Assembly (NCBI GenBank): GCA_017942005.1
Contig: JAGAVJ010000039.1
Span: forward strand, 95,591-159,590
Source of the DNA: Clostridia bacterium
GTDB lineage: Bacteria; Bacillota; Clostridia; Oscillospirales; CAG-272
Direction of reading: 5' to 3'
Length of the DNA stretch: 64,000 bases
The notes beneath the pieces are model-generated. The model was not told the DNA's origin. It saw only the letters and a list, made by a program, of their open reading frames with translations, and did no database searches. Positions 1-64,000 of the stretch are shown piece after piece. How positions within the stretch are numbered: position 1 is the first letter of the stretch; the number at the start of each line of letters is the position of its first letter. Position numbers and translations under genes: made by a program.

Positions 1-1296
1 CTTGGCATTACCGCAACCATTCTGCTGTTTTTCCTTTCCGGTCCGATTGGCAGACAGTGCCTGCATGACGAACAAAGTATTCCCGCCCTGCGGATTCTCT
101 CCGTGACATTGATCCCGGTTTCCCTTTCAGTAACATATAATGGATATTTCGTTGCGCGCCGACGCGCTGTTCTCGGTGCTGTCGTGAATGCCTTCGGTCA
201 GCTTGTCCGCATCTTCGTCACCGTGTTTCTATTGCGAATGCACAGCAGCATTGCAATTTCGCCGGAGCTTGCACTGGTATTCGGCTGCGTCATGTCGGAA
301 TTCGTCGGTCTTTCCGTTTCTGTTTCTCTGTATCTGTCCGACATGCAGAAGAGAAAAGCGCATTACCGGGACACAGCAGCCCACTTGACGTTATCCGGCA
401 CTGAAACACTCCCTCTCTCCCGTGAAACGTCGCGCGGTATATCCCGCAACGTCATCCGCATCGCCATTCCCATTGCCGTTACCGCCTGTATTCGTGCAGG
501 TCTGCAAACCCTATTGCATCTGCTCATCCCGGCGGGTCTTGGCAAGTCCGGAATCGGTGCAGACGCTGCACTTGCTGCTTACGGTACCATTCACGGCATG
601 GTACTGCCGGTACTGCTCTTCCCTTCCGCCATCTTACAGTCTGCTGCATCTCTGCTCATTCCGGAAATTGCAGAGTTCCGTGCAAAGGGCGATAAAAAAT
701 CTGCCATTCGCTGGGCAGTACACGGGTTACAGATCACATTGTGCTTTGCTGTATTCATATCCGGTATCATGCTGTACTGCTCTGATGCCATCGGATTGCT
801 TTTCTATGACAGTCCCGAAGCCGGACAGTATCTGCGGCTGCTTGGCGCAATCGTCCCCGTGATGTACCTTGACACCATTGTAGATGCATTTTTAAAAGGA
901 CTTGACGAGCAGGTCGCATCCATGCGATACAATATCTTTGATGCGGCATTCTGTGTTGTGCTGGCGTATGTACTTCTGCCTGTATTCGGCGTTTCCGGAT
1001 ATGTGATGTTGCTGTATGCGTCCGAAATTTTCAATCTGTCGCTTTCCTTAAACAAGCTTCTTTCTGTGACAGGGCTGCATTTTAACGTCATGCAGTGGGT
1101 CGCAGCACCTACCCTTGCCGTCATTGGCGCAAGCACGTTTGCCCTATGGCTGATGCGCGCAGTCAACGGCATTGGCATCACATTCCGGTTTGCGTGGGTG
1201 ACGCTGCTTGTGCATATTCTTATTTCCGGTATCTTTTATGGTGTAATTCTTCATCTGCTTTCTGTCTTTCCCAAAAAAACGCAGACCGATACATAG
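1..1296 (+). CDS. SpoVB/MurJ-like MOP-family flippase (polysaccharide biosynthesis protein), 5' end outside window
   Basis: The frame is open from base 1; track ORF 103..1296 only marks its first Met. The protein is polytopic and hydrophobic, in the style of stage V sporulation protein B / MurJ. Stop at 1294-1296. Confidence 0.6.
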   Translation, partial: LGITATILLFFLSGPIGRQCLHDEQSIPALRILSVTLIPVSLSVTYNGYFVARRRAVLGAVVNAFGQLVRIFVTVFLLRMHSSIAISPELALVFGCVMSEFVGLSVSVSLYLSDMQKRKAHYRDTAAHLTLSGTETLPLSRETSRGISRNVIRIAIPIAVTACIRAGLQTLLHLLIPAGLGKSGIGADAALAAYGTIHGMVLPVLLFPSAILQSAASLLIPEIAEFRAKGDKKSAIRWAVHGLQITLCFAVFISGIMLYCSDAIGLLFYDSPEAGQYLRLLGAIVPVMYLDTIVDAFLKGLDEQVASMRYNIFDAAFCVVLAYVLLPVFGVSGYVMLLYASEIFNLSLSLNKLLSVTGLHFNVMQWVAAPTLAVIGASTFALWLMRAVNGIGITFRFAWVTLLVHILISGIFYGVILHLLSVFPKKTQTDT

Positions 1297-1320
1297 ACTT
1301 CGGCCTGCGAAAAAAATTGA

Positions 1321-1341
1321 GGGCTGTCGCATGCGACAGCC
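1321..1341 (-). terminator. GC-rich palindrome GGGCTGTCGCATGCGACAGCC (short member of the GGGCTG..CAGCCC family), likely terminator for the minus-strand genes above
   Basis: Perfect 9-bp stem. An A7 run at 1308-1314 gives a U-run on the minus strand. Confidence 0.5.
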
Positions 1342-1398
1342 TGAGCTCCAATCTCGGATTAGAGATTTTCATTTTGGCGGGAACGTCCCATATAAAGT

Positions 1399-1782
1399 TC
1401 AGTCATCCACACTATAGGCAATGGTAGTCATCAATGCCATTTCAGCGGCAGAGGTGTCAAGACGGGAATACTGTACGACAATCGGCGTGTCGGATTCTAC
1501 CAGAATTGCATAAGGGGTATCCATTTCAATGCTGTTGCCCTCTGCATCCCGAATCTTGTCAAGACGGATATGATGGGTGCGCCGCGCACCGCAGAAGGAA
1601 GAAAACGCAGTGTTTGGTTCTTTGTCCTCGAAAAACAAGGTCAAAGAAATATGTGCATCGCTGTCGGAGGTATTGAGGACACAAATCGCCTCATGGCTTC
1701 TGTCTGTGATATCACCGGAGCGGGAAACAGAATGCAGGAATGTATCGGGAATCATCCAGGTGGTTTTTCCGTATGCGTTCAT
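1399..1782 (-). CDS. Sensory-rhodopsin-transducer (ASRT) family protein
   Basis: 127 aa. The motifs SHEAICVLN, DAH, ARRTHH, PIVVQYSRLD and TTIAY match my recollection of the ASRT/TM1070 family (PF07100). Confidence 0.65.
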   Translation of the reverse strand: MNAYGKTTWMIPDTFLHSVSRSGDITDRSHEAICVLNTSDSDAHISLTLFFEDKEPNTAFSSFCGARRTHHIRLDKIRDAEGNSIEMDTPYAILVESDTPIVVQYSRLDTSAAEMALMTTIAYSVDD

Positions 1783-1859
1783 TTACTAAATCCTTTCGTT
1801 TGGTCAGTGACGGATCGCGTCATTGATTGCAGTATTGATTGGCAGGCAACTCGCATTTA

Positions 1860-2201
1860 TTACTCTTCAATCAGTGTAATATTCGGATTCACCTTATGCA
1901 GCTCACGCAGCATATCAATCATGGCCGCGTACATCTGCACCATCCGTGTCGACTGCTTTTCCCGATTGATCATACGGAAAGAGACAGGATCGGTCTGGTT
2001 ATGTGTTGCAAGAATATCATGTAATGCATCAAGATTGCGTCCGTAATAATCGGGCAGGGAAAGCTCTGATTCGAGATAATCATGGAGCACTTTACGAGAG
2101 CGAATTTTTTCGCAGTTAATTAAAACTTCTTTCATTGGCTTTTGCTTTTTATACCTTTCTTTGTCAAGGGAAACATTGTCTTTTGTTTTATTGACCATCA
2201 C
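1860..2201 (-). CDS. Barstar-family ribonuclease inhibitor
   Basis: [37 protein letters not shown] aligns with barstar [37 protein letters not shown]. The start is ambiguous (GTG 2201, ATG 2198, ATG 2135). Confidence 0.75.
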
Positions 2202-2231
2202 TTCTACTCTCGTAAAAGTGATTTTCTTTCT
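2196..2231 (-). promoter_or_regulatory. Split SD-hairpin-ATGGTC start module upstream of barstar
   Basis: Minus strand reads AGAAAGAAAA-TCACTT(12 nt)AAGTGA-TGGTCAAT. It resembles the modules at 24492, 21363 and 40921. Confidence 0.35.
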
Positions 2232-2330
2232 AACTTAATAGGAATGTGTACATTCCATTACGCCTGCATGCAGCGGCGTATCGGTTTTTTAATCATTGGA
2301 ACGATGTAATGTATGTGTACGGGTTTGCTG

Positions 2331-3146
2331 TTAACGTCTCCTCTTCTTTGTTTTTGGCTTTGGCATCTCGTCAGACTTTGGAGTGTCACGATCAGGCTCT
2401 GCATCGTTTATATGTACGGTGTTTGCAGAACCGGCCTTTACGCTTTTCTTGAAGCTGAATTTATTTTCTTCTTTGTTGAGCAAACGGCGGATATTATCAC
2501 GATGCCGTGCGATCACCAAAACCATAATCAAAAAGGAAACAAGCGTGGGAATAAACGGAACGCCGGCAGAATGCCGGAACAGCATATACATGCGGTTTAA
2601 CACAAGCGGATACAGCATCACGCACATGATACTTCCCAGCGACAGAAATTTTGTTGCGGCAACAATACAGACGAAAATGAGGAGCAGTACCAAAAATACA
2701 AGCGGTTCTGTACATAAAACCAGCGCGGCTGTTGAAGCAACGCCTTTTCCGCCTTTAAAGCCGAAAAACACAGGGAACATGTGACCGATGACAGAAAACA
2801 GCCCGGCGACATACATTCCGGACTCCGCTAAAAGCAGTGCGCCGACAAATACGGACAACGCCGTTTTGCTCATATCGCCAACCAGCGTCAGCGCCGCCGC
2901 GGTTTTCCCGTAGGTCCGCATCATATTGGTGGTTCCCGGATTGCCGGAACCGTATTTGTGAATATCGTCGTGGTAAAAAAGACGGGATATAATGACAGCA
3001 GAATTGACACTGCCAAGCAGATAGCCCACCACCGCAGGCAAGATACATGCAAGCGCGACATACAGCGCTATGACAGAGGGGGAAGAAGCCTCAAGATTAT
3101 CCAAGAACAGCTTTCCGAGGATTCCTTTTACAAAAATATCAGACAA
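2331..3146 (-). CDS. plsY: Glycerol-3-phosphate acyltransferase PlsY with Lys/Arg-rich C-terminal tail
   Basis: Contains the motifs GSGNPGTTN and FKGGKGVAS and has multiple TM helices. It lies 21 nt downstream of der. About 60 extra C-terminal residues end in KPKTKKRRR. Confidence 0.85.
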   Translation of the reverse strand: MSDIFVKGILGKLFLDNLEASSPSVIALYVALACILPAVVGYLLGSVNSAVIISRLFYHDDIHKYGSGNPGTTNMMRTYGKTAAALTLVGDMSKTALSVFVGALLLAESGMYVAGLFSVIGHMFPVFFGFKGGKGVASTAALVLCTEPLVFLVLLLIFVCIVAATKFLSLGSIMCVMLYPLVLNRMYMLFRHSAGVPFIPTLVSFLIMVLVIARHRDNIRRLLNKEENKFSFKKSVKAGSANTVHINDAEPDRDTPKSDEMPKPKTKKRRR

Positions 3147-3167
3147 AATTCGTGCAATCCTTTCCTG

Positions 3168-4502
3168 TTATGTGCCTGCGTCATCGCCTTTTTGGCGAAT
3201 GATAAATTTAATCGGCGTTCCACGGAAGCCAAAAACCGCACGCAACTGATTTTCAAGATACCGCTGATACGAAAAGTGGAACAATTCCGCGTCATTACAG
3301 AAAATGACAAAGGTAGGCGGTTTGATCGCCTGCTGCGTCCAGTAGTAAATCTTCAGTCTCCGTCCCTTATCTGACGGCGGCTGGACACGTGCGGTCGCAT
3401 CGGCGAGCACGTCGTTTAACATACCGGTTGAAATTCTTGTAACCGACTGGTTGTATACATAGACAATCTGTTCAAATAGCTTTTCCGTGCGCAGACCTGT
3501 TTTTGCAGAGACAAAGCACAGCGGTGCATACTGCATATAGGCAAGCGCACTGCATATTTCCTTTGTGTAGGTATTGGTCGTATCGTTGTCCTTTTCAATG
3601 GCATCCCACTTATTGACAACGATGATGGACGCCTTGCCTGCTTCATGGGCAAGACCTGCAATCTTTTCGTCCTGCTCTGTAATGCCTTCTTCTGCATCAA
3701 TGAGGATCAAGCAGACGTCTGCTCTCTCCACTGCCATTTTTGCACGCAGTACAGAGAACTTTTCCAGACGGTCTTCCACCTTTGACTGACGGCGGATTCC
3801 GGCGGTATCGATCAATATGAATTTGCCAAAGCTGTTTTCAAATCGGGTGTCGATGGCATCGCGCGTCGTCCCCGCCATGTCGGCGACAATACAGCGTTCT
3901 TCTCCCGTCAGACGGTTGACCATTGAAGATTTTCCGACGTTCGGTTTGCCGATGACGGCAACCTTGATATAATCGTCGTCACTCTCTACTTCTTCATCGG
4001 ACGGAGAGAGCGCAAGCACGCGGTCAAGAAGATCTCCCGAGCCCGTGCCGTGCAGCGATGACAGAGGAATCAAGTCCTCTTCAAAGCCAAGCTCATAGAA
4101 TTCATAGAATTCCATCGGAAGCGCGCCGATGGAGTCAATTTTGTTGACAATGGGAATGATCGGCTTGCCGGACCGCTTGAGCATCATCGCAATATCGCGG
4201 TCTTCCGGTGCAAGTCCGCGCTTGCCGTCGACCATAAACAGAATCACATCTGCCATATCAATGGCAATCTGCGCCTGTGTCTTCATCTGGGAAAGCAGGA
4301 TATCATCGGATTTCGGTTCGATACCGCCGGTATCAATCAGTGTCACAGCTCGTCCGTTCCACTCGATTTCATATAGAATGCGGTCGCGCGTGACGCCGGG
4401 GACATCCTCGACGATAGAAACACGCGTCCCGGCAAGTTTATTGAACAAGGTGCTTTTGCCGACGTTTGGACGTCCGACAATGGCTGCCACTGGTTTTGAC
4501 AT
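3168..4502 (-). CDS. der: Ribosome-associated GTPase Der/EngA
   Basis: Two GTPase domains (GRPNVGKSTLFN, DTGG; GKPNVGKSS, DTAG, NKWD) plus a KH-like C-terminus. Confidence 0.95.
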   Translation of the reverse strand: MSKPVAAIVGRPNVGKSTLFNKLAGTRVSIVEDVPGVTRDRILYEIEWNGRAVTLIDTGGIEPKSDDILLSQMKTQAQIAIDMADVILFMVDGKRGLAPEDRDIAMMLKRSGKPIIPIVNKIDSIGALPMEFYEFYELGFEEDLIPLSSLHGTGSGDLLDRVLALSPSDEEVESDDDYIKVAVIGKPNVGKSSMVNRLTGEERCIVADMAGTTRDAIDTRFENSFGKFILIDTAGIRRQSKVEDRLEKFSVLRAKMAVERADVCLILIDAEEGITEQDEKIAGLAHEAGKASIIVVNKWDAIEKDNDTTNTYTKEICSALAYMQYAPLCFVSAKTGLRTEKLFEQIVYVYNQSVTRISTGMLNDVLADATARVQPPSDKGRRLKIYYWTQQAIKPPTFVIFCNDAELFHFSYQRYLENQLRAVFGFRGTPIKFIIRQKGDDAGT

Positions 4503-4848
4503 GGTGTTTGAATTTTCCTTTCACAGGATATTTCATTAACATATTATAACAAATTATTTTGTCTCACAATTGAATGAAATATGAATTTAATTTGACTATC
4601 AGAAAAGTTATTTTCACTTACTTCCGCTGCTTTTGTGAATGTTGACGAAACAATGACAGCAACCCGTTTCATTGCAGCAATTTTTTGTGATTTTTGATCA
4701 TAAATATAGTAAAAAGCAAATGCGGTATCGGCAATACCGCTTGCGGCAATCGGGTCATCGCATGAACATGGCACCATATGGCTCCCGCATGCAGCAGCCA
4801 GAGAAAAATTCTGTTATCAGGTATGCTGACACGGTTTTCAAATAAGCC

Positions 4849-6162
4849 TTAACAAAAACCGAGAAGCGCATCCACAAATGCATCCCCGCCATACGCGGTG
4901 TCCACAATCCGCAGAGGAACGCCAAGCGCGTTTTCTACTGCTTCCACTGTCACATCGTCGAGAAATTTATCTCTTTCATGCCGCAGCATCACAGAGGGAA
5001 TACACAAAGCGCCTCCAAGCGGCATCCCGCGAAGCTGCGCTATCAAATCGCCTCCCGTTACCAGACCCGCCACGGTAATGTTTTCGCCAAAGAAATCGTT
5101 GCGTATACGGTATATATGGACGCAAAGTCCCGGAATTTCTGCTTTTAGCTGTCGGCACAAGCGTTCCAAAAACGGGTATGCCGCATAGCCCGTAGCAACG
5201 GAAACTTCCGCCTGTACCGCCCGTTCTTCCTCCGTTAAGAATTCCATACGTGCGTTAAATTCATCGCGCATAGACGGAATCATCCCAACCCCATTTTCAA
5301 TCTGCGCATAGTCTCCGTAAAAATCTCCGCTCGGAAAAGGTCGCTCCGCCTTCAAATAAAATTCATCGGAGCAGTAAAAGACCGGACGTCCCACGTTTTC
5401 CATGCATTCCTTCTGCATAACAGCGGTTTGATCCAGCACCGCTGCACAGTCACTGCGGTCAAAAAGCTCCAAGGGGTACAATCCCTCTCTGTGGCATGTC
5501 AGTCCGCACGGTACGATTGAGCAGGTCGACAGCATCGGCAGATAGCTGCAAAGATCACGCATGGTACGCTCCAGATGTGCGCCGTCATTGACATTTTTGC
5601 ACAGTACAATCTGGCATTCCATCTGGATATTGGCATCCGCAAAACGCCTCAGATAGGATAGTACCTCGCCTGCATGCTTATTTTTCATCATTTGAACGCG
5701 AAGTTCGGGATCTGTTGTATGGACAGAAATATGCATCGGCGACATATGCATTTCGATAATACGGTCAACGTCGGCATCCGTCAAATTGGTCAGCGTGATA
5801 TAGTTTCCCATTAAAAATGACATCCGGGAGTCGTCATCCTTAAAATAAATCGAATCGCGCATCCCATGCGGATTCTGGTCAATAAAGCAAAAGATGCACT
5901 TGTTTTTGCAGGTATGCTGCTTGTCCATCAGAAAGGTCTCAAATTCCAGACCGATGTCCTCATATTCCTTTTTGCGCATTTTGACCGTAATAAGCTCCGC
6001 ACCGCGGTGCAGCTGCAGCGTCAGAGCAGATTCCGTCATATAAAACCGATAGTCAAGCACATCATGAATCGCATGATCGTTAATAGATAAGAGAATATCG
6101 CCTTCCCTGATTCCCTTTTTTGCGGCAGGCGTACCGCTTCTCACAGCTGCAACAGTGACCAT
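4849..6162 (-). CDS. DUF512 protein (PDZ + radical-SAM-like domain)
   Basis: PDZ-like N-terminus (GIREGDILLSIN), a CKNKCIFCF cysteine motif and a DUF512-type C-terminus. Lies upstream of der, as is common in Clostridia. Preferred start is ATGGTC at 6162, with GGGAGA 6 nt upstream; the track start is 6195. Confidence 0.7.
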   Translation of the reverse strand: MVTVAAVRSGTPAAKKGIREGDILLSINDHAIHDVLDYRFYMTESALTLQLHRGAELITVKMRKKEYEDIGLEFETFLMDKQHTCKNKCIFCFIDQNPHGMRDSIYFKDDDSRMSFLMGNYITLTNLTDADVDRIIEMHMSPMHISVHTTDPELRVQMMKNKHAGEVLSYLRRFADANIQMECQIVLCKNVNDGAHLERTMRDLCSYLPMLSTCSIVPCGLTCHREGLYPLELFDRSDCAAVLDQTAVMQKECMENVGRPVFYCSDEFYLKAERPFPSGDFYGDYAQIENGVGMIPSMRDEFNARMEFLTEEERAVQAEVSVATGYAAYPFLERLCRQLKAEIPGLCVHIYRIRNDFFGENITVAGLVTGGDLIAQLRGMPLGGALCIPSVMLRHERDKFLDDVTVEAVENALGVPLRIVDTAYGGDAFVDALLGFC

Positions 6163-6235
6163 AAAAATCTCCCATATCGCTTTGAAAGATTGCACACGCA
6201 GCGATTCCGTCTTCTCTTAAAAATACATCGTCCTA

Positions 6236-6287
6236 TGAAAAATCGGGACCGCAGCCACGTTTCACAAAAGAGCTGTGGCACAGTCCC
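6236..6287 (-). terminator. Intrinsic terminator after rpmF
   Basis: Minus strand reads GGGACTGTGCCACAG(13 nt)CGTGGCTGCGGTCCC followed by GATTTTTC. Confidence 0.7.
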
Positions 6288-6344
6288 GCGTTTTCTTCGT
6301 TCAAAAAGCAGATAATTGTTTTGGAATCGTCTTCCAAAAAACGC

Positions 6345-6527
6345 TTATGCGTTCTTTTCAACAACAACCTTGCCGTCATAGCATCCGCAGTTCTTGCAAA
6401 CGCGGTGTGCGAGGTTGTATTCGCCGCACTTGGGGCACTTCACCATGCCGGGAAGCTCCAGCTTCCAAACATTGGAACGTCTCTTATCTCTTCTTGCCTT
6501 CGATACTTTTTTCTTCGGTACTGCCAT
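6345..6527 (-). CDS. rpmF: 50S ribosomal protein L32
   Basis: [17 protein letters not shown]... with a CPKCG...CKNCG zinc ribbon; 60 aa. Confidence 0.95.
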
Positions 6528-6662
6528 GGTTGTAATCCTCCCTTTATATCCCCTTGGTATTTTTTAATGTAAAATCTGAAAATTTATTTTCAGATTGTGA
6601 AAAGACATAACTTTTATATTGAATCATAAAAGTTATGACCATACATATGCACAAGCATTCCG

Positions 6663-7427
6663 TTATGCGTTTCCACCGTCGGTATCGACGTTTTCGTCGG
6701 TTTCGACACTTTTGTCGGTTTCGACGTTTACGTCGGTTCCGACACTTCCGTCATCGTCCGGCATTGTCTCAAGAAGCGCCGCAAGCGCTGCAAAACGGGG
6801 ATCAATTTCCTTCTTCGTACAGCGGCAGTCCTCTTCATTGAGGTTTGCTCCGCAGCCGGCACACAGACCCTTGCAGTCCGCCCGGCAGAGAATACGCATC
6901 GGAAAGCTGAGGAGAATCTCGTCGCAGATCGGTGCGTCAAGGTCCAGCTTTCCATCGCGGATTTGTACGTAGTCATCATTTTCCCGATCTTCTATGTGAA
7001 ATAATCCCTTTTCATCGGCAACGGTCTTTTCCACACGGAATGTTCTGTGCTCCGTCACATCCGCTAAGCATCTTGCACAGCGGGTACGGTACGAAATGTC
7101 TGCTGTTTCTGTCAGCACCATATAACCTGCGCGATTGACAACCGTCCCCCGCACCACAACAGGCGCCGTAACGGTGACATCATCAAAAATCAGCGGCATA
7201 CAGTCGCCGATCATGTCAGGTTCTTTTAACAGCGAAGCACCCGATTCGATCAAAGCGGGAGAATCCTCACCCGAAGCGGGAGAATCCTCACCCGGAAGAG
7301 TCTCCTTCATTTCCTCAGAGTACGGTATGCGCTGTGCGGACATGGTATAGGAAAACGGCAGCATATCCACCGCGCCGCTTAAAATCTGCGACATATCGAG
7401 CAGCATGGTAAAACGCTCCTTTCCCAA
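6663..7427 (-). CDS. YceD/DUF177 family protein with acidic repeat tail
   Basis: Core sequence CDEILLSFPMRILCRADCKGLCAGCGANLNEEDCRC is typical of DUF177, and the gene sits upstream of rpmF. About 70 extra residues are split between an N-terminal insert and the C-terminal VETD repeats. Confidence 0.8.
   Translation of the reverse strand: MGKERFTMLLDMSQILSGAVDMLPFSYTMSAQRIPYSEEMKETLPGEDSPASGEDSPALIESGASLLKEPDMIGDCMPLIFDDVTVTAPVVVRGTVVNRAGYMVLTETADISYRTRCARCLADVTEHRTFRVEKTVADEKGLFHIEDRENDDYVQIRDGKLDLDAPICDEILLSFPMRILCRADCKGLCAGCGANLNEEDCRCTKKEIDPRFAALAALLETMPDDDGSVGTDVNVETDKSVETDENVDTDGGNA
6681..6752. repeat. 4 x 18-bp in-frame tandem repeat in the yceD-like 3' end
   Basis: GGTATCGACGTTTTCGTC / GGTTTCGACACTTTTGTC / GGTTTCGACGTTTACGTC / GGTTCCGACACTTCCGTC. 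It encodes (V/G)(E/G)TDxx repeats. Each unit contains 12-nt palindromes such as GACGTTTTCGTC. Confidence 0.9.
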
Positions 7428-7605
7428 GCATCATTCATTATAACATTATACCCGAAAATCTCTGTTTTGTCAATGGGATATGCAAATTTTCATAAAGAAA
7501 TTTCCAGGATTTTTACTGTTTTTTTCAAACACTTTGCTATATTATATGTGTTTAACGATACACAAAGGCAATCATTCCCGATACATACCGTATGCCGCGG
7601 ACCTT

Positions 7606-7837
7606 TTATGACCATGACTTCGCGCAAGCGAAGTTTTCCTATCTAATGTGGAATTGTGACGTAAGTCACAAAACACGGGGGTGTTGCAAGTTTTCAACTT
7701 GCAACAGCCCGGGATCACGAAGTGATCCGAATTCGGCGTTTTCACAGTGGATTTTGACAAAAATCCGCTGTGAAATTTCGCTTGGAAAAGCGAAAAGGCG
7801 AATTTTATAGGATGGCGCATGTTAATGCGACAGCCCG
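7606..7837 (-). repeat. Hairpin-array leader repeat, long copy (family B)
   Basis: The reverse complement aligns along its length with 29634-29840, and its 3' part aligns with 24458-24532 and 21315-21405. It starts right after the stop codon at 7838 and ends in ATGGTCATAA (7615-7606). Confidence 0.85.
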
Positions 7838-8716
7838 TTACTTTTCGTATTTTGCAATCTTTTCTTTCAGGAAGCTGACAGCCATACCGATATCTGCCGC
7901 CGGGTCTTCACCAACCTCACGCTCAATGGTCAGATATCCCTTATAGCCAATATCGTCCAAGGCAGCAAGATAACGGTCAAAGTCAACGTTTCCTTGTCCA
8001 AGCGGCACTTCCTGGAAATACTCCCAAATCGGCATATCGCGCAGATCACCGCCGTCGCCGCCGTCTGCAAAGAAGCCATAAATTTTGTGGCGGTCGCAGG
8101 GACGGTGGTTGACCCCATCCTTTGCATGCGTGTGTACGATGTAGTCGCGCAGGGTGTAAACGGCTTTGACCGGATCGTCCTGTGTGACCATGACAAGGTT
8201 TGCAGGGTCTAAATTGACCTTGACGCCGCGCGCAGACAGACCATCCAAAAACTCCTTGAGCATGTCTGCCTTTTCAGGACCGGTTTCCACCGCAAAGGAG
8301 GCACCGACCGAATCTGCGTATTCTGCCAGCTGATTGCATGCGCTCTGCATAATATGGTAGGTATCGTTCTTTTCATCCGGAACCACACCGATATGTGTGG
8401 TCACTACTTTTGTACCAAGCTCCAGCGCCAAATCCACAATCTGCTTGGATTTTTCCACCTTGATTTTATTGTCCTCTGCAATCTGGAAGCCATGGCCGCC
8501 AAGATCGCCGCACAGTGCGGAAACCTGCAAACCGTTTGCATCCAGAATGGACTTCTTCTCAGCAATCTGTTCCTTTGTCAGGTTCCAAGGCGCCATTTCA
8601 CCGTCAACGGCATAAATCTGTACACCCTGTGCACCGAGCACACGTGCTTTTTCGATATTTTCACGGAAGGTACCGAGCAGGGAATCTGCCATGATACCAA
8701 TAGAGAATCTGTTCAT
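7838..8716 (-). CDS. Sugar phosphate isomerase/epimerase (xylose-isomerase-like TIM barrel)
   Basis: Family-typical pattern (HIGVVPDE, ETGPE, VNLDPANL, HAKDG, LTIERE). Start chosen at MNRFSIG, which has AAAGGAAAGGA upstream. Confidence 0.7.
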   Translation of the reverse strand: MNRFSIGIMADSLLGTFRENIEKARVLGAQGVQIYAVDGEMAPWNLTKEQIAEKKSILDANGLQVSALCGDLGGHGFQIAEDNKIKVEKSKQIVDLALELGTKVVTTHIGVVPDEKNDTYHIMQSACNQLAEYADSVGASFAVETGPEKADMLKEFLDGLSARGVKVNLDPANLVMVTQDDPVKAVYTLRDYIVHTHAKDGVNHRPCDRHKIYGFFADGGDGGDLRDMPIWEYFQEVPLGQGNVDFDRYLAALDDIGYKGYLTIEREVGEDPAADIGMAVSFLKEKIAKYEK

Positions 8717-8844
8717 GTTAAAACGTTCCTTTCCTTTGTCAATCATAAATTGATCGTAAATTATAAGTGATATAATTATAACACGGACCAAAGGGTATTG
8801 TCAAGAAATGCATGAAATCTTTTGCACAAATTCCCCATCCCCTG

Positions 8845-10311
8845 TCAGGTGTCACCTGAAAGCAGCTTATCAATGGTCTTTTGAATTTGCTTTATATACC
8901 CTTTTTCATGCTTTGCCCAGGTAGACGCCACATTGTTTGAGCCGGTACGCAAAGGGGCGCTGCACGCCTGAATCACGCCCACGCCGCAATAGTAGGAAAG
9001 GTCATACGAGCGTGACGCAAGGATGATATCCAGCATCTCTGTCGACTGCGGATCTCGAACCACCTTATCCTTTAACGCAGTTTCATAGTAGGCAGGAATC
9101 ATGATTTCATAAGATGCAATCGCCATGGCATCAAGAATGGACGACAGGCGTTCATCATCCTCTATATTGGTTTTCGGAATGGTCAGAATGGGGGAAGCAC
9201 CGCCGACATGTGTGATATACTGCGCCTGTGCCGCATCCATTTTCGGGTACGGTATGACACCGAAGTTCAAATCCATATCGCGCAGCATTTCCAGATTGCG
9301 CAGTATGATCGCATAGCAGAAAATTTTATTTTCCTTAAAATAAGTAAGTCCCTCATACAAATCCAGGTCTGAGACGACATTGCTGCTCTTTAAAAATGGA
9401 GATAACATATCAAACATGTTTTGGGTGCGTTCTGCATCAAAATGAAACTGATACGTACCGTCATCGTCAATGGCGCCGTGCAGAAGATCACAGGCAAAGA
9501 ACCAGTTATAGGTCATGGAATTCGGGTCCTGGATATATCCAAACAAGTCATCCCCTGCCTGCATCTTACCGTCGCCGTTCAAATCTCCGGAAATTTCTGA
9601 GCAAATGGAAATGAATCGGTCAAGGGTCCATTGCCCATCCTCCACAAGACTGTAGATATCCTCAATGTCATGTGTTTCCGCTATGGTCTTATTGTAGATC
9701 ATCGCAAGTGTATCGTCGATTTCTGAAATTAAAATGCTGCCGCTCATCAGATACTGTCGATCCAATACGGAAAGTCCGCTGCGCGCCCCCTGTGACCACC
9801 ACGGCTGTGTATAGTCAATAGGAAGTGTATTCCAATCGCGCACCAGTCCCTCTGCTGCCATCGTTACAGACGATACCTTATAATCGCCTGCCATATCATA
9901 TGCGTTGTCGTTGGCAAGAACTGTGCTGCGCAGGGTTTTCTGCGGATCCTCCACTGCTTCCACCGCAATGCTGATATTCAGCTTATCCGCAAGCAGTCGA
10001 TTGCGCTGTACCACTGCGTCATTGATGACATCCCCTGTCTCCTCCGGAACCCACATCTCATCTGCAAAACGCGATGCAATGCCGAGTCCGTTTCCGTGGG
10101 CAAGATAGGTAAATGTATAGCCCTGATAATCCTTTTCCTTAATGCCATCGGTCATTTTAGGTTCTGCGGCTGTTTCTGTCGGTTCCGTGTTCTGTACCGC
10201 AGTATCGGTATCTTTTGCGGTCTTTGTATCCTTGATTGTTTGACAGGACGCAAACGTCCCCATCAAAGCAATCAGGCTAAGCGCCAAAAAAACTTTTTTA
10301 TCAGCTTTCAT
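8845..10311 (-). CDS. LplA-like extracellular solute-binding lipoprotein (paralog 1 of 5)
   Basis: Signal peptide and lipobox MKADKKVFLALSLIALMGTFASC. Shares the motif GVIPYPKMDAAQAQY with the four other paralogs. An in-frame TTG at 10335 is an alternative start. Confidence 0.7.
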   Translation of the reverse strand: MKADKKVFLALSLIALMGTFASCQTIKDTKTAKDTDTAVQNTEPTETAAEPKMTDGIKEKDYQGYTFTYLAHGNGLGIASRFADEMWVPEETGDVINDAVVQRNRLLADKLNISIAVEAVEDPQKTLRSTVLANDNAYDMAGDYKVSSVTMAAEGLVRDWNTLPIDYTQPWWSQGARSGLSVLDRQYLMSGSILISEIDDTLAMIYNKTIAETHDIEDIYSLVEDGQWTLDRFISICSEISGDLNGDGKMQAGDDLFGYIQDPNSMTYNWFFACDLLHGAIDDDGTYQFHFDAERTQNMFDMLSPFLKSSNVVSDLDLYEGLTYFKENKIFCYAIILRNLEMLRDMDLNFGVIPYPKMDAAQAQYITHVGGASPILTIPKTNIEDDERLSSILDAMAIASYEIMIPAYYETALKDKVVRDPQSTEMLDIILASRSYDLSYYCGVGVIQACSAPLRTGSNNVASTWAKHEKGYIKQIQKTIDKLLSGDT

Positions 10312-10332
10312 AATAATAAATATCACGATTAC

Positions 10333-10355
10333 CAAAGTAAAAGTGATCTCCTCTC
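10333..10355 (-). promoter_or_regulatory. Split SD-hairpin-TTGGTAATC start module
   Basis: Minus strand reads GAGAGGAGA-TCACTTTTACT-TTGGTAATCGTGAT..ATG. The ATCAC/GTGAT stem spans the alternative start. Confidence 0.3.
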
Positions 10356-10501
10356 TTTTTATAATGATACCATCGAACATGTCAAGGGAAGAAACGCTAC
10401 AGCAACAGTATACCACATGCAAAATGGCTTGTCAACTATTTTTTCCAACGTTTTTTTCATGGGAATTTTTCTTTTCGCTGCCGGAGAATCCATATCCGCT
10501 C

Positions 10502-10530
10502 TTGACAAATTCATATTTATTGTATATAAT
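10502..10530 (+). promoter_or_regulatory. Sigma-A type promoter for the 10625-13370 cluster
   Basis: TTGACA, a 17-nt spacer, then TATAAT; both hexamers match consensus exactly. Confidence 0.6.
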
Positions 10531-10624
10531 ATTCTTATCATTTCATAAAAAGTCGACATAGAAGCATTCGCTTCCCCTGTATGAATATCCGCAAAATTCA
10601 CCGATTGCGAAAGGAGTATGTTTT

Positions 10625-11740
10625 TTGCTGTATTTGCTGTTTCTTCTGGCTGAGCTGATCCTACTTCTGGCAATCTGCCTGCCGCTTGCATTTTTTGCAC
10701 CGCTTGGAGTCGCATTGGTTCTGATTGTAGTGCTCCTTGCAGCAGTGATTTTTCTTCATCCGGCAAAACGGCTGAGCCTGTATTACAAAGCGCGCCGCCG
10801 CCGTGTGGAACGCCGGTTTCGCCCGCGTCCCGTACCGGATGGCATCACACTGCGTCCCACATCTCCAAACGCAGCGGCAAATCTGACGCCGGCAGAGGTC
10901 TTTCGACTGATGGAGCTGACCGGCGCTGTCCCCAAAGACCGTCTTCCTGTCGCCGATTTCACAGCAACGCTGTTAGATTTAAACCGCCGCGGCATCCTTT
11001 CCATGCATATGTCGGAAGGAGAAGGCGCGGATTTTCTTCCCTCTGACGGTATCCGTATCGTCATCGGGCAGATCAACGGCAAAAAAGCCCTTGCGCCGCA
11101 TGAAATGCAGTTTCTGCACCTTCTGCGCCGTGCGGGAGGACCTGCATCCTCTGTACAGCTGTCTGCATTTGCAGAGTTCGTCAACCGTTCTCCTTCTGCC
11201 GCTCATAGAGAAACCGATGCCTTCCGTTTGGCAGTAGACAAGTCTCTCAGACAGAAAAAATGTCTCGGCTATATCAAGGAACATAAAAAGCGTACCAAAA
11301 ACGGCGTCGTCACCACCTCGATTCCGCGCAGAATCTGCATCATCACACGGTATGGAGAACAGCTCGCCGCCATGTGGCGTACCTATTATAAAAACATCTG
11401 CGCCCATCCGTTTATAGACTCCTATCAACCCAAACCCGGCGCAGCACAGAAACGGTTTGCAGACGAAGCAGAACAGCTTTTGGTCGATGCCGCGGCATGC
11501 GGCTGCTGTGCACGTGCAGCAGAAGCGCTGATGCGGGAATATCTCTTTGAACCGATGGAGCTTTGGCCGCAGACCAAATATTTTTCGTCTTTGACGGAAA
11601 CCCGTTATGCATTTGCAGATTCAGACAGCGGCGAAACCTATTTCTTTATGCCGCTTAGACGGTTTGAAACCGCCATTCAGACAGCGGTGCTGCATGGAAT
11701 CTCTGTCATCGGAGACCGCAGACTGTTCCAAGGACTATAA
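10625..11740 (+). CDS. Hypothetical membrane-anchored protein
   Basis: TTG start 8 nt after GAAAGGAG. Two N-terminal TM helices are followed by an Arg-rich linker and a soluble domain. I do not recognise the family; the resemblance to DUF2207 is weak. Confidence 0.5.
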   Translation: MLYLLFLLAELILLLAICLPLAFFAPLGVALVLIVVLLAAVIFLHPAKRLSLYYKARRRRVERRFRPRPVPDGITLRPTSPNAAANLTPAEVFRLMELTGAVPKDRLPVADFTATLLDLNRRGILSMHMSEGEGADFLPSDGIRIVIGQINGKKALAPHEMQFLHLLRRAGGPASSVQLSAFAEFVNRSPSAAHRETDAFRLAVDKSLRQKKCLGYIKEHKKRTKNGVVTTSIPRRICIITRYGEQLAAMWRTYYKNICAHPFIDSYQPKPGAAQKRFADEAEQLLVDAAACGCCARAAEALMREYLFEPMELWPQTKYFSSLTETRYAFADSDSGETYFFMPLRRFETAIQTAVLHGISVIGDRRLFQGL

Positions 11741-11775
11741 GTGTTGTTATAGCGGCTTGCCCCGCAATCTCAGAA

Positions 11776-11855
11776 AAGAAAGGAACGATCTTTTTTCGTT
11801 TTGTATACAGGTTTTTTCATTCCGGAATCGAAAAAAGTATCGTCAGAATCCTATG
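11776..11855 (+). promoter_or_regulatory. Split SD-hairpin(s)-ATGGTA start module
   Basis: AAGAAAGGAA, then hairpins AACGA/TCGTT and TTTTTTCATTCC/GGAATCGAAAAAA, then CCTATGGTAATC. There is no SD next to the ATG. Confidence 0.4.
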
Positions 11856-12629
11856 GTAATCAAAAATACGGAAGCCACCATTGCATACCGCTGTCCGCAC
11901 TGCGGCTCCGGAATTCTCTCTTTAATCGGTGTTTTCTCCCTCTCGGGAGATATGATCAAGCTGAAATGTGACTGCGGAAAGTCTGAGCTGATCATTCAAA
12001 AAACAAAAGACGGCAAGCTGCGCCTGACTGTCCCATGCATGTTTTGTCCCAAACCGCACCAGTATGTATTTCCGCGCAGTGCGTTTTTTGACGAATCCAT
12101 TTATACCATTCCCTGTGCGATGACTGGGATCGACATCTGCTTCATCGGTCGTAAGGACGATGTATTGAAAGGGTTGGAAGACTCCGAAAAGCAGATATTG
12201 GCATTATTGCGGCAGGCAGGATGTGACCCCAACGCATCACTGGAAACGCTGCTGTCCGACATGCCAGAGCAGGCCGACGACGAAGACGACAGCGATGATA
12301 TCTTGGATGATGTTAATTTTACAGACAATCACATCTACGATATGGTGCTGTTTGTTGTGCGCGAGCTGATTGCAGATAACCGCATTTACTGCCGCTGCAC
12401 GGAGCACGGAGAAACCGGCGAGTACGATGTGGTTTGTGACCGCGCCTCCATTTATGTTACCTGTAACCGATGCGGCGCGCGGCATGCCATCCGCTGCAAC
12501 GGTTCTATGGCGACACAAGCATTTTTAGAAACAGACAGTCTGACTTTAAGCGGTATGCGTGCGGACTTTTCCGACGATGAAGTATCTGACAAAAACGAAA
12601 ATTCTCTGGAAAACGAATCAAATTCATAA
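11853..12629 (+). CDS. Hypothetical double zinc-ribbon protein with acidic linker and tail
   Basis: CPHCG..CDCG..CMFCP in the N-terminal half and CRC..CNRCG..C in the C-terminal half. Start at ATGGTAATC; the longer track ORF overlaps the upstream gene. Confidence 0.55.
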   Translation: MVIKNTEATIAYRCPHCGSGILSLIGVFSLSGDMIKLKCDCGKSELIIQKTKDGKLRLTVPCMFCPKPHQYVFPRSAFFDESIYTIPCAMTGIDICFIGRKDDVLKGLEDSEKQILALLRQAGCDPNASLETLLSDMPEQADDEDDSDDILDDVNFTDNHIYDMVLFVVRELIADNRIYCRCTEHGETGEYDVVCDRASIYVTCNRCGARHAIRCNGSMATQAFLETDSLTLSGMRADFSDDEVSDKNENSLENESNS

Positions 12630-12644
12630 GGGAGCGTATCTGAA

Positions 12645-13370
12645 ATGCTTGAAAAAATATATACCATACCCGTCAATGAGGCATTTGAATCCTCCCGCGA
12701 TGATCCTGTCTGCGGCTGCCCGTTGTGTTCACTATACAATAAGCTTGAAGAAAATGAGCTTGACCGAATTCTCGGCGCGGCGTTAATGGAACCGGACGTC
12801 CGTATTGAAACAAACGCACAGGGCTTCTGCGATACCCACTTTAAAATGATGTTCGTGCGCAAAAACAGACTGGGACTCGGACTGATGCTGGAAAGCCATC
12901 TGTCTGAAGTGGCAAAGGGGCAGAAAAATAAACAATTTACCTTAAAGGGTGCGGGTGTGGAGCAGGAAGAAAAGCTCGAAAAATTGGAACACAGCTGTTA
13001 TATCTGCTCCCGTATCGAACAGTCCTATAAAAAGATGATTGCGACAGTGCTGTATCTTTGGGAAAACGACAAAGATTTCCGCACAAAATGTGAAGCGCAG
13101 CCGTTTTTCTGCCTGCCGCATTACCGCCGTCTGATTGCAGAAGCGCGGACTTCCATCAATAAAAAGACCTTCTCCGCCTTTTATGAACAGATTTCCGGCA
13201 TTGAAAACGCATATCTTGAAAAAATCGGCGGCGATGTTTCCTGGTTCTGCAAAAAATTTGACTACCGATACAGCGATGAACCGTGGTACGATTCCAAAGA
13301 TGCGGTAGAACGCGCGATACGGTTTTTATCCGGAGATCTCCACAAAGACCCCAAGCGCGTACAGAGCTGA
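12645..13370 (+). CDS. Conserved clostridial Cys-rich hypothetical protein (possibly DUF6062 family)
   Basis: The N-terminus IYTIPVNEAF..CGCPLCSL...LG..LMEPDVRIETN..GFCDTHF and a second motif CYICSR..C..FFCLPH suggest the family. The family name is from memory and unverified. Confidence 0.5.
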   Translation: MLEKIYTIPVNEAFESSRDDPVCGCPLCSLYNKLEENELDRILGAALMEPDVRIETNAQGFCDTHFKMMFVRKNRLGLGLMLESHLSEVAKGQKNKQFTLKGAGVEQEEKLEKLEHSCYICSRIEQSYKKMIATVLYLWENDKDFRTKCEAQPFFCLPHYRRLIAEARTSINKKTFSAFYEQISGIENAYLEKIGGDVSWFCKKFDYRYSDEPWYDSKDAVERAIRFLSGDLHKDPKRVQS

Positions 13371-13463
13371 GTGCAGTTTCTGCTGTTTGGCATTGCCCTA
13401 TCATTCTCTAAATATTCCTATACTATCATTTAATATCATTATTTTATCGGAGGTACCATACTT

Positions 13464-15680
13464 ATGGCACTGTTTGATCACGCACGCTGGCTCTGGGATC
13501 CAGCATACAGCAAAGCGGAAAACGTTTACATGGATTTTGATGAGCACTTTACCGTAAAATCCAAAGCAAAAGCCTATACGATGTATATCAGCGCAGATGC
13601 AAACTACGCAGTATATGTCAACGGCAATCTGATTTCATTCGGTCAGTATGCCGATTATGAAACCTACAAGGTGTATGATACCCTAAATTTGACGGATGCC
13701 ATCAAGGAAGGAGAAAATGACATCCGTGTGACGGTGCACGGCCGCGGACATAATTTCTCCACATACCGCATCGGTCAGCCGGGTGTGATTTATGAGCTTT
13801 ATGCCGATGACAATCTTTTTGTGCTTTCTTCGACTGAAACCAAAATGGCGCTCAATCCGTGCTACAAAAACGGCGCTGTGGAAATCGTGACAGGCCAGCT
13901 TGGCTTTTCTTATCACTATGACGCCACAAAGGAAGGCGCAAACGATGCCGCCTTTAAAAATGCACAGGTTGTGGAAAAGCCAAAGCCTGCATATCCGCGT
14001 CCCATCAAAAAGCTCGTCGTCGGAGAGAATCAGCCTGCGCTCCTCTTTGCGCAGGGACTCTTTACCGACTGCCGCACAGCAAACCTGAACATCGCGCAGA
14101 AATTGCAGTATGCATTCCTTTCCGCAAGAGAACAGTCTCTGCTTTGCGGTCACGGTGAAAATCTGAATTTCACAGGGGATACCGGTATCACCTTCCATTG
14201 CGACCACTGCGACAACAGTGCAGACGGTATGTATCTCACCCTTGATCTTGGCGTGGAATCTGCCGGCGTATTCTCGATTGACATTGACGTTCCAAAGGAA
14301 ACCGAAATTCTCATCGGCTGGGGGGAACATCTCGATGATCTGCGTCCCCGCGCATGGGTCGGCCGCTGCTTTGCACTGCGCTACAAGGCAAAGGCAGGAC
14401 GCAATACCTTTGTGGGACCGTTTCTGCGTCTCGGTCTGCGGTATATGCAGGTGCATATTTACGCAGAACGTGCCACTGTCTATTATGCCGGCATCAAACC
14501 GACCGATTATCCGCTTGACCATACACCATACTTCCAGTGCGCAGACCATCTGCACAATAAGATTTATGAAGTCTGTGTCAGAACCCTTGAAAAATGCATG
14601 CATGAGCATTATGAAGACTGCCCCTGGAGAGAACAGTCTCTGTATTCCATGGACAGCCGCAACCAGATGCTGTGCGGCTATTATACCTTCGGTGAAACGG
14701 AATTTGCAAAGGCGTCTCTCCGCTTAATGGCGCTTTCCCTGCGTGAGGACGGTATGCTGGAGCTTTGCTCCCCGGCTGTGGTTTCCATCACCATTCCATC
14801 GTTTACCGCGATTTTTGTCACACAATTGGAAGAATACCTGCGGTATTCCGGCGATCTTTCCTTTATCGAAGAAATGATGCCAACCGCACGTGCCATCGTA
14901 AAGGCATTCACTGCACAGCTGAACAATGAAGAAAAACTGTTAAAATGCCGTGCAGAGGGCATCTACTGGAACTTCTATGAGTGGCAGTCCGGTCTGGACG
15001 GCGCCATCGGCTCTTCAATGCCTGAGGAGGAACGCACCTACGATGCGCCGATGAACGCGTTCTTCTCCATGGCACTGCGCGCCATTGCAAAGCTGGAAGA
15101 AGCTGTAGGCCAGACAGACGCCGCAGCAGACTATCTTGCGCAGAAGAAAGCGCTTGACGAAAACATGGACCGTCTGTTCTGGGATCGTGAACATCAGGCC
15201 TATGCGACCTATGTCAAACGCGGTGAGCGTTACCACTATGCAGAGCTGACCAATTCGCTGATTGTCTATGCGGATGCATGCCCTGAAAACAAGCAGGACG
15301 CCGTTATGGAAGCGCTGGTTTCCAAAACACTGCTGCCGGTCACACTCAGCCACTCGATCTATAAATACGAAGTGCTGCTCCGCAATCCTGCCAAGTATGC
15401 GCATTGGGTCTTTGACGAGATTGCTGACGTCTGGGGCAAAATGCTGTACAATAATGCAACCACCTTCTATGAAACCGAGGAAGGTTCCCGTGCCTTTGGC
15501 AGTGCAGGTTCTCTCTGCCATGGCTGGTCTGCAATTCCTGCCTATCTGTATTTTGCATATGTGCTTGGTCTGAAGCCAACCGGAAACGGATATGCTTCCT
15601 ATGAAATCAAACCGCTGGATACCGGTATCTACGCAGCAGAAGGTCTTGCAGTCACACCTGCCGGCAACATCAATCTTTAA
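13464..15680 (+). CDS. GH78-like alpha-L-rhamnosidase family glycoside hydrolase
   Basis: 738 aa. Has a bacterial rhamnosidase-type N-terminal beta domain followed by a six-hairpin domain (YEDCPWREQ, WNFYEW, CHGWSAIPAYL). Confidence 0.6.
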   Translation: MALFDHARWLWDPAYSKAENVYMDFDEHFTVKSKAKAYTMYISADANYAVYVNGNLISFGQYADYETYKVYDTLNLTDAIKEGENDIRVTVHGRGHNFSTYRIGQPGVIYELYADDNLFVLSSTETKMALNPCYKNGAVEIVTGQLGFSYHYDATKEGANDAAFKNAQVVEKPKPAYPRPIKKLVVGENQPALLFAQGLFTDCRTANLNIAQKLQYAFLSAREQSLLCGHGENLNFTGDTGITFHCDHCDNSADGMYLTLDLGVESAGVFSIDIDVPKETEILIGWGEHLDDLRPRAWVGRCFALRYKAKAGRNTFVGPFLRLGLRYMQVHIYAERATVYYAGIKPTDYPLDHTPYFQCADHLHNKIYEVCVRTLEKCMHEHYEDCPWREQSLYSMDSRNQMLCGYYTFGETEFAKASLRLMALSLREDGMLELCSPAVVSITIPSFTAIFVTQLEEYLRYSGDLSFIEEMMPTARAIVKAFTAQLNNEEKLLKCRAEGIYWNFYEWQSGLDGAIGSSMPEEERTYDAPMNAFFSMALRAIAKLEEAVGQTDAAADYLAQKKALDENMDRLFWDREHQAYATYVKRGERYHYAELTNSLIVYADACPENKQDAVMEALVSKTLLPVTLSHSIYKYEVLLRNPAKYAHWVFDEIADVWGKMLYNNATTFYETEEGSRAFGSAGSLCHGWSAIPAYLYFAYVLGLKPTGNGYASYEIKPLDTGIYAAEGLAVTPAGNINL

Positions 15681-15691
15681 TTTGAATATTT

Positions 15692-15765
15692 GGGGATTCT
15701 CCCAAAACCCCAATTCAAGGAACTTTTCGAGAAAAGTTCCTTGAAAATCTTCAAAAGCTTTTTTT
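15692..15765 (+). repeat. Family A (hairpin + mirror tract) elements, two units
   Basis: GGGGA-TTC-TCCC-AAAA-CCCC, then AAGGAACTTTTCGAGAAAAGTTCCTT-GAAAA-TCTTC-AAAAGCTT. Lies directly after the GH78-like stop codon. Confidence 0.6.
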
Positions 15766-15787
15766 CGACAAAAGGAGTTCGATTCCT

Positions 15788-17518
15788 ATGCCGTCTACTT
15801 TTATCAACAGTGTCCGTGCCATTTTCGATGCAGAGCGGATTGAAATGGCAGCAGCGATCCCCTTTTCCGCCTGCCGTGTCACCAATCCCGAAAAGCTTGC
15901 ACAGCGCGGGGTAGCAGAATCTCAAAGCGTACTTGTGTTTCTGGTTCCCTATTATGCAGGCGCCGCTTCTATGAACGGTTCGGACAGTGCCCACCGCCCA
16001 AACATCTCCAATTACGCTGCGGCGCGGGATTATCATGTCTATTTCAAAGGATTTTTTGAGCGGGTCTGCGCAAAGCTGCATGAAACGTTTCCGGAATACC
16101 GCTTTTCGGGTTCTGCCGACAACGCACCGATTGATGAACGGCATGCGGCGGTAACCGCCGGACTTGGCATGTACGGCGACAGTGGACTTTTAATCAACGA
16201 AATCTACGGTACCTACGTCTTTATCGGCGAAATTTTTTCCGATATGCCGTGGGAGCAGTATTACGACCATTGCACCACTCCGTTTGAGCCGCAGCATGCC
16301 GTCTGTATGCACTGCGGCGCATGCAAAAAGCACTGCCCGATGTATGATAATCCCTTCGGCGTCAATCGCTGTCTTTCCGAGGTTACACAGACAAAGAACC
16401 TTGAAACACTGGCAGCAGGGTCGGCTGCTTTCTCCGCCCGGGACTGTATTGATCTCATCCGCTATTACGGCTCCGCCTGGGGCTGTGACCGCTGTCAGAC
16501 CTTCTGCCCCTACAACAAGGAAGCACGCATCACGCCCATTCCGTTCTTTTTGGAAGCGCTGACGCCGCATCTGACTGCCGAACAGGTACAAACCATGCCG
16601 GATGCAGTATTTGCGGAACGTGCTTATGCATGGCGCAAAAAATCGACCATTGTGCGCAACCTGGAAATTCTGGAAGCAGATGCTGCAGCCGGTCTTCCCT
16701 GTGCTGCCGCACTGGAGGATATCCTTTCCGCCATCCGGAATGCCGGTGCTTTCATGCGCACTGCTCATGATGTGGAACAGGAAACGGGTTCCATCACAGA
16801 AAAAACGGGAGACGCCAATTTTGTCACCGTCTACGACGTCCGTGTACAGGAAATGCTGATGAAAGCGCTGCAAAACATTCTTCCGCACGCACAGTTTTTT
16901 GCCGAGGAAAAAGAAAATGATCCTGCCATGCTGTCTACCGGGGATACCTTCATCATTGATCCCATCGACGGAACCACCAATTTTATCCATAATTATGGCA
17001 TTTCCGCAATTTCGGTAGGACTTTTGCATAACGGAATTCCGGTCTTCGGCGCCGTGTACAATCCCTATCGGGAAAAGATGTACGAAGCACGGCGCGGCAT
17101 CGGGGCATTCTGCAATGGAAAAAAGATGCATGTCAGCAGCCGTCCGCCCCATAAGGGTGTATTTGCCGTCGGAACCGCTCCCTATTATCGATCCATATTG
17201 GGGGATAACACATTTGCAGTGATGCGCCGATTGTTCGATCTCGGTGCGGACATTCGCCGGCTTGGCTCTGCAGCTCTGGACCTGTGTGCCGTTGCGTCTG
17301 GAGTTGCCGACGGTTATGTGGAGCTGCGCATTTCCCCGTGGGACTTTGCCGCCGGTGCACTGCTTGTCACAGAAGCAGGCGGCGTGATTACAGATACAGA
17401 CGGAAATCCCCTGGATTTCAAACACGCCTGTCCCGTTGGCGTCATTGCCGGAACACCGTCCACACATGTAGCGCTGTTAGAAGCGGTGCATGCGGCATAC
17501 AAAAAAGGAAATATTTAA
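15788..17518 (+). CDS. Fusion protein: QueG-like (DUF1730 / 4Fe-4S) domain + inositol monophosphatase family domain
   Basis: N-terminal half: ARDYH, GLGMYGDSGLLINEIYGTYVFIGEIF, CMHCGACKKHCP. C-terminal half: FFAEEKE, IIDPIDGTTNFIH, WDFAAGALLVTEAGG. It is a single uninterrupted ORF. Confidence 0.7.
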   Translation: MPSTFINSVRAIFDAERIEMAAAIPFSACRVTNPEKLAQRGVAESQSVLVFLVPYYAGAASMNGSDSAHRPNISNYAAARDYHVYFKGFFERVCAKLHETFPEYRFSGSADNAPIDERHAAVTAGLGMYGDSGLLINEIYGTYVFIGEIFSDMPWEQYYDHCTTPFEPQHAVCMHCGACKKHCPMYDNPFGVNRCLSEVTQTKNLETLAAGSAAFSARDCIDLIRYYGSAWGCDRCQTFCPYNKEARITPIPFFLEALTPHLTAEQVQTMPDAVFAERAYAWRKKSTIVRNLEILEADAAAGLPCAAALEDILSAIRNAGAFMRTAHDVEQETGSITEKTGDANFVTVYDVRVQEMLMKALQNILPHAQFFAEEKENDPAMLSTGDTFIIDPIDGTTNFIHNYGISAISVGLLHNGIPVFGAVYNPYREKMYEARRGIGAFCNGKKMHVSSRPPHKGVFAVGTAPYYRSILGDNTFAVMRRLFDLGADIRRLGSAALDLCAVASGVADGYVELRISPWDFAAGALLVTEAGGVITDTDGNPLDFKHACPVGVIAGTPSTHVALLEAVHAAYKKGNI

Positions 17519-17545
17519 ACCAACCACATAAAAGGAGTTATATCT

Positions 17546-18364
17546 ATGCTTGATTTTCTATCTTCTGTTTTAGTATCCTTGGGTGAGCTTGCGATGTCTG
17601 TCGGTATGAAGCTGGTTTATGCGGTCATCCTTCTCATCGTCGGTCTGAAGCTGACCAAATTTATCTGCAAAAAGTTCCAAACATGCAGACTGTATCAGCA
17701 CCTGGAGGCGAGTGTTGCAAAATTTTTAAGCAGCGCAATCCGCATTTCCCTGTATGTGATTGTCTTTATTTCCTTTGCTATGGTGCTCGGTGTTCCTGCC
17801 ACATCCTTCATCACCATTCTCGGTTCTGCCGGTTTGGCGGTCGGTCTTGCACTGCAGGGTTCTCTCTCCAATCTCGCCGGCAGCATTATGATTCTGCTTT
17901 TTAAGCCCTTCAAGGTCGGTGACTTTATTGAAACCGCAGGCTTTTCCGGTGTTGTGGAAGAAATCAACATTTTTTACACCATCCTGAACACCCCGGACAA
18001 CAAGCGCATCACACTGCCAAACGGTTCTGTTTCCAGCAACGTCATCGTAGACTATTCTACCAATGACAACCGTCGTGTCGATTTGACCTTCAGCGTCGCA
18101 TACGGTACGGATATTCAAAAGATGAAGGAACTTCTGCTCAAGGCAGCAGACGACCATACGCTTGTACTGAAAGACCCTGCTCCCGCTGCAATGTTCCAAA
18201 GTCATGGAGACAGCGCCTTAAACTTTGTGCTCCGCGTATGGTGCAGAAGCGGTGACTATTGGACAGTCAACTTTGAACTGCTTGAACAGATTCATGCAGC
18301 AATGCTTGCGGAAAGCATTGAGATTCCTTTCCCGCAGATGGATGTGCATGTCAAGAATACTTAA
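17546..18364 (+). CDS. Small-conductance mechanosensitive channel (MscS family)
   Basis: Three TM helices followed by the MscS beta-domain motif PFKVGDFIE..G..G.V.EI. Confidence 0.85.
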   Translation: MLDFLSSVLVSLGELAMSVGMKLVYAVILLIVGLKLTKFICKKFQTCRLYQHLEASVAKFLSSAIRISLYVIVFISFAMVLGVPATSFITILGSAGLAVGLALQGSLSNLAGSIMILLFKPFKVGDFIETAGFSGVVEEINIFYTILNTPDNKRITLPNGSVSSNVIVDYSTNDNRRVDLTFSVAYGTDIQKMKELLLKAADDHTLVLKDPAPAAMFQSHGDSALNFVLRVWCRSGDYWTVNFELLEQIHAAMLAESIEIPFPQMDVHVKNT

Positions 18365-18424
18365 AATTTCATTCGATATGCCGCGAACAAATAGAAACAA
18401 TTTGTAAACAAATTGTATATATAC

Positions 18425-18452
18425 TTGTATTTTCTGCAATTTGTGGTATAAT
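18425..18452 (+). promoter_or_regulatory. Putative extended -10 promoter
   Basis: TTGTAT, a 16-nt spacer, then TGgTATAAT. Confidence 0.35.
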
Positions 18453-18465
18453 GAATATAAATATA

Positions 18466-18515
18466 AGCGCATTTATGCACGTAATAAAAGAACACCGTGC
18501 GCTGATGCGCTTTTT
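18466..18515 (+). terminator. Terminator-like hairpin in the 5' leader of the decarboxylase beta-subunit gene
   Basis: GCGCAT..GCACG(14 nt)CGTGC..ATGCGC followed by TTTTT. It starts about 15 nt after the putative -10 box. Confidence 0.3.
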
Positions 18516-18602
18516 GCATGCGTTTTCATATTCAAGTGACTGTATCACGCAGACGTTTGAATATGGTGCTGCAATTCCACTCATGAAAGGACCCTTAAAA
18601 TC

Positions 18603-19718
18603 ATGGAAATCCTGTACGAAAACCTGCTCCAAATGGATTGGCGTTATCTCGTCATGTGGGCAATCGGCGGACTGCTGATTTACCTCGCCATCAAAAAGGA
18701 CATGGAACCAACATTACTGCTGCCCATCGGATTCGGAACCATTCTTGTCAATATTCCCAATTCCGGTGCCATCACACAGCCGCAGGCGACAGAACCCGGC
18801 GCACTGACAACCCTGTTTGACGCAGGGATTGCAAACGAGCTGTTCCCGCTGATTTTATTCATCGGCATCGGCGCAATGATAGACTTCGGCCCGCTGCTCT
18901 CCAATCCCAAGCTGATGATCTTCGGCGCAGCCGCACAATTCGGTATCTTTTTCACGCTGTGTCTTGCGTCCATGTTTTTTGATATCAACGATGCAGCTTC
19001 TATCGCCATCATCGGTGCAGCAGACGGTCCGACCTCCATTGTCGTCGCCAATATGCTCAACTCAAACTATTTAGGTCCGATCATGGTAGCGGCGTATTCC
19101 TATATGGCGCTGGTACCGATTATTCAGCCGCCGGTCATCAAGCTGCTCACCACCAAAAAAGAGCGCATGATCCGCATGGAATATGAGGGCAAAGAAGTCT
19201 CCAAAGCGACAAAAATTCTGTTCCCCATCATCATTACCATCGTGGCAGGCATCGTTGCCCCATCCTCTGTTTCTCTTATTGGCTTCCTTATGTTTGGTAA
19301 CCTCATTCGCGAATGCGGTGTGCTCAACTCCCTATCCGACACTGCACAGAAGGTACTTGCAAATCTCGTCACCATTTTTCTTGGCATCACCATTGCTTCC
19401 CAGATGACGGTGGACAAGTTCCTCAATACCGACACGCTTCTGATTCTCGGTCTTGGTCTGTTCGCATTCATCTTTGATACGGCAGGCGGCGTGCTGTTTG
19501 CAAAGTTCCTCAATCTGTTCTTAAAGAAAAAGGTCAATCCAATGATTGGCGCGGCAGGCATTTCCGCATTCCCGATGTCGGGCAGAATCGTACACAAAAT
19601 GGGACTGAAGGAAGATCCGCAAAACTTCCTGCTCATGCATTCCATCGGTGTCAACGTGTCCGGACAGATTGCATCTGTCATCGCGGGCGGTTTGATTTTG
19701 AACTTCTTTATGGCATAA
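18603..19718 (+). CDS. Na+-translocating decarboxylase beta subunit (OadB/GcdB/MmdB family)
   Basis: 371-aa polytopic protein with family-typical segments (IGAADGPT, MIGAAGISAFPMS). Confidence 0.85.
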   Translation: MEILYENLLQMDWRYLVMWAIGGLLIYLAIKKDMEPTLLLPIGFGTILVNIPNSGAITQPQATEPGALTTLFDAGIANELFPLILFIGIGAMIDFGPLLSNPKLMIFGAAAQFGIFFTLCLASMFFDINDAASIAIIGAADGPTSIVVANMLNSNYLGPIMVAAYSYMALVPIIQPPVIKLLTTKKERMIRMEYEGKEVSKATKILFPIIITIVAGIVAPSSVSLIGFLMFGNLIRECGVLNSLSDTAQKVLANLVTIFLGITIASQMTVDKFLNTDTLLILGLGLFAFIFDTAGGVLFAKFLNLFLKKKVNPMIGAAGISAFPMSGRIVHKMGLKEDPQNFLLMHSIGVNVSGQIASVIAGGLILNFFMA

Positions 19719-19736
19719 CGATAGGAGGAGATTCAT

Positions 19737-19892
19737 ATGTTCATGCGCATCAATCCGGGCGCGTTTGTCGATAATCTGTATTATATGGGTGTCGGAATGC
19801 TGTCCATTTTTATCGTCATCGGTGTCATCATCCTTGCAACCCTCATTCTCGACCGTGGAATGAAAGCGCTGGAAAAAAACAAAAAAATGTAA
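19737..19892 (+). CDS. OadG-like small membrane subunit (51 aa, below track cutoff)
   Basis: ATG lies 7 nt after AGGAGG. A single TM helix (YYMGVGMLSIFIVIGVIILATLIL) is followed by a basic tail. Position after the beta subunit is typical. Confidence 0.6.
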   Translation: MFMRINPGAFVDNLYYMGVGMLSIFIVIGVIILATLILDRGMKALEKNKKM

Positions 19893-19968
19893 GTTCGACA
19901 GATTTATGTATGGGGAAAACTTTTTTGAAAAAAAGTTTTCCCCAAACCTCTTTCAAAAAACTTTAAAC
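19890..19968 (+). repeat. Family A element (TIR-like GTAAGTTCGAC + hairpin + mirror tract)
   Basis: GGGGAAAACTTTTTTGAAAAAAAGTTTTCCCC-AAA-CCTCTTTC-AAAAAACTTTAAAC. It overlaps the stop codon of the oadG-like gene. Confidence 0.8.
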
Positions 19969-20030
19969 CGGGTAAACTGACAAAAAATTCGTGTGTTTTT
20001 GTTGGTGAAACGTTTTTGAGGAGGCGTTTC

Positions 20031-20064
20031 GGGCTGCTGCAAGTTTTCAACTTGCAGCAGCCCC
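20031..20064. terminator. Family C palindrome / bidirectional terminator
   Basis: GGGCTGCTGCAAGTTTTCAACTTGCAGCAGCCCC followed by TTTTG. Lies between convergent genes. Confidence 0.7.
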
Positions 20065-20076
20065 TTTTGAATCTTC

Positions 20077-20973
20077 TCATATTTTGGATTCATTCATATC
20101 TGAACCATCTGCGGATGAATCAGTTTCATTCACATTATCATCCATCGAGGTATCATCCGTCCCATTTTTCTCCGGCGTTGTCACAATCACTTCAATTCCC
20201 TGCTCTATGAAAGCGGATAAGTCTGCCTCTGCGATATTGTCGTCTGTAATCAGGACATGCAGACGGTTTGCCGGACAAATCTTTACAATGGAATCAAACC
20301 CGATCTTCTCCGTCGGATACAATCCGACCGCTTTTCGCGATGCGTTTAGTACCGCATTCCAGAACGGAATCGCGCCGCTTTTCTGAATCGACAAACCAAA
20401 ATCAGGAGAGATAGCGGCAGAGGTCAAAAAACAGGTGTCAAAGCGCAGTTTTCCGATCATTTCTACGGCAAAGGCGTCATAGCAGTTCCCTTTGCCGTCC
20501 ATTTCCCCGCCAATCAGGATCACCGACACATTCGGTTTGGAACGCAGTTCCTCCGCCATGACAATGGAATTGGTCACAACACGCAAATGCAGATGATCGG
20601 GAATTCGCTGCGCCATAAAATATCCGACGGTCGCAGCCGTGATAAAAATCACCTCGCCGTCGTGCAGCATCGACAGCGCCTGTTCTGCAACTGCAAGATA
20701 GTTTGGCTTGATCTCTCCAAAATCCCGGCACGTGACGCCCGCCGGCTTCCCGGCAGCAACATATCTCAGCGGAAGTGCACCGCCATGTGTGCGCTTCAAC
20801 TTTTTCTGCTCCTCCAGCATGCGAAGATCCCGTTTGGCAGTGTCATACCCAACTTTGAATTTTAATTGTATCAGTGATGTGCTGATACTCCCCCTCTCCT
20901 CTAATAATTGCAGAATTTTTTCGTGGCGTTCTTCAAGCAGCATTGATGGTATCATCCTTTCTTCACAGTACAT
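20077..20973 (-). CDS. DeoR/GlpR family transcriptional regulator with acidic C-terminal tail
   Basis: N-terminal HTH (RHEKILQLLEERGSISTSLIQLKFKVGYDTAKRDLRMLEE) plus a DeoR C-terminal sensor domain. About 35 extra acidic residues at the C-terminus. The start may be an internal Met. Confidence 0.8.
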   Translation of the reverse strand: MYCEERMIPSMLLEERHEKILQLLEERGSISTSLIQLKFKVGYDTAKRDLRMLEEQKKLKRTHGGALPLRYVAAGKPAGVTCRDFGEIKPNYLAVAEQALSMLHDGEVIFITAATVGYFMAQRIPDHLHLRVVTNSIVMAEELRSKPNVSVILIGGEMDGKGNCYDAFAVEMIGKLRFDTCFLTSAAISPDFGLSIQKSGAIPFWNAVLNASRKAVGLYPTEKIGFDSIVKICPANRLHVLITDDNIAEADLSAFIEQGIEVIVTTPEKNGTDDTSMDDNVNETDSSADGSDMNESKI

Positions 20974-21314
20974 ATGATGTACCGTATTTTCACGGTTATT
21001 CCCGTTTATGCCTATATAATAACATATTTATGTCTGTTTGTCAAGTGGATTCCGTGAAAAGAAAGAGGTTTTCGTGAATATTCAGGCATTGACGTTCCAT
21101 ACCGATATCGATAGAACCGTATATTTTGAAATCTAATAAACTTTTCAAAATTCATTCATCTTTTCTTTATATTTATCCTGTATAATAAGATATTATCTAA
21201 AATTCAGCGGTACCATTCCGCAGAAAGGACTCCATTTTTCTGCCGCCCAATTTGCAGGACAATAAGTCTGAAAAATAAATTTTTCAGGAGAAACCATTTT
21301 AATGATTTCTCGTA

Positions 21315-21405
21315 CCGTGATTTTGTGACTTAACCGCCTGCGGGCGGTCACAACTCCACAATGAAAGGAGATAACTTTCACTTTCGTGAAAGTTATGGTC
21401 ATAAC
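21315..21405 (+). repeat. Family B leader repeat, 3' part
   Basis: CCGTGATTTTGTGAC[TTAACCGCCTGCGGGCG]GTCACAACTCCACAATGAAAGGAG-ATAACTTTCAC/GTGAAAGTTAT-GGTCATAAC. Confidence 0.8.
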
Positions 21406-23017
21406 TATAAAAAATATGACAAACAAGAAAAAGAATGACGATCCGATCCACTCAAGGATGCGGAAATATGTCAACCGGCACATGAGCAATCTTTTCAAAC
21501 GCACAGTGTATATTCTCCTGTTTGCAACCATACAAATTGCTCTGCTCGTGGTAAGTTTTACCTATCTCGGAAACCTGACGCCGTATTTCTGGACATTCTG
21601 CATGCTCATTTCCTTGATTCAAGCCATGCATATTTTAAATAAAAACAACAACCCCGCCTATAAAATCGCATGGCTGATTCCCATTTTGGTCGCGCCAATC
21701 TTTGGGGGGCTATTGTATTTGATGTTCGGCTCCAAGCGTGTCAATAAACGTCTGACCACGATCACAAACGATATTCAGGAAAAATATGCGGAATTTTCTC
21801 CTTGCGTTGTCCCCTCCATTGAAAAAAAGATCGCAGAAGAAGCCCCGCGCAATGTTGCTTTGCAGTCCTCCTACATTTCAAAGGCATCCGGCTGTCTTCC
21901 CTACGGCAGCACGCAGACCAAATATTTTCCGTCCGGGGAAGAACTGTTTCCGGTCATGTATGAAGCGCTGAAACAGGCAAAACAGTATATTTTCATCGAA
22001 TATTTTATCATTGAAGAAGGACTTTTCTGGGAATCGATCCTCGATATCCTCACAGAAAAGGTAAAAGAAGGCGTGGAAGTGCGTGTCATGTACGACGACT
22101 TCGGGTCTATGCTGACGCTTCCCCTCAATTATGATAAAATGCTGCGGGAACGCGGCATCAAGTCCCATGTATTCAATCCGTTTAATACCGTACTGCATCC
22201 CCGCCCCAATAACCGTGACCACAGAAAAATTACAGTCATCGACGGAAAAACAGCTTTTGTCGGCGGTATCAATTTAGCGGACGAATACATCAATACCTTT
22301 GAAAAGTATGGATATTGGAAGGACACCGCCCTGCAAATGACCGGTGATGCTGCTTTTGGCTGTACCATACAGTTTTTGTGCGTATGGGATGCGGATACCC
22401 ATGAAAAAACGGATTTTACAAAGTATACGCCGCGCCCATCCGATAAAGAAGAACCCGCCCAGTCCACTCTTAGCATCGTACAGCCATATACCGATATTCC
22501 AATGGACAGTGAGCAGGTCGGGGAATCGGTGTATTTCCAGATGGTCACACGTGCGGAAAAGTATATTTACATCACGACCCCCTATTTGATCATCGACTAT
22601 GAAATGCAGACCGCGCTGCAAATCGCCGCAAAAAGCGGTGTGGATGTCCGCATTATCACCCCGCACATTCCCGATAAAAAAATGGTATTTTTCTTAACGC
22701 GTTCCTACTATAAACCGCTGATGGACGCAGGTGTGAAAATTTACGAATTCACCCCCGGATTTATCCATGCAAAGTCCATGGTGTCCGACGACCGCTTTGC
22801 CGTAGTCGGTTCTATCAACCTCGACTACCGTTCTCTGTATTTACACCTTGAGAATGCCGTATGGATGTACAATACGGAAGTCATTACCGACATCCGCAAC
22901 GATTTTCTTGCAACGCAGGAAAAAAGTCAGCTTGTCACAGAGGAGCTGCTCGGCCGCCTGACCCTGCCAAAACGGATGTGGCTGTCTATCCTCCGCACCT
23001 TCTCGCCGTTATTGTAG
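21395..23017 (+). CDS. cls: Cardiolipin synthase
   Basis: Two PLD HKD motifs (HRKITVIDGKTAFVGGINL and HAKSMVSDDRFAVVGSINLD) and N-terminal TM helices. Start is ambiguous (GTG 21386, ATG 21395, ATG 21416). Confidence 0.9.
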   Translation: MVITIKNMTNKKKNDDPIHSRMRKYVNRHMSNLFKRTVYILLFATIQIALLVVSFTYLGNLTPYFWTFCMLISLIQAMHILNKNNNPAYKIAWLIPILVAPIFGGLLYLMFGSKRVNKRLTTITNDIQEKYAEFSPCVVPSIEKKIAEEAPRNVALQSSYISKASGCLPYGSTQTKYFPSGEELFPVMYEALKQAKQYIFIEYFIIEEGLFWESILDILTEKVKEGVEVRVMYDDFGSMLTLPLNYDKMLRERGIKSHVFNPFNTVLHPRPNNRDHRKITVIDGKTAFVGGINLADEYINTFEKYGYWKDTALQMTGDAAFGCTIQFLCVWDADTHEKTDFTKYTPRPSDKEEPAQSTLSIVQPYTDIPMDSEQVGESVYFQMVTRAEKYIYITTPYLIIDYEMQTALQIAAKSGVDVRIITPHIPDKKMVFFLTRSYYKPLMDAGVKIYEFTPGFIHAKSMVSDDRFAVVGSINLDYRSLYLHLENAVWMYNTEVITDIRNDFLATQEKSQLVTEELLGRLTLPKRMWLSILRTFSPLL

Positions 23018-23080
23018 TTTTATGAGGAGATGCTTTTTGAAAAAAGCACCTCCTCAAACTCCTCCGCAAAAACTTTCATA
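23018..23080 (+). repeat. Family A element (GAGGAG-type arms)
   Basis: TTTATG-GAGGAGATGCTTTTTGAAAAAAGCACCTCCTC-AAA-CTCCTCC-GCAAAAACTTTCATA. Lies immediately after the cls stop codon. Confidence 0.8.
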
Positions 23081-23130
23081 TAAAGTTATTTGAATGGGGT
23101 TTCTGGCTGTACGGCGTATCCTTATTACAG

Positions 23131-23190
23131 TTACCGAAAAAAACAGGAAGGAACCGTTTTCATACGTGTTCTTCCTGTTTTTTTCGGTAA
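23131..23190. terminator. Bidirectional terminator, perfect 20-bp inverted repeat
   Basis: TTACCGAAAAAAACAGGAAG(20 nt)CTTCCTGTTTTTTTCGGTAA, between convergent cls and the AraC-family gene. Confidence 0.7.
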
Positions 23191-23256
23191 TGGGCAGCAC
23201 TGCTCCGTCATTCAACAGAAAGGACATGCCTTCCGTTACTGATAAAGGCGGTTATG

Positions 23257-24195
23257 TTACAAATAAATATCGCCTTTGCTGTCCGCTGCCGACTTAAAGT
23301 ATTCCGACGGCGAAACGCCGACCAACTTACGAAACGAACGCGAAAACCGGCTGTAATCCGAAAAACCGACGCGTTCTGCAATTTCAGACATATTGAGCGT
23401 TCCGTCAAAATACTGGATCGTTGAACGGCTGATACGGTAGCTTGTTAGATAGTTGGAAAAGCTCACGCCAAAGCAATGCTTGAACAGGGTACAGAAATAG
23501 CTCTTGTTATAGCCGAACTGCGCACTGATTTCGGCTGTGGACAGCGGACGCATATAGTTTTCATCCAAAAACCGCGCGACCTTGATCATGAAGGCATAAT
23601 CCCGCGACGGATATTGCTTCTCCGCATTGGTATCCAAAAAGCCAACACAGCACAAGAGCTCTGACATCAATACACACAAAAGCGACATCTGCTTGAATTC
23701 TGCGGCGGAATCAAGAGACTCCTTGTGCTGTTTATTTTCACAGATATCAGTCAAAATCTTACCAAGCGCCATCGCAGTGCTGCCGGATCGGATGAGCGTT
23801 GGAAAACGCAGACTGCCGCGCTGCAAATCTTCCATCTGTTTTATTGCCGTACTCGAAAGTCCTGTAAAGCTGGTAAAGTGAAATGCAGCAAAGCAGTAGT
23901 CGACAATGTCTGCGGGATCGAACTTCGCCGCGTGCAGTTCATACGGATGTATGATCAAAAGGTCTCCTGCATCCATCTGATACGCAGTACAGTTGATTTC
24001 CACATGCAGATGTCCCCTGTACAGATATAAAAATTCCGCATCCGAGTGATGATGCAGATGCGTGCATGTCATCATCCCGTTTTGAAGAATATACCGGAAC
24101 CAGGCAGGGGCTGTATGGTTTGCAATATCAAAATAATAGCGTTCCGCCCGTACAACTGACATCCGCGCACCGGATGTATCATACGTTTCAATCAT
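23257..24195 (-). CDS. AraC family transcriptional regulator (cupin + HTH)
   Basis: C-terminal AraC HTH (FGYNKSYFCTLFKHCFGVSFSNYL, VGFSDYSRFSRSFRKLVGVSPSEY). The start is ambiguous; an upstream in-frame GTG behind GGAGGGAG would translate the palindrome at 24210-24242. Confidence 0.8.
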   Translation of the reverse strand: MIETYDTSGARMSVVRAERYYFDIANHTAPAWFRYILQNGMMTCTHLHHHSDAEFLYLYRGHLHVEINCTAYQMDAGDLLIIHPYELHAAKFDPADIVDYCFAAFHFTSFTGLSSTAIKQMEDLQRGSLRFPTLIRSGSTAMALGKILTDICENKQHKESLDSAAEFKQMSLLCVLMSELLCCVGFLDTNAEKQYPSRDYAFMIKVARFLDENYMRPLSTAEISAQFGYNKSYFCTLFKHCFGVSFSNYLTSYRISRSTIQYFDGTLNMSEIAERVGFSDYSRFSRSFRKLVGVSPSEYFKSAADSKGDIYL

Positions 24196-24209
24196 AATTA
24201 TGCGTACCA

Positions 24210-24242
24210 GGACTGTTGCAAGTTGAAAACATGCAACAGCCC
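24210..24242. repeat. Family C palindrome located in the 5' region of the AraC gene
   Basis: GGACTGTTGCAAGTTGAAAACATGCAACAGCCC (one mismatch in the stem). Confidence 0.7.
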
Positions 24243-24434
24243 GTTTCACGGTCTCCCTCCAGCTTGATTGATTCAAATTATATCATACATCCTTGCCGCT
24301 GTCAAGCAATCTATGCAAAAAAACAAAAAACCACGCCATGTAAAAACAAATATATGCCATTGTAATTCACAGAAAAGTATGATATAATCTAAAATATATG
24401 AAACAACCATGGAATACGATAGAAAGGAATTCAA

Positions 24435-24532
24435 GTTTGAAAGATAAATCTTTCAAACCGTGTTTTGTGACTTACGTCACAATTCCACATTAGAAAGGAA
24501 AACTTCGCTTACGCGAAGTTATGGTGGTAAAG
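24435..24532 (+). repeat. Family B leader repeat, 3' part
   Basis: GTTTGAAAGATAAATCTTTCAAAC-CGTGTTTTGTGACTTACGTCACAATTCCACATTAGAAAGGAAA-ACTTCGCTTACGCGAAGT-TATGGTGGTAAAG. Nearly identical to the reverse complement of 7606-7683. Confidence 0.85.
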
Positions 24533-26002
24533 ATGAAACGTTTTTCCTGCATTTTACTGACAGTATTGCTGATGTGCGCTTCCTGCGGAGAAGCTGCAAA
24601 AAGCGATACAACGGACACCGCGCAAACCGGTACCAACACAGATACGGAGCCTGCCGCAACAGAAGCACCGATTCCGGATCATTTAGATGAATTGGGTGAA
24701 AAGGATTTTGAAGGCAGAGTGTTCACCATTCTTGATGCAAACGACCACCCCGATATGCATGTCAACATGCCGGGGACAGAAGAAAACGGCGACATCATCA
24801 ACGATGCGCTGTACCAGCGTGATGCTGCCATTGAAGAACGTTACAACATTGATCTGCAATATATCCAAATAGAAGGTGCAAGCACCGGTACAACCAAGCT
24901 GAAAAATGCAGCCCTGACCGATGACAGTACCTATTCCATCTGTATTTCCACTCTGCTTGGCGGAACGCTCGGCACCATTGCCCTGGAAGGCGTACTTGCC
25001 AATCTGCTTGAGGTACCGTACCTGTCACTTGATCAGAACTGGTGGAGCAGCCTGATGTATGAAAGCCTTCGCTTTGACAACAAAATGTATTACACCACAG
25101 GCGATATCTCTCCCACCATGTACCAGATGCCGTCTTGCCTTTACTTAAACAAATCCCTTGCAGAAAACTACGATATTCAGGCAGATTTCCCTCAGCTGGT
25201 GCGTGACGGAAAATGGACATGGGACGAAATGATTTCCGCCTGCAAAAATTTGACGGTCGATGTCAACGGAGACAACAAAATGGACACCTGGGACGACTTC
25301 TTCGGCTTTGTACACAACGAGATGAGCAGCCTTGTCACAAATGCATATGTTGTCAGCGCCGGAATTGATCTTTCCACCATTTCCGAGGACGGCAGTCAGA
25401 TCAAAGTTGATCTGCTCAACGAACACACAAGCAATGCCATTGATAAATTCAAGGAGCTGGTCACACCCAATATCAAAATTAGAGAATTCAATGATATCAT
25501 CACCAAAACCTTTGAAGAGGACCGCGCCCTGTTTTTGCACCACTATGTGGAAAGCGCTTCCAACTATCTGCGCGATATGAAGAGCGACTATCTGATTCTG
25601 CCGCTGCCAAAGTATGATGAAGCACAGGAAAGCTACCGTTCCTTCGCCAACGCATGGGCAGATGCATTTGTCGCAATTCCGATTACAAGCGATCCTGAAT
25701 TCACCGGGTTCATTACGGAAGCGCTCGGCTACTATTCCTATAAAAACGTCCGTCCGCAGACCTATGAAATCATGTATAAGCAGAAGACGACGCGCGATGA
25801 GGACAGTGCAGAAATGCTTGATGTCATCTTCAATACCGTGTATGTGGACTTCAACTGTATCTATGACTTTGGCGGAACCGCATCGGTGCTCTGCAACGTC
25901 ATCAACGGAAAAGGAGAGCTTGCATCGTCTCTCACCAAAATTGAATCGAAAATCGATACCGCTCTTGAAAAATTCATCACAGGCTGGAAGGCAGAAAAAT
26001 AA
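24521..26002 (+). CDS. LplA-like extracellular solute-binding lipoprotein (paralog 2 of 5)
   Basis: Lipobox in MKRFSCILLTVLLMCASC, reading from the ATG at 24533. Contains the motif LILPLPKYDEAQESY. ATGGTG at 24521 is in frame. Confidence 0.7.
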   Translation: MVVKMKRFSCILLTVLLMCASCGEAAKSDTTDTAQTGTNTDTEPAATEAPIPDHLDELGEKDFEGRVFTILDANDHPDMHVNMPGTEENGDIINDALYQRDAAIEERYNIDLQYIQIEGASTGTTKLKNAALTDDSTYSICISTLLGGTLGTIALEGVLANLLEVPYLSLDQNWWSSLMYESLRFDNKMYYTTGDISPTMYQMPSCLYLNKSLAENYDIQADFPQLVRDGKWTWDEMISACKNLTVDVNGDNKMDTWDDFFGFVHNEMSSLVTNAYVVSAGIDLSTISEDGSQIKVDLLNEHTSNAIDKFKELVTPNIKIREFNDIITKTFEEDRALFLHHYVESASNYLRDMKSDYLILPLPKYDEAQESYRSFANAWADAFVAIPITSDPEFTGFITEALGYYSYKNVRPQTYEIMYKQKTTRDEDSAEMLDVIFNTVYVDFNCIYDFGGTASVLCNVINGKGELASSLTKIESKIDTALEKFITGWKAEK

Positions 26003-26043
26003 ATTCTGCAAAAAAAGCAACGCGTCAGAATATCATGAAAACA

Positions 26044-26087
26044 GGGCTGCCGCAAGTTTTCAACTTGCAGCAGCCCCTCTTTTATTT
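26044..26087 (+). terminator. Family C palindrome / intrinsic terminator
   Basis: GGGCTGCCGCAAGTTTTCAACTTGCAGCAGCCCC followed by TCTTTTATTT. Confidence 0.75.
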
Positions 26088-26096
26088 GGATAGGAA

Positions 26097-27302
26097 TTAC
26101 AGTGCTTTCACAATCGCTTCGGTATCGCGTGCGATCATCAGCTCTTCATTGGTCGGAATCACATAAACCGCAACCTTGGAGCGCTCTGTAGACAGCTTGA
26201 CCATATTGTTCTGGTGGTGGGTCTTTGCGTTCAGCTCGTTGTCGATTTCAATGCCGAAATATTCCATGTCGGTGCAGACACGTTCCCGCATTTCCGGATT
26301 GTTTTCACCCATGCCGGCAGTAAAGACGATTGCATCCAGACCGTTCATCGCAGCTGCATATGCGCCGATGAATTTCTGAATCTGGTATGCAAGAACATTG
26401 GCTGCAAGCCAGGACTTCTCGTCGCCCTTCAGAATGGCAGCTTCAATGTCACGGCTGTCGGAGGAGATACCGGAAACACCGAGGAGACCGCATTCCTTGT
26501 TCATGTATGCGGAAATTTCATCGGGCGTGCAGTTCTTCTTCTTCATCAGATACGGGACAATTGCCGGGTCAATAGCGCCGCAGCGGGTGCCCATTTCCAC
26601 ACCGTCAAGAGGTGTAAAGCCCATAGAGGTGTCCATGCACTTGCCGCCCTTGACCGCAGTAATGGAAGAACCGTTGCCGATGTGGCAGGTGATGATCTTG
26701 GTTTCTTCCAGCGGTTTATCAAGCAGCTTTGCCATTTCTGCGGAAACAAAACGGTGTGACGTACCGTGTGCGCCGTAGCGGCGGATCTGATACTTTTCTG
26801 CATCTTCACCGTTAATTGCGTAGGTATATGCCTTCTTCGGCATGGTGGTGTGGAATGCGGTATCGAATACCAGTACCTGCGGTACGTTCGGCATAACGGC
26901 GGTACAGCCGTCAATTCCCATCAGATGCGCCGGGGTATGCAGCGGTGCAAAATCGACACACAGACGCAGCTTGTCCATGACATCCGGTGTCACAAGGCAG
27001 GATTCATAGAAGTAGGAGCCGCCGTGTACGACACGGTGGCCAACCGCTTCAATTTCGCTCATATCCTTGATGCAGCCATACTCTTCATTGATCAGCGTAT
27101 CTACCAGAATCTTTGTAGCAACTGCGTGATTGGGCATGTCAATTGTTTTTTCAATTTTTCTGCCGTCCGGCAGCTTGTGTGTAATTTTGCCGTCAATGCC
27201 AATTCTCTCACAGATACCCTTTGCAAGAATATCGCCTTTTTCCATATCGAACAGCTGATACTTCAGTGAGGAGCTGCCGGCATTCACAACCAGAATCTTC
27301 AT
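26097..27302 (-). CDS. ackA: Acetate kinase
   Basis: MKILVVNAGSSSLKYQLF, HRVVHGG and full-length similarity to AckA. Confidence 0.95.
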   Translation of the reverse strand: MKILVVNAGSSSLKYQLFDMEKGDILAKGICERIGIDGKITHKLPDGRKIEKTIDMPNHAVATKILVDTLINEEYGCIKDMSEIEAVGHRVVHGGSYFYESCLVTPDVMDKLRLCVDFAPLHTPAHLMGIDGCTAVMPNVPQVLVFDTAFHTTMPKKAYTYAINGEDAEKYQIRRYGAHGTSHRFVSAEMAKLLDKPLEETKIITCHIGNGSSITAVKGGKCMDTSMGFTPLDGVEMGTRCGAIDPAIVPYLMKKKNCTPDEISAYMNKECGLLGVSGISSDSRDIEAAILKGDEKSWLAANVLAYQIQKFIGAYAAAMNGLDAIVFTAGMGENNPEMRERVCTDMEYFGIEIDNELNAKTHHQNNMVKLSTERSKVAVYVIPTNEELMIARDTEAIVKAL

Positions 27303-27538
27303 TTGTAAAGTCCTCCGAAACTATAATGATGTCTATAACTTGGATGGAAGCAAACGTGATTTTTCTTCCAGCCTGAACATGTATTTTCAGGTTTCCACGA
27401 AATTCATAGACTGTAACATACTTTATTATTATACAGCATCTCCGTCTAAAATGCAAGAGATTCCGGCAAATTTCGCATAAAATTTTTCGCATGGAACGCC
27501 GCTGTGCCCTCGTTTTCGCTGCACGGCAGCTGAAAACG

Positions 27539-28546
27539 CTACTGTCCCATTTCCCCTCGCAGAAATGCAAAAATTTTTTTCTCCGTCCGGGAAACCTTCA
27601 CCTGCGACAGCCCCAGCAGAGCCGCGGTCTGCTGCTGCGAAAGCTGTTTTTCATAACGCAGCCGCAAAATCATCTGCTCCAGCTGCGGCAGCTTTGCCAC
27701 CGCGTCATAGAGAGAAAGCCGTTCTGTCAGGCGATCAATGTCGTTTTCCTCTTCGCACAATACATGTTCCAGTGTAAAGACTTCATCCTCTCCCCCATCC
27801 CCGCCGGCCATCGGCTCGGACAGCGATGCAACCGGCGCTGCCGCATCCAGCAAAAAGACCAGAGATTCCGGCGTTTCTCCCGATATCTCGGAAAGCTCCG
27901 CCACCGTTGGTTCCCGCCCTTTTTCTCGCAGAAACTTTTCCTTTTCCTGCAAAACATGATATCCGCGCCGTTTTGTGTCTCTTGAAACCTTTACCATTCC
28001 GTCATCTCTAAGACAGCGGCGGATTTCACCGACAATCAGCGGAACCGCATACGTCGAAAACGTCGTTTCAAACGAAAAATCAAAGCTGCGCACCGCACGA
28101 ATCATGCCAATGGTTCCAATCTGCACAAGGTCCTCATATTCGATACCGGCATGAGACGCAAGCCTGTCCCGATACCGTGCTGCAATGGCATGGACAAGAC
28201 CCGCGTTTTGCTCTGTTAAAGCCGACAGTGCCGCCGCGCGCCCTGCTTCGTCCGCCGCATCGTGATATCTGTGCAAAAGGCGCAGATTTTCTTCATTTCT
28301 GTGCGTATTGTCCGTATTCTGACGGGTTTCGTTTCCGGGCGCCGTTTCCGCAGACGGTTGCGTATGCGAAACTTGTTTCGCGTGCGAAGCTTGATTCGCA
28401 TACGAAACTTGTTTCACGTGCGGAATTGCTGTTGACGTCACTGCCTTTGACACTGCGGTCTTTGACACTGTTGTCTTTGACACTGCTGCCCTCTCCGGTA
28501 CAGAAGAAGTGTGTGGGCGGCGGGAACGTACCCCGATTTCGCTCAC
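27539..28546 (-). CDS. sigF: Sporulation sigma factor SigF with ~85-aa repeat-containing N-terminal extension
   Basis: Sigma-70 regions 2-4 are present (LVHAIAARY, YEDLVQIGTIGMIRAVRSFD, LSQQQTAALLGLSQVKVSRTEKK). ATGA overlap with spoIIAB. Third gene of the spoIIA operon. Confidence 0.85.
   Translation of the reverse strand: MSEIGVRSRRPHTSSVPERAAVSKTTVSKTAVSKAVTSTAIPHVKQVSYANQASHAKQVSHTQPSAETAPGNETRQNTDNTHRNEENLRLLHRYHDAADEAGRAAALSALTEQNAGLVHAIAARYRDRLASHAGIEYEDLVQIGTIGMIRAVRSFDFSFETTFSTYAVPLIVGEIRRCLRDDGMVKVSRDTKRRGYHVLQEKEKFLREKGREPTVAELSEISGETPESLVFLLDAAAPVASLSEPMAGGDGGEDEVFTLEHVLCEEENDIDRLTERLSLYDAVAKLPQLEQMILRLRYEKQLSQQQTAALLGLSQVKVSRTEKKIFAFLRGEMGQ
28364..28489. repeat. In-frame tandem repeats inside the sigF N-terminal extension
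   Basis: 3 x 18 bp at 28364-28417 (ATGCGAAACTTGTTTCGC-like, each a small palindrome) and 3 x 15 bp at 28445-28489 (CTTTGACACTGNNGN). They encode HxKQVS and VSKTx repeats. Confidence 0.85.
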
Positions 28547-29142
28547 GCAATACCCTCCTGTCCATGACCGGAGGGGTCGTTTTGCACATTCTGCTGCGCC
28601 CCCGGTACTTCTATCGTTCCTTCGTCCTCCGTTTTCTCTTCCGCCAAAGGGTGTACGGGAGGTGCAAACTTCTTGCGCATCTCTACGGTTGTCCCGCGGC
28701 CGGGCGCACTTTTGACACGTACCGCATCCATGAAATTCTGCATGATAGCAAATCCCATACCGCTTCTTTCACCGCTCATATCTGTGGTATACAACGGCTC
28801 CATTGCCTGCGGAATATCACCGATGCCGCAGCCGCGATCACGGATGATAATTTTGATGCTTCTGTCATCGTACAGCGTCGTCAGTATGTAAACGGTGCGC
28901 TGCCTGTCATCTTTCGCCTGGGTATCGCCCTTGTAGGCATGCACGACAACATTTGTCACCGCTTCCGATACCGCACAGCGCACATCGGCAAGATCATCGA
29001 CCGTGATATCAAGCTGTGCTGCCATAGCGCAGATCATAGCGCGGGACAGACGTTCATTTTCTGACACCGCATAAAATTCTGTTTTCATCTGATTGAGGAT
29101 ATGCTTTTTTTTACGTTTGCTTCCATTTTCCTTGATCGCCAT
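28543..29142 (-). CDS. spoIIAB: Anti-sigma F factor SpoIIAB (serine kinase) with N- and C-terminal extensions
   Basis: HATPase_c motifs (EAVTNVVVHAY, IIIRDRGCGI, ERSGMGFAIM). 199 aa, against roughly 146 aa for canonical SpoIIAB as I recall. Confidence 0.85.
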   Translation of the reverse strand: MAIKENGSKRKKKHILNQMKTEFYAVSENERLSRAMICAMAAQLDITVDDLADVRCAVSEAVTNVVVHAYKGDTQAKDDRQRTVYILTTLYDDRSIKIIIRDRGCGIGDIPQAMEPLYTTDMSGERSGMGFAIMQNFMDAVRVKSAPGRGTTVEMRKKFAPPVHPLAEEKTEDEGTIEVPGAQQNVQNDPSGHGQEGIA

Positions 29143-29145
29143 CCC

Positions 29146-29523
29146 TCAATTCCCCTCCTTTTTCGGTGCATGGTAAATTTTTTCTATCGACAGCTTCTTA
29201 TCCATACCGGAAAGCTCTAAAATCCGCATCACACGTGCTGGTGGATCTACAAGACGAAATGCAGCCCCCAGCGTTCTGCACAGCTGATACCGTCCCATAA
29301 AAAAGCCAAGTCCCGCTGAATCCATAAATTCCACACCGCAAAGAACGATCCGCACGGTTTTCGGATGATAAAAATAAATTTCACGGTCGACGCTTTGTCT
29401 CAGCGCTGCCGCACAGTGATGATCGATGTCCCCTGTCAAAGACAGCGTCAGAACTCCCCCTTCATATTCCGACGCAACACCGGGGGAGCGCAGCGTATCG
29501 TCACAATTCTGTACCTTGGGCAT
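29146..29523 (-). CDS. spoIIAA: Anti-sigma F factor antagonist SpoIIAA (STAS)
   Basis: STAS domain with the phosphorylatable Ser context FMDSAGLG. First gene of the spoIIA operon. Confidence 0.85.
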   Translation of the reverse strand: MPKVQNCDDTLRSPGVASEYEGGVLTLSLTGDIDHHCAAALRQSVDREIYFYHPKTVRIVLCGVEFMDSAGLGFFMGRYQLCRTLGAAFRLVDPPARVMRILELSGMDKKLSIEKIYHAPKKEGN

Positions 29524-29633
29524 GATGATATCTTCCTTTCCTGCAAGTTTTCTACACTAACAGTATACCACATCCCACCTGCAAAAAAAGGCGGAATATG
29601 GGAGTGCATAAAAGTCTGAAAAAATTTTTCAAA

Positions 29634-29840
29634 GGGCTGTCGCATTAACATGCTCCATCCTATAAAATTCGCCTTTTCGCTATGTATTTTTAACAAAATC
29701 CATAGCGAAAACGCCGAATTCGGATCACTTCGTGATCCCCGGGCTGTGATTTTGTGACTTTCGTTGCTTGAAAAGCAACGATGTCCGCCTGCGGTATAAC
29801 CGCGTGCGGGCGCGTCACAACTCCACAATGAGAGGAAATG
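29634..29840 (+). repeat. Hairpin-array leader repeat, long copy (family B)
   Basis: Aligns with the reverse complement of 7606-7837. The GTGAC..GTCAC hairpin (29754-29818) carries a 55-nt loop containing further hairpins. Ends in CCACAATGAGAGGAAATG. Confidence 0.85.
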
Positions 29841-29904
29841 AAAAATGCACAAGTCCGCAAACATGCAGACCTGTGCAAAAAATATGAGGTAAGTATTGTA
29901 AATT

Positions 29905-32900
29905 TTATTCTTTTCCTGCGCTTGCAGCTTCATAGGTACAGAGAATTTGCTCGATTCCCGAAAGCAGACTCATCCCGCGCGGAAGCCTTGCCTGTATACA
30001 CGGCTTTTGTCCTGCGGAAAGCGTCAGCCGGATCGGCAGCATCGCAGGACCTCCCACAGCAGATGATTTACCGTTTCCGATAGTGCCTTTGCCTCCTGCC
30101 GCCGCATTGGCAGCAGCATTCCCTGCCTTTGCCATTGCAGCAGCACGTGCCATGGGCGTTGCATACTTCTGCGGCTGGGCGGTTTGAGCTGCGGCAGTCG
30201 GTACCCGCCTATTTGGGGATTGTGCGGTATGCGTCGTTTGTGTACTGCGTGCGGTATTGCCTTGTACAGTCTCCTTTGGCAGCGCATCTGCTGTCAGCAT
30301 TTCCGCACAGGCTGCCCATGCGGCGCCGTCAAATACAACAGGAAACAATAAAATACTCTGCTGCCGTGCTTCAATACGGGCAATGTGCTGTGCCGATGCC
30401 ATTGCACGCAGATACGAAATTGCAACCAGATTCTGTGCCGCCTTTGGCGGTGTACCGAATCGGTCGGTCAGCTCGTCGAGAATATCCCGCTTGTCTTCTT
30501 CTGTCTCCACTGCCGCAATCTTTTTATAAAGATCAATGCGCTGTGCGGCAGATTTCACATACTTCTCGGGCAGATAGGCGTCAAGGGAGATATCAATGAC
30601 AGACTCTGTCTTCGGCGTGATATGTTCTCCGCGCTCCTCTAAAATCGCTTCATTCAACAGCTTGATATATAAATCATATCCGACGCTTTCCATATGCCCG
30701 TGCTGTTCCGACCCCAGTAAATTACCGGCGCCGCGAATCTCCAAATCACGCATGGCAATTTTAAAGCCGGAGCCGAATTCCGTATATTCTCGGATTGCCT
30801 GAAGCCGTTTTGACGCAATTTCCGTCAGTGTTTTTCCCTTTGGATAGGTAAAATACGCATAGGCACGGCGGGAAGAGCGTCCGATGCGTCCGCGAATCTG
30901 GTGCAGCTGAGAAAGTCCCATGCGGTCTGCATGTTCAATCACTAAGGTATTGGCATTCGGGATATCGATACCGGTTTCGATAATGGTTGTGCTGACTAAA
31001 ATATCAACGTCTCCGTTTAATAACTGCTGCCAGATCGCAGAGATTTCTTCCTTATCCATCTTCCCATGTGCAATGGCAACGCTGGCGTCCGGTGCAATAC
31101 CCGAGACCCGTGCGGCACAAGCGTCGATATCTTCCACCCGGTTGTGAAGCCAGAAAATCTGACCGCCGCGCCGCAGTTCCTTTTTCAACGCTTCTCCGAG
31201 AATCTGCTCATCGTACTCAAGGACATAGGACTGTACCGGCACACGGTCGCCCGGCGCTTCGTCCAATACACTCATATCGCGAATGCCGGACATCGCCATA
31301 TTCAGCGTGCGCGGAATTGGCGTTGCAGACAGCATCAGACAGTCGACATTTTCCGTCAGCGCCTTCAATTTTTCCTTTGCAGCAACGCCAAAGCGCTGTT
31401 CCTCGTCAATAATGACAAGACCGAGATCACGAAACGCCACATCCTTGGACACAAGGCGATGCGTTCCGACAATGATATCAATTTCTCCGCGCCGGAGCCG
31501 CCGGATGATCTCCTCCTGCTGCTTTGGCGTGCGGAAACGGGAAAGAATTTCCGCATGCACCGGAAGTCCGCGAAAACGGGACAGAATGGTCTGATAATGC
31601 TGCATGGCAAGAATGGTTGTCGGCACAAGAATGGCAACCTGCTTGCCGCACTCTATCGCCTTCATCGCCGCACGCAATGCAACCTCCGTTTTTCCGTAAC
31701 CGACATCGCCGCACAGCAGTCTGTCCATCGGCACTGCCCGCTGCATATCCGCTTTGATTTCCGCAATGGCATTTTCCTGACTGTCCGTCTCCTCATAGGG
31801 AAATAAGGATTCAAAGGTACGCTGCATGTCGTCGTCCGCAGCAAACGCATAACCGGGTTTTCTGAGACGCGCCGCATAGAGTGCAATCAGCTCCTTTGCC
31901 ATGTTCTTGGCGGCAGCCTTGACACGGGCTTTTGTCTTTGTCCATTCCGTACCGCCCATTTTCGACAGCTTGACAATGCCGTCCTCGCCGCGCGCACCAA
32001 TGTATTTGGAGATCATATCAAGCTGTTCACACGGCAGAAACAGTGCATCCTCACCCGCATACTGGATTTTCACATAATCGTGGCTGGTGCCGTCAATTCC
32101 TGTGATGGTCTGGATGCCGCGATACTGTCCAATTCCGTGGTTGACATGCACTACGTAGTCTCCGACCGTCAAATCCGCATAAGAAAGGATCCGTTCCGCT
32201 GCCGATTTTTTCTTTTTGTTCTTTTTTGCGCGTCCGGCAATCGCTTTTGCGTATGCTGTATGGGTCGGAAACGTGGACAGTACCGCGAAACGGCTTTCCG
32301 GCAGCTCATAGCCGACCGCATCCATTCCGCAGACAATGACCGGTACACCGGGGACCAGATCGGTAAGCGGAAAGTCATGTGCCTCCGACAGTGACGTCGT
32401 AATGCCGTCGTCAAACAGGCTGTCGCGCAAATTTTTAGCGGAAAACGGATTTTCGGACAGCAAAAGCAGACGGTATCCCCCGGCGATATAACCGCGGACA
32501 TCTTCGCACAGCGTCTCATAGCTTTCCGCATAGGAGATAAGCTGCTTTGAGCGGAACGTAAAAATTCCGGAAAGCTTTCCGACCGACGAGGATGCAAAGG
32601 AATCGCAGAGCAGCGTCGGCGCCTGCTTTATGGCATAGTCAAAGTCCGACTGCCACTTTGTATATTCCGCATACTTTGCTGCAATGGTGTTTGCTTCAAG
32701 GAGGGTGGTAATCGCTTGCCGGATATGCCACTCGGAGGAAGAAAGCCGCTCTGCAATTTTCGCGGTGTCCAATACCAGAACTGGAGAGGTGATGCGGTGC
32801 GTTTCGTCATCCATGAAATAATCCAGCAAACACTGTTTTTCCGGATAAAGATAGGTGATATATTTGTCAAGGAAACTCGGCTCGACGCCGCCGTCAAGGA

Positions 32901-33726
32901 CTTCCAGTTCTGCTTCGAGCGCCCTCACCCCATCCTCGGTCTTGCACACAGAACACTGCTTTGCAATCAACGTGCGGAGACTTTTTTTCTTTTCCGGCGA
33001 AAGAAGCACTTCCTTTGCAGGCGGCAAAAAGCAGACGTCGGTTTGCTCAATTTTCCGCTGGGTCAGCGCGTCAAAAATCCCCATTTGATCAATCTCATCA
33101 CCGAAAAATTCGATGCGCACCGGATTTTCATTCTGTGCCGGGAAAACATCTAATATTCCGCCGCGCACCGCAAATTCTCCGACGCCGTCCACAAGCTCGC
33201 ACCGGACATATCCGGCGGAGGTCAAAGCATCGAGCAGAGAATTCAGCGTATATTCCCCAGATGCAGAAATCGTCAATGTATGGTGCAAAAGCGTTTCTTT
33301 TGGAATGGTGTACTGGAGCGCCGCGTCGGGAACCGCCAGAACCGCGTCACAGGTATTGGAAAGAATCGCACAAAGCGCTGCAATGCGTTCATGCTCAAAT
33401 TCATGGGATGCCGTAATATTATGAAAAATGAAATCGCGCAACGGATAAACCACTGTAGAAAGTCCTGCTTCCTGCAAATCATTCTGTAATTTCAAAAGCT
33501 CTTTTTCATCAGACGGAATGCACAGCACTGGGCGGTCCGGCGATAGCTTTCGCAGCTCTGCTGTCATCGCCGCATAGAAAACATCTTTCGCGCCCTCAGA
33601 CAATCCTGTCACAAGCATCGGATGCGGATTGCGTTCCAGCCGCTGCATCCGATAGGTTTCAAGAATCGCCCCGAACTCTTTCTCCGTGCGCATCTGGTCA
33701 TATAGTATGGTAAATTGCTTTGACAT
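29905..33726 (-). CDS. mfd: Transcription-repair coupling factor Mfd with low-complexity insertion near the C-terminus
   Basis: UvrB-homology region, CarD-like domain (VGDYVVHVNHGIG), DEAD/DEAH helicase motifs (GDVGYGKTEVA, DEEQRFG, SATPIPRT, QLHQIRGRIGRS) and TRCF domain. Start at MSKQFTILY. Confidence 0.95.
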   Translation of the reverse strand: MSKQFTILYDQMRTEKEFGAILETYRMQRLERNPHPMLVTGLSEGAKDVFYAAMTAELRKLSPDRPVLCIPSDEKELLKLQNDLQEAGLSTVVYPLRDFIFHNITASHEFEHERIAALCAILSNTCDAVLAVPDAALQYTIPKETLLHHTLTISASGEYTLNSLLDALTSAGYVRCELVDGVGEFAVRGGILDVFPAQNENPVRIEFFGDEIDQMGIFDALTQRKIEQTDVCFLPPAKEVLLSPEKKKSLRTLIAKQCSVCKTEDGVRALEAELEVLDGGVEPSFLDKYITYLYPEKQCLLDYFMDDETHRITSPVLVLDTAKIAERLSSSEWHIRQAITTLLEANTIAAKYAEYTKWQSDFDYAIKQAPTLLCDSFASSSVGKLSGIFTFRSKQLISYAESYETLCEDVRGYIAGGYRLLLLSENPFSAKNLRDSLFDDGITTSLSEAHDFPLTDLVPGVPVIVCGMDAVGYELPESRFAVLSTFPTHTAYAKAIAGRAKKNKKKKSAAERILSYADLTVGDYVVHVNHGIGQYRGIQTITGIDGTSHDYVKIQYAGEDALFLPCEQLDMISKYIGARGEDGIVKLSKMGGTEWTKTKARVKAAAKNMAKELIALYAARLRKPGYAFAADDDMQRTFESLFPYEETDSQENAIAEIKADMQRAVPMDRLLCGDVGYGKTEVALRAAMKAIECGKQVAILVPTTILAMQHYQTILSRFRGLPVHAEILSRFRTPKQQEEIIRRLRRGEIDIIVGTHRLVSKDVAFRDLGLVIIDEEQRFGVAAKEKLKALTENVDCLMLSATPIPRTLNMAMSGIRDMSVLDEAPGDRVPVQSYVLEYDEQILGEALKKELRRGGQIFWLHNRVEDIDACAARVSGIAPDASVAIAHGKMDKEEISAIWQQLLNGDVDILVSTTIIETGIDIPNANTLVIEHADRMGLSQLHQIRGRIGRSSRRAYAYFTYPKGKTLTEIASKRLQAIREYTEFGSGFKIAMRDLEIRGAGNLLGSEQHGHMESVGYDLYIKLLNEAILEERGEHITPKTESVIDISLDAYLPEKYVKSAAQRIDLYKKIAAVETEEDKRDILDELTDRFGTPPKAAQNLVAISYLRAMASAQHIARIEARQQSILLFPVVFDGAAWAACAEMLTADALPKETVQGNTARSTQTTHTAQSPNRRVPTAAAQTAQPQKYATPMARAAAMAKAGNAAANAAAGGKGTIGNGKSSAVGGPAMLPIRLTLSAGQKPCIQARLPRGMSLLSGIEQILCTYEAASAGKE

Positions 33727-33748
33727 GCGTACTCCTTTTCTAATCTTT

Positions 33749-33812
33749 TGAGGCGTTGCCTCAAACTCTATCAAGGGAACTTTTCGAGAAAAGTTCCCTT
33801 GAAACCCTCAAA
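33749..33812 (+). repeat. Family A elements, two units
   Basis: TGAGGC-GTT-GCCTCA-AA-CTCT, then GGGAACTTTTCGAGAAAAGTTCCC-TTGAAA-CCCTC-AAAAGCTT. Confidence 0.6.
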
Positions 33813-33847
33813 AGCTTCTTATCGGTATATAGGTTTATATACATTTC

Positions 33848-33905
33848 CCCAATATAAAAGTTTTTGGGGGGCTTGGGGGACTTTTTTCAAAAAGTCCCCC
33901 AAATA
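33848..33905 (-). repeat. Family A element (GGGGGA-type arms)
   Basis: Minus strand reads GGGGGACTTTTTGAAAAAAGTCCCCC-AAG-CCCCCC-AAAAACTTTTATAT. Begins 11 nt after the pth stop codon. Confidence 0.75.
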
Positions 33906-33915
33906 AGCATCCTTT

Positions 33916-34554
33916 TCAGCTCCCGCTTCCATTGCACAGCCTTGCTGCAAGATCGTGATCTCCTGCAAGCAAGGCGCGTGTACCGTCGACAAGGTTTTCC
34001 ATCCGTGCCAAAACGGCGTCATACTCTTTGGGCGGCAGTTTTCCAAGAACCCATTCGGCAAGGTCGTATTCCGGTGTCGGCTTCTGCCCGACACCAATTT
34101 TGATACGCGGGAAGTTCTCAGAACCAAGACATTCAATGATGCTCTTTAATCCGTTGTGTCCGCCGGCTGAACCGTTCATGCGTATACGCAGACGGCCGGG
34201 GGCAAGGGAGATATCGTCCGAATACACAATCACATGCTCCGGTGCAATTTTATAAAAGCTTGCCGCTTCTGCCACCGCTTTTCCGGAGGCGTTCATATAC
34301 GTCTGCGGCTTCATCAATAGTACACGTGTCTCTCCCACATTCCCTTCTCCAATCAGTGCATGAAACTTTGCGCGGTCTATTGCAATATGACAAGCAGACG
34401 CAAGGGCATCCGCTGCCATAAATCCGACGTTGTGGCGGGTACGTACATACTCCGTACCCGGGTTGCCAAGCCCCGCAATCAGCCATGAGACATTCCCCAT
34501 GCCCGCCTTTGGTGTGTTCTCGATTTTTTTAAACAAGTCAAATATATCTGCCAT
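33916..34554 (-). CDS. pth: Peptidyl-tRNA hydrolase
   Basis: GLGNPGTEYVRTRHNVGF, GGHNGLKSI. Start at MADIFDL. Confidence 0.9.
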   Translation of the reverse strand: MADIFDLFKKIENTPKAGMGNVSWLIAGLGNPGTEYVRTRHNVGFMAADALASACHIAIDRAKFHALIGEGNVGETRVLLMKPQTYMNASGKAVAEAASFYKIAPEHVIVYSDDISLAPGRLRIRMNGSAGGHNGLKSIIECLGSENFPRIKIGVGQKPTPEYDLAEWVLGKLPPKEYDAVLARMENLVDGTRALLAGDHDLAARLCNGSGS

Positions 34555-34892
34555 ATCCGTAGATTCTCCATTCTGTAAAAACAACAGAACCGGCGGAAAT
34601 TTCCCTGTACCCCTCGTACATCAAACTGTCCTGACAGGGTACCGAAAAAACTTCCGCTGATTCTAAACCATATGTATTATAGTATCATTATACCGCATTC
34701 CAGGAAAAAAAGCAAGGGCAGAATACAGAATCTCCAAAAAATTTTTATCTGCCGCACGGCTGCACTTGCTTTGTTCATACGAATATGATAAAATAATGTG
34801 AGTTCAATGAGAAAGTTTTACCAGCCAAGGCATCCATCAAAATCTTAGAAAAATAAATTGACAAAAAATAGTATAAATACGATACATTTTTC

Positions 34893-34996
34893 AGTTTAAA
34901 GTTTTTTGAAAGGGGTTTGGGGAAAAGCTTTTTTTTAAAAAAGTTTTCCCCATAAACCGCCCTCGCGTTAAAATAGGATATCACGAAATCGAAGCT
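34893..34996 (-). repeat. Family A element
   Basis: Minus strand reads TTTATG-GGGGAAAACTTTTTTAAAAAAAAGCTTTTCCCC-AAA-CCCCTTTC-AAAAAACTTTAAAC. A degenerate AGCTTCGAT end lies at 34984-34996. Confidence 0.75.
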
Positions 34997-35028
34997 GCAG
35001 GTCATGCAGCATAAAGGAAAGAAACGAC

Positions 35029-36423
35029 ATGGAACAAGCTGCACATCAAACCGACATCTCCAAAACGCCGTACCGCATCGGCATTCTTTGTGAATACAAT
35101 CCGTTTCATAACGGACATGCTCATCAAATTTCCGTACTGCGAAAAAAATATCCCGGCTGCTGCATCATCTGTCTCATGTCCGGCAGCTTTACCCAACGCG
35201 GAACGCCTGCCCTCCTTTCTAAATATACCCGTGCAAAGGCAGCTGCGGTATGCGGTGCAGATGTGGTGTTAGAACTGCCTCCTGCGTATGCGTTGTCCTC
35301 AGCGGCGTCTTTTGCCCGCGGCGGCGTCTGCATTCTGTCTGCACTCGGCGCAGACGCACTGTGCTTTGGTGTGGAAACATCTGCGTGCCCAAACAATGAT
35401 ACCGCAAGTTCAGACGTTTTTGCAGACAGTACCGCCGTCACGGAAGCTTTAATCGTCATTGCCGAGAGACTGGACAGTCCCGCGTTCATACAGGTATTGG
35501 AACAGGAACAGAAAACGGCTGAAAACGCACCGCTTGGGTATCCTGCCCTTGTACAGAAAGTCTATACCACGCTCTACAAAGACGATACGGTATCTCATCT
35601 TCTGACGCCGAACAACATTCTCGCCATCGAATATCTCCGCGCCATCAGAGAATGTACAGCGTGCGGCATGCCCCCCATGACCCCGATTGCCATTCCGCGC
35701 ATTGGCGCCGCACATGACGCACCGATTCCCGATGGAGATCAGCGGTCGGAGGAATTTGCCTCCGCGTCCGCCGTCAGAGCACTTCTTACAGGAGATAACC
35801 CCGCGTCTGCATGGAAGTATCTTCCGGCAGAATGGAAACCGTTATTGCAGGCGGATGAACAAAACGGATATATTGTCAAAGCATATGAGCCGCTGCTCGG
35901 TACACTGCTTTTGGATTTTTACAGGAACACTGCGCCAAAGATATTTTCTAAGATGCAGGATGTGGAATCGCACATTTCAGAACCGCAGCTTGCGGTCATC
36001 CGCCGTTTATGTCGTGCGGCACGGGAATGTGTAACGCTTCACGATCTATATGCACACGTATCCGCAAAGCATCTCACCGACGCTGCCGTGCGCAGAACGG
36101 CGCTGCGCGGATTCTTCGGCATCACAGAAGAAATGGAGCATACGCCCCCTCACTATCTCAATCTGCTTGCCCGCGCCAATACAGAAGCAGCATCCATATT
36201 TTTGCGCAGTGCCGCAAAAAGGTCGCTCCCATCAGAATCAGGTTCCCCTGCCGCATTTCCCCATTGCCCCCCGATTCTCTGCCGTCCCGCAATGACAAAA
36301 AAATTATCCGCGGCGGCACAATGTCATGTGGAACGTTACACACACATGGATGAGGTTTGGGGGATGCTGACCGAAACACCGATTCCCGCATCTGAGTGGA
36401 TGCGCATGAATGTGTTTCGTTAA
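35029..36423 (+). CDS. tmcAL: tRNA(Met) cytidine acetate ligase TmcAL (YlbM/DUF795 nucleotidyltransferase)
   Basis: The N-terminal GILCEYNPFHNGHAHQI motif and overall length support the call. Confidence 0.75.
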   Translation: MEQAAHQTDISKTPYRIGILCEYNPFHNGHAHQISVLRKKYPGCCIICLMSGSFTQRGTPALLSKYTRAKAAAVCGADVVLELPPAYALSSAASFARGGVCILSALGADALCFGVETSACPNNDTASSDVFADSTAVTEALIVIAERLDSPAFIQVLEQEQKTAENAPLGYPALVQKVYTTLYKDDTVSHLLTPNNILAIEYLRAIRECTACGMPPMTPIAIPRIGAAHDAPIPDGDQRSEEFASASAVRALLTGDNPASAWKYLPAEWKPLLQADEQNGYIVKAYEPLLGTLLLDFYRNTAPKIFSKMQDVESHISEPQLAVIRRLCRAARECVTLHDLYAHVSAKHLTDAAVRRTALRGFFGITEEMEHTPPHYLNLLARANTEAASIFLRSAAKRSLPSESGSPAAFPHCPPILCRPAMTKKLSAAAQCHVERYTHMDEVWGMLTETPIPASEWMRMNVFR

Positions 36424-36432
36424 GGCAAAAAA

Positions 36433-36482
36433 ACAGGAATCACGTCCCATAAACGCGGGGAAACGTGATTCCTGTTTTTTTT
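36433..36482. terminator. Bidirectional intrinsic terminator
   Basis: A-run, ACAGGAATCACGT(17 nt)ACGTGATTCCTGT, T8. Lies between convergent tmcAL and the activase gene. Confidence 0.8.
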
Positions 36483-36546
36483 AGTAGAATTTTAGAGGAT
36501 CATGAAACGGTACTTCGACCTTGACGCAATCGTATCCGTTTCGCAT

Positions 36547-37470
36547 TCAATTGACCTTTACCGGCTTTTGACATCTGTTGTGAATTTCTGCGGCGCGTCG
36601 TTCGAGTGCCTTCTTGTCGGCAAATTCGCGGTTGTCGTACTCGATCTCTCGTCCAAGCTGTTCACATTTGGAAATTCCAAGCGGATGATACGGTTCTAAA
36701 TGGACCTCTTTGATCTGGGTGTACTGTTTGGCAAGTGCTGCAATTTGATCAAAATGCGTTTGTGTATCGTTACACGACGGGATGATCGGGCAGCGCAGAA
36801 TCACGGATGCACCGTATTCTTCAAGCAGTGCAAGCGATGTTAAAATCGGCGCCTGCGGTACACCGGTCAGCGCCTCATGCGTATCCGCTTCCGCCTTATA
36901 ATCAAACAAAAACAAATCGACATATGGGATAACGGACAAAAGAACTGCACGGGATGCAAAACCGCACGTCTCCATTGCGACATGCAGTCCCGCTTCCTTT
37001 GCAGCCTGACACAGCGCCAGCGCGGCTTCTGGCTGATACAGCGGCTCTCCGCCGGAAAGCGTGATTCCGCCGCCGCTGGTTTCATAAAAAATGCGGTCGG
37101 ACAGAACCACCTGCATGATTTCATCAATCGTTGTCATGCTGCCGCACAGCTCCAGCGCTTTGGTCGGGCATACCGATGCACAGGCGCCGCACGCGGTACA
37201 GTGTTCTCTGTGCAGCAGATGTTCTGGCGCGCCTTCCGCTCCCTGCGACAGCGTATGAACCGCGTTTGGACAAACCGCGGCACAGGCGCCGCAGGAAATG
37301 CATTTTTGTTTGACATATAAAAGCTCCGGTACAGCCCGGTTGGATTCCGGATTGTGGCACCATTTGCAGCGCAGAGGACAGCCTTTAAAAAACACGGTGG
37401 TACGGATTCCGGGACCGTCGTCTACGGAGAAACGTTGAATATTGAATATATTGACTTTCATTTGATACAA
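36547..37470 (-). CDS. Glycyl-radical enzyme activating protein (PflA family, with ferredoxin-like insert)
   Basis: Radical SAM CPLRCKWCHNPES plus two extra CxxCxxCxxxCP clusters, then GGGITLSGGEP. Confidence 0.85.
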   Translation of the reverse strand: MYQMKVNIFNIQRFSVDDGPGIRTTVFFKGCPLRCKWCHNPESNRAVPELLYVKQKCISCGACAAVCPNAVHTLSQGAEGAPEHLLHREHCTACGACASVCPTKALELCGSMTTIDEIMQVVLSDRIFYETSGGGITLSGGEPLYQPEAALALCQAAKEAGLHVAMETCGFASRAVLLSVIPYVDLFLFDYKAEADTHEALTGVPQAPILTSLALLEEYGASVILRCPIIPSCNDTQTHFDQIAALAKQYTQIKEVHLEPYHPLGISKCEQLGREIEYDNREFADKKALERRAAEIHNRCQKPVKVN

Positions 37471-37781
37471 TCATTCCTTTTATGTTGAAACCTTACTCCT
37501 GCCGCACCTTGAGTAGGCACAGAAGTCTGAGACAAAAATTTGAGAGGAATTCTCTTTCTGATAGGTGCTTGCGTCGTTTTACAAAATGAGAGGTATGGTC
37601 ATTTGACAATGTCGCCCTACATGTTTTTTTATTATAGCGGAAAAAGCGAAAATTGTCAATAGATTTAAAAATTTTCATACGATATCCGGGGAAACATATT
37701 GACTTTTTGTGTGATTTATGATATTATTTATTTTAATAAAACAGCAGAAATAGAAATTGAAAGAGAGATGATTTCGTTTAT

Positions 37782-39284
37782 ATGAAACATAAGAAGCTGC
37801 CGCTTTTCGCCATGCTGCTCTGCACGCTGATTGCTGCCAGTGCATGCGGCGGAACCGGAGACGGGGATACAAAACCAGAGGAAACCCAGTCCCAGAAAAC
37901 GGACAATACCTCCGCTTCCCAGACAGAAGAAGTTGACGCACTGACTGCCCGTATGAATGTCAGTGACAATCTGGAAGCAGCAGATTTTGGAGGACGCGTG
38001 TTCCGTATTCTCGGCGACGATGCATGTGAAGACTATTACACACAGAAAGAGGAAACCGGAGACGCGCTGGACGACGCCGTATATGCACGCAACAGCGCAA
38101 TATCGGATCGTTTCAATGTGCAGATCGAAGCCGCCGTATTCCCGGAAGATCAATTGACCAAAAAACTGAAAAATTCCGTCATGGCAAATGATGACGAATA
38201 TCAGCTGTTCGCAGGACATATTATTCATGCCGGAAACGCCGTCTGTGACAGTATCTACTACAACTGGTACGATATTCCGCACATTGATTTTTCCAAACCG
38301 TGGTGGCCGCAGTCCAATGTGGAGGATTTGACCTACGACGGAAAAGCGTTTATTGTCATGGGTGACTTTGCACTGTCCACCATCGACTCTACCTACTGCT
38401 TCTACTACAACAAGCAGATTGCACAGGACTACGACCTCCCTGATTTGTATGAAACGGTCAATTCCGGCAAATGGACCATCGATCGTCTGGCGGAAATTTC
38501 AAAATCCGTCTATCGTGATCTGGACGGTGACGGAAATGCGGACGCAGACGACCTGTACGGGTATGCCATCTGGGCACGTTCTCCAATCAACACCTATCTT
38601 TGGGCGTTTGGCGAAAAACTCGGCAAAAAACAAAAGGACGGCACAATTGCACTCGACTATTTCAACGATAAGGTTGTCGATATTTACCAGAAGTTAAATG
38701 ATTTCAGCTGGAACACACCGGGCGTTTATATGGATATTGCAAGCGTTACGGGTATCAACGAGGACAATGTCGCCATGACCATGTTCCGCAACAATCAGGT
38801 ACTGTTCATGCCCAACACCTTCAATTCCGCTGCAACTGCTCTGCGTGATTTTGAAACCGACTACGGCATTCTTCCCTATCCAAAGTGGGATGAAGCACAG
38901 GACGGCTATTATACCATGGTCGACGGCGGACATGAAGGGCTTGCTGTTCCGGTTTCCGTTAAAGATGTTGAATTTGTCGGCACCATTACAGAAGCGCTCA
39001 ATGCGGAAAGCTACAAGCGCACCGTCCCTGTATTCTATGACATCGTTCTGAAAACCAAAGGCTCACGCGATGAACAGTCGGTCGCGATGCTCGATATGAT
39101 TTTTGCAAACCGTATTTTTGACTTCGGTTATGTGTACGGTGAATTCGGCGCGGCATTCTGGGTACAGTATTTAATGGAAAAGAAGTCTGCCGATATCGCT
39201 TCCTATTACCAGAAAAATCACGCCTCCTATGACAAGAAAATTGCCAAAGCCATTGAATTCTTTGAAGAATACGAAAAACCATAA
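37782..39284 (+). CDS. LplA-like extracellular solute-binding lipoprotein (paralog 3 of 5)
   Basis: Lipobox LCTLIAASAC and motif GILPYPKWDEAQDGY. Confidence 0.7.
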   Translation: MKHKKLPLFAMLLCTLIAASACGGTGDGDTKPEETQSQKTDNTSASQTEEVDALTARMNVSDNLEAADFGGRVFRILGDDACEDYYTQKEETGDALDDAVYARNSAISDRFNVQIEAAVFPEDQLTKKLKNSVMANDDEYQLFAGHIIHAGNAVCDSIYYNWYDIPHIDFSKPWWPQSNVEDLTYDGKAFIVMGDFALSTIDSTYCFYYNKQIAQDYDLPDLYETVNSGKWTIDRLAEISKSVYRDLDGDGNADADDLYGYAIWARSPINTYLWAFGEKLGKKQKDGTIALDYFNDKVVDIYQKLNDFSWNTPGVYMDIASVTGINEDNVAMTMFRNNQVLFMPNTFNSAATALRDFETDYGILPYPKWDEAQDGYYTMVDGGHEGLAVPVSVKDVEFVGTITEALNAESYKRTVPVFYDIVLKTKGSRDEQSVAMLDMIFANRIFDFGYVYGEFGAAFWVQYLMEKKSADIASYYQKNHASYDKKIAKAIEFFEEYEKP

Positions 39285-39292
39285 GAAAAATC

Positions 39293-39330
39293 GGAGATAT
39301 TTTGTCTCCAAACCTATTTTTCTGTCTTTG
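39293..39330 (+). terminator. Short hairpin + mirror tract + T-rich run after paralog 3
   Basis: GGAGA-TATTTTG-TCTCC-AAA-CCTAT-TTTTCTGTCTTTG. Confidence 0.4.
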
Positions 39331-39389
39331 TTGTGTAGCTCTCGCTACAATTTCACATAGAAAGGAAATCACTTTTACATTTTGTCAAT

Positions 39390-40901
39390 GTGATGATCAT
39401 GATTATGAAACATACACAAAAACAAGGAATTTTGGCGCTGCTTGCGCTGTTATGCGCCGCATCCGTATTCTCATCCTGCGGTTCCCCCTCCGATAAAAAG
39501 GACGATAAAACACCGAACACAGAAAATCATCCGGCCACAGACGCCACGACAGAAGCGCCTGCACCAGAACGTATCAAGGCAAACCTTCCGGACAAAGACT
39601 TCGGCGGAGAAACCTTCACCTTCTACGGCCGCATTTATGAGGGAGAATGGACCGCAAACGATATCTTTTCCCATACGGAAGACGGCGAGCTGATCAACGA
39701 TGCGCTGTATAACCGTACCACGTACATTGAAGAAACTTACAACGTCAAGCTTGACGCCATTGAAAGCGGTGAGGTCACCGTTACCTCTAAATTAAAAACA
39801 CTTCTTACTGCAGGCGACACCTCATTCCAGGCAATCTGCTGCGACGTATATGACGCAGGCGCACTCTCCGTTGAGGGTATGCTGCTTGATTTGAACCACG
39901 TAGAAAATCTTGATCTTTCTGCGGATTGGTGGGCACAGCAGACCAATGCATCCCTTTCCATTGCAAATAAGCAGTTTTACGTGACCGGTGATATCAGCAT
40001 CGTTGACAACCGCTCTACACGTGTCCTGTTCTTTAACAAGGATATCATCCGTTCTCTTGATCTTGAAAACCCCTATGATCTGGTCGACAACAATCAATGG
40101 ACCATCGAAAAATTTATCGAACTGTCTGAGGCTGCACTGTACGATGTAAACGGCGACGGCACCTATGACCGTCAGACGGATCAGTTTGGCGTTATGGCAC
40201 AGAAGCAGTTTGGCTCTGTTTTGTATTTCGCCTCCGGAAATCTTTTGACCGGAAAGGATCAAAACGACATTCCCTATGCGCTTTGCAGCACAGAAAAAGC
40301 AATCAGCGTTATGACCGGCATTTCCGATAAAATCTCCGGCTTGAAATCCATATCGCTCAGCGACGATAATACGTTTAAGAACGATTATCCTGACAATATT
40401 GTTTACTTTATGGACGGTCGCGCCCTGTTCGCACCGGAAGTTTTGACACATATTGCAACCATGCGCAACTGCACCGTCGACATCGGCATTCTCCCTCCGC
40501 CGAAATATGAGGCTTCACAGGATGCATACTATTGCTTTGCAGACGGTTGGTGCGTCAATGTATACTCCATTCCTTCCACCAATGTCAATTCCGCCGATGC
40601 CGGCTTTATTCTCGAAGCAATGGCAGCGGACTCTAAAAACAATCTGACGCCTGCCTATTTCAATGTGGTTCTGACCGATAAATATGCACGTGACGAACAG
40701 TCTGTCCGTATGCTGGACCTGATTTTGAATTCTCAGGTTATGGACAACGCAAATATTTTCTCATGGGCATCTATTGAGTCCACCGTTGCAAACGCCATTT
40801 ACAACGGCGGCGCAATCGCTTCTACGATTGAAAAGAAAGTATCTACGCTCGAAAAAATGATCGATAAGACCGTTTCCAAAATTGAAGCAGTGGAAAATTG
40901 A
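39390..40901 (+). CDS. LplA-like extracellular solute-binding lipoprotein (paralog 4 of 5)
   Basis: Lipobox ASVFSSC and motif GILPPPKYEASQDAY. Start is ambiguous (GTG 39390, ATG 39393, ATG 39405). Confidence 0.7.
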   Translation: MMIMIMKHTQKQGILALLALLCAASVFSSCGSPSDKKDDKTPNTENHPATDATTEAPAPERIKANLPDKDFGGETFTFYGRIYEGEWTANDIFSHTEDGELINDALYNRTTYIEETYNVKLDAIESGEVTVTSKLKTLLTAGDTSFQAICCDVYDAGALSVEGMLLDLNHVENLDLSADWWAQQTNASLSIANKQFYVTGDISIVDNRSTRVLFFNKDIIRSLDLENPYDLVDNNQWTIEKFIELSEAALYDVNGDGTYDRQTDQFGVMAQKQFGSVLYFASGNLLTGKDQNDIPYALCSTEKAISVMTGISDKISGLKSISLSDDNTFKNDYPDNIVYFMDGRALFAPEVLTHIATMRNCTVDIGILPPPKYEASQDAYYCFADGWCVNVYSIPSTNVNSADAGFILEAMAADSKNNLTPAYFNVVLTDKYARDEQSVRMLDLILNSQVMDNANIFSWASIESTVANAIYNGGAIASTIEKKVSTLEKMIDKTVSKIEAVEN

Positions 40902-40920
40902 TTCAAGATAGAATGAAACA

Positions 40921-40952
40921 GAAAGGAAGCTTTCGCATTTGCGAACGCTATG
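40921..40952 (+). promoter_or_regulatory. Split SD-hairpin-ATGGTC start module
   Basis: GAAAGGAA-GCTTTCGCATTTGCGAACGC-TATGGTC. Confidence 0.45.
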
Positions 40953-42422
40953 GTCGAATATATGAAGTGTAAATCTCTCCTCCCATTGGCATTGCTTCTT
41001 CTGAGCGCGTCTATCGTAACCGCGTGCAGTGATACAAAATCCGATGACACCAAAAAGGACGCTCCCGAAACAGTCAACTCTACAGAAACAGAAGCAGTCA
41101 CGGAAGCATATCAGGGTCCCATCCTGCCTGAGGCGAATTTCAACGGTGAAACCTTCTCGTTTTACAACAGCTGTATTTGTGACTGGATGGCAATCAACCG
41201 TGTTACCGCCGATGAGGAAACCGGCGACACCTTAAACGACGCAGTGTATCGGCGCAATTTAAAGGTCGCTGAACAATACAACGTCACGTTTTCAGAATAT
41301 CAGAACGGTGACAATATTTTAAAGACCGCCATTAACTTTATTTCCTCCGGTGATACGACACATTCCATCTATCTTTTGCGTGAGGATCCCGCTTTCAACA
41401 TTGTTTTGCAAAACGGCGCTGTCGATTTTGCCAATATTCCATATCTGAATCTCAATAGAGAATGGTGGCTGCAATCCACGCTTGAAAATCTGTCGTTTGA
41501 TCACCGCGTATTCTTCGGTACATCCACCTTTGATACCACCCACTATGACGGTACCTCCGCACTGTATTTCAATAAATCGCTGATTGATTCCTTTGATTTG
41601 GAAAACCCCTATGAGCTGGTCAAAAGCGGTAAATGGACCGTTGCCAAAATGGACGAAATGGCACGCACGGTTGCATCCGATATCAACGGTGATGGAAAAT
41701 GGGATGAAAACGATCGTTTCGGTATGACCTCCCATGAAATTCTCATCACACGGTTTTTAATGGCAGGTATGAACGCACCGCTGTCCCTCTCCAAGGATGA
41801 TAACGATTTGTTATATTTCGATATGCTATCCGACTACTACATCGACCGCATGACGCTTGCTGCCAATGTCATTTCCCAGAAGGACGGCTTCTACCATACC
41901 AAGGCAAATTCCGGCAACCACGGCGGTTATGAATACTTTTTAGCCGGCAATGTTTTATTCTACAATGAAACGCTGGGCAATGCGCAGAAGCTGCGTCAGA
42001 TGACGCTGGACTTTGGCATTCTGCCTGCGCCAAAGTATGATGAAAGCCAGGAAGGCTACCATAACGACGTCATCGAATCTTACTTCATGCTGGTTCCCTC
42101 AACCAATCCGGACCTTGAGCGCACCGGTATTTTAATGGAAGCGCTTGCATATGCATCTCTTGATACCGTTGTTCCCTCCGCGTATGACGGCATGCTGCAG
42201 GGTATCGTTTCCCGTGATACCGACTCAGAAGAAATGCTCGATATCATCTTTGATACACTGACCTTCTGTCATCCAGTCGCGCAGTCGTACACCTTAACAA
42301 ACCTCTACATGCGTATCTTTACAGGTAAGACGGATTTTGCTTCCTTCTTAACCAAATCTGAATCGAAGGTGGAAGCTGCCATCGAGGCTGCTATTACCGC
42401 ATACCGCGAAAACAACGATTGA
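40950..42422 (+). CDS. LplA-like extracellular solute-binding lipoprotein (paralog 5 of 5)
   Basis: Lipobox SASIVTAC and motif GILPAPKYDESQEGY. ATGGTC at 40950 is in frame with ATG at 40962. Confidence 0.7.
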   Translation: MVEYMKCKSLLPLALLLLSASIVTACSDTKSDDTKKDAPETVNSTETEAVTEAYQGPILPEANFNGETFSFYNSCICDWMAINRVTADEETGDTLNDAVYRRNLKVAEQYNVTFSEYQNGDNILKTAINFISSGDTTHSIYLLREDPAFNIVLQNGAVDFANIPYLNLNREWWLQSTLENLSFDHRVFFGTSTFDTTHYDGTSALYFNKSLIDSFDLENPYELVKSGKWTVAKMDEMARTVASDINGDGKWDENDRFGMTSHEILITRFLMAGMNAPLSLSKDDNDLLYFDMLSDYYIDRMTLAANVISQKDGFYHTKANSGNHGGYEYFLAGNVLFYNETLGNAQKLRQMTLDFGILPAPKYDESQEGYHNDVIESYFMLVPSTNPDLERTGILMEALAYASLDTVVPSAYDGMLQGIVSRDTDSEEMLDIIFDTLTFCHPVAQSYTLTNLYMRIFTGKTDFASFLTKSESKVEAAIEAAITAYRENND

Positions 42423-42549
42423 TCGCCGCACGACGGGCTGCCGCATTCACATGACTCCATACGGCTGTCGTACACGAAAGCCTGTAAAATTCGATGGTTC
42501 TGGTATATAATACCAAAAACCCCTTCTGTATCCAGCATTTCCAGTATTC

Positions 42550-42590
42550 GGACAGCCGCAGAAAGATCATTGCGGCTGTCCCGTTTTTTA
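42550..42590 (+). terminator. Intrinsic terminator after the SBP triplet
   Basis: GGACAGCCGCA(10 nt)TGCGGCTGTCC followed by CGTTTTTTATT. Confidence 0.75.
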
Positions 42591-42720
42591 TTCTCAAAAA
42601 CGTTACATTTGCTTTGGTTTCTGTGCCTTGCATCCATGTGTGAAATATGATACAATAGGTATTGTGAGAGTTTCATCATTTTTGAAACGAGATTTTGCAG
42701 GAAATGCTGCAATTTTACAG

Positions 42721-42783
42721 GAAAGGAAGCGTTTCACAGGTATTTTGAACTATGTGTATATCAAAATATCGCGAAATGCCATG
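42721..42783 (+). promoter_or_regulatory. Split SD-nested hairpin-ATGGTT start module
   Basis: GAAAGGAA-GCGTTTC..[TATTTTGA(12 nt)TCAAAATA]..GCGAAATGC-CATGGTT. Both flanks are homologous to 40921-40952. Confidence 0.45.
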
Positions 42784-45700
42784 GTTTTACATATGCAAAT
42801 GAACATAAAACGGAAAAACGCCGTGCGATGGCACCGCATCACAGCGGCATGCCTTGCACTTATCACAACGATTCCGCTCTTTTCCGTCGGTATCTCTGCA
42901 TTTGCGATTGCAGATGAACATATTTCCTACCGCACAAAGGAAACGCTGACCGATGGGATGATTTTGGAGACGCTGCACGCAGAGAAAGACAATGCCGCCG
43001 AGGAAGGATATCTCTTTACCTTTACCCCCGGAAAAGCCGCTCTGCCCATTGTAACCGCAGGAAAGGGTGTCTGGGGACGCGAAACCGCAACAACCATGAC
43101 AAATGCACTGGTCAAGGACGGATACGCGGTTCTCGGCGGAGTCAATGCAGACTTCTTTTCGATGAAGACCGGGATTCCCATGGGCGTCATGATGATGGAC
43201 GGCGTCATCCTCTCCTCCGATGCCGGTGAAAATGCCATTGGTATGAAACAGGATGGCAGCATGATCATCGGCTGTCCCAAAATCAATATCACCCTGCACA
43301 AGACACAGAAAACCGATGATGCGGACAAGCCCCTATCCCCTGGCATCATAACAGGTGATCCCACCGAAAAAACGGTTGATATTCCAGTCAATCACATCAA
43401 TAAATATCCCTCCATATGGGGCGCATACCTCTGTACGCCAGACTTTGACAAAACCACCCATTCGACAGAAAAGGGAACGGAGATCGTATTCCGTCTGGAT
43501 GAGGGCAGTTTTGTCATTGACAAAAGCACACAGAATCCTGCTGCCAATGGCAATACAGGGTCATCGACCGGCTCCTCTGTATCCACGGAAACCAAACCGA
43601 TCAAGGCAACGGTAACAGAAATCCGGACCGATGCCATCAACGGCGCCATTCCGGACGACGGCTTTGTTATTGTGATACACAACAGCGCCGCCAATGCAAA
43701 CAAGTTCCGGGACTTCTCTGTCGGTGAAACGGTCACGTTCACCTGTACCGCTGCCAATGGATGGGAAGACGTTGTGTTTGCCGTCGGCGGCGGCGACATT
43801 CTGGTCGATAACGGCGCCGCAAAAACAGAGGGATTTTCAGCAGAGCACGCGGACAAGCGGCATCCGCGCACGGCCGTCGGCTATACCGCTGACGGAAACA
43901 TGCTGGTATTCGCTGTGGACGGGCGCACCGGTGCGTCTGAGGGAATGACGCTTGCAGAGCTTGCCCGGACCATGCGGGACTTTGGCTGTATCAGTGCATT
44001 AAATCTTGACGGCGGCGGCTCAACCACAGTGCTGGTACGGGAACGCGACGGCGCGTTCCTTGTCGCCAACAATCCGACCGACGGGTACGAACGCACCATC
44101 TCCAATGCACTGCTTTTTGTAAATACCGCAGAACCGGATGGAGTTCCATGCTTTGCAGAAATCACACCCGATGCACCGATTGTCTATCGGGATACTGCAA
44201 TTCCGCTTTCTATCGCGTTTTATGACAAAAGCTATGCACAGGTTTCCTGTCCGGAGGCAAACGTCACATGGGTCTCTGACGGCGGCATCATCAAAGACGG
44301 CGTATTGACCCCGTCTTCTCCGAATCCGGGTGTCATTACAGTTTCTGCGCAGGTACATATTCCAATGACTGAACAAAAAAACAATACCGCACCAAATGAA
44401 GCGGTAACTGAAAAAATCGTGACGGTTTCCACAAAGGTTTATCAGGTTGACAAGCTTGACAGCATCCAGACCGCAGTTTCTGCACTGGAGGTTCCCTTTG
44501 GCGGCATCTCCGATCCCATTTCGGTCACAGGCGTATGGAAGGGACGGAAGGAGAAGGTACATATTCATCCTTCCTATCTCACCGTCGCCTTTGCACCGGA
44601 TGACAGCACACAAAACAAGGCGGACTTGCATACCTGCGCATATGGCAGCATCGACAGCACACTTTCGGTTCACAATACTGCAAGCGCCGCAGACCCTGCC
44701 ATCAACACGCTTCTTGCAAAATCCGGTTTCCCGCAGTCAACGCTGACCTTCTCTCTCACAGATTCCAGTACAACGCATACCACATCGATCCCTGTGACCT
44801 TCGGCGCTGCGCCGCAGATTGTCATGGATATGGAGGAAAAGGACGTGCAGAACCGCTTCTCCGTGCCATCAGCCACGGATACTGTGTCACGGCTGGCGGT
44901 CGGCGGAAGGGGTGACTCGGCAGCGGTCGCCGTTGCGGCGCCGTCCGTTTCACTGACCAAAACACCCCCGTCACAAACCCCCGTGAAGCGTATGGATCTG
45001 TACGTCAAGGGGACCCTTCCAAACGTTCTGCAGGCAGTCATTTCCTACCATGGCACCGCCTATACACTGCCATGGACCGTCACAGACGACTTTACACGGC
45101 TGGACGGCTGGAAACGGATTTCCCTTGACCTTACCGCGATTGCTCCAAACGGCATCCGTGATTTTACAATCAATACCCTGTTGACCACACAGGCAGCAGA
45201 CTCCACATCCACGATCGAACCGGAAAAATTCTCGCTGACCATTGACAATCTGGTCTACGATTTCGGCGATGCGCTTCCTGTTTTCTGTGACATTGCAGAC
45301 TCCTGGGCAAAGGACAGCATCCTTTCTGTCGCACGGATGCAGGTGGTCGGCGGCATTCCCATGGCAGACGGTACCTATGCCTTCCGTCCCACAGGTCTTC
45401 TGACACGTGCGGAATTTGCCAAGATGATCTGTGTCTTTGCAGGATTGACCGTTCCCGAAGCGCCGACAGAAGAAGAACTGTTCCCGCCGACCGCTCCTGC
45501 TTCTCAAACACCTCCCGATCCAACTGCATCTGCAGCTGCAGATGCACGGGCAAATACGGATGCAGCAGACACCGCAGACACACAAAATACACAAGCGTCT
45601 GACACTGCTGGAACACAGGACGGAAAACCTGCTGTAACTGACCCTGGCAGTGTAACTTCTGACGGTAATACGGATTCTGAAAAAACGCCTGATACTGCTG

Positions 45701-46119
45701 CGACTCCCTATCTGCCGTTTACCGATCTTGCAGACATTCCCGCATGGGCGCTTCCCTATATCAAAGCGGTCACAGAGGCCGGTCTGATGCGCGGCAAGAG
45801 CACAGGAGCACAGGACGCACAGGGAAATGCCATTCTGCGGTTTGCTGCTTCGGACACGATGACGCGCGCAGAAGTGCTTCAGGTACTCGGTACGCTTTTG
45901 CCGGACGGTACGACGAACGAGAACACCACGGTATCTCCCATCACATTTGCGGACAGTGCATCCATCCCCGCATGGGCGAAAATAAATATTGATCGATGTG
46001 TCGGTGCTGGTATCGTAAGCGGCTTTGAGGACAACACCATCCGTCCCAACGCAACCATCACAAGAGCAGAAATTGCCGCGCTTCTGGTTCGCACAAACAA
46101 TTCCGGTCTTTTAAAATAA
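42781..46119 (+). CDS. Cell-surface phosphodiester glycosidase (NAGPA/DUF2233-like) protein with three C-terminal SLH domains
   Basis: Signal or anchor helix. NAGPA-type LNLDGGGSTT and HPRTAVGY motifs. Ig-like middle region. Pro/Thr/Asp-rich linker. Three SLH repeats (F.D....WA......V...G...G......P....TRAE). Start is 42781 or 42793. Confidence 0.7.
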   Translation: MVLHMQMNIKRKNAVRWHRITAACLALITTIPLFSVGISAFAIADEHISYRTKETLTDGMILETLHAEKDNAAEEGYLFTFTPGKAALPIVTAGKGVWGRETATTMTNALVKDGYAVLGGVNADFFSMKTGIPMGVMMMDGVILSSDAGENAIGMKQDGSMIIGCPKINITLHKTQKTDDADKPLSPGIITGDPTEKTVDIPVNHINKYPSIWGAYLCTPDFDKTTHSTEKGTEIVFRLDEGSFVIDKSTQNPAANGNTGSSTGSSVSTETKPIKATVTEIRTDAINGAIPDDGFVIVIHNSAANANKFRDFSVGETVTFTCTAANGWEDVVFAVGGGDILVDNGAAKTEGFSAEHADKRHPRTAVGYTADGNMLVFAVDGRTGASEGMTLAELARTMRDFGCISALNLDGGGSTTVLVRERDGAFLVANNPTDGYERTISNALLFVNTAEPDGVPCFAEITPDAPIVYRDTAIPLSIAFYDKSYAQVSCPEANVTWVSDGGIIKDGVLTPSSPNPGVITVSAQVHIPMTEQKNNTAPNEAVTEKIVTVSTKVYQVDKLDSIQTAVSALEVPFGGISDPISVTGVWKGRKEKVHIHPSYLTVAFAPDDSTQNKADLHTCAYGSIDSTLSVHNTASAADPAINTLLAKSGFPQSTLTFSLTDSSTTHTTSIPVTFGAAPQIVMDMEEKDVQNRFSVPSATDTVSRLAVGGRGDSAAVAVAAPSVSLTKTPPSQTPVKRMDLYVKGTLPNVLQAVISYHGTAYTLPWTVTDDFTRLDGWKRISLDLTAIAPNGIRDFTINTLLTTQAADSTSTIEPEKFSLTIDNLVYDFGDALPVFCDIADSWAKDSILSVARMQVVGGIPMADGTYAFRPTGLLTRAEFAKMICVFAGLTVPEAPTEEELFPPTAPASQTPPDPTASAAADARANTDAADTADTQNTQASDTAGTQDGKPAVTDPGSVTSDGNTDSEKTPDTAATPYLPFTDLADIPAWALPYIKAVTEAGLMRGKSTGAQDAQGNAILRFAASDTMTRAEVLQVLGTLLPDGTTNENTTVSPITFADSASIPAWAKINIDRCVGAGIVSGFEDNTIRPNATITRAEIAALLVRTNNSGLLK

Positions 46120-46198
46120 CATGAGTTCGATGAATTTATGAGGGAAACTTTTTAAAAAAAAGATTTTCCCCAAACACCTTTCAAAAAACTTTAAACGG
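46119..46198 (+). repeat. Family A element with TIR-like ACATGAGTTCGAT end
   Basis: TTTATG-AGGGAAACTTTTTAAAAAAAAGATTTTCCCC-AAACA-CCTTTC-AAAAAACTTTAAAC. Starts in the stop codon of the SLH protein gene. Confidence 0.75.
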
Positions 46199-46225
46199 AA
46201 CCAAATAAACAAGCTGTATCCATAC

Positions 46226-46269
46226 AAAAATCTCCGCACTGCCGGTTTCCCGGCATGCGGAGATTTTTT
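46226..46269. terminator. Bidirectional intrinsic terminator
   Basis: A5-TCTCCGCACTGCCGG-TTTC-CCGGCATGCGGAGA-T6. Confidence 0.8.
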
Positions 46270-46283
46270 ATGAATGAATTGAT

Positions 46284-47030
46284 TTATAAAAGGTGCGACT
46301 GTAACCGCCGTCCGAGGGGATTGTGTTCCTGATACGGTTCGTCCGATACATGCAGTGTATAAGAAACAGGAAGCACTTCGTCAAACAAAGCACTGTCACT
46401 TTGACCGATATACCCGCACAGACGCAGGATTCGCTCTCCACTGTCTTTTTCCAATTCAGAACAGATTTCCCTGAAATTCGGTGCCGCACGGTACAAGGTC
46501 TTTGCATCCTTAGGGGCACGGACGGAAATCACCGGTATTTCTCCGGACAGGGCAAACAACTTTTCATAAAGTGAATCATCGGCACCGATCACACATACGC
46601 CGCGCGCGATCTTTGCAATGTATGCGAGTGTTTCGTCCTCATCTGCGCCGCGTTCTTCCCCTGTCGGAATACAAAACAGCAAAATATGCACGTCCCGATA
46701 CTCCGTACTCGACCAAATGGCATGTTTTGCACCGAGATAACATGCGGACACCAGCTGAAAATCCACATCCTCGCAAAGCAGTGCAACTGCTGCCGGAAGC
46801 ATGTCCCGCGGGTTCTGTGCCGGTACCGGAGCAGCTGATGCAGCCGTACCGCCGCCGCGCCGTCTGACAAGCATCCGCGCCGATTCATCCGGAACGTAGT
46901 TCAGCGTCCGGATCGCGTTTTCAATTTTCTCTTTTGACGCCGGGCTCACGCCCTTGACACCGTTTAAATAGCGGGAGACCAGTGTCGTAGATACGCCTGC
47001 ATGACGAGCGACGTCGCCGATGGTTGCCAT
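46284..47030 (-). CDS. LacI-type HTH protein with short, atypical effector domain
   Basis: MATIGDVARHAGVSTTLVSRYLNG..VSPASKEKIENAIRTLNYVPDESAR is a LacI/PurR HTH. The rest (~190 aa) is shorter than a full periplasmic-binding-fold domain. Confidence 0.6.
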   Translation of the reverse strand: MATIGDVARHAGVSTTLVSRYLNGVKGVSPASKEKIENAIRTLNYVPDESARMLVRRRGGGTAASAAPVPAQNPRDMLPAAVALLCEDVDFQLVSACYLGAKHAIWSSTEYRDVHILLFCIPTGEERGADEDETLAYIAKIARGVCVIGADDSLYEKLFALSGEIPVISVRAPKDAKTLYRAAPNFREICSELEKDSGERILRLCGYIGQSDSALFDEVLPVSYTLHVSDEPYQEHNPLGRRLQSHLL

Positions 47031-47073
47031 TCCGTTGACCCAAACTCTCAAAACAATTGAGAGCTTCCTTTCC
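47031..47073 (-). promoter_or_regulatory. SD-hairpin module upstream of the LacI-type gene
   Basis: Minus strand reads GGAAAGGAAG-CTCTCAATTGTTTTGAGAG-TTTGGGTCAACGGA-ATGGCA. Confidence 0.3.
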
Positions 47074-47351
47074 GAATATCGTCCGCAAATTAGAAATCCA
47101 AGTATCACCCTTTTGCACAGGGATGTGGATAAAGCAGGTGCGGACTCTGTATGCAAATTGCATCTGTATATTATGATACCACAAATTCGTCATAATTTCA
47201 AGTGCTTTTTGCAAAAAACGTGTATCGTAACACAATTTTTTTCGATTTCATGTATTTCGTTTTACAAAATGCCTATGAAAAATCCTCTTTTTTCTTTTGC
47301 ATGTGTAACGATGGAAATACCGCCAAAGGAAAGGAACAGCGCACCTGTCTT

Positions 47352-48368
47352 TTACCTGAGAAGATGCACGGAATCCCCGCCCAAAACGACACTGTCATCC
47401 TGCATAATCACCTCACCGGAACGCAGAACCGCTTCTTCTCCATTATCATAGCGTACCAACAGTCCCATTTCCTCATCCAAACCAAGTGCTGTCGCCGGAA
47501 TTTCCGCACCGCCGAGGGAAGAAGACGGACGCACGAAAATCCGCTTTCCATCAAGCAGCGAACGGCTGCGATATTCCGCCTGATAGTCCGGATTTTTGGG
47601 GTCTGTAAATAGAGGATACAAAAGGTTTAAAATTGCAACGGCCAAATCATTTCCGTCACACAGAGCTTCCTCCTCTGCCGTGAATACAGACGTGGCAGTC
47701 TTTGCAATGTCCGGCGGAAATCCATCCGGCGGAGGAAGCAAATTGACGCCGATGCCAATAACTGCATACGATAACGCCGTGGTTCCCGGCCTCAATGCGG
47801 CTTCACAGAGAATTCCACAGACCTTTTTGGGAATTCCATCACTGTGCGAAAGATAAATATCATTGACCCACTTGATTTTTGCCGGAGAAGCCGATGTGTC
47901 GGACACCGCAGCTTCTCTGGCAGCATCATGTGCGTGGACAATTCGTACCGTGTCAATCGCTTTGGCAACTGCGGCAGCCGTACCGGTTGTCAAATACAGT
48001 GCATCCGATGCATGCAGGGAGGGGATTATCAACGGTTTGCTCTGTGGTTTGGTATGACAATCTGCTTCATCCAAAGGGTGCAGGGATGCTGTGTCATTCG
48101 GTCGAACAAGCACACTCATATACAAACCGGAGCCGCTCGGCGAATGAAAGGTTCTGCCCAGTCTGCCGCGTCCCCCGGTCTGTCTGCGTGCAATCAGTAC
48201 CGTACCATTAGGTGCACTTCCGTCAGATGCAGCATCCTCTGCCGCCATTTGCTTTAAAGTGGTGTTTGTTGAGGTCAACTCGTCCTCTACCGTCACATGA
48301 TAAAAGACCCGCGCGGCTTCTGTCAGCCGTGCTTCAATTTCTGACGCATCAATTTGTTGGTGATTCAT
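47352..48368 (-). CDS. Biotin--protein ligase (BPL, no N-terminal HTH)
   Basis: GRGRLGRTFHSPSGSGLYMSV, KWVNDI, and a C-terminal SH3-like domain. Start at MNHQQID. Confidence 0.75.
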   Translation of the reverse strand: MNHQQIDASEIEARLTEAARVFYHVTVEDELTSTNTTLKQMAAEDAASDGSAPNGTVLIARRQTGGRGRLGRTFHSPSGSGLYMSVLVRPNDTASLHPLDEADCHTKPQSKPLIIPSLHASDALYLTTGTAAAVAKAIDTVRIVHAHDAAREAAVSDTSASPAKIKWVNDIYLSHSDGIPKKVCGILCEAALRPGTTALSYAVIGIGVNLLPPPDGFPPDIAKTATSVFTAEEEALCDGNDLAVAILNLLYPLFTDPKNPDYQAEYRSRSLLDGKRIFVRPSSSLGGAEIPATALGLDEEMGLLVRYDNGEEAVLRSGEVIMQDDSVVLGGDSVHLLR

Positions 48369-48689
48369 TGCAGTATCTCCTCTATTGTTCCACGGATTCT
48401 TTGAATAGTATACTACAAAAAGCAAAAAATTGCAAGCATCTTTCAAAATACCGTTTCACCAAACCGTTTGATACAGGCAAGCATTCCAAAGGAACGAAAA
48501 AATATCGGAAAGTATCGAATCGGTCGTCCCAATACAAAAAATCTGCTTGAATATAGAATCCCATTTCTATTTTATTTATAAACTATTCCAATATTTCAAA
48601 AAAACAAGAAAATTTAAAAAAAGGATTTGCAAATTTGCAGAATATCTGATATAATAACATTATCAATGAAAATGGGAGGATCCTATCAA

Positions 48690-49526
48690 ATGAAAATCGG
48701 ATTTATCGATTATTACCTCGACGAATGGCATGCCAATAACTACCCAAAATTTTTTGCTGATGCATCCAACGGTGAAATTATCGTTGGCAGTGCCTACGGA
48801 CAAATTCCGTCTCCGATCACTGGCATGACAAGTGCGCAGTGGTGTGAAAAGAACGGCATTAAAATGGCAGAAACCATTGAAGAGGTCATCGCGGAAAATG
48901 ACTGTCTCGTCGTCTTGTCTCCAGACACCCCGGAACAGCATCCCGCACTCTGCGCACTTCCTCTGGCTTCCGGCAAACGTACCTATGTCGACAAAACCTT
49001 TGCAACGTCTAAAAAGGCAGCAGAAGAAATTTTTGCCGTTGCAGAAGCACATAATACCCCATGCTTCTCCTCCTCCGCATTGCGTTTCTCCAATGAAATC
49101 AAGACAGCAGACAAGCAAGGGATTGACTTTATCGGTGCACGCGGTCCTGGTGAATTTTCCAATTACGCCATTCATCAGGTAGAACCAATTGTTACCCTGA
49201 TGGGCAGCGACGTCCGCCGTGTCATGAGCATCGGAACACAAAAGGCACCCGGTCTGCTGATCGACTATACAGACGGACGCCGTGCCACCATGAACTGCTA
49301 TGGCGCCGGACCGTTCAACTTCCAGATAAAGTATGCAGACGGTCATATTGCCGGCATTCCCGATTGCTCGGATTATTTTGCAAACTTCATCGTCGATTTG
49401 GTAGATTTCTTTAGAACAGGCGACGTCAAGGTTTCGCATGCGGAAACCATTGCCATTATGGGCATTCTGGAAAAGGGACGTCTTGCCCTTGACGACCCTG
49501 AGCATTGGTATGACTTAAATGCTTAA
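48690..49526 (+). CDS. Gfo/Idh/MocA-like oxidoreductase family protein (atypical N-terminus)
   Basis: The MKIGFIDYYLDEWHANNYP-type N-terminus matches uncharacterised Gfo/Idh/MocA-like proteins of Clostridia as I recall them. GGGAGGA lies 7 nt upstream. Confidence 0.5.
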   Translation: MKIGFIDYYLDEWHANNYPKFFADASNGEIIVGSAYGQIPSPITGMTSAQWCEKNGIKMAETIEEVIAENDCLVVLSPDTPEQHPALCALPLASGKRTYVDKTFATSKKAAEEIFAVAEAHNTPCFSSSALRFSNEIKTADKQGIDFIGARGPGEFSNYAIHQVEPIVTLMGSDVRRVMSIGTQKAPGLLIDYTDGRRATMNCYGAGPFNFQIKYADGHIAGIPDCSDYFANFIVDLVDFFRTGDVKVSHAETIAIMGILEKGRLALDDPEHWYDLNA

Positions 49527-49574
49527 GGTCCGCAAAAGCTTGCCCCAAAAGGAACGTTTGCGTTTCTAATAAAA

Positions 49575-49654
49575 AAAGGAAATAACCTTTTATCAGTTCA
49601 GCAAATGCTGTACATTTCATCATTCGCTGAACGCGAAAAAGTTATAGTCATAAT
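49575..49654 (+). promoter_or_regulatory. SD-hairpin leader module interrupted by the MITE
   Basis: AAAGGAAATAACC.., GTTCAGC(25 nt)GCTGAAC, then GCGAAAAAGTTATAGTCATAAT. The last 11 nt are the left copy of the duplication. Confidence 0.4.
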
Positions 49655-49858
49655 CTAGGCAATTGTAAAACTCCGTTTTACAATTGGTTTCATCGGACTG
49701 ACGCAGTCCGATGGCTCCCTTTGGTCGCTTTGGAGGTGTCTTTTTTGGCGGGAATACCCGCACGACATAAGACGTTGAACGTCTTATGTCATAACGACGC
49801 ATTTATCGATATATTGCCTTGCAGGCAATATATAATGACGACTTTTACAATTGCCTAG
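49655..49858. mobile_element. 204-bp MITE-like element (family 2)
   Basis: Perfect 16-bp TIRs CTAGGCAATTGTAAAA (49655-49670) and TTTTACAATTGCCTAG (49843-49858). Flanking 11-bp direct repeats ATAGTCATAAT (49644-49654) and ATGGTCATAAT (49859-49869). No ORF; the interior is three perfect hairpins. Confidence 0.8.
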
Positions 49859-49891
49859 ATGGTCATAATCATGAAGGAGGAACACGGTTTT

Positions 49892-51184
49892 ATGCAGCCA
49901 TCTTATTTTCGGTATACAACAGGGCATCCCCACACGGTGATACCCGGTGCCGCTATGATTTTAGCACTCGCACTTCTGGCCGGCTGTTCCGGTCAGAACG
50001 ACAACCAGATCACTACATCTCCGACGACAACAGACACAGATACCGCTGTCATAACACAGACAGAGGAAACCTCCGCGACTGATATCGCCGCAAAAACAGA
50101 TACAGTAGAATCCGGTTTCAATTCAGATACCCTGTTTGAAGAGGAAAGTGCCGGCACACTTTCTGTCCCTTCCAAAACCAAAGTCACACCAATTCCGCTT
50201 CGCCGTCTCGACGACTGGGTTGACTGGGATGCCGATTACAACACGCCGAAAGTCTCTGCAAAACGGCTCAAGGAAGGTCTGGTTTCCCATGATGTATATG
50301 TGGGTAAGGACGACTGGATGTTTTATGTAGATTCGATTGGAGATTATCTGGCGAATAACTCCTATTCCAAAGCCAAGCTGAAGCGCATTGCCAACCAGGC
50401 ACAGCAGCGCGCGGACTGGTGTGAGGAACGCGGCATCCAATTTTACTTTATGATTGCGCCGAATAAAAACACCATCTATCCCGAAAAGATGATGAGCTCC
50501 ATGCAGGAAGGGGAAAACAAGCGCATTGATCAGGTATATGACTATCTGGCAGAACACACCACAGTCAAATGCATCGATGTGCGTGATTCTCTGTTTGCCG
50601 CAAAAAAAGCACATCCAGAGGAAGATTTATACTATAAGCTTGATACCCACTGGAATTCACGCGGCGGATTTTATGCCTATCAGGCAATCATGGATGTCAT
50701 CGAGAAGGATTTTCCAGACCTGACCCGTATGACCGCGGACGATTATCAGGTGGATATTTTCGATTCCCACTTCAAAGACTGCGCGTATTACCTCGGTTTT
50801 TATGATACCCTGGAAAGCACTGGTCCCGTATATACCAAGCTGGACGGCAAAACCGGTGTAATCACAGACCATGACTGGTCCGGTGAATTCGGTCAGTTTG
50901 CCCACGGTTATGTTGATCCTGAAACCGGCTTCACTGAGTCGTGCTTCTATGCGGAATCTGAAAATGTGTATGCAAAGGATCAGCCGTCCGTATATTTTAT
51001 CCGCGACTCCTTCTACATGCCGATGGCAAACTTCTTCCGCGATACATTCTCCCATGTCACTTCTCATTGGACAACAGCATTCCCGAACGATGACATTGAG
51101 GGACACATGCCGGATATCGTTATCTATGAATGTGTTGAAGCCAAAATGGACGACACATTCGGCAACAGAACATTCGCAAATTGA
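49892..51184 (+). CDS. DHHW / AlgX-AlgJ-like SGNH-fold lipoprotein
   Basis: Lipobox LALLAGC. Contains the YYKLDTHWNSRG (DxHW) motif. AAGGAGG lies 9 nt upstream of ATG 49892. Confidence 0.65.
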   Translation: MQPSYFRYTTGHPHTVIPGAAMILALALLAGCSGQNDNQITTSPTTTDTDTAVITQTEETSATDIAAKTDTVESGFNSDTLFEEESAGTLSVPSKTKVTPIPLRRLDDWVDWDADYNTPKVSAKRLKEGLVSHDVYVGKDDWMFYVDSIGDYLANNSYSKAKLKRIANQAQQRADWCEERGIQFYFMIAPNKNTIYPEKMMSSMQEGENKRIDQVYDYLAEHTTVKCIDVRDSLFAAKKAHPEEDLYYKLDTHWNSRGGFYAYQAIMDVIEKDFPDLTRMTADDYQVDIFDSHFKDCAYYLGFYDTLESTGPVYTKLDGKTGVITDHDWSGEFGQFAHGYVDPETGFTESCFYAESENVYAKDQPSVYFIRDSFYMPMANFFRDTFSHVTSHWTTAFPNDDIEGHMPDIVIYECVEAKMDDTFGNRTFAN

Positions 51185-51286
51185 GCAAATGCAGATATTG
51201 AAACAATTTTGAGATAAGGGTTTCTGCTTGCAGACAAAAAGAGCAGAGAGGAGATACGAAAAAGCATCTCCTCTCTGTTTTTTCTA

Positions 51287-51835
51287 TTATGTGGCATTTT
51301 GGCTGCGTTCTGCCGCAAGTGCCCTGCTTTCCTTGCCAGTCATATGATCTATATGGAACACAAGCAGGTTTAGCCGTGATATTCCGCCGGCAATTTCCTT
51401 GTCACGCAGTGCCTTTGGTACCAACTGCAAGGGTGCATATTTATCGGCAAGCAGCTGTAGTCCCGCTAAAATTTCTGCGGGGTCTTCCGCCTTTTTGATC
51501 GTGCCAAACACAATCACCGAACGATAGCGGGTAGAAAAAGCGTCCGGTACAACGTCGTCCGCATCAATGACACAAAAGGAAGCGTGTGCATCTGCATATA
51601 ACCGCTCCATTTTATCTCCGGTTTTGGCACAGTGAAACACGATTGTCTGCTCTCCGTCATATGCATACGACAGGGGCACTGCATACAGATACGGACATGC
51701 CAAAGTTCCCGAAAGCGCAAGCACACCGGAGGTGTTCCGATGTAAAATTTCTTTTGCCTCCTTTTGCGGCAGCTGCTGCAAGTTTCGCCGCATGGATGGA
51801 AATACAGGCAGGAATTCTTCATTTTCCTGCATCAT
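51287..51835 (-). CDS. Pyridoxamine 5'-phosphate oxidase family (NimA-like) flavoprotein
   Basis: The N-terminal MRR..Q.L...E..EIL...T.GVLAL pattern and the split-barrel length support the call. ATGA overlap with the upstream gene. Confidence 0.65.
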   Translation of the reverse strand: MMQENEEFLPVFPSMRRNLQQLPQKEAKEILHRNTSGVLALSGTLACPYLYAVPLSYAYDGEQTIVFHCAKTGDKMERLYADAHASFCVIDADDVVPDAFSTRYRSVIVFGTIKKAEDPAEILAGLQLLADKYAPLQLVPKALRDKEIAGGISRLNLLVFHIDHMTGKESRALAAERSQNAT

Positions 51836-52203
51836 GATACACCTCCAGTTTTGTTTTTATCAGTATTTTCCCATGCCTTCCAAATCTCGGGCTGGTAACC
51901 AACCGTCGCATTCCTGCCGTTTCTGACCACAGGCGTCTTGATATAGGAAGGGTCTTCTAAAATTTTTTCCACAACCGCGTCAGGCAGCAGATATTTAACG
52001 TCGCAGTACCGCTTGTTATCCTGGTCAAGCAAGCCTTCCAGTCCACCGACTGCCGCCAGCACCGCGCGAAGCTCTCCTGCGGAGAATCCTTTTTCCTTCA
52101 AATCGATCATCTGAAAGCGGATACCGCGCTCCTTAAAGTAACGCTGTGCCTTTTTGGTATCAAAGCACTTATTCGTTCCGAAAATCTGAATGTTCATTGC
52201 CAT
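51832..52203 (-). CDS. ArsC/Spx/YffB family protein
   Basis: IQIFGTNKCFDTKKAQRYFKERGIRFQMIDL, plus the thioredoxin-like length. Confidence 0.7.
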   Translation of the reverse strand: MAMNIQIFGTNKCFDTKKAQRYFKERGIRFQMIDLKEKGFSAGELRAVLAAVGGLEGLLDQDNKRYCDVKYLLPDAVVEKILEDPSYIKTPVVRNGRNATVGYQPEIWKAWENTDKNKTGGVS

Positions 52204-52324
52204 TTTGGTATGATAACGGTTTGCGCGTTCTCAAAATTCAGTACGCGCAAACCGATTTTTCCTTTCTTTGCTGCAAATCACGATACCGGGATATCCTCTG
52301 TTAACAACAGCGAATATCCGCATC

Positions 52325-53194
52325 TCATTCTCCAACCAGCGAATCAAGGCATGCCGTCACAGCCTTTAAGTATTCCGCTTTTGCGTCACGTACTGCAAGC
52401 GGCGCCATACGTTCACCGGGAATCTCGTAGTTGAATAAATCGTTATATCCAACCGCCGCAAGACCGCGCATGACAGAACGCCAATCCACATTGCCGCGTC
52501 CAAACGGCATCATGTGCTGGTCGGTTTTCCCTTCATTGTCTGCGATGTGCAGTGCATGGAGACGTCCTCCCGCCGTGTTAATAAACTGTTCCTGCGTCAT
52601 ACCGGAGTCGCTGATGTTCAGATGTCCGGTATCCAGACAAATGCCAAGCACCTCCTCTGGTGCGCCGACAAGACAGATTACAGACAGCAAATCTTCCGCC
52701 GTACAGAAGTATCCGCGCAGGTTTTCAAGACAAATGCGCACACCGCATTCCTTTGCATGAGGCATCAATGCTGCAAGCTTTTCGGCATTTGCATGAAAGA
52801 TTTCTTCTTTGGATGTCCCTTCTGCAAAGGAATGACCGTCACAGTGCAGAACCGCGTTCCGAATTCCAATGGCAGAAAACAGGGTGATCCACTGCTTTAA
52901 AATGGCAACGGCATCCACTTCTCCAGAGCACAGACGGACCTTCAGCCACAAATGCCCTTGTGGGAACGAAACACCGTGTGCATCTGCAAACGCTTTGAAC
53001 GCGCGTCCGATTTCCGCAGGGTCTGTACCGCGTGCAAGAAGCACCGCCGCATGCTCGTCAGACAGCTCGCAGACAGAAAGTCCGCGCCGCTCCATTGCAA
53101 GTACCATATCCTCCGGTGAAAGCTCGATATCGTAGCTTGACCAGATACTGAATTTTTCACAACATTTCATATTGATTCCCATAACTTCACACAA
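52325..53194 (-). CDS. Sugar phosphate isomerase/epimerase (TIM barrel)
   Basis: CLENL, LDTGHLN and HIADNEG motifs. Start may be the internal Met at 53170. Confidence 0.65.
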   Translation of the reverse strand: MCEVMGINMKCCEKFSIWSSYDIELSPEDMVLAMERRGLSVCELSDEHAAVLLARGTDPAEIGRAFKAFADAHGVSFPQGHLWLKVRLCSGEVDAVAILKQWITLFSAIGIRNAVLHCDGHSFAEGTSKEEIFHANAEKLAALMPHAKECGVRICLENLRGYFCTAEDLLSVICLVGAPEEVLGICLDTGHLNISDSGMTQEQFINTAGGRLHALHIADNEGKTDQHMMPFGRGNVDWRSVMRGLAAVGYNDLFNYEIPGERMAPLAVRDAKAEYLKAVTACLDSLVGE

Positions 53195-53252
53195 GCAAAG
53201 TTTCCTCCTGTCAATATCGTTCTAAGGTAAAACCGTATATTCCGCGTCCGGT

Positions 53253-55127
53253 TTATTGAATCAGCGGCATTGCTGTCATGCGCAGATCGGTGCATCCATA
53301 CGGAATCATCTCGATCAGCGTTTCTTCCCCCTTAGGTGTACGGTCCTTGGGCATACTTGCTGCTGCAAATGCAAAGCCGGGTTCTGTTCCCCATGGAATC
53401 GGTACAAAGGCTGCCTGAATCGCAACAGGCGGCTGCACTTCGTTGAATACGGAGCCGATGGCGGGCAGCGGGCCCAGTTCACGATAGGTAAATGCGGTAT
53501 CGGAAAATGCGTATTCCCACTCCGCATCCGGGAACAGCATCCAATCACAGTATGGCTCACACCGCTCGACGCCATCGCGGATATATTCTTTTTTCTGCCG
53601 TTTTGCTTTGATCGGAATGGAATAGAGCAGCGCGCCGCGATTGACGCAGCGCAGGTCTTCATAGCCAGCACCGTCCAGCTTGATGTCAAACGCAAACGAT
53701 ACGCGGATGACCGTTTCCCCTTCCCATACGCGGCGAATGGAAACCACCTTCCCCGGTTTTACCTCTTCCCCATTGACACAGGCGGATTTTGCAAATCCCG
53801 GAATGCGGATATCCAGTGCGAATTCGACCGGTTTTTCCACGGTGACACGGTACTGCACCGCATCACGGAACGGATAACCGCTCTCGCATGCCACTCTGAC
53901 GTTTATGCCGTGTAGAACCAGCAACGCAGTCGCCGGAACAGGAGATGCCGAGAAAACGGCGTCGTCGTTTTTCATAAATGCGGCAAGAGCAAATTTGGGC
54001 CAGCCCTGCGGCATATTGGCAGTACAGCAGCCATAGTTCGGTTCCAGACCAAAGAGATTGGCTTCCGGACCGTTTGTGCCAAAGATTGTTGCACCGTTGC
54101 CCTCCGGCGCACAGGCAATCTGGTTGATCTGCTGGTCATACTGGTGTGTCCACATGTCGGAGGAGGTTGTTGCCGGAAGCGCATTGAAGGTCAGCCGCTC
54201 CAACAAATCTCCAAAATAAACGTCCCCCGTCATGGCAAGCAGCCATTCATCAGAATACATGGCTTCCACCACACCGCACAGCTCTGTGCCTTGAATCGGA
54301 CTCCTGCCGGACAAGCATTCATCACCGGTAAAGTGTCCGGTCGCCATACCGTGATACTGCATCAGCGTTTCATACATCCTGCGTGATGCATCGGCTTTCA
54401 CAGTTCCCCCAGAGCGCTTCTGCCACAGGGTGTCGGATTTCAATGCCATTGCAAGATTGACGACATGGGTGTCCCACTGCCATTTGCGTTCCGGTATCTT
54501 GTAAGCATCAAATTCCTCATCAATCAGCTTGGTGTAGTCTTTGCCCTGTACATGCAAAAGATCACAGTATGCAAGAATCCAGTCTTCTCCGGTACGCTCA
54601 TACAGCCAATATGCCGCAATCAGCCCCTCAAACCAACGGTACTGTCCCCACCCGAACAGCGGATGTGCCGCAAGGTGTTCTGTTGCCTGCTTCATTGCCC
54701 TGGAGAGCGCGTTTTCCACAAGCGGTGCATCCTCCGGACAGCAGTCCGCATAGACACACAGCACTTTGGAAATCAGCAGAAGCGCCCACATGTCGTAGCC
54801 TGCCCGCTCATCCTCACTGCATGGGCAAATCCAACCGTCCGCGCACTGTCCTGCAAGAATCGCATGGATATACTTCTTTGCGCGTGCAATCATATCCTCG
54901 TCCCGGAGCAGATAGGCAAGCGGCACAAAGCCGTCCAGCCAGTACGGTACACGCTCCCAGCCTTCACAGCTGCCGCCGATCCAGCGGCTGTCCCGGACGT
55001 CAGGCCATATTTTATCCAGGTTTCCCGCAAGACCGTCCGCTTCTGTCTTCAGCTGATTGTACAGCCAGCCCGAAGGAAGTACCTGTGCAGGCGTTAAAAA
55101 TTCGTATTTGTTTTTCGTGATGCTCAT
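53253..55127 (-). CDS. GH127/DUF1680-like beta-L-arabinofuranosidase family protein
   Basis: WERVPYWLDG, DGWICP and a six-hairpin-like N-terminal half with a beta-sandwich C-terminus. The family call is from recognition only. Confidence 0.5.
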   Translation of the reverse strand: MSITKNKYEFLTPAQVLPSGWLYNQLKTEADGLAGNLDKIWPDVRDSRWIGGSCEGWERVPYWLDGFVPLAYLLRDEDMIARAKKYIHAILAGQCADGWICPCSEDERAGYDMWALLLISKVLCVYADCCPEDAPLVENALSRAMKQATEHLAAHPLFGWGQYRWFEGLIAAYWLYERTGEDWILAYCDLLHVQGKDYTKLIDEEFDAYKIPERKWQWDTHVVNLAMALKSDTLWQKRSGGTVKADASRRMYETLMQYHGMATGHFTGDECLSGRSPIQGTELCGVVEAMYSDEWLLAMTGDVYFGDLLERLTFNALPATTSSDMWTHQYDQQINQIACAPEGNGATIFGTNGPEANLFGLEPNYGCCTANMPQGWPKFALAAFMKNDDAVFSASPVPATALLVLHGINVRVACESGYPFRDAVQYRVTVEKPVEFALDIRIPGFAKSACVNGEEVKPGKVVSIRRVWEGETVIRVSFAFDIKLDGAGYEDLRCVNRGALLYSIPIKAKRQKKEYIRDGVERCEPYCDWMLFPDAEWEYAFSDTAFTYRELGPLPAIGSVFNEVQPPVAIQAAFVPIPWGTEPGFAFAAASMPKDRTPKGEETLIEMIPYGCTDLRMTAMPLIQ

Positions 55128-55214
55128 GTAAATTACCAAAACTTCTGTATAAGAAACCGTCAAATGAAAGACCGTTCCGTTTGCAAAAGCGATTTCCTTT
55201 CTGAAATTTTCAAA

Positions 55215-56450
55215 TTAAATATCAAACAGAATTCGGAGTGCATGCAGATAATACAGCATACAGGAGGAATACCACTGCGAGCATTCCGACGGAACACCGG
55301 TAATGGGGTGCAGCTCCTGTCCGAACTGGGTGGTGGTACTTTGCGACCATGCCGATACCCAACGGCGCATCATCTCTTGCATTTGATCGGTATAGCCGTA
55401 CCGGGGCATCCAGTGCATGGAACGCAGTCCGGTCAGCCCCTGGGAATAAAAGCCCCATGAGTTGCCCGGCAGATTTTGTACCCATTTCGGATCCGATGAG
55501 GATACAGCAGGCATAGGATACGGCGTCCAGAATTCATTTTCATTGAACAGATACCGCTTTGCCGTCTCCTCGACAAGTGCCGGCTCCATAACGCCTTCTG
55601 AGATGACATTGGTAAGGAAAATCGACCGAATCTTCCGTTTTTCGCCGTGTTTGTCGACGTCATAGAAGTATTGGTCTTCCGCATCCCAAAGGTATTCAAA
55701 CATCTTTTTCCGCACATCCAGAGCGCGGTCTTTCCATTCAGCGGCTTCCTCTGGTTTTCCAAGCAACTCTGCCATTTTGGAAAGTGACATCAGGTTGCCG
55801 AAAAAGCAGGCGTTCATATCAGGCGCCAGCATCGGCAGAACGTCACAGTCGTCCGGTGCAATTCCACCCGGCACACGTTTTCCGTTCTTTTGATTTTCCC
55901 CTTTATACTTTAGACCGTCCAAACGGGCGCTGTTGTCGTGACCGGTATCAAAACCGCAGAACATCTCAATCAGTCCTGTTCCGCGTGTCATATGCGTCTT
56001 GGAAAGCCAATTGACCCAGGCGGACACAGAGCGATAGCACTTTGGCAGAAATGCTTCATCCTCCGGATTTTGTTGGATCGCTTCCAGGCATACGCTGCCG
56101 ACCGATACGCATTCCTGCGTCCATCCATAACCGGTTTCGTTTTCCCAGATATAGCAAGGCAATTGACCTTCCTCGGTCTGCCGATCAAGGAAAATTTCGA
56201 TATGATTCTTGGAAACGACATGTTCCGTCGGCATATAATCCGCCCATGAAACACCGTCGTAAAGATGCTCCAACCAGACGCCCGGATAGGCATCGGAAAT
56301 AAAAAACACATTACCTGCCGAGCCTGCCCATTTTCGCAGGTGATGATCATAAATCCGTGCAAGAATGCGTTCCTTCTGTTCTTTTAATACTGCACGGGGA
56401 GGAATCGGATATTCCGTATTCATTGCACTGTCACCGCAGCTTTTGTTCAT
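55215..56450 (-). CDS. (alpha/alpha)6-barrel glycoside hydrolase-like protein (GH63/MGH1-like)
   Basis: 411 aa with Trp-rich six-hairpin-type segments (FDTGHDNS, WGFYSQG). GGAAGGGAG lies 8 nt upstream of the ATG. Confidence 0.45.
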   Translation of the reverse strand: MNKSCGDSAMNTEYPIPPRAVLKEQKERILARIYDHHLRKWAGSAGNVFFISDAYPGVWLEHLYDGVSWADYMPTEHVVSKNHIEIFLDRQTEEGQLPCYIWENETGYGWTQECVSVGSVCLEAIQQNPEDEAFLPKCYRSVSAWVNWLSKTHMTRGTGLIEMFCGFDTGHDNSARLDGLKYKGENQKNGKRVPGGIAPDDCDVLPMLAPDMNACFFGNLMSLSKMAELLGKPEEAAEWKDRALDVRKKMFEYLWDAEDQYFYDVDKHGEKRKIRSIFLTNVISEGVMEPALVEETAKRYLFNENEFWTPYPMPAVSSSDPKWVQNLPGNSWGFYSQGLTGLRSMHWMPRYGYTDQMQEMMRRWVSAWSQSTTTQFGQELHPITGVPSECSQWYSSCMLYYLHALRILFDI

Positions 56451-56594
56451 GCAAAAGCTCCCTTCCGAATATCATAGATTTTGTGATGCTGTTTTTCCAT
56501 GTACATCATAACACAGATTCTGGGAAATAGCAAGAGAAATTTAAAATTTTCCAAAAAAAATTCAGAAAAAAACGGTGTTTTCGCCGTTTGCTAC

Positions 56595-56623
56595 TTGACA
56601 AAACCGCTAACATCCGTTATAAT
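56595..56623 (+). promoter_or_regulatory. Sigma-A type promoter of the thiT leader
   Basis: TTGACA, a 17-nt spacer, then TATAAT; both hexamers are perfect. Confidence 0.7.
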
Positions 56624-56699
56624 TAAAAACAGCGTCATGATGTGAAAACAGTTTCACGGTGAAACTGGTGTTTCACGTAATAGCGCAATCAACCGCATA

Positions 56700-56900
56700 A
56701 ATGAACATCAGGGGTGCTAAAACAGGCTGAGACGGCAAAAAAGGAAACGAAATCACGTTTTATATATGTGATCATCATGACCATGCCGAACCCTTTACCT
56801 GATTCGGATAATGCCGACGGAGGGAGTATTTTCAAGCGTTCTATGCCAAAAGAGCAGAGGACCTCATTTCCGCACGGTTTCATAGGTGCGGAATTTTTAC
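56700..56900 (+). promoter_or_regulatory. TPP (THI-box) riboswitch with terminator expression platform
   Basis: GGGGTGC..CTGAGA..(long P3 insert)..AACCCTTTACCTGATTCGGATAATGCCGACGGAGGGA, then TTCCGCAC(10 nt)GTGCGGAA-TTTTTACTTTTT. Confidence 0.85.
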
Positions 56901-56919
56901 TTTTTAAGAGGTGCTTCTT

Positions 56920-57492
56920 ATGGCAAACCAAAAATCAAACAAACTGTACATCCTCATTGAGTGTGCACTGATGGTGGCGCTCGCCACAGTGCTGAGCTTT
57001 GTCCGGGTCTACAAGCTGCCGCTTGGCGGATCAGTGACACTGCTTTCCATGCTGCCTATCTGCATGCTGTCCATTCGCCACGGACTGAAATGGGGGCTTG
57101 CAGGCGGATTCGTCTATGCATTTCTCCAGCTGATGCTTGACATCGGTGAGGTTGTCTCATGGGGTCTGACGCCGCTGGCGCTGATTGGATGTATTCTTTT
57201 TGATTACCTGATTGCATTCACCGTCATCGGTCTTGCAGGTATCTTTCGCAAAAAAGGCCGCAGCGGCATGATTGTCGGCATTGCGCTTGCACTGTTTCTG
57301 CGTTTCTGTTCTCATATGGTATCCGGAACGCTGATTTTTGACATCTGGATGCCGGAAGGCTGGAGCAATCCGTTTGTATACTCGCTTGCCTACAACGGTT
57401 CTTATATGCTGCCGGAGCTGATTTTCACGGTGATCGCCGCGGTTCTTCTGACAAAAACGCCGGCGTTCAAACAGCTGCTTGGTCAAAAATAA
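56920..57492 (+). CDS. thiT: ECF-type thiamine transporter S component ThiT
   Basis: Six-TM protein behind a TPP riboswitch. The N-terminus MANQKSNKLYILIECALMVALATVLSF is typical of ThiT. Confidence 0.8.
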   Translation: MANQKSNKLYILIECALMVALATVLSFVRVYKLPLGGSVTLLSMLPICMLSIRHGLKWGLAGGFVYAFLQLMLDIGEVVSWGLTPLALIGCILFDYLIAFTVIGLAGIFRKKGRSGMIVGIALALFLRFCSHMVSGTLIFDIWMPEGWSNPFVYSLAYNGSYMLPELIFTVIAAVLLTKTPAFKQLLGQK

Positions 57493-57517
57493 TCATCTTA
57501 AATTGAAATGACAGGCA

Positions 57518-57559
57518 GGCTGTTGCAAGTGTTCAACTTGCAACAGCCCCTTTCTTTTG
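57518..57559 (+). terminator. Family C palindrome / intrinsic terminator
   Basis: GGCTGTTGCAAGTGTTCAACTTGCAACAGCC followed by CCTTTCTTTTG. Confidence 0.75.
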
Positions 57560-57602
57560 AGAGTGTGATGACACTTTTTAAATAGAATCTACCCGATTTC
57601 CT

Positions 57603-58289
57603 CTATTTTCCAGGCAATTGTACATAGTTCTGAAAAACAATATCTGCTGTCATGGAATCATCACAGGGATAATAATGGTATTTTCCTCTCTGAAACCAAG
57701 CCGTATGCAATCCGGCAAGCTTTCCGCCTTTGATATCCGCAGCAGGATTATCCCCCACCATAATTACAGTTTCCGGAGATTCACCAATGACGTTCAGCGC
57801 ATAATCAAACAATACTTTACTTGGCTTTGTATACCCCGCTTGTTCAGAAGAAATGATGTTCTGAAAATACCTCTCTACACCCAATATGTGTATTTTCTTT
57901 TGCTGAATGGTCAATAACTCATCTGTCAGAATATACAGGCGATACGTTTCATACAGCCGAGGCAAAATAAATTTTAAATCAAAAAACAGCTCGATACTAT
58001 CATAAAATACGTTCCAATAATATTCGCTCGCTTCCCTATCCGTAACCGTTTTCACATGAAGATTGTTTAAGGTCTCCCGATACCATGTGCATCTGTCATT
58101 TCTCTCCGGGGCAGAACCATAGGTCGATGTAATCCTTTTTTTCATACTTCTGAATGTATGGTATATATCATCTACGGCAATTCCTGTTTTTTGACTGATA
58201 TATGCAGCGGTCATCAATTCGGATTTTGCCTTCGCATTTGTCTCATCGTATATGGTTCCATCTGCGTCAAAAATAATTGCTTTTATCAT
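57603..58289 (-). CDS. HAD-superfamily hydrolase
   Basis: IIFDADGTIYD (motif I), LTDE and VGDNPAADIKGG (motif IV). Start at MIKAIIF. Confidence 0.75.
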   Translation of the reverse strand: MIKAIIFDADGTIYDETNAKAKSELMTAAYISQKTGIAVDDIYHTFRSMKKRITSTYGSAPERNDRCTWYRETLNNLHVKTVTDREASEYYWNVFYDSIELFFDLKFILPRLYETYRLYILTDELLTIQQKKIHILGVERYFQNIISSEQAGYTKPSKVLFDYALNVIGESPETVIMVGDNPAADIKGGKLAGLHTAWFQRGKYHYYPCDDSMTADIVFQNYVQLPGK

Positions 58290-58341
58290 ATTTATCCTCT
58301 CATTATGGAATTGTGATGAAGTCACAAAATCACGGTACAAT

Positions 58342-58363
58342 GGGCTGTCGCATGCAACAGCCC
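58342..58363. repeat. Short family C palindrome
   Basis: GGGCTGTCGCATGCAACAGCCC. Confidence 0.6.
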
Positions 58364-58466
58364 ATTCTGAAAAATTTAATTTCAGACTTAAGAATTTTTA
58401 TCTGTCCCCGGTATTGTGTATCGTTTTACATTGAATGTTTACGATTCTGTCTGAAGCACTGTGCAG

Positions 58467-59696
58467 TTACATATCGGCTTTGTTTCCTGCAAGGAAACAA
58501 CCCACCGCACCTCGAACCCGCCGCCGCAGAAGAACACCGGCTTGTTCTATGGATTCCGCCGCCGTCATCGGACGGTCGCAGAGCGCAAAAATCCCGGCTG
58601 CCCCCATGGAATAGAGCGCATAGGCTTCTTCTTCAATACACCCGCCAAAGACCATAACGGGAACCGCTGCATCCTTTGCCCGCCGCAGAATCCCGCAGAC
58701 CGTCTTGCCGCAGACGGTCTGCGCATCGAGCTTTCCTTCTCCTGTCAAAAGCAGATCGGTACAGGCAAGATGTGCTGTCAGATTTACTGCATCCAGCACG
58801 GCATCAATGCCGCGTGTGAGCGCTCCGGACAGAAATGCGATGACACCGCCGCCCATGCCGCCGGCAGCACCCGAACCCGGAATGTCTGAAATATCGACGC
58901 CGTATTTTGTGTTTAACAGCGCCGCAATATGTGCAAGCCCCCGGTCAAGAACGGCAATATCCTCCGGTTTGGCGCCTTTCTGCGGACCGTACACCTCCGC
59001 AGCGCCCCTCTCCCCGCAAAGAGGATTGTCTACATCACAGCAAGCGGTAAACGTACATTCTGCAAGCCTTGCATCCAGTGCAGACAGGTCGATATCGTGT
59101 ATCCGGAGCAAATCGCCTCCTGTGGGCGCCATGATCCGATTCCCGTCCGCGTCGTAAAACCGCGCACCGAGTGCCGACGCCATGCCGCAGCCAAGATCAT
59201 TGGTTGCAGACCCGCCAAGTCCCAAAAGGAAACGCCGGATACCGCGGTCCAGGGCATGCCGGATCATCTCGCCTGTTCCATATGTGGAGGTCTGCATCGG
59301 ATTTCGTTCTGCATCCGGTACCAGTCCAAGCCCGGATGCCGCCGACATTTCCATCACTGCCATTTTTTCGCATTTTATTGTGTCTCCTGCAAAACCATGC
59401 GGATGTAGTATGGTGTCCGTTTCAAATACCGCATAGACCGCTGCGATTTTTTCCTCTGTATCCGGTAACAGATGCGGTGGTGTAACGTTGCACAAAACAG
59501 TTTCCCCGTGCATCGCAGACAAAAACGCCTGAACCGTTCCTTCCCCGCCGTCCGCTGCCGGCAGTACCGTAATGATGGGTTCCATATCGATACCGCGGTC
59601 ATGAAAGGCATCCAGAACCCCTGCTCTTGCAGCCTCTGCGGCTTCCTCTGAGGTCATGGAATGCTTGAATTTATCAAATGCAAGCAGTATCTTCAT
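58467..59696 (-). CDS. Glycerate kinase
   Basis: MKILLAFDKFKHSMTSEEAA, the ADGGEGT pattern, and full-length glycerate kinase architecture. Confidence 0.85.
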   Translation of the reverse strand: MKILLAFDKFKHSMTSEEAAEAARAGVLDAFHDRGIDMEPIITVLPAADGGEGTVQAFLSAMHGETVLCNVTPPHLLPDTEEKIAAVYAVFETDTILHPHGFAGDTIKCEKMAVMEMSAASGLGLVPDAERNPMQTSTYGTGEMIRHALDRGIRRFLLGLGGSATNDLGCGMASALGARFYDADGNRIMAPTGGDLLRIHDIDLSALDARLAECTFTACCDVDNPLCGERGAAEVYGPQKGAKPEDIAVLDRGLAHIAALLNTKYGVDISDIPGSGAAGGMGGGVIAFLSGALTRGIDAVLDAVNLTAHLACTDLLLTGEGKLDAQTVCGKTVCGILRRAKDAAVPVMVFGGCIEEEAYALYSMGAAGIFALCDRPMTAAESIEQAGVLLRRRVRGAVGCFLAGNKADM

Positions 59697-59721
59697 TGTT
59701 TTTCTTTCGGTTTGTGTATCG

Positions 59722-61044
59722 TTATACATTTTCATTTGCACGTCCGCATTCTCTGCGGACATCTCCCGCCATATACAGTGAACCAAAACACAAAATCGGT
59801 ATGTTTCGGTCGGATGAAGTACACAGCGCCTTTTGTTTTTCCTTCAATGCTTCCAGCGCCGCACCAATACTCGGAAATGCTTCTGCTCTTATGCCATGAG
59901 AAGTAAATATTTCCGCAAGCTGCGCCCCTGCCATCGCGCGTGGTGTCGGCGGCGTAATGCAGGCGGCGAACTGGACAGTGTTTACAGCCAATACTGCCGA
60001 CAGCGCTTCTTCCGGATTCTTGTCCCGCAGCATACCACACAGATACAATAGCGGCTGTTCCTGAAAATAATACGCAATATTGTCCGCCATGGCCTGCATG
60101 CCAGACGTATTGTGCGCGCCATCCAGAATGATCATCGGATCGCGTGACAGCACCTCGAACCGTGCAGGAAACGTTGTGGAAGACAATCCGTCTTTCACCG
60201 CCTGTTCCGTCATCGGATAACCAAGCGACGGCAGAAGACGCAAGGCTTCGATTGCCGTCACCGCGTTCTGCACCTGATACAATCCGGAAAGTGCAAGGGT
60301 ATATGCTTGTCCCGCGTAGGTAAACGACAGTCGCCCCGGCTCCGCCTTTCCCTGCACAATGTCCGCACGTTTCGGTATGACAAGCTGCGATCCGGTCTCC
60401 CGACACCGTGCGGCAATCACTTCCTGTACTTCCGCCGGATTATCGGCATAGCATACACACGGTGCGCCAGCTTTGATGATGCCGCTTTTCTGCGCTGCAA
60501 TTTCTGCAAGCGTATTGCCAAGCAGCTCCGTATGATCATAGTCCACACGCACAATGACAGAGAGAAGCGGTGTGATGACATTTGTCGCATCAAAGGTGCC
60601 GCCGATGCCGACTTCCATCACAACAAGGTCGCAGGCGTGCGCTGAAAACCACAAAAGCCCCATCAGCGTCACAAGCTCAAACTCCAGCGGTGTCTCTCCT
60701 GTCTCTTGTGTGTAACGTTCCACACAAGACTTGATCTGTTCTCCAATCTCCGCTGTTTCCGCTTCGGAAATCACTTCGCCGTCAATCTCCATACGTTCTC
60801 TAAATTCCATGATAAACGGCGAAATGAAGCGTCCGACATGATACCCCTGCCGCCGCAGCGCAGAGGTCAGAAACGCACAAACCGACCCCTTGCCGTTGGT
60901 TCCGGTCACATGCAGAAACCGACCGGCAAGCTTTTTTTCGGGATTGCCAAGCATTGCAAGCAGCCGCTCCATACGGGCAAGCGTCGGCGCAGTATGAACG
61001 CGCGGCATTGAATGAAGAAAGGAAAGTGTTTCATGATATGTCAT
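59722..61044 (-). CDS. folC: Bifunctional folylpolyglutamate synthase / dihydrofolate synthase
   Basis: HVTGTNGKGS P-loop and Mur-ligase middle and C-terminal domains. Start at MTYHETLSFL. Confidence 0.9.
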   Translation of the reverse strand: MTYHETLSFLHSMPRVHTAPTLARMERLLAMLGNPEKKLAGRFLHVTGTNGKGSVCAFLTSALRRQGYHVGRFISPFIMEFRERMEIDGEVISEAETAEIGEQIKSCVERYTQETGETPLEFELVTLMGLLWFSAHACDLVVMEVGIGGTFDATNVITPLLSVIVRVDYDHTELLGNTLAEIAAQKSGIIKAGAPCVCYADNPAEVQEVIAARCRETGSQLVIPKRADIVQGKAEPGRLSFTYAGQAYTLALSGLYQVQNAVTAIEALRLLPSLGYPMTEQAVKDGLSSTTFPARFEVLSRDPMIILDGAHNTSGMQAMADNIAYYFQEQPLLYLCGMLRDKNPEEALSAVLAVNTVQFAACITPPTPRAMAGAQLAEIFTSHGIRAEAFPSIGAALEALKEKQKALCTSSDRNIPILCFGSLYMAGDVRRECGRANENV

Positions 61045-61163
61045 AGTAATGAGTCTCCTGCAAGGTCTTTTTACGACCGAAATCAATGATGTTTTCATAC
61101 AACATTATAGGGGAAAAAATACGGTTTGTCAATGGGATGAAGAAAAATTCCCACAAAAAAGAG

Positions 61164-61192
61164 GGGCTGTCGCACGATAATGCAAACAGCCC
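61164..61192. repeat. Degenerate family C palindrome
   Basis: GGGCTGTCGCACGATAATGCAAACAGCCC. Confidence 0.5.
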
Positions 61193-61222
61193 GCAAGAAA
61201 AGCCGATAAAATGATTTGTTTA

Positions 61223-61409
61223 ACGTAAGTTCGATAGAATTCTTGAGGAAAACTTTTTTTCAAAAAACTTTATATGTATAAATCAAATCAAAACGGTACG
61301 TTTTTTGCTTGATTTATCCATATTTTATTGGTTTCTCTGTTTAAAAGTTTATGCGGTGGAGTTTGAGGAGGTGCTTTTTTCAAAAAGCATCTCCTCATCG
61401 AACTCACGT
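61223..61409. mobile_element. 187-bp MITE-like element (family 1) built from inverted family A modules
   Basis: 13-bp TIRs ACGTAAGTTCGAT (61223-61235) and ATCGAACTCACGT (61397-61409), matching at 12/13. Perfect 8-bp direct repeats TTTGTTTA at 61215-61222 and 61410-61417. No ORF. Confidence 0.85.
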
Positions 61410-61414
61410 TTTGT

Positions 61415-62260
61415 TTAATGTTTTTTGGAAAGAACGATCCCGGCTGCCGCAGCCATAACAGCCGCTGCTGCAACGATACCTGCGTCTGCGGTGACAGGGG
61501 TTGTCACCGGAGCAGCAGCTTCCGGTTCAACGACCGGCGTATCTGTAACAGTAACATCTACATCTTGTGCCGGAGTCTCTGCCGGGATCTCCGGACCTGC
61601 GACAAACGCAATCCGCGGGAGCGCCCTTGTTTGTTCCCAGTATGCTTCTGAGACGTCCGTTACCTGCCAATACGAATACATATCACGTGTACCATCGCAG
61701 TCGGCATCGTCGTTAAAAGAGACATTAAAGCCGATTTCCGTTCCAATGGCAGGAGCAAAGCCCGCTGTCTGCCACGGAACAAAGATTTCAACGACATAGT
61801 AACCGTCGTACACGGCAACAGCAGTCGTCGCTTCCTCGTAAACCGTCTCATTTCCGGTATAATAGACTTCTTCACCAGTGGATGCCTTACAGTAATGCCA
61901 GTCGCCGTCTTCTGCATATTCCACATCCTCCGAATAGGTTTCCGATACCCAGAAATCAATGGAATTTCGTGCGTCAGCATCTGCTTTGGGAATGGTGGTA
62001 TCATACATGACACCGAGGAGATACAGACCTTCCTCGTCCCACATAAGGGATGCATAAGAAGCAACAATTTTATCGTTTAAAAGATCTCCACCGTATACTT
62101 CACCGTACATACGGTCTGCATTGGACCAAACCTCGTCGATTACACCGTCAATCTTGGGTTTTACGTTTGCCTTTGGCGCGGTTGCACTTGCTTCTGCTGC
62201 GACAGAAACGGTCATAGATGCTGCCGCACAGAGCGCTAAAACAAGCAGTCTTTTTTTCAT
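61415..62260 (-). CDS. Membrane-anchored surface protein with CBM9-like carbohydrate-binding domain
   Basis: Signal peptide MKKRLLVLALCAAASMTVSVAA. IDGVIDEVWSNAD and FNVSFNDD are CBM9/DOMON-like. Pro/Thr/Val linker and a C-terminal TM helix. Confidence 0.6.
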   Translation of the reverse strand: MKKRLLVLALCAAASMTVSVAAEASATAPKANVKPKIDGVIDEVWSNADRMYGEVYGGDLLNDKIVASYASLMWDEEGLYLLGVMYDTTIPKADADARNSIDFWVSETYSEDVEYAEDGDWHYCKASTGEEVYYTGNETVYEEATTAVAVYDGYYVVEIFVPWQTAGFAPAIGTEIGFNVSFNDDADCDGTRDMYSYWQVTDVSEAYWEQTRALPRIAFVAGPEIPAETPAQDVDVTVTDTPVVEPEAAAPVTTPVTADAGIVAAAAVMAAAAGIVLSKKH

Positions 62261-62421
62261 TGTTTTTTATCCTCCTAAATCAATCATAAAATTTTTGATT
62301 GTTTCTGCTATTTGCTGATATCATTATACCAATAAATATCATAAAAAACAATGAATAATTTTATCATACGACTGAACAATTCTATTATTTTGTTCTGTTA
62401 TGACGGCAGAATTCGGAATTT

Positions 62422-63333
62422 TTAAAAAGGCTGCGTTTCTATATCGACAGAGGTAAGCGGCGGAAAATGGCTTTGCGCGTTGCGGTATTCCATACAGGTC
62501 ATGCCTGTGTACTGCTTGAAAATGCGCATAAAATAGGTTGCATTGTTATAGCAGAGGCATTCGCTGATTTCGTTTACAGTCATTTGGGTGGTGCGCAACA
62601 GCTGCTTTGCGGTTTCCATGCGCTGGGTATTCAAATATTGCGTGAAGGTCGTTCCGAGATTTTGTGCAATTACACGAGATAAATGGGATGCGGAAACATT
62701 CAATGCCGACGCGGTTTTGGAAATATACAGCTCCTCATACAGGTTTTCATGAATATAATCCTTGAAATTGTCAATCAAAGATTTTTCTCCTACCCGAATC
62801 CAATGATTGTCATAAATGCTTTGGGCGCAGATTTCCAAAAAATATACCAACGCTTCAAACCTTGTGGCGTCCATAATCGGCATGAATTTCCACGAAGGAA
62901 TCAACGCTTCGATCACCTCATGAGAAATCCCGCCGGATTCCAAATAGGCCGACACCTGCGCATAAGACAGCGTATTGCCTGACCGTACCTGTCCAATCAT
63001 CAAAGCGCAGATAATCTTCCCATCCGCCTTAATCGGAATCAAGGCTTCCATAAATCCCATATGGCAATGATAAATATACGATTTTTTGGTTGAATGAATC
63101 ATGCGTGACGCTGCAAGGTCACAGGCGGCGCAGCGTTCTGTAAACCATGGACTGTAATACCGCACGCGGTCACAGAAGCGCATCTCCTCATACAGCTTTG
63201 ACAGCTTCGGATATTCTGTTAATATGGTCATATCCGGCGCATGAATGCCGACACGGACACCGCAGATATTATAAAAATTTATCAGCATTCTGTGAATTTC
63301 CGGATTAAACAGGTACTGACACAAATAATTCAC
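62422..63333 (-). CDS. AraC family regulator with PocR sensor domain
   Basis: PocR-like N-terminal half (YHCHMGFMEALIPI) and an AraC HTH C-terminal half (TASALNVSASHLSRV, CLCYNNATYFMRIFKQYTGMTCMEY). Confidence 0.8.
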   Translation of the reverse strand: MNYLCQYLFNPEIHRMLINFYNICGVRVGIHAPDMTILTEYPKLSKLYEEMRFCDRVRYYSPWFTERCAACDLAASRMIHSTKKSYIYHCHMGFMEALIPIKADGKIICALMIGQVRSGNTLSYAQVSAYLESGGISHEVIEALIPSWKFMPIMDATRFEALVYFLEICAQSIYDNHWIRVGEKSLIDNFKDYIHENLYEELYISKTASALNVSASHLSRVIAQNLGTTFTQYLNTQRMETAKQLLRTTQMTVNEISECLCYNNATYFMRIFKQYTGMTCMEYRNAQSHFPPLTSVDIETQPF

Positions 63334-63497
63334 CCCCCAATTTTAAACGTACCCCAAAAGCCAGACAAAGCTTTTGGGGTACATCACATTTCATGTTGCC
63401 ATACAGTATGAGAAATACACCGAAGCGCTGCCCTGCCTTCTCCGCTGCAAGAAAATCAGAAATGATAAGAAAACCGATACCTTGGTTTTCACCGCGT

Positions 63498-64000
63498 TTA
63501 TCCTCTCAAAAGCCGGTCAATTTCCGCGCCGATCACACTTGCCATGCGGACAAAGCCTGCGTCGTTGGGATGACAGGTGTCCACCGTACAGGCATCGTGA
63601 TATTCCGCGCCGAACAGCGTATGACCATCGATAAAGCCTGCTGTTTTCGGGTTTTCGTCGTATGCCTTTCTATAAGTCGCAAACACAATATCGCGGCGGC
63701 GGACATCGTCTGGACGATACAGAGCGTCCGGCTTTGTCACAAAGAGAATCGGCAGATCTGGGTGTGCCGCACGGACGGTACGGTACAATTTTTCGTGCGT
63801 TGCTTCCAGATGCTCCGGGGTGGGCGCATTGTGATCATAATCACACACAAATACCGACATCTCCAAAGATGCGATATAGTCCGCAATGGCGTCTTCTCCG
63901 CGTGCTGAACCGGAGAAGCCCAGATTGATATGGTCGATGTTGCGCTTGGCAGATATGATGTTCTGATACGCATTGCCTGGTCGGGATGCGCAGCCGCCCT
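63498..64000 (-). CDS. SGNH/GDSL hydrolase family protein, 5' end outside window
   Basis: The frame stays open to base 64000 (manual translation gives ..NLGFSGSARGE..). The C-terminal DTCHPNDAGF is SGNH block V. Confidence 0.65.
   Translation of the reverse strand, partial: GGCASRPGNAYQNIISAKRNIDHINLGFSGSARGEDAIADYIASLEMSVFVCDYDHNAPTPEHLEATHEKLYRTVRAAHPDLPILFVTKPDALYRPDDVRRRDIVFATYRKAYDENPKTAGFIDGHTLFGAEYHDACTVDTCHPNDAGFVRMASVIGAEIDRLLRG

Follow-up and report, generated by a model that had tools for sequence, protein, structure and literature searches.

The 64-kb window, which is the whole stretch of DNA analysed here, contains eight full copies of a repeat, one truncated copy and three mini versions, all of them intergenic, giving 12 units at a density of about one unit per 5–8 kb (Table 1). 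The repeat unit is 45–60 bases long and is composed, in order, of a variable 5' arm, a constant C-T5-6-G-A6-7-G apex, a complementary 3' arm, a linker of 1–5 nt, a third tract that is the mirror of the 3' arm, and a constant C-A5-6-C-TTT tail that closes the unit. All eleven sites listed in the original prediction carry the sequences assigned to them at the positions assigned. The parts of the unit that it described were likewise found, but the tail had been overlooked.

Table 1. Units of the repeat family and associated features in the 64-kb window.
Feature	Position	Strand	Remarks
Copy 1, whole unit	19908-19968	+	19 nt past stop of 51-aa gene that follows OAD-beta gene; upstream of terminator 20031-20063
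Copy 1, purine 5' arm GGGGAAAAC	19912-19920	+	
Copy 1, constant apex T6-G-A7	19921-19934	+	predicted fold: A-U pairs capped by UGAA loop
Copy 1, Watson-Crick pyrimidine 3' arm GTTTTCCCC	19935-19943	+	
Copy 1, AAA linker	19944-19946	+	
Copy 1, third tract CCTCTTTC, mirror of 3' arm	19947-19954	+	follows AAA linker
Copy 1, conserved tail AAAAAACTTT	19955-19964	+	A-run as long as apex T-run
Copy 2, arm type of copy 1	34898-34951	-	divergent region between pth and HIGH_NTase1, upstream of pth
Copy 3, decayed, arm type of copy 1	46141-46192	+	21 nt past stop of SLH/NAGPA gene; upstream of terminator 46233-46272
Copy 4, arm GAGGAGATGC	23024-23076	+	6 nt past stop of PLD-type gene; upstream of bidirectional terminator 23133-23188
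Copy 5, arm type of copy 4	61343-61396	-	18 nt past stop of CBM9 gene; terminator at 61195-61150
Copy 6, arm GGGGGAC	33857-33900	-	15 nt past stop of pth
Copy 7, variant apex TTTT-CGAG-AAAA, matching tail AAAAGCTT	33771-33817	+	antisense to pth and mfd
Copy 8, variant apex and tail as in copy 7	15714-15761	+	between GH gene and next gene
Mini hairpin and mirror tract, GGGG..TCCC AAAA CCCC	15692-15711	+	directly upstream of copy 8; 11 nt past a stop
Mini hairpin and mirror tract, GAGGC GTT GCCTC AAA CTCT	33749-33769	+	directly upstream of copy 7; antisense to flanking genes
Lone mini hairpin, GGAGA..TCTCC AAA CCTAT	39293-39317	+	8 nt past a stop; weak family member when taken alone
Truncated copy, ACGTAAGTTCGAT leader, 5' arm and T-run fused straight to tail (CTTTTTTTCAAAAAACTT)	61217-61270	+	deletion between the two A-runs
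Canonical GC-rich terminator	20031-20063	+	downstream of copy 1; context, outside the repeat

A pattern specifying only the apex and tail matched five copies in the window, compared with 0.00 expected from 100 shuffles, and an nhmmer search of the window with the eight aligned copies returned the same eight and the truncated copy. Seven of the eight full copies are predicted to form RNA hairpins of -18 to -25 kcal/mol (z -3.4 to -5.2), with a weaker hairpin in copy 3 (-9.3 kcal/mol, z -1.5). The third tract and tail are unpaired in every fold predicted by ViennaRNA, which does not model triples and in this respect shows only that the third tract is left free. Within each arm type of the window, the differences between copies amount to decay, one deletion derivative included. 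Of the short versions in the original prediction, the two at 15692-15711 and 33749-33769 correspond to a mini hairpin-and-mirror module that immediately precedes about 19 copies elsewhere, in other genomes; the one at 39293-39317 is weak on its own. A generic search of the window for 5-bp hairpins followed by a mirror was unspecific, with 14 mirror, 11 direct and 17 reverse-complement arrangements found.

Seven of the window copies (five full, two mini) start 6–21 nt past a co-oriented stop codon, one more than the six originally counted; copy 2, copy 7 and the mini version at 33749 are not so placed. The copies had also been predicted to lie upstream of a GC-rich terminator, and this was found for four of the seven, with canonical terminators 45–165 nt downstream. 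The copies do not themselves resemble intrinsic terminators, in which a GC-rich hairpin leads directly into a U-tract, as the hairpin of the unit is followed by a pyrimidine tract, an A-run and only CTTT. A terminator scan of positions 15500-35400, which spans six of the eight full copies, listed none of them.

The family extends well beyond this genome. The same apex-and-tail pattern, with the arms and third tract left free, matches at least 120 loci in Clostridia, Desulfobacterota, Acidocella, Lentisphaerae, Planctomycetota and others, and arms of at least 5 bp are present in 118 of 141 pattern matches. Most matches in viral contigs have no arms, indicating that the pattern itself does not generate them; with about ten true copies among what are mostly chance matches, the family is not mainly phage-borne. 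The AT-only apex is unaltered in Acidocella at 64–67% GC. Units occur singly, in tandem, as inverted pairs around a central hairpin, or in composites, and they stop exactly at the tail. In one arm subfamily (loci L020, L023 and L114) the polarity is reversed, a pyrimidine 5' arm being accompanied by a purine third tract. The units are high-copy, intergenic and modular, and they are lineage-restricted yet present in several phyla. Carriers that can be cultivated include Acidocella facilis ATCC 35904, Halodesulfovibrio spirochaetisodalis JC271 and 'Bacterium D16-76'. Neither the window nor 16 loci gave an Rfam match at the gathering threshold, and relaxing E to 10 yielded only chance miRNA-like hairpins. 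No description of this repeat family was found in the literature on triplex and REP elements or on the apex sequence.

According to the original prediction, the 5' arm, 3' arm and third tract change together between copies. Because the window contains only four arm types, this three-segment covariation was tested on 111 distinct copies from other genomes, found without constraint on arms or third tract. These copies have an anchored mirror score of 3.03, compared with 1.40 ± 0.11 under cross-locus permutation (z 14.7) and 1.44 ± 0.10 under within-tract shuffling (z 16.6), in agreement with the prediction. With one representative per distinct inner arm (n=65) the mirror z was again 14.7, and it was 12.9 for the 50 arms other than a simple G-run/A-run. 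The third tract is a mirror rather than a direct repeat by 59 to 7. The check proposed with the prediction, that the 5' arm should predict the third tract beyond composition-matched shuffles, had the same outcome: the two are parallel complements in 73.1% of cells versus 54.2 ± 1.2 in shuffles, none of 500 shuffles reaching 73.1%, and the value drops to 57–65% when the register is slid by one column. At each of the three middle levels 61–65 of 67 copies match (91–97%), with 20–26 double changes, and the complementarity of the hairpin arms is kept through 176 double changes. The arms CTTAGAAA and ATACTTTT, which are not Shine-Dalgarno-like, still follow the mirror rule. The three segments covary as a hairpin with a further strand complementary in parallel to its 5' arm, and their changing together between copies is good comparative evidence that the triple-stranded fold is under selection.

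A second, independent covariation links the apex with the tail. The length of the tail A-run equals that of the apex T-run in 114 of 118 copies, and the first loop base covaries with the base after the tail A-run. C's on the 5' strand beside the apex are paralleled by C in the third strand, as predicted for an uninterrupted pyrimidine third strand, and in copies with variant loops the tail fits the parallel complement of the 5' strand better than a mirror of the loop. Together, the covariation and the run-length match fit an intramolecular triple helix that would switch strands at the apex. An alternative in which the tail pairs with the apex T-run by Watson-Crick rules, as a pseudoknot or alternative hairpin, was also considered; it explains one flank per loop class but not the covariation of the first loop base with the base after the tail A-run.

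Placement relative to genes was assessed across the family from crude ORF calls. Copies are overrepresented between convergent genes (24 of 60, versus 17% of regions), and 10 of 60 lie in divergent promoter regions, as does copy 2 of the window. Orientation relative to the nearest gene end is unbiased family-wide (38 to 32, p = 0.55); the same holds between co-directional genes (11–13 sense, 15–17 antisense) and relative to GC skew over 8 kb, a crude proxy for replication strand (46 to 53). Sense copies lie nearer to the upstream stop (median 36 nt, many at 3–22) than antisense copies (median 124 nt), which hints at an orientation-specific constraint. The neighbours of the copies are unrelated housekeeping genes, and no recurrent gene family, transposases included, was found in the flanks of the family loci. 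No target-site duplication or tail-like target was found in the flanks of the units, the upstream tail-like matches being neighbouring tandem copies only. In a search for orthologous copies with compensatory change, contigs of the same strain were 99.98–100% identical, and the next relatives, at no more than 74% amino-acid identity, lack the element. No copy was found in ~80 kb from the nearest relatives or in 80 unselected pth loci (317 kb in total), which include the locus with a 74%-identical Pth; the gap orthologous to the copy 8 site is empty in L127 and L128 (9 nt vs 107 nt). This patchy distribution looks insertional.

The closest precedent for the family is the intrastrand-triplex repeat called BoxC, PIT or TMECO, of E. 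coli and other Proteobacteria (Hoyne et al. 2000; Holder et al. 2015, PMC4666352). Like TMECO, the present family is a dispersed intergenic repeat with three consecutive single-strand blocks able to form an intrastrand triplex, it has no tie to the orientation or function of flanking genes and lies at variable loci, and each class on one strand entails its partner class on the opposite strand. TMECO has a single invariant G/C-rich sequence, CCCTCNCCC N3-6 GGGNGAGGG N3 GGGNGAGGG, of class II/IV and with short loops. Here, by contrast, the arms are variable and covary three ways in class III/I block order, the hairpin has a constant T-run/A-run apex of 12–16 nt that the third strand mirrors, and the hosts are chiefly Clostridia, with several further phyla represented. 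Under the scheme of Holder et al. 2015, the given strand of the unit belongs to class III and the opposite strand to class I. Since potential intrastrand triplex repeats were already described as BoxC (= PIT, TMECO) and as ITxF classes I–IV (PMC4666352), the original statement that no bacterial element of this type was known does not hold, though the TMECO consensus taken from that paper has no match on either strand of the window. The published descriptions are of repeats in DNA rather than of elements in 3' UTRs. BoxC/PIT/TMECO elements form an intrastrand triplex as single-stranded DNA in vitro and mark variable loci, but neither double-stranded TMECO DNA nor living cells gave a detectable triplex (PMC4666352). 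As in ITxF sequences, purine, Watson-Crick pyrimidine and Hoogsteen blocks follow each other on one strand with the polarity right for canonical triples, which bears out the strand geometry for an intramolecular triplex put forward in the original prediction. The ITxF limits (homopurine stems of 6–15 nt, loops of 1–6 nt) would probably overlook units of this family.

Several other systems share part of this architecture. The family conforms to the general description of REP/BIME/REPIN sequences as short, high-copy extragenic palindromes beyond gene ends, in either orientation, occurring as single units, inverted pairs or mosaics, and it is similarly patchy among related genomes. REP/BIME/REPIN elements are present in hundreds of copies per genome. 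Unlike REP sequences, which are near-identical within a genome, the units described here vary greatly in their arms even in a single genome, and they also possess a mirror strand and a conserved tail; no GTAG or CGTC foot tag is visible in the aligned copies, and no RAYT gene was found among the locus neighbours. Single units also differ from MITEs in lacking terminal inverted repeats and flanking duplications, inverted ends being found only in the Acidocella composite (AAAAGTTTTT...AAAAACTTTT). As in H-DNA, the 3' arm and third tract form a mirror repeat. H-DNA needs only a homopurine-homopyrimidine duplex mirror repeat, while here an inverted repeat makes the duplex within one strand, and across the loop the tail keeps to the 5' strand instead of being a mirror of the loop. 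Under the H-DNA or alternate-strand rule the third base equals the 3'-strand base, in parallel T.A-T and C+.G-C and antiparallel A.A-T and G.G-C triples; designed triplexes in which the third strand switches where purines change strand are said to have been made by Beal & Dervan and by Jayasena & Johnston (1992). The single-strand transpososome of IS608 contains base triples made by the bases that follow the hairpin foot on its 3' side, and the distal cleavage site is recognised by DNA-DNA pairing, not by protein (PMC3201880). The present units would resemble IS608 ends in having a single-strand structure with triple-forming bases immediately 3' of the hairpin foot. IS608 has just two triples and a 4-nt guide, and its left and right ends flank tnpA/tnpB with a replication strand bias, none of which was seen in this family. 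A further partial parallel lies in RNA triple helices, those of the ENE/MALAT1 type as well as riboswitch and pseudoknot triplexes. Elements of the ENE/MALAT1 type protect RNA from decay through cis major-groove pyrimidine-motif triples (U.A-U, C+.G-C) near the 3' end (PMC13541005). In these, two U-rich internal-loop strands clamp an A-rich 3' tail; the units described here are unlike them in being a plain hairpin, predicted as a continuous stem free of internal loops, with G-rich arms, a downstream pyrimidine strand and an orientation not tied to transcription.

The reading that we prefer, and in which we place about half of our confidence, is that the family represents dispersed REP/BoxC-like intergenic repeats, each unit a potential intrastrand triplex. 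A single-stranded unit would fold as a hairpin, with the downstream strand turning back at the foot into the major groove to give C+.G-C and T.A-T triples along the purine arm. Past the constant C, the third strand would switch to A.A-T triples on the apex A-run, in which it lies antiparallel to the purine strand. The copying or maintaining machinery may recognise the invariant AT-only apex and the tail; if REP/RAYT and IS200/IS605 ends are a guide, it is most likely an enzyme whose substrate is folded single-stranded DNA. The fold would then be selected in the propagating lineages, with single insertions decaying later. Copies are proposed to pile up just beyond gene ends because insertions there are tolerated, and as a result those in the source genome would be transcribed within 3' UTRs, where any effect on mRNA would be secondary. 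Against this reading stand the lack of a transposase or cognate protein among the locus neighbours, the lack of a target-site duplication, and the unbiased orientation of the family, as IS200/IS605-type elements are biased to one replication strand. In addition, runs of four to six C+ triples are unfavourable at neutral pH; the linker often pairs with the 5' flank, which sets the longest hairpin against the full triplex at the foot; and the tail prolongs the parallel complement across the loop, a feature not accounted for by a hairpin with a simple third strand. A bolder proposal, which we think somewhat more likely wrong than right, is that these are natural cross-phylum elements that depend for propagation or function on an intramolecular triplex of ~8–15 triples, with a switch from pyrimidine to purine motif between arm and apex, beyond which the third strand would read the loop.

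The original prediction was of a 3'-UTR RNA element, a transcribed hairpin with a pyrimidine-motif major-groove triplex. Such an element could block 3'-5' exonucleases or be sensed by terminating ribosomes, and would in this way stabilise the mRNA upstream or tune it. REP elements have this effect in E. coli, and ENE/MALAT1 triple helices have it in eukaryotes and viruses. The seven window copies placed just past co-oriented stops, four of them with canonical terminators, would suit such an element, as would the stable predicted RNA hairpins with a free third tract and the short family-wide gap to the stop, which contrasts with the longer distance from the other end of the unit to the stop of a converging gene. 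A pyrimidine third strand is also the type of triplex that forms in RNA (PMC4666352). As a general statement the 3'-UTR reading is nevertheless not supported, given the unbiased orientation of the family and its patchy distribution, with close relatives that have the same genes lacking the repeat; copies also lie in divergent promoter regions, no Rfam family matched, and an apex invariant across phyla would be superfluous for merely blocking an exonuclease. The conserved tail would moreover imply A.A-U triples, which to our knowledge are not known to be stable in RNA, and we consider this explanation unlikely. Another candidate, which we rate as quite unlikely, is a DNA structural element with a host function, an intrastrand or H-DNA-like triplex arising transiently where DNA is negatively supercoiled or where replication or transcription leaves it single-stranded. 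Such a structure could stall polymerases, take up supercoils, offer a site to nucleoid proteins or gyrase, or favour rearrangement nearby. Roles of this kind have been proposed for TMECO and REP/BIME. Orientation-independent placement fits a DNA-level role because both strands have a triplex-competent fold, and the copies are enriched between convergent genes, the regions that bear most of the positive supercoiling and of the conflicts of replication with transcription. In vitro, DNA polymerase is blocked by PIT elements, TMECO loci show unusual variability (PMC4666352), and the truncated copy is itself a deletion derivative between two A-runs. A host function should persist in relatives, however, and sister lineages do without the elements; no TMECO triplex was detected in vivo; and plain H-DNA predicts a tail that mirrors the loop, a poorer fit to the variant loops than the parallel complement of the 5' strand.

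The invariance of the apex and tail across phyla, with the rest of the unit variable, could instead reflect a protein that binds the palindromic C-T5-G-A6-G apex and the A5-C-TTT tail, for example through A-tract geometry, leaving the relation of arms to third tract as a by-product. The apexes of copies 7 and 8 do resemble an AT-rich palindromic operator. A duplex-binding protein cannot use a mirror repeat, though, and would give the third tract no reason to track arms of arbitrary sequence, as it does, or the hairpin to keep its complementarity through so many double changes; such a binding site without a triplex is in our view very improbable. Low-complexity composition has some initial appeal, as many arms are a G-run followed by an A-run and symmetric arms (CTCCTC; copies 4, 5 and 6) make a mirror identical to a direct repeat, so that purine and pyrimidine runs could merely resemble mirrors. 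The permutation, shuffle and slide controls refute this, given the high z of the non-simple arms, the excess of mirror over direct repeats and the far lower values in slid registers, and we give chance practically no weight. An ATG does precede the arm in copies 1, 2, 4 and 5, which can be read as short peptides, as a chance or small-ORF reading would have it; copy 3 stops after five codons, and no ATG or Shine-Dalgarno sequence is conserved across the family. An anti-Shine-Dalgarno mimic (CCUCC) or a sequestered Shine-Dalgarno would suit the G-rich arms only, AT-rich and reversed-polarity arms following the same rule. TTGAAA as a -35 promoter box has no well-spaced -10 box on either strand, and a scan of 15500-35400 lists no promoter within the units. 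Many arms lack the G or C runs of a G-quadruplex or i-motif.

Selection for triple helices in bacterial genomes has been a standing question since the BoxC/PIT elements were noticed. As BoxC/PIT is one fixed sequence, comparison between its copies is uninformative; the present family offers more than 100 copies with differing arms in which hairpin and third strand change together. The three-way covariation and the match of T-run and A-run lengths bring the triplex question within reach of a few oligonucleotides and compensatory mutants. If the bolder proposal of a required long triplex were true, this would be the first long bacterial triplex backed by three-way covariation, with a fold that could arise either while the element is mobilised as single-stranded DNA or in the 3' UTRs of mRNA, and would imply novel machinery recognising a triplex-capped hairpin with an invariant T5-G-A6 apex. 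An enzyme that reads the invariant apex and tail on the folded strand would represent a new kind of structure-specific nucleic-acid recognition. The hosts include gut and rumen Clostridia, Desulfobacterota and Acidocella, and an abundant, widespread and unannotated family bears on how intergenic regions, 3' UTRs and assembly breakpoints are read in many metagenome-assembled genomes.

Some minor features of the alignment may also be noted. Wobble pairs in the hairpin (G:T 14, T:G 13, A:C 21, C:A 1) give no strand assignment, and at non-Watson-Crick levels the third base agrees with the 3' arm in 23 cases but with the 5' arm in just 10, a difference that is suggestive only. Three extensions of the mirror rule were not seen in the original prediction, namely the tail A-run that mirrors the apex A-run, the subfamily of reversed polarity and the C-by-C match at the apex.

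The proposed repeat architecture was confirmed in the window, and the sequences stated for the sites other than copy 1 are all present. Copy 1 reads GTAT GGGGAAAAC TTTTTTGAAAAAAA GTTTTCCCC AAA CCTCTTTC AAAAAACTTT AAAC, in the order 5' arm, T-run/A-run apex, 3' arm, linker, third tract and tail. The parts named in the original prediction were found, but alignment of the eight full copies indicated that the unit is longer than noted, with a constant tail (C-A5-6-C-TTT) 3' of the third tract. A pattern of apex and tail only, CTTTTT N1-3 AAAAAAG N13-25 AAAAACTTT, with arms and third tract unconstrained, occurs five times in the window against 0.00 expected, and nhmmer recovered the eight full copies plus one truncated copy. 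In the latter, a deletion derivative, the tail follows directly on the 5' arm and T-run (CTTTTTTTCAAAAAACTT), which would fit slippage between a unit's two A-runs. RNA folding predicted perfect or near-perfect hairpins capped by a four-base loop for 7 of 8 full copies (-18 to -25 kcal/mol, z -3.4 to -5.2); the decayed copy 3 folds less stably (-9.3 kcal/mol, z -1.5). In none of the predicted folds of the full copies does the third tract or tail take part in base pairing. Copies 1, 3 and 5 and the truncated copy are each preceded on the 5' side by a ACGTRAGTTCGAY motif, which at copy 1 overlaps the last codon and stop codon of the upstream gene; 3' of copy 8, the GGAG of this motif is the ribosome-binding site of the gene at 15788. 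With the motif included, the repeat unit of the subfamily in this genome may measure about 95 nt.

Positions of repeat units and associated features
Feature	Position (strand)
Copy 1	19908-19968 (+)
Copy 2	34898-34951 (-)
Copy 3	46141-46192 (+)
Copy 4	23024-23076 (+)
Copy 5	61343-61396 (-)
Copy 6	33857-33900 (-)
Copy 7	33771-33817 (+)
Copy 8	15714-15761 (+)
Truncated copy	61217-61270 (+)
Minis (short hairpin plus mirror tract) behind stop codons	15692; 39293
Terminators following units	20031-20063 (+); 23133-23188; 46233-46272; 61195-61150
ACGTRAGTTCGAY motif	19887-19899; 46119-46131; 61412-61400 (-); 61223-61235; 15770-15782
Second repeat family	7600-7790 (-); 29650-29770 (+)
Hairpins of second repeat family	7740-7775; 29674-29711
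74-nt repeat	7605-7678 (-); 24458-24531 (+)
Near-identical terminator hairpins	20031-20063 (+); 26043-26077 (-); about 7700 (-)
spoIIAA-spoIIAB-sigF-type operon	27539-29523 (-)
Reversed-polarity members, other genomes (element-strand offsets)	L020 1504; L023 3891; L109; L114
Tandem array, other genome	L017 1650-1950
Acidocella composites, other genomes	L006 2670-2805; L101 6950-7150; L113 about 3250-3340

When the pattern was used to scan species-representative genomes, at least 120 stretches matched. Among the matches listed, the majority are gut or rumen Clostridia and Oscillospiraceae MAGs, accompanied by MAGs of Planctomycetota, Verrucomicrobiota, Acidobacteriota and Thermodesulfobacteriota, a 1.9-Mb Desulfovibrionaceae contig, a 258-kb Lentisphaerae contig and two isolates (Acidocella facilis ATCC 35904 and Halodesulfovibrio spirochaetisodalis JC271). 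The matched loci range from 43% to 67% GC, and the AT-only apex and the tail are unaltered in Acidocella at 64-67% GC. The apex is flanked by complementary arms of 5 bp or more in 118 of 141 parsed matches. Viral contigs carry the same pattern mostly without arms; the pattern alone therefore does not generate hairpins.

The claim that the third tract tracks the purine arm held against shuffles, cross-locus swaps and slides. Across 111 distinct copies, the anchored alignment of the third tract to the mirror of the 3' arm scored 3.03, compared with 1.40 +/- 0.11 when third tracts were swapped between loci (z 14.7) and 1.44 +/- 0.10 when each was shuffled (z 16.6), and the mirror was preferred over a direct repeat in 59 versus 7 copies. 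The signal persisted with a single copy per distinct inner arm (z 14.7, n=65) and for arms other than a simple G-run/A-run (z 12.9, n=50). In an ungapped 67-row alignment, with the third tract reversed so that parallel pairs nest, the hairpin is 95.9% paired with 176 double changes. The third tract is complementary to the 5' arm in 73.1% (shuffles 54.2 +/- 1.2, with 0 of 500 reaching the observed value), dropping to 57-65% on a one-column slide; its covariation score is 0.565, versus 0.265 shuffled and 0.33-0.37 slid, and the three middle levels fit in 61-65 of the 67 copies. A second relation, independent of that between arm and third tract, is that the tail A-run equals the apex T-run in length in 114 of 118 copies (rho 0.955; 5/5 in 85 copies and 6/6 in 29).

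In the best register, where level 1 is the constant C ahead of the tail A-run, C lies on G:C and T on A:T along the arm, and a T in the 5' strand of the outer stem corresponds to A in the third strand. The general rule is that the third base equals the 3'-strand base, which yields T.A-T and C+.G-C triples with the third strand parallel to the purine strand, and A.A-T and G.G-C triples with it antiparallel. These are the four canonical triples, each with its correct polarity here, and by textbook triplex rules the fold would therefore be an alternate-strand intramolecular triplex. A subfamily of reversed polarity, whose 5' arm is pyrimidine and whose 3' arm and third tract are purine, also obeys the mirror rule (e.g., ATACTTTT / AAAAGTAT / CAAAAG in L020, a locus from another genome). 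Opposite apex-adjacent C's of the 5' strand, the third strand has C rather than G, which is what an unbroken pyrimidine third strand would favour. The comparative evidence strongly supports the predicted triple-helix geometry. Across the loop and on into TTT, the tail still complements the 5' strand in parallel, varying with the loop (A4-5-GC for loops starting with CG, A5-TTTTT for loops AT or AAC), and the linker frequently pairs with the 5' flank; neither feature is readily explained.

The 3'-UTR placement originally proposed stands for much of the window. In seven cases (copies 1, 3, 4, 5 and 6 and two minis) the unit starts 6-21 nt past a co-oriented stop codon, with a canonical terminator further downstream in four; copy 2 is found in a divergent promoter region, and an antisense orientation is seen for copy 7, its mini hairpin and the truncated copy. 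In the wider set, however, crude ORF calling with three length cut-offs gave no orientation bias for units between co-directional genes (sense 11-13, antisense 15-17), nor was there bias by nearest gene end (sense 38, antisense 32, p = 0.55) or GC skew (46 versus 53). The sole asymmetry is distance, with a median of 36 nt from co-oriented stop codon to unit 5' end and 124 nt from the converging gene's stop codon to unit 3' end. An RNA function in the 3' UTR is thus unsupported as a property of the whole family, and an RNA stabiliser appears an unlikely explanation. Convergent regions are over-represented (24 of 60 copies versus 17% of intergenic regions); the window units adjoin unrelated housekeeping genes, and no protein family recurs among element neighbours. 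A host function at the DNA level seems improbable, and a protein site without a triplex slightly more so.

The most likely account, at about even odds, is that the family is a REP- or BoxC-like, probably mobile repeat in which selection sees the folded single strand, which would be a hairpin with a third strand bearing the invariant apex and tail. REP/BIME-type dispersed repeats behave in the same way, with patchy presence, varied arrangements and decay. In the nearest relatives found, whose orthologue of a 576-aa protein is 60-66% identical, about 80 kb contains no copy, and the GH-to-next-gene gap, 107 nt here with a mini hairpin and copy 8, is 9 nt at the orthologous sites in L127 and L128. 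No copy occurs in 80 unselected metagenome pth loci (317 kb), including one with a 74%-identical Pth. Units stand alone, in tandem or as inverted pairs flanking a central hairpin (Acidocella, L028), and in one Ruminococcus MAG the repeated unit stops exactly at the tail. Comparison within arm types shows only decay, as in copy 1 versus copy 2, in copy 3 and in the deletion derivative. The L017 array has a 125-bp period, each repeat comprising a mini hairpin (GGGGCGTCGCCCCACACCCCA), a main unit and a GC hairpin. In the Acidocella composites (~140 bp) a GC-rich hairpin lies at the centre, between an inverted unit and a forward unit; the outer ends AAAAGTTTTT...AAAAACTTTT form inverted repeats, a MITE- or BIME-like arrangement.

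The original prediction knew of no described bacterial 3' UTR element of this type, but the potential intrastrand triplex repeat is already known as a concept: such repeats (BoxC, PIT or TMECO) and four motif classes have been described (Hoyne et al. (2000); Holder et al. (2015), PMC4666352, whose introduction also covers triplex rules). TMECO forms a triplex in vitro as single-stranded DNA, with none detected in duplex DNA or in vivo; it acts neither as a promoter nor as a terminator, and the loci that it marks are variable (PMC4666352). In that classification the present units are class III/I. They differ from the TMECO consensus, and with so long an apex they would probably be missed by a search within the ITxF limits. 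Rfam has no family for the element, and the apex sequence in this context had no match in the literature searched. Hairpin-foot base triples have a precedent in the single-strand transpososome at IS608 ends (PMC3201880), and the bacterial RNA triple helices known are those of riboswitches, pseudoknots and group II introns.

The window derives from a Clostridia genome known from metagenomes only, whose same-strain contigs are 99.98-100% identical; its spoIIAA-spoIIAB-sigF-type operon (STAS, HATPase_c_2 and sigma-70 domains) identifies the host as an endospore-forming Firmicutes member. An unrelated second repeat family, without a mirror tract, consists of a shared GGGCTGTCGCATTAACATGC.CCATCCTATAAAATTCGCCTTTTCGC, a hairpin with a T4-5/A4-5 apex, and AAAACGCCGAATTCGGATCACTTCGTGATCCC(C)GGGCTGT. 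A 74-nt repeat (93% identity; CCGTGTTTTGTGACTTACGTCACAATTCCACATTAGA.AGGAAAACTTCGCTT.CGCGAAGT), whose plus-strand copy ends slightly beyond the ATG of the ORF at 24521, may be a common leader or operator. Near-identical terminator hairpins (GGGCTGCTGCAAGTT...AACTTGCAGCAGCCC) occur at different genes, so terminator modules also seem to have been copied around this genome.

Follow-up and report, generated by a model that had tools for sequence, protein, structure and literature searches.

Two intergenic regions of an uncultured rumen Clostridia bacterium, array A (29634-29840, plus strand) and array B (7606-7837, minus strand), each about 210-230 bases long, consist of small units that form hairpins, and the question they raise is whether a structured RNA or a set of accumulated repeats is being looked at. 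An earlier note on this DNA had left both readings standing. Coordinates are those of the window, i.e. the whole stretch of 64,000 nucleotides (64 kb) that was analysed. The arrays are repeated and mosaic, have hairpin potential, are restricted to a lineage and polymorphic between strains, and lack coding potential and membership of a known RNA family. We consider it probable that A and B are arrays of a lineage-specific, BIME/BOX-like family of short palindromic intergenic repeat units. The repeat system is best read as a fresh example of a known bacterial repeat type and not as a dedicated structured RNA, while the mechanism of its spread and the functions of its units can here only be inferred.

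Composition of the two arrays

Within the window A and B share 137 aligned columns at 79% identity (BLAST E ~1e-25), including collinear blocks of 51 nt at 96% and 68 nt at 84%. All coordinates and strings quoted in the earlier note were exact on re-check, and the core ATTTTTNNCAAAATC, which it had placed in corresponding hairpins of A and B, is present in both and nowhere else in the window. Array A is composed of the following parts, listed with its neighbouring terminator.

29613..29633 (+), M0, AT-rich hairpin AGTCTGAAAAAATTTTTCAAA at the 5' edge of A (exact string position)
29634..29660 (+), H1*, decayed terminator-type hairpin GGGCTGTCGCAT-TAAC-ATGCTCCATCC, heading what had first been taken as a linker
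29661..29680 (+), tail TATAAAATTCGCCTTTTCGC, the same in A and B
29666..29720 (+), long imperfect hairpin of A, outer stem AATTCGCCTTTTCGCTATG/CATAGCGAAAACGCCGAATT around an ATTTT-TAAC-AAAAT core
29678-29707 (+), M2, core hairpin of A
29707..29739 (+), M3, GAAAACGCCGAATTCGGATCACTTCGTGATCCC, i.e. the CCGAATTCGG palindrome and a GGATCAC-TTC-GTGATCC hairpin
29744..29839 (+), M4 of A, CTGTGATTTTGTGAC ... GTCACAACTCCACAATGAGAGGAAAT with a 55-nt loop (covariance model, 53.6 bits)
29846..29877 (-), intrinsic terminator of mfd, context of A

The long hairpin of A is 82% self-complementary over 56 nt and appears in the MFE and centroid folds of both strands. The M4 loop of A is enlarged by nested hairpins at 29761-29781 and 29785-29812, and its nearest relative is the copy upstream of cls (21331-21372, 91%). 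The array lies between the mfd terminator and the spoIIAA promoter region, antisense to both genes (mfd and spoIIAA/AB were named by Pfam), and its 3' end carries a Shine-Dalgarno sequence and an ATG without any gene to serve. The parts of array B are these.

7790..7836 (-), H1* and tail of B, 96% identical to A over 51 nt
7810-7836 (-), H1* of B
7776-7795 (-), hairpin TTTCGCTT-TTCC-AAGCGAAA, extra relative to A
7740-7775 (-), hairpin TTTCACAGCGGATTTT-TGTC-AAAATCCACTGTGAAA
7711..7743 (-), M3 of B, identical to A at 33/33 positions of the 33-nt unit
7678..7710 (-), D2, terminator-type hairpin GGGCTGTTGCAAGTT-GAA-AACTTGCAACACCCC, lacking in A
7634-7677 (-), M4 of B
7612-7634 (-), M5, leader hairpin ACTTCGC-TTGC-GCGAAGT followed by ATGG

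Array B starts one base past the stop codon of a TIM-barrel gene (7838-8791, minus strand) and is sense to its neighbouring genes. At 7740..7795 (-) it has two hairpins where A has one, with a C.A mismatch on the element strand that is a G.T wobble on the opposite strand. The covariance model scored 60.9 bits on 7612..7677 (-), which covers M4 and M5, and the 3' 74 nt of B are 93% identical to 24458-24531, where the SBP gene at 24521/24533 has its leader and first codons.

The earlier description of an end-to-end alignment goes too far: the order of the shared blocks is the same, but B has a D2 that A lacks and only H1*-tail-M2-M3 is specific to the pair. This block of about 106-127 nt (29634-29739 in A, 7836-7711 in B) contains the decayed H1*, the AT-rich tail, an ATTTTT..AAAAT hairpin, and CCGAATTCGG with the GGATCAC hairpin. 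The units flanking it (M0, D2, M4 with its Shine-Dalgarno sequence, and M5) are dispersed separately at other loci, and M4 is of one subtype in A and of another in B. A and B are not one element duplicated as a whole. They were the only full-length copies recovered (n=2), and no third copy of M3 was found in the window.

Dispersed units elsewhere in the genome

Repeats are shared with other intergenic regions by 20 of the 40 intergenic regions of the window, and amount to about 20% of its intergenic bases. Further arrays and single units were located as follows.

21265..21372 (+), separate M0 - hairpin - M4 array with a 17-nt loop, directly upstream of the cardiolipin synthase (cls) gene
24434..24524 (+), separate M0' - M4 - M5 array, 5' leader of an SBP lipoprotein gene
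58292..58388 (-), separate M0 - D11 hairpin (GGGCTGTTGCATGCGACAGCCC) - M4 array, between glycerate kinase and HAD hydrolase genes
39331..39407 (+), variant M4 (GTAGC..GCTAC for GTGAC..GTCAC) and variant M5 leader, upstream of a second SBP gene
42435..42497 (+), diverged H1* - nested D11-like hairpin - tail, just past the stop codon of the SBP gene 40950-42422
4752..4813 (+), another diverged H1* - nested D11-like hairpin - tail
21265-21289 (+), 24434-24457 (+) and 58365-58388 (-), relatives of M0
7810-7836 (-), 42435-42461 (+), 4752-4778 (+) and the spacer 13829-14087 of contig L020, decayed H1* copies beyond A
42483-42497 and 4800-4813, diverged tails after the nested hairpin
right-hand contig extension (L029), perfect H1, GGGCTGGCGCAT-TTAC-ATGCGCCAGCCC, downstream of a gene
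20031-20063, 24210-24242, 26044-26076 and 57517-57549, D2 copies besides that of B

M0 has four copies in the window and one more in the allele of the A locus found on contig L016; its copy at 24434 carries a compensating A>G/T>C change. Six copies of H1* are counted, the one perfect hairpin among them, and five of D2 in the window. D2 and D11, both terminator hairpins of the form 'GGGCTG...CAGCCC', are dispersed independently of each other and of the arrays. The D2 copies at 20031, 26044 and 57517 each lie between convergent genes, and a GC-rich stem-loop with a T-run 3' of a gene, as in an intrinsic terminator, was found at these three, at the perfect H1 and at the mfd terminator; the A/B-specific hairpins do not have this form on the element strand.

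M4 also occurs six times, the nearest relative of the B copy being that of the SBP leader, and its covariance model found only the six training copies in 100 kb. In the six-copy hairpin two of the seven pairs are altered on both sides, both of them in the 39331 copy, a result matched by 16 of 500 shuffles. M4/M5 are sense-oriented in the 5' leaders of four genes; in the array at 58292..58388 the HAD start codon has its Shine-Dalgarno sequence in M4, and the SBP paralogues at 24521, 39390 and 40950 share a leader plan of Shine-Dalgarno - hairpin - ATGGT. Apart from these arrays, the TPP riboswitch here holds a 46-nt repeat-like insert in its P3 stem.

Nesting and exchange of hairpins

The palindromes reported to sit inside the loop of the GTGAC..GTCAC hairpin are real. 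This loop measures 4 nt at 7656-7669 and 24467-24480, 17 nt at 21325-21351 and 55 nt at 29754-29818, and direct reading confirmed that TGCGG is duplicated on both sides of TATAACCGCG in the last of these. The junction between H1* and tail is empty in A and B, holds a 21-nt hairpin at 42462 and 4779, and holds other sequence in the L020 spacer. The presence of D2 in B and its absence in A is likewise a whole-unit difference at a fixed site. Besides the A/B-specific block, the nested units show no consistent flanking duplication.

The claim of compensatory stem swapping between A and B did not survive. It rests on two sequences, which differ by a block in which B has an extra hairpin and a different lower stem; a replaced palindrome alters both arms by construction. 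The stem difference is whole-unit replacement and not RNA covariation. Point compensatory changes in M0, M4 and D2 are another matter, as they show that the pairing itself is maintained and hence that selection acts on the structure of some units, which are then more than neutral.

GNRA loops, also pointed out earlier, were recovered in part. On the element strand the tetraloops of B read TAAC, TTCC, TGTC, TTAC and TTGC, none of them GNRA, and on the opposite strand GTTA, GGAA, GACA, GTAA and GCAA, of which three are; the supposed GAAA loops are better read as GAA triloops closed by one extra base pair. Where M4/M5 precede genes, the strand bearing GNRA loops is not the mRNA strand.

Distribution and strain differences

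In the nearest relatives (SpoIIAA 71-74% identical) the mfd-spoIIAA spacer is 150-194 nt long versus 381 nt here, and it has a plain terminator but no array A. At the A locus contig L016 has M0 followed by a D2 hairpin, whereas the window has M0 followed by H1*; in L016 D2 runs on after the same GGGCTGT at which the H1* of A begins. Five Logan contigs from independent sequencing runs all end at the same base inside H1*, and the coincidence of these ends implies at least one further genomic copy diverging inside H1*. Contigs reached via the window proteins gave the same loci in near-identical strains only, with 6.8 kb added on the left and 3.5 kb on the right.

Wider searches found no element copy. 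Among 185,579 GTDB species genomes the M3 pattern had one unrelated 25-nt match, in a high-GC Solirubrobacterales MAG. JGI metagenomes yielded 0 matches for an H1*-tail 22-mer and a gapped M4 pattern, IMG/VR 0 matches for the M3 pattern and an H1*-tail 19-mer, and plasmids and phages no BLAST match. A search of the literature found no described equivalent in Clostridia.

Origin and function of the arrays

The earlier suggestion of stepwise insertion of small palindromic units is upheld in spirit by the mosaic units, the whole-hairpin differences and the variation between strains and relatives, while its mechanism we can only infer. The sites at which whole hairpins would be gained, lost or swapped are few, namely the GGGCTG 5' arm that the hairpins have in common, the junction of H1* with the tail, the M0-M4 gap and the loop of M4. 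Slippage at palindromes, template switching there, or recombination that involves dispersed copies would be a likely route. Structure would then look conserved while sequence is replaced, because hairpins are exchanged whole. The units may act in cis on any transcript that contains them, D2/H1 presumably as intrinsic terminators, often bidirectional, and M4/M5 as putative 5'-leader and ribosome-binding modules. For the A/B-specific block the role of a passenger, neutral or selfish, is the most likely one; at most it would serve as an additional terminator or insulator. It must be noted that the compensatory point changes in M0, M4 and D2 count against neutrality, and that the GGGCTGT direct repeats flanking the block in both copies, which look as a target duplication would, count against the mosaic.

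Those repeats speak for an alternative in which the A/B-specific block is a non-autonomous MITE-, PATE- or REPIN-like element that inserts in the GGGCTGT 5' arm of terminator hairpins, duplicates a 7-8-nt target and is mobilised by an enzyme encoded elsewhere in the genome; we regard this as unlikely. GGGCTGT (CGGGCTGT in B) is found at 29634-29640 and 29741-29747 in A, and at 7830-7836 and 7704-7710 in B. Removing the block and one repeat from B leaves an intact D2 terminator immediately after the stop codon, L016 with its continuous D2 resembles an empty site, and the block is absent from relatives. According to the account in PMC3116915 of Tobes & Pareja (2006), IS elements that target REP hairpins are known. 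However, with two copies the apparent target duplication is hard to tell from the generic 5' arm of H1, D2 and D11: GGGCTG has 25 matches versus 12.5 expected, mostly in hairpins, and the perfect H1 makes clear that an arm of this kind opens the block itself, so that the duplication may amount to two hairpin units standing side by side. The remainder of D2 is missing in A, so that more than a single event separates the L016 allele from that of the window. Neither the block ends (CGCATTAACATG.../...CTTCGTGATCCC) nor the ends of the whole array (AGTCTGAAA.../...GAGAGGAAAT) are complementary as the terminal inverted repeats of a MITE would be, and the two end hairpins differ from each other. PATEs, which derive from IS200/IS605, carry a subterminal hairpin of similar kind near either end, have a fixed target of four or five nucleotides that lies on the left alone, and go with a TnpA (Y1) in the genome. 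Here the left hairpin, GCAT-TAAC-ATGC, is unlike the right one, GGATCAC-TTC-GTGATCC. A check for an enzyme that could mobilise palindromes, as the earlier note had proposed, was negative, as no gene of the 64-kb window encodes a transposase, a RAYT (Y1 transposase, PF01797) or an IS200/IS605 TnpA domain, and the lack of consistent duplications at the remaining nested units points the same way.

A bolder possibility, to which we give only a small chance, is an undescribed active system that moves tiny palindromes into hairpins in this lineage. It would target terminator stems (at GGGCTGT), loops belonging to other repeat hairpins, and the TPP riboswitch too, in its P3 stem; it would be a Firmicute counterpart of the nested SDRs of cyanobacteria, driven by a putative single-strand-DNA enzyme. 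It would also spread portable terminators and ribosome-binding leaders.

It is improbable that A and B remain from segmental duplications in which the 5' regions of genes (leader and first codons) were copied and no repeat-specific process took part. The 93% match of B to the SBP leader extends into the ATGG(T) start, A ends with an orphan Shine-Dalgarno sequence and ATG, and the three SBP paralogues share their leader plan, which speaks for such duplications. The similarity, however, ends within a few bases of the start codon with no coding remnant after it, M4 also lies upstream of unrelated genes (cls, HAD), and no gene start has the A/B-specific block beside it. The nested hairpins and the strain difference at the A locus would also be left unexplained.

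Least favoured, and in our judgement very improbable, is that the array is a structured ncRNA or cis-regulatory leader whose hairpins are maintained by selection for RNA pairing and in which the A/B stem differences are compensatory substitutions. The predicted folds are very stable, with z-scores against dinucleotide shuffles of -6.33 and -6.36 for the two strands of A and -8.42 and -9.86 for those of B, and the compensatory pairs among M4, M0 and D2 copies, the M4/M5 leaders of four genes and the three GNRA tetraloops on one strand are in its favour. Yet, relative to the transcription units around them, A runs antisense and B sense; both strands of A fold equally, and the non-mRNA strand of B folds better than its mRNA strand (-106 vs -91 kcal/mol). 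No promoter was found on the element strand of A, which has no terminator of its own either. With Rfam 15 there were 0 matches at gathering scores in the window and, at relaxed thresholds up to E = 10, nothing on A and B beyond chance-level hits (E 0.25-8). Array A is missing from the orthologous spacer of relatives and varies between strains, and a fixed tertiary fold would hardly accommodate nested inserts of 13-51 nt in one loop. Since there are only two full copies, which differ in their stems by block replacement, no usable covariation exists.

Other identities were rejected. The open frames, 161 aa in A (minus strand) and 82 aa in B, lie on opposite element strands, change frame from one copy to the other and are not conserved; six-frame translation of the concatenated A and B, meant also to detect spurious ORFs annotated on further copies, had 0 homologues at E <= 10 among 5.8 billion proteins, and no gene is called over either array in the contig gene tables. 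The TGTGA-N6-TCACA of M4 resembles the operators of transcription factors such as CRP or Rex, but its loop is 13-51 nt longer in two copies and its stem covaries in another. A promoter within M4 would have unsuitable hexamer spacing and be disrupted by the nested inserts, an integron attC would need RYYYAAC/GTTRRRY cores and an integrase, neither of which was seen, and a retron or group II intron does not fit as there is no reverse transcriptase.

If the palindromic-unit mosaic is the right reading, these arrays add one more mosaic repeat system, intergenic and lineage-specific, whose host is an uncultured spore-former of the ruminant gut. Such repeats make short-read assemblies end at constant positions, as several independent Logan contigs did, and create spurious ORFs. 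They also mimic the covariation of structured RNA, so that repeat-aware filtering is needed in ncRNA discovery. Their biological interest lies in the reuse of near-identical terminator and Shine-Dalgarno leader hairpins at unrelated genes, in arrays that grow via hairpins nesting in hairpin loops, and in a repeat-like unit within the variable stem of a riboswitch. The genome could be a useful case of how palindromic units arise and are tolerated.

Comparison with known repeats

BIME/REP mosaics are palindrome arrays of E. coli and other Enterobacteria. Like them, the units described here are extragenic, short imperfect palindromes with short conserved linkers, vary by locus in number and combination, are lineage-restricted, and are often placed at gene 3' ends or between the genes of an operon, with the potential to terminate transcription or stabilise mRNA. 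In contrast to BIMEs, they share no sequence similarity with REP and are not alternating inverted REP pairs; they draw on several hairpin families, where a BIME has a single REP in two or three variants, and M4/M5 carry a ribosome-binding site and sit in 5' leaders. A REPIN associated with a RAYT has its cognate RAYT in the genome, usually flanked by repeats. REP and REPIN sequences have been treated before (PMC3116915, PMC3337134, PMC3733652), a REP being an imperfect palindrome of 20-40 nt that bears a conserved tag, GTAG or CGTC, on one side (PMC3733652). The units found here start with GGGCTG, GGATCAC, TTGTGAC, TCTGAAA or CTTCGC and have no GTAG/CGTC at either end, and A and B are head-to-tail series of different hairpins with no inverted pair of the same unit in an array, as a REPIN doublet would have.

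ERIC/IRU of the Enterobacteria resembles the arrays in being a long imperfect palindrome with size variants made by insertions or deletions at a few fixed internal sites; it is transcribed within neighbouring mRNAs in either orientation. ERIC is a single unit of 127 bp conserved across genera, and the arrays differ from it in being composites of several unit families in one species-level lineage. With intrinsic terminators D2 and H1/D11 share GC-rich stems and T-runs after stop codons or between convergent genes, but ordinary terminators are not about 90% identical across unrelated loci, as these units are; moreover, H1* is decayed in A and B and yet copied, and the specific hairpins have no T-runs on the element strand.

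Nesting has a likeness in the small dispersed repeats (SDR) of heterocyst-forming cyanobacteria, reportedly described by Elhai et al. in 2008 (Genome Res 18:1484), which are said to be small palindromic units within other repeats and the loops of larger hairpins, keeping the structure as length increases, in many near-identical copies with sharp insert boundaries. Very small palindromes within repeats or hairpin loops and a retained structure are common to both, whereas the phylum and the sequences differ, few copies are visible here, and boundaries or duplications are inconsistent.

The pneumococcal BOX element (boxA-boxB(n)-boxC), found along with RUP and SPRITE (Croucher et al. 2011, PMC3049150), is likewise modular, rich in secondary structure and from a Firmicute, and the resemblance is architectural only (PMC3049150). 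In the arrays there is no fixed A-B-C order and no single module amplified in tandem, and the units are smaller (hairpins of 14-35 nt) and nested inside each other's loops. BOX is nearly confined to one species and its closest relative, and was judged parasitic yet able to affect co-transcribed genes (PMC3049150). One BOX element forms a composite with T-box riboswitches (PMC3049150), to which the repeat-like insert in the P3 stem of the TPP riboswitch is comparable.

Results

The intergenic arrays A (29634-29840, +) and B (7606-7837, -) are lineage-specific, strain-variable mosaics of palindromic units. Within the window they align with an E of about 1e-25, in blocks of 51 nt at 96% and 68 nt at 84%, and the 33 nt of GAAAACGCCGAATTCGGATCACTTCGTGATCCC do not differ between them. 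Fold energies of either strand of A or B lie 6-10 standard deviations below those of dinucleotide shuffles. Both the repeat and its density of hairpins are therefore real, well beyond what chance would give; all strings and coordinates quoted in the earlier note are exact, and its observation is largely confirmed.

Units of arrays A and B
29613-33 (+): A, M0 hairpin
29634-60 (+): A, H1*, a decayed terminator-type hairpin
29661-80 (+): A, tail
29678-707 (+): A, M2 hairpin, enclosed in a long hairpin (29666-29720)
29707-39 (+): A, M3
29744-839 (+): A, M4, its loop containing two nested hairpins (29761-81 and 29785-812)
7836-10 (-): B, H1*, then the tail
7795-76 (-): B, extra small hairpin
7775-40 (-): B, M2 with a different lower stem
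7743-11 (-): B, M3
7710-7678 (-): B, D2 terminator hairpin
7677-34 (-): B, M4
7634-12 (-): B, M5 leader hairpin and ATGG

The source, an uncultured spore-former, is a Clostridia or Ruminococcaceae-like bacterium. Several near-identical metagenome contigs carry the same locus, and their sample labels point to the gut of a ruminant. A lies between the mfd intrinsic terminator (29877-29846, minus strand) and the spoIIAA-spoIIAB-sigF promoter region, antisense to mfd and to spoIIAA. B, sense to both its neighbours, begins one base beyond the stop of a TIM-barrel gene (7838-8791, minus) and finishes 5' of a yceD-rpmF consensus promoter (7473-7445). After M4 in A, an orphan Shine-Dalgarno and ATG open an 81-aa or 15-aa ORF (29838-30083 +; 29845-29892 +) running antisense into the mfd terminator, and a 46-aa ORF (MVIKGPRHTV...) follows M5 in B (7483-7623, -). 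The metagenome contigs have no gene calls for these ORFs, which are probably not genes.

Only the H1*-tail-M2-M3 block is restricted to A and B, the remaining units being found alone as well. M4 has six copies, four of them directly 5' of start codons of unrelated genes:

21315-72: upstream of cls
24458-502: upstream of an SBP gene
58335-292: upstream of a HAD gene
39331-69: upstream of a second SBP gene

M0 occurs in four copies within the window and in a strain allele of the A locus (contig L016), D2 in five, three of which lie between convergent genes, and H1* in six, one being a perfect hairpin (GGGCTGGCGCAT-TTAC-ATGCGCCAGCCC) 3' of a gene just beyond the window. The nearest match of M4 in A is the cls copy (91%), and that of M4 and M5 in B is the SBP leader (93% over 74 nt, taking in the first bases of the ORF). 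Since the units recur separately and the M4 copies have different nearest matches, A and B are two mosaics with one block in common rather than a single 210-230-bp element present twice. Repeats shared with other intergenic regions occur in 20 of the 40 intergenic regions of the window and make up about 20% of intergenic bases, families unrelated to A/B included.

The D2 copies (20031-20063, 26044-26076, 57517-57549, 24210-24242 and 7678-7710), all at unrelated loci, share about 90% identity with one another, so that terminators in this genome act like a dispersed repeat. The copy at 24210 sits within the first codons of an AraC ORF as called, suggesting that the true start is a downstream ATG.

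Copies differ mostly by the presence or absence of whole hairpins at a few sites. The H1*/tail junction is empty in A and B, carries a 21-nt hairpin like the terminator hairpin D11 at 42462-82 and 4779-99, and holds other sequence in metagenome contig L020. The gap between M0 and M4 is empty 5' of the SBP gene, contains one hairpin 5' of cls and HAD, and contains the entire H1*-M3 block in A. Loops of M4 measure 4, 17 or 55 nt, and D2 is present in B and missing from A. The TGCGG repeat in A stems from two near-identical 10-mers, CCGCCTGCGG and CCGCGTGCGG, with TATAA between them: a palindromic unit duplicated locally.

A and B are unchanged in near-identical strains. In L016, a D2 hairpin follows M0 at the exact point where the window has H1*, and the two diverge immediately past GGGCTGT. 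M0 is three bases longer in L016 than in the window (L016 1-60 versus window 29590-29662; AAAAATAAATTTTT versus AAAAAATTTTT), and the L016 contig stops within D2. In five Logan contigs, assembled from independent runs, the sequence ends at the same base within H1*, directly after CCATCCTA and before T; B shares too short a word to explain this, and one or more further genomic copies must diverge there. Relatives with SpoIIAA 71-74% identical keep the mfd-spoIIAA adjacency, with spacers of 150-194 nt versus 381 nt in the window; these hold a plain terminator and a conserved promoter element, TGTGGTATACT, and lack the A/B element. Exact-pattern scans for the modules gave one chance match in GTDB species genomes and none in JGI metagenomes, IMG/VR or the plasmids and phages scanned.

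Discussion

The main alternative is that the A/B-specific block was inserted by transposition. GGGCTGT borders the block in both arrays, taking the block and one GGGCTGT out of B leaves an unbroken D2 terminator just past the gene's stop, and L016 resembles an empty site; together these are the best argument for a genuine insertion. However, H1, D2 and D11 hairpins all share GGGCTG as a generic 5' arm (it occurs 25 times, with 12.5 expected) and H1* itself starts with it, and the apparent duplication may therefore equally be two neighbouring hairpin units. Terminal inverted repeats are absent, as are transposase, RAYT or TnpA domains from every gene in the window, and we consider transposition unlikely.

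The structured RNA also proposed in the earlier note is unsupported. The arrays match no Rfam family, and the supposed compensatory stem swapping is a block difference between two sequences; a swapped palindrome alters both arms by construction and so gives no evidence of RNA-level compensation. Multi-copy units do show true point compensation. In M4 at 39331, GTAGC/GCTAC replaces GTGAC/GTCAC (two of seven pairs, both in one copy, a change matched by 16 of 500 shuffles); D2 has one such pair (C-G versus T-A), and M0 at 24434 has a compensating change.

Protein coding was rejected: the open frames of A and of B run along opposite strands of the element, the frame shifts from one copy to the other, and no protein matched a six-frame query at E <= 10.

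The palindromic-unit reading suggested earlier is supported in outline, given the whole-hairpin differences, dispersed units and strain variation. Units of the mosaic would be gained, lost or exchanged by slippage or template switching at palindromes, or alternatively by recombination among dispersed copies via common short junction motifs. D2 and H1 would work as terminators and M4 and M5 as leader and ribosome-binding modules; the Shine-Dalgarno in use by the HAD gene is that of M4. The A/B-specific block would be a passenger.

Among the closest analogues are the cyanobacterial small dispersed repeats with nested units, reportedly described by Elhai in 2008, the BIME/REP mosaics of E. coli and ERIC. 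Pneumococcal BOX elements (PMC3049150) also belong here. Several defining features of REP/REPIN, MITE and PATE are absent from the arrays, and the flanking GGGCTGT can be read either as a target duplication or as a hairpin arm. The arrays are therefore placed beside BIME/BOX-type mosaics, which they appear to resemble in how they work, and outside every named family.

Other observations

The HAD hydrolase reads as 228 aa in the window (57589-58304) versus 233 aa as called on a metagenome scaffold (L029 10670-11371); this mismatch and the lack of an exact-sequence match suggest that the window strain and the ENA assemblies differ by an indel or in the start used. A 77-aa ORF without a Pfam match (4544-4777, -) is called in metagenome contigs; its 346-nt spacer also contains a diverged H1* copy, and scaffold_649 ends there.

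A 46-nt insert (56739-56785) in the P3 stem lowers the score of a TPP riboswitch 5' of thiT (56700-56843, +) to 50.9 bits, under the Rfam gathering threshold of 54.3. Across the window the insert is most similar to an SBP-gene leader at 39360-39407 made up of Shine-Dalgarno, hairpin and ATG (E 0.002; a Smith-Waterman score of 21, with <=15 in 2000 shuffles), and it looks like a repeat unit nested inside a real riboswitch stem. The compact TPP riboswitch of a relative (L011) scores 67 bits.

A leader plan recurs in which AGAAAGGAA is followed by a 6-7-bp hairpin, its sequence varying by copy, and ATGGT or ATGA (24492-24535, 40920-40965, 39358-39410, 7612-7650(-) and L020 14040-14087). In the three SBP genes of the window (24521/24533, 39390, 40950) the lipoprotein signal-peptide ATG lies 6-15 nt past the leader ATG, and the hairpin may bridge an otherwise excessive spacing between Shine-Dalgarno and start codon.

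A separate, more abundant intergenic family, GGGGAAAACTTTTTTGAAAAAAAGTTTTCCCC plus AAACCTCTTTCAAAAAACTTTAAAC, often directly follows stop codons (19901-19968, 23013-23085, 34890-34956, 46129-46200, 61218-61404) and preserves pairing in stem variants such as GAGGAGATGC/GCACCTCCTC. A third, around GGGAACTTTTCGAGAAAAGTTCCC with conserved flanks, occurs at 15685-15767, 33742-33824 and about 19570-19640 of L029. The related Ruminococcaceae metagenome contig L011 carries an unrelated intergenic element of its own (about 230-280 nt, without a match in Rfam) in three copies within 20 kb (1580-1880, 5690-5970, 18860-19159), with long terminal inverted repeats (CCTTCCCTGGTGAGGGAAGG..., GACGGATGAGTCGTT/AACGACTCATCCGTC).

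Follow-up and report, generated by a model that had tools for sequence, protein, structure and literature searches.

Roughly 3 in 10 genes of an uncultured Clostridia bacterium from the gut, the essential mraY among them, carry a split Shine–Dalgarno (SD) layout, in which a hairpin parts the SD box from the start codon. We analyzed a window of 64,000 nucleotides (the whole stretch of DNA presented here; GenBank assembly GCA_017942005.1, contig JAGAVJ010000039.1, positions 95,591–159,590) together with contigs of the same species, which were 99.96–100% identical to one another. The layout was found at 19 of 66 genes in approximately 88 kb of this species versus 1 of 50 genes in related genera (Fisher p = 1e-4). 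The reading that we prefer, with a probability of roughly 0.5, is that a lineage-specific family of palindromic repeats became the ribosome-binding site (RBS) region of roughly three-tenths of the genes, and that initiation would take place at the downstream ATG across a looped-out hairpin. To judge from sequence, this would be a genome-wide variant of the known split-RBS mechanism, new in its extent, with a function that we infer.

Architecture and recurrence of the cassette

Locus E served as the anchor of the analysis. Its SD box, AGAAAGGA (40920..40927, + strand), is the genome's standard SD, the GAAAGGA type that stands 6–13 nt (GGA to ATG) before the start in canonical genes. A single A parts it from the hairpin GCtTTCGC-ATTT-GCGAAcGC (40929..40948, +; MFE −9.8 kcal/mol), which is homologous to the hairpins of L158 14088 and L161. 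The original prediction had described this hairpin as perfect; its stem has 5 + 2 bp and a single mismatch, and the fold reaches a z-score of only −1.06. The 13-nt tail that follows, T-ATGGTC-GAATAT (40949..40961, +), holds the in-frame ATGGTC previously taken for the start, and the gene of an SBP-like lipoprotein (40962..42422, +) opens with ATG AAG TGT, the beginning of a lipoprotein signal peptide.

The succession of GAAAGGA, a hairpin of 18–64 nt, a short tail, and the ATG of a conserved protein was seen at E (40920–40964) and at 12 other loci in the window. The tail often reads YATGGTY-N6, with the consensus Y-ATGGTC-ATAAYN before the ATG. GAAAGGA occurred 32 times in the window (9.2 expected), GAAAGGA-N12-40-ATGGT three times (0.18 expected), and ATGGT-N7-ATGMA four times (0.56 expected), while ATGGTCATAA was present in exactly 4 copies in the window and 6 in approximately 80 kb of the species versus none in approximately 74 kb of relatives. 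A covariance model of the cassette (R1) matched at 15 or more loci in the species. As had been predicted, the SD box is parted from the start by a stable hairpin in the cassette loci, the start has no SD adjacent to it, and the layout recurs across unrelated genes.

On the + strand, with the hairpin written in parentheses, the other loci precede the genes of an SBP_bac_1 lipoprotein (B, 24492..24535; AGAAAGGA-A-(AACTTCGC ttac GCGAAGTT)-ATGGTGGTAAAG-ATG; fold z −2.8), cardiolipin synthase (cls; C, 21362..21418; TGAAAGGA-G-(ATAACTTTCAC tttc GTGAAAGTTAT)-GGTCATAACTATAAAAAAT-ATG; fold z −5.3), a NAGPA/SLH protein (D, 42720..42795; GGAAAGGA-A-(51-nt nested hairpin)-CATGGTTTTACAT-ATG), an SBP lipoprotein (G, 39359..39407; AGAAAGGA-A-(ATCACTTTTAC..GTCAATGTGAT, degenerate)-GATCATGATT-ATG; 60.6 bits), and a zinc-ribbon protein (N, 11777..11855; AGAAAGGA-A-(57-nt hairpin)-TCAGAATCCT-ATGGTA), in which the ATGGTA, 10 nt past the hairpin, is itself the start. 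The − strand carries those of a LacI regulator (J, 47028..47073; GGAAAGGA-(AGCTCTCAA ttgtt TTGAGAGTT)-TGGGTCAACGGA-ATG GCA ACC; fold z −2.4), a GH127-like protein (K, 55125..55202; AGAAAGGA-AATCG-(48-nt hairpin)-TTTTGGTAATTTAC-ATG), an SBP-like lipoprotein (H, 10309..10356; AGAGAGGA-G-(ATCACTTTTAC tttg GTAATCGTGAT, degenerate)-ATTTATTATT-ATG), an ArsC/Spx-like protein (L, 52201..52267; AGAAAGGA-AAAATC-(36-nt hairpin)-GTTATCATACCAAA-ATG; fold z −4.7), and barstar (I, 2133..2231; AGAAAGAA-A-(ATCACTTTTAC gaga GTAGAAGTGAT)-GGTC...; fold z −7.1). A looser variant precedes an AraC-type regulator (24193..24260, −; GGAGGGAG-ACCGTGAAAC-(33-nt repeat palindrome)-TGGTACGCATAATT-ATG). The cassettes lie mostly on accessory or low-expression genes, a distribution that tolerated selfish insertions would explain equally.

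G (39359), K (55202, −), L (52267, −), and the AraC-type gene (24260, −) extend the list of the original prediction, in which several details had to be corrected. The locus at 49575–49654, assigned to the − strand, lies on the + strand, reads ATAGTC, and has its gene beyond a 203-nt MITE: the 5′ half of this locus (O, 49573..49655, +; AAAAAGGA-A-(64-nt hairpin)-AGTCATAATC) is followed by the MITE (49656..49858; TIR TAGGCAATTGTAAAAC, flanking 9-nt direct repeat GTCATAATC; family also in L166 13400–13810), the 3′ half (ATGGTCATAATC-ATG, 49859..49873, +), and a conventional AAGGAGG before the ATG at 49892 of an AlgX/DHHW protein. The TTGGTA proposed at 10355 falls within the hairpin, and the site at 47073 reads TTGGGTC, in a different frame from lacI, whose real start is at 47030. 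The locus at 7650 is an orphan copy with the SD GATAGGA and only a 41-codon ORF after it (A, 7602..7644, −; AGATAGGA-AA-(ACTTCGC ttgc GCGAAGT)-CATGGTCATAAAAGG); the downstream yceD has its own promoter and SD. A hairpin-less orphan, GAGAGG-T-ATGGTCATTTGACA-ATG, lies at 37588..37611 (+).

At the 19 loci the SD box, judged by identity to the SD of canonical genes and not by the organism's own 16S end, lies 30–75 nt (linear) from the ATG, beyond the 15 nt above which we call an SD far upstream. Neither GGA nor GGAG occurs in cassette tails like TATGGTCGAATAT and TACGGTCAAATTT, the sole locus with an adjacent SD being O. The hairpin begins 0–1 nt after the SD at 14 of the 19 loci and is followed by a tail of 10–14 nt at 17 of them, this length staying constant while the hairpin varies 3.5-fold in length. 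Counting unpaired nucleotides only, SD and downstream ATG are 11–15 nt apart at 14 of 19 loci (median 13) and 17–21 nt apart at the other five (K, L, C, rlmL, and mraY). With the width of the helix end added, an effective spacing of 11–15 nt is at or past the upper end of the normal range.

The predicted minimum free energies of the hairpins were −7 to −24 kcal/mol, with fold z-scores from −2 to −7 in 8 of 16; those of G, H, L034, and the anchor were no more stable than shuffled sequences. When the hairpins were aligned, 89.7% of the cells were paired and 6 of 11 stem pairs had changed on both sides in a compensatory manner, a result reached by none of 500 shuffles, with slid controls at 38–45%. 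There are at least four hairpin types, in addition to nested forms, and both loops and stems vary in sequence.

Origin of the cassette and proposed use of the upstream SD

Alignments showed that hairpin arms and tails are homologous from locus to locus, with copies at many unrelated loci. Some copies lack a gene, others an SD or a hairpin, so the cassettes form a family of mosaic repeats that took the place of ancestral RBSs. In relatives, the orthologs of the anchor gene, moxR, a gene for a 193-aa protein, mraY, and rlmL have no cassette and show a plain SD 6–13 nt (15 nt in rlmL) before the ATG; one cassette was found in a relative, at dapA (L165). No cassette matched an Rfam model, whether at the gathering threshold or with the cutoff relaxed to E ≤ 1. 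A search of genome contigs, in a collection without this species, with the pattern TTTTGTGAC-N3-20-TCACAAYTCCA returned 29 matches, all attributable to chance, as were the 120 matches listed for GARAGGARATMACTTTYAC in metagenome contigs, none of which had a matching 3′ arm.

The proposed mechanism is as follows. Each cassette would supply an SD of the usual kind (GAAAGGA, which is complementary to the 3′ tail of the 16S rRNA), then a stable hairpin, a conserved, unstructured tail, and the gene's ATG. Once folded in the mRNA, the hairpin would be looped out, possibly stacked coaxially on the SD:anti-SD helix, leaving the SD about 11–15 unpaired nt from the downstream ATG instead of 30–75 nt. 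The 30S subunit would then bind the SD and initiate at the downstream ATG, as at the structure-bridged RBS of T4 gene 25. Since a stable, repeat-derived hairpin sits between SD box and start, ribosomes probably start across the looped-out hairpin; the continued use of the upstream SD, and hairpin folding as what keeps it usable, we infer from this arrangement.

A bolder form of the proposal can be put forward only tentatively. The cassette may be a complete, portable RBS module that replaced the native RBS of hundreds of genes, including essential ones, with routine initiation across an 18–64-nt looped-out helix stacked on the SD:anti-SD duplex. If so, a genome-wide class of mRNAs would depend on one structural feature and would possibly be tuned together. 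More speculatively, the tail's GGU may pair with ACC, the 16S bases that come next, to give a bipartite SD helix interrupted by the hairpin: cofolding of GGTCAT with AUCACC gave bipartite pairing at some loci. The consensus C is mismatched, however, and only GGU is conserved, for which reason this second 16S contact stays a speculation.

The repeats could instead be selfish or neutral elements of REP/MITE type that bridge nothing, the old SD being effectively lost and a weak or SD-less start at the downstream ATG, through the open, A/U-rich tail, possibly helped by a 3-bp contact of its GGU, being tolerated in low-demand genes. We consider this unlikely. It would fit the homologous arms and tails, the mosaic modules, the orphan copies in both orientations, a genome rich in other palindromic repeats and MITEs, and the under-representation of cassettes among genes with high expression (ftsZ, der, ackA, and rpmF have canonical sites). 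On the same side we count that no TSD was seen at cassette borders, a comparison of copies A and Q showing a 62-nt insert without duplication, and that no cognate transposase (RAYT or IS200-IS605 type) was found among approximately 60 proteins with Pfam data in 88 kb. However, random insertion does not account for the exact SD consensus 0–1 nt before nearly every hairpin, nor for 19 genes with the cassette in sense orientation and a tail of fixed length. The tail length is constant despite the 3.5-fold variation in hairpin length, and a cassette is present on the essential mraY. SD-independent initiation is, moreover, generally poor in Firmicutes.

Position of the start codon and further alternatives

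According to the original prediction, translation would start at ATGGTY, the folded hairpin would leave only a few nt between this codon and the SD (as in T4 gene 38), and the proteins would have an MV(I/V/E/L).. prefix. That ATGGTY or TTGGTA is in frame with the ATG in six cases was borne out (offsets 21, 12, 12, 12, 33 (also 12), and 24 nt); of the 11 loci that have ATGGTY, 10 keep it in frame with the ORF, and gene callers chose it for the anchor gene, barstar, L155 1991, and moxR. As a general start codon ATGGTY is nevertheless not supported, and we regard this reading as quite improbable. At L158 14088, ATGGTT lies 13 nt upstream, out of frame, in a frame closed after 13 codons, and 12 homologs show the protein to be conserved from Met1. 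The codon is replaced by ACGGTC in mraY and by the out-of-frame TTGGGTC in lacI; besides these two, six loci have a hairpin foot without ATGGTY, yet an ATG 10–18 nt past the hairpin. ATGGTY is absent in the relative's dapA (ACG), G, H, L, sodC, and rlmL. Where it occurs, ATGGTY stands 0–1 nt from the stem or has its AT within it (C, I, and O), and therefore lies only 1–2 unpaired nt from the SD, under the genome's 6–13 nt range, while in hairpin-less copies ATGGTC directly touches the SD. The 12-nt in-frame spacing belongs to the repeat itself and recurs in the orphan copies Q and L155 5585.

Translation most likely begins at the usual ATG downstream, not at ATGGTY. The true N-termini are clear at several loci. 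In genes that have to be translated, namely mraY, lacI, rlmL, sodC, the relative's dapA, and the gene for the 193-aa protein, which is conserved from Met1, the downstream ATG is the only start candidate and there is no other SD; at J the hairpin foot has no ATG and the LacI HTH starts 2 residues past the downstream ATG. At the anchor locus the true start is probably the ATG at 40962 (MKCKSLLPLALLLLSASIVTAC), as 24 orthologs (62–74% identity) begin with MK, MS, or MR and none has an MVxx prefix. ATGGTY would be a conserved piece of the repeat tail whose usual 6-nt continuation places an in-frame ATG four codons upstream by chance. It may be the start where the +12 ATG is missing, as in cls and barstar, whose ATGGTC is in frame (+21 and +63) and open for 7 and 21 codons. 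The tail of cls is 19 nt long, so the ATGGTC at 21395 may be its start; in barstar the Pfam domain begins at the ATG 63 nt downstream, which makes its start ambiguous. The second refutation named with the prediction, that the motif merely marks the end of a repeat family, is borne out by half: ATGGTCATAA(YN ATG) does end repeat copy Q, yet the motif keeps a fixed 6-nt distance to real starts.

The possibility that the hairpins are a regulatory layer, as operators for an RNA-binding protein or helicase or as a switch such as a temperature sensor for the whole gene set, appears highly improbable. Conservation of structure by covariation, a position ideal for translational control, and a set rich in transporters and regulators would suit it; however, loops and stems are diverse with no common protein-binding motif apparent, the genes are functionally unrelated, and stems of −10 to −24 kcal/mol would stay unmelted at physiological temperature. 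We give almost no credence to the tail as a promoter, with YATGGT as a TANNNT-type −10 element 7 nt before the ATG of leaderless mRNAs, or to the hairpin and TTCCTTTCT as an opposite-strand terminator: the A and final T of YATGGT are the best conserved, a 7-nt distance fits leaderless genes of other phyla, and a scan flagged the hairpins as terminator-like on the opposite strand, but a −35 element and TG extension are absent, the hairpins vary in length, and the A is missing from J and K. Good promoter-like sites are present approximately 100 nt upstream of B and J (which therefore are inside 5′ UTRs), E is 48 nt behind a gene read in the same direction, and the box matches the SD consensus exactly and is no generic A-tract; the terminator was rejected as UUCCUUUCU makes a poor U-tract. 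The longer conserved block as a riboswitch or leader, and TTGTGAC-N4-GTCACAA as a Rex/CRP-like operator, were likewise rejected, given the unrelated genes and loop insertions of 4–60 nt, and promoters of sigma-H, ECF, or sporulation sigma factors misfit in their spacings.

Relation to known systems and significance

In phage T4, a hairpin leaves 5 of 22 nt between SD and AUG in gene 38, and 11 of 27 nt in gene 25 (Nivinskas 1999; Malys & Nivinskas 2009; reviewed in PMC3014915). The predicted resemblance to the T4 split RBS stands, in that the spacing would be shortened by a hairpin as in gene 25: both have a distant SD (22 and 27 nt in T4, 30–75 nt here) and no other SD, and the folded spacing here (median 13 nt, against 5 and 11 nt) would be at the long end of the range. 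Unlike the single, phage-specific T4 cases, we see one homologous cassette on approximately 30% of chromosomal genes, known here from sequence alone, with a hairpin that directly follows the SD (0–1 nt) and derives from an interspersed repeat family.

Like REP/BIME, pneumococcal BOX/RUP, and Neisseria Correia elements, the cassettes are short, multi-copy, hairpin-forming, mosaic intergenic modules with compensatory pairing, lineage-specific copy number, and orphans in both orientations. Unlike the cassette, those elements are found chiefly behind genes or between the genes of an operon, and they affect transcription or the stability of the mRNA. To our knowledge, none of the known palindromic repeat or MITE families has been described between SD and start codon, and a MITE review does not mention ribosome-binding sites. 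The cassette further differs from REP/MITE-type families, and from the separate 203-nt MITE, in that no TIR with TSD was seen.

Mycobacterial MIRUs keep the coupling of the flanking cistrons. Rickettsia palindromic elements (RPE) insert in frame into ORFs (PMC10969869). The cassette shares with both a repeat insertion compatible with translation; in contrast to them, it occupies the untranslated SD–start spacer and need not be translated. Bacillus thuringiensis cry3A has an mRNA-stabilizing STAB-SD in addition to a separate SD at its start codon. Common to STAB-SD and the cassette is an SD-like box of the GAAAGGAGG type, placed well ahead of the start within the 5′ UTR of a Firmicute gene; the cassette genes lack the second SD.

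Structure-bridged RBSs have so far comprised a couple of phage genes and been regarded as curiosities. If approximately 30% of genes use one, the ribosome would tolerate large structured insertions between SD and start far better than has been assumed, and interspersed repeats could capture translation signals, not transcription signals alone. Gene callers would misplace starts in such genomes, and in the present one their choices were inconsistent (ATGGTY, a TTG inside the hairpin, or the true ATG). For studying how the structure of the spacer sets initiation, the genome would offer some 20 natural versions of a single design, differing in stems, loops, and tails.

The Shine–Dalgarno box and the hairpin

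The window comes from ordinary chromosomal DNA of a spore-forming, uncultured member of the Clostridia, the nearest protein relatives of its genes being in Oscillospiraceae/Ruminococcaceae MAGs, and no transposase, tRNA or known RNA family was found at its motif sites. Elsewhere, a TPP riboswitch-like element (56700–56843, +; 50.9 bits vs. the Rfam gathering value of 54.3, E 5e-7) lies upstream of the Thia_YuaJ thiamine transporter gene (56920–57492). Canonical genes carry GAAAGGA 6–13 nt 5' of the start (counted from the end of GGA), and the box is thus the normal Shine–Dalgarno (SD) sequence of this genome; in relatives, the SD–start spacing is 5–12 nt (mode 8). The box matches the 16S 3' end that is generally conserved in Firmicutes, ...CCUCCUUUCU-3'.

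The anchor locus E (40920, SBP-like lipoprotein) reads AGAAAGGA-A-GCtTTCGC-ATTT-GCGAAcGC-T-ATGGTC-GAATAT-ATG AAG TGT AAA..., and its last ATG (40962) begins a typical lipoprotein signal peptide. The components of this cassette (SD box, hairpin, short tail, ATG of the gene) are far commoner than chance: GAAAGGA was counted 32 times vs. 9.2 expected, GAAAGGA-N12-40-ATGGT 3 times (0.18 expected) and ATGGT-N7-ATGMA 4 times (0.56 expected); the 10-mer ATGGTCATAA has four occurrences in the window. The ten loci of the original prediction, described as an SD box, perfect hairpins and ATGGTY, are all present in the sequence. Some details had to be corrected: the hairpin of the anchor is imperfect and folds no better than shuffles (z -1.06), the locus at 49575 lies on the plus and not the minus strand and reads ATAGTC, the TTGGTA at 10355 (−) is within the hairpin and not after it, the supposed ATGGTY at 47073 (−) is in fact an out-of-frame TTGGGTC, and the copy at 7650 (−), presumed to be a gene start, has no gene after it.

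The gap between GGA(R) and the hairpin was 0–1 nt in 14 of 19 loci, hairpins were 18–64 nt long, and the tail from the hairpin to the protein's ATG measured 10–14 nt in 17 of 19. Whereas the linear SD–ATG distance ranged from 30 to 75 nt (median 46), the unpaired nucleotides (gap + tail) numbered 11–15 in 14 of 19 loci (median 13). Constraint thus acts on the single-stranded spacing and not on the total SD–ATG distance.

Homologous hairpin arms (ATMACTTTYAC/GTRAAAGTKAT, GCTTTCG/CGAAAGC and AACTTCGC/GCGAAGTT) occur at unrelated genes. An alignment of nine loci showed pairing in 89.7% of cells, with both sides changed in 6 of 11 pairs; none of 500 shuffles was as good, and slid controls were 38–45% paired. 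Eight hairpins folded 2–7 sd better than their shuffles, and four (E, G at 39359, H at 10356 (−) and that of L034, an SBP paralog from another sample) had no such excess stability. In the 5' UTR of the SBP_bac_1 lipoprotein gene (B, 24492), the layout is in tandem, since a similar unit, AGAAAGGAATTCAA-(GTTTGAAAGA taaa TCTTTCAAAC)-CGTG, lies upstream at 24421–24462 (+). In a trehalase-like gene, the RBS (56438–56466, −) has the SD GGAAGGGA and then a hairpin whose loop contains the start codon, AGCTTTTG-cATGaa-CAAAAGCT.

The start codon

ATGGTY was originally proposed as the start codon; a number of observations speak instead for the downstream ATG as the start, ATGGTY being a conserved part of the tail and no more. 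All six statements that ATGGTY or TTGGTA is in frame with the downstream ATG were correct. The frequent in-frame spacing of 12 nt is a consequence of the tail consensus ATGGTC-ATAAYN-ATG, which recurs even in orphans (the D2 palindrome followed by CATGGTCATAATCATG in repeat copy Q; a hairpin followed by GGTCGTAACGATG at 5585 of same-species contig L155). At 14088 of contig L158, also of this species, ATGGTT is located 13 nt 5' of the ATG of a 193-aa protein, out of frame and in a frame closed after 13 codons, and the protein is conserved from Met1 (M1, L4, P5 and R7 invariant in 12 homologs). The essential mraY has the tail ACGGTC-AAATTT-ATG, and its N-terminus, MSSMQ..CF, matches the MLSSIQ..CF of a relative. 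In lacI (47073, −) the tail is TTGGGTC-AACGGA-ATG, and the LacI HTH domain starts two residues past that ATG. Loci G, H, L (52267, −) and N (zinc-ribbon, 11777), sodC and rlmL have a hairpin foot without ATGGTY, yet an ATG 10–18 nt past the hairpin, and orthologs of E begin MK.., without an MVxx prefix. ATGGTY stands 0–1 nt from the stem, its AT being paired at cls (21362), barstar (2231, −) and locus O (49573), and just 1–2 unpaired nt separate it from the SD, outside the canonical range. There are also hairpin-less cassettes, GAAAGGA-ATGGTCCTC-ATG at a real, flippase-like gene (L158 9564, −) and GAGAGG-T-ATGGTCATTTGACA-ATG at an orphan site with no gene (37588–37611, +), in which ATGGTC cannot be the start because it directly abuts the SD; the second ATG has normal spacing. 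Two loci have no ATG at +12, cls (ATGGTC in frame, open for 7 codons) and barstar (21 codons), and there ATGGTC may be the start.

Distribution and the surrounding repeats

When all gene starts were read, four more window loci came to light: G (39359), K (55202, −), L (52267, −) and an AraC gene that fits the layout less strictly. Same-species contigs that extend the window, ~100% identical to it in overlaps, contained six further cassettes (DLH hydrolase, rlmL, Cu/Zn superoxide dismutase, moxR, the 193-aa membrane protein and mraY), and two SBP paralogs of other samples (L034, L161) also have one. The SD–hairpin–tail–ATG order was found in 19/66 genes of the species vs. 1/50 in relatives (~74 kb from four related MAGs, 64–74% protein identity; Fisher p = 1e-4). 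The single case, detected by a covariance model, is a dapA-like gene of a related genus (L165 3781–3900, −), CAGAAAGGAA-(GACTTTGC ccg GCAAAGTC)-ACGGTC-AAAAAA-ATG; the public gene call puts its start at a TTG within the hairpin. In the relatives, the genes orthologous to E, moxR, mraY, rlmL and that of the 193-aa protein are preceded by an ordinary SD, 6–13 nt (rlmL 15) from the ATG, and the comparison shows that the cassette replaced the whole RBS rather than simply inserting into an existing one.

A ~160-nt block of six consecutive hairpins is present in three copies (7679–7836, −; 29640–29745, +; L158 16290–16480), ~93% identical and in either orientation relative to neighbouring genes, copies P and Q being antisense to theirs. 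Copy Q has CATGGTCATAATC ATG immediately after the block, and copy A has 62 nt (element X + SD + hairpin) between the block and CATGGTCATAA; in its behaviour the block resembles a mosaic interspersed element. Element X, CCGTG(A)TTTTGTGAC-loop-GTCACAAYTCCACAWTRGARAGGA, ends in the SD and occurs at 7637–7678 (−), 24458–24499 (+), 21315–21369 (+), 58295–58335 (−) and 29743–29836 (+). Its palindrome, TTGTGAC-N4-GTCACAA, resembles Rex/CRP-type operators, with loop insertions of 4 to ~60 nt; at a HAD hydrolase gene (58288, −) no hairpin comes after it, and a spacer of normal length (5 nt) leads to the ATG. A 203-nt MITE (49656–49858; 16-nt TIRs TAGGCAATTGTAAAAC, four internal perfect hairpins, flanking direct repeat GTCATAATC) interrupts the tail of cassette O and splits the cassette from its gene, whose ATG (49892) is now preceded by a conventional AAGGAGG; related copies lie in the ftsQ–murG spacer of the same species (L166 13400–13810).

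Several other palindrome families occur in the window. Two long perfect ones, GGGCTGCTGCAAGTTTTCAACTTGCAGCAGCCC (20031–20063, 7682–7706, 24210–24247, 26044–26081, 57517–57554) and GGGGAAAACTTTTTTGAAAAAAAGTTTTCCCC (19911–19944 and four others), have five copies each; most lie where genes end, and they are probably shared terminators that work in both directions. In a spoIIAA/spoIIAB/sigF-like operon (27539–29523, −), the 5' part of the sigma-factor gene contains three tandem 18-nt repeats (28361–28422). The modules thus form a mosaic, interspersed and lineage-specific set, comparable to the REP/BIME and BOX systems; neither target duplication nor transposase was found for the cassettes.

Translation initiation

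A structure-bridged RBS is the best-supported reading: the hairpin would fold out of the SD–start interval and place the SD ~13 unpaired nt from the downstream ATG, at which the 30S subunit would initiate. In T4 genes 25 and 38, the same arrangement was demonstrated experimentally, the distance being reduced from 27 to 11 nt and from 22 to 5 nt, respectively (PMC3014915), whereas here we infer the use of the upstream SD, and the enabling role of the hairpin, from sequence. Promoter-like sites ~100 nt 5' of the cassettes of B and lacI place these within 5' UTRs. What is established is how the parts are spaced, that this spacing is conserved, and that intact genes (one essential) with no other SD need to be translated. 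The original interpretation is right on the split RBS and on the reuse of the module, and wrong on the ATGGTY start codon for most loci.

Alternatively, the cassettes could be tolerated selfish repeats at genes with SD-independent initiation, or the hairpin could be regulatory. Cofolding at some loci would also allow a bipartite SD, with the GGU of the tail paired to the 16S bases that come next; the tail consensus gives no support past 3 bp. The tail might also be -10-like, giving leaderless mRNAs, or part of an opposite-strand terminator.

The observation is confirmed and extended. In the literature searched, the combination and its frequency are undescribed; the split RBS itself is a known mechanism, and the interspersed palindromic repeats that bear it here are also DNA of a known kind.
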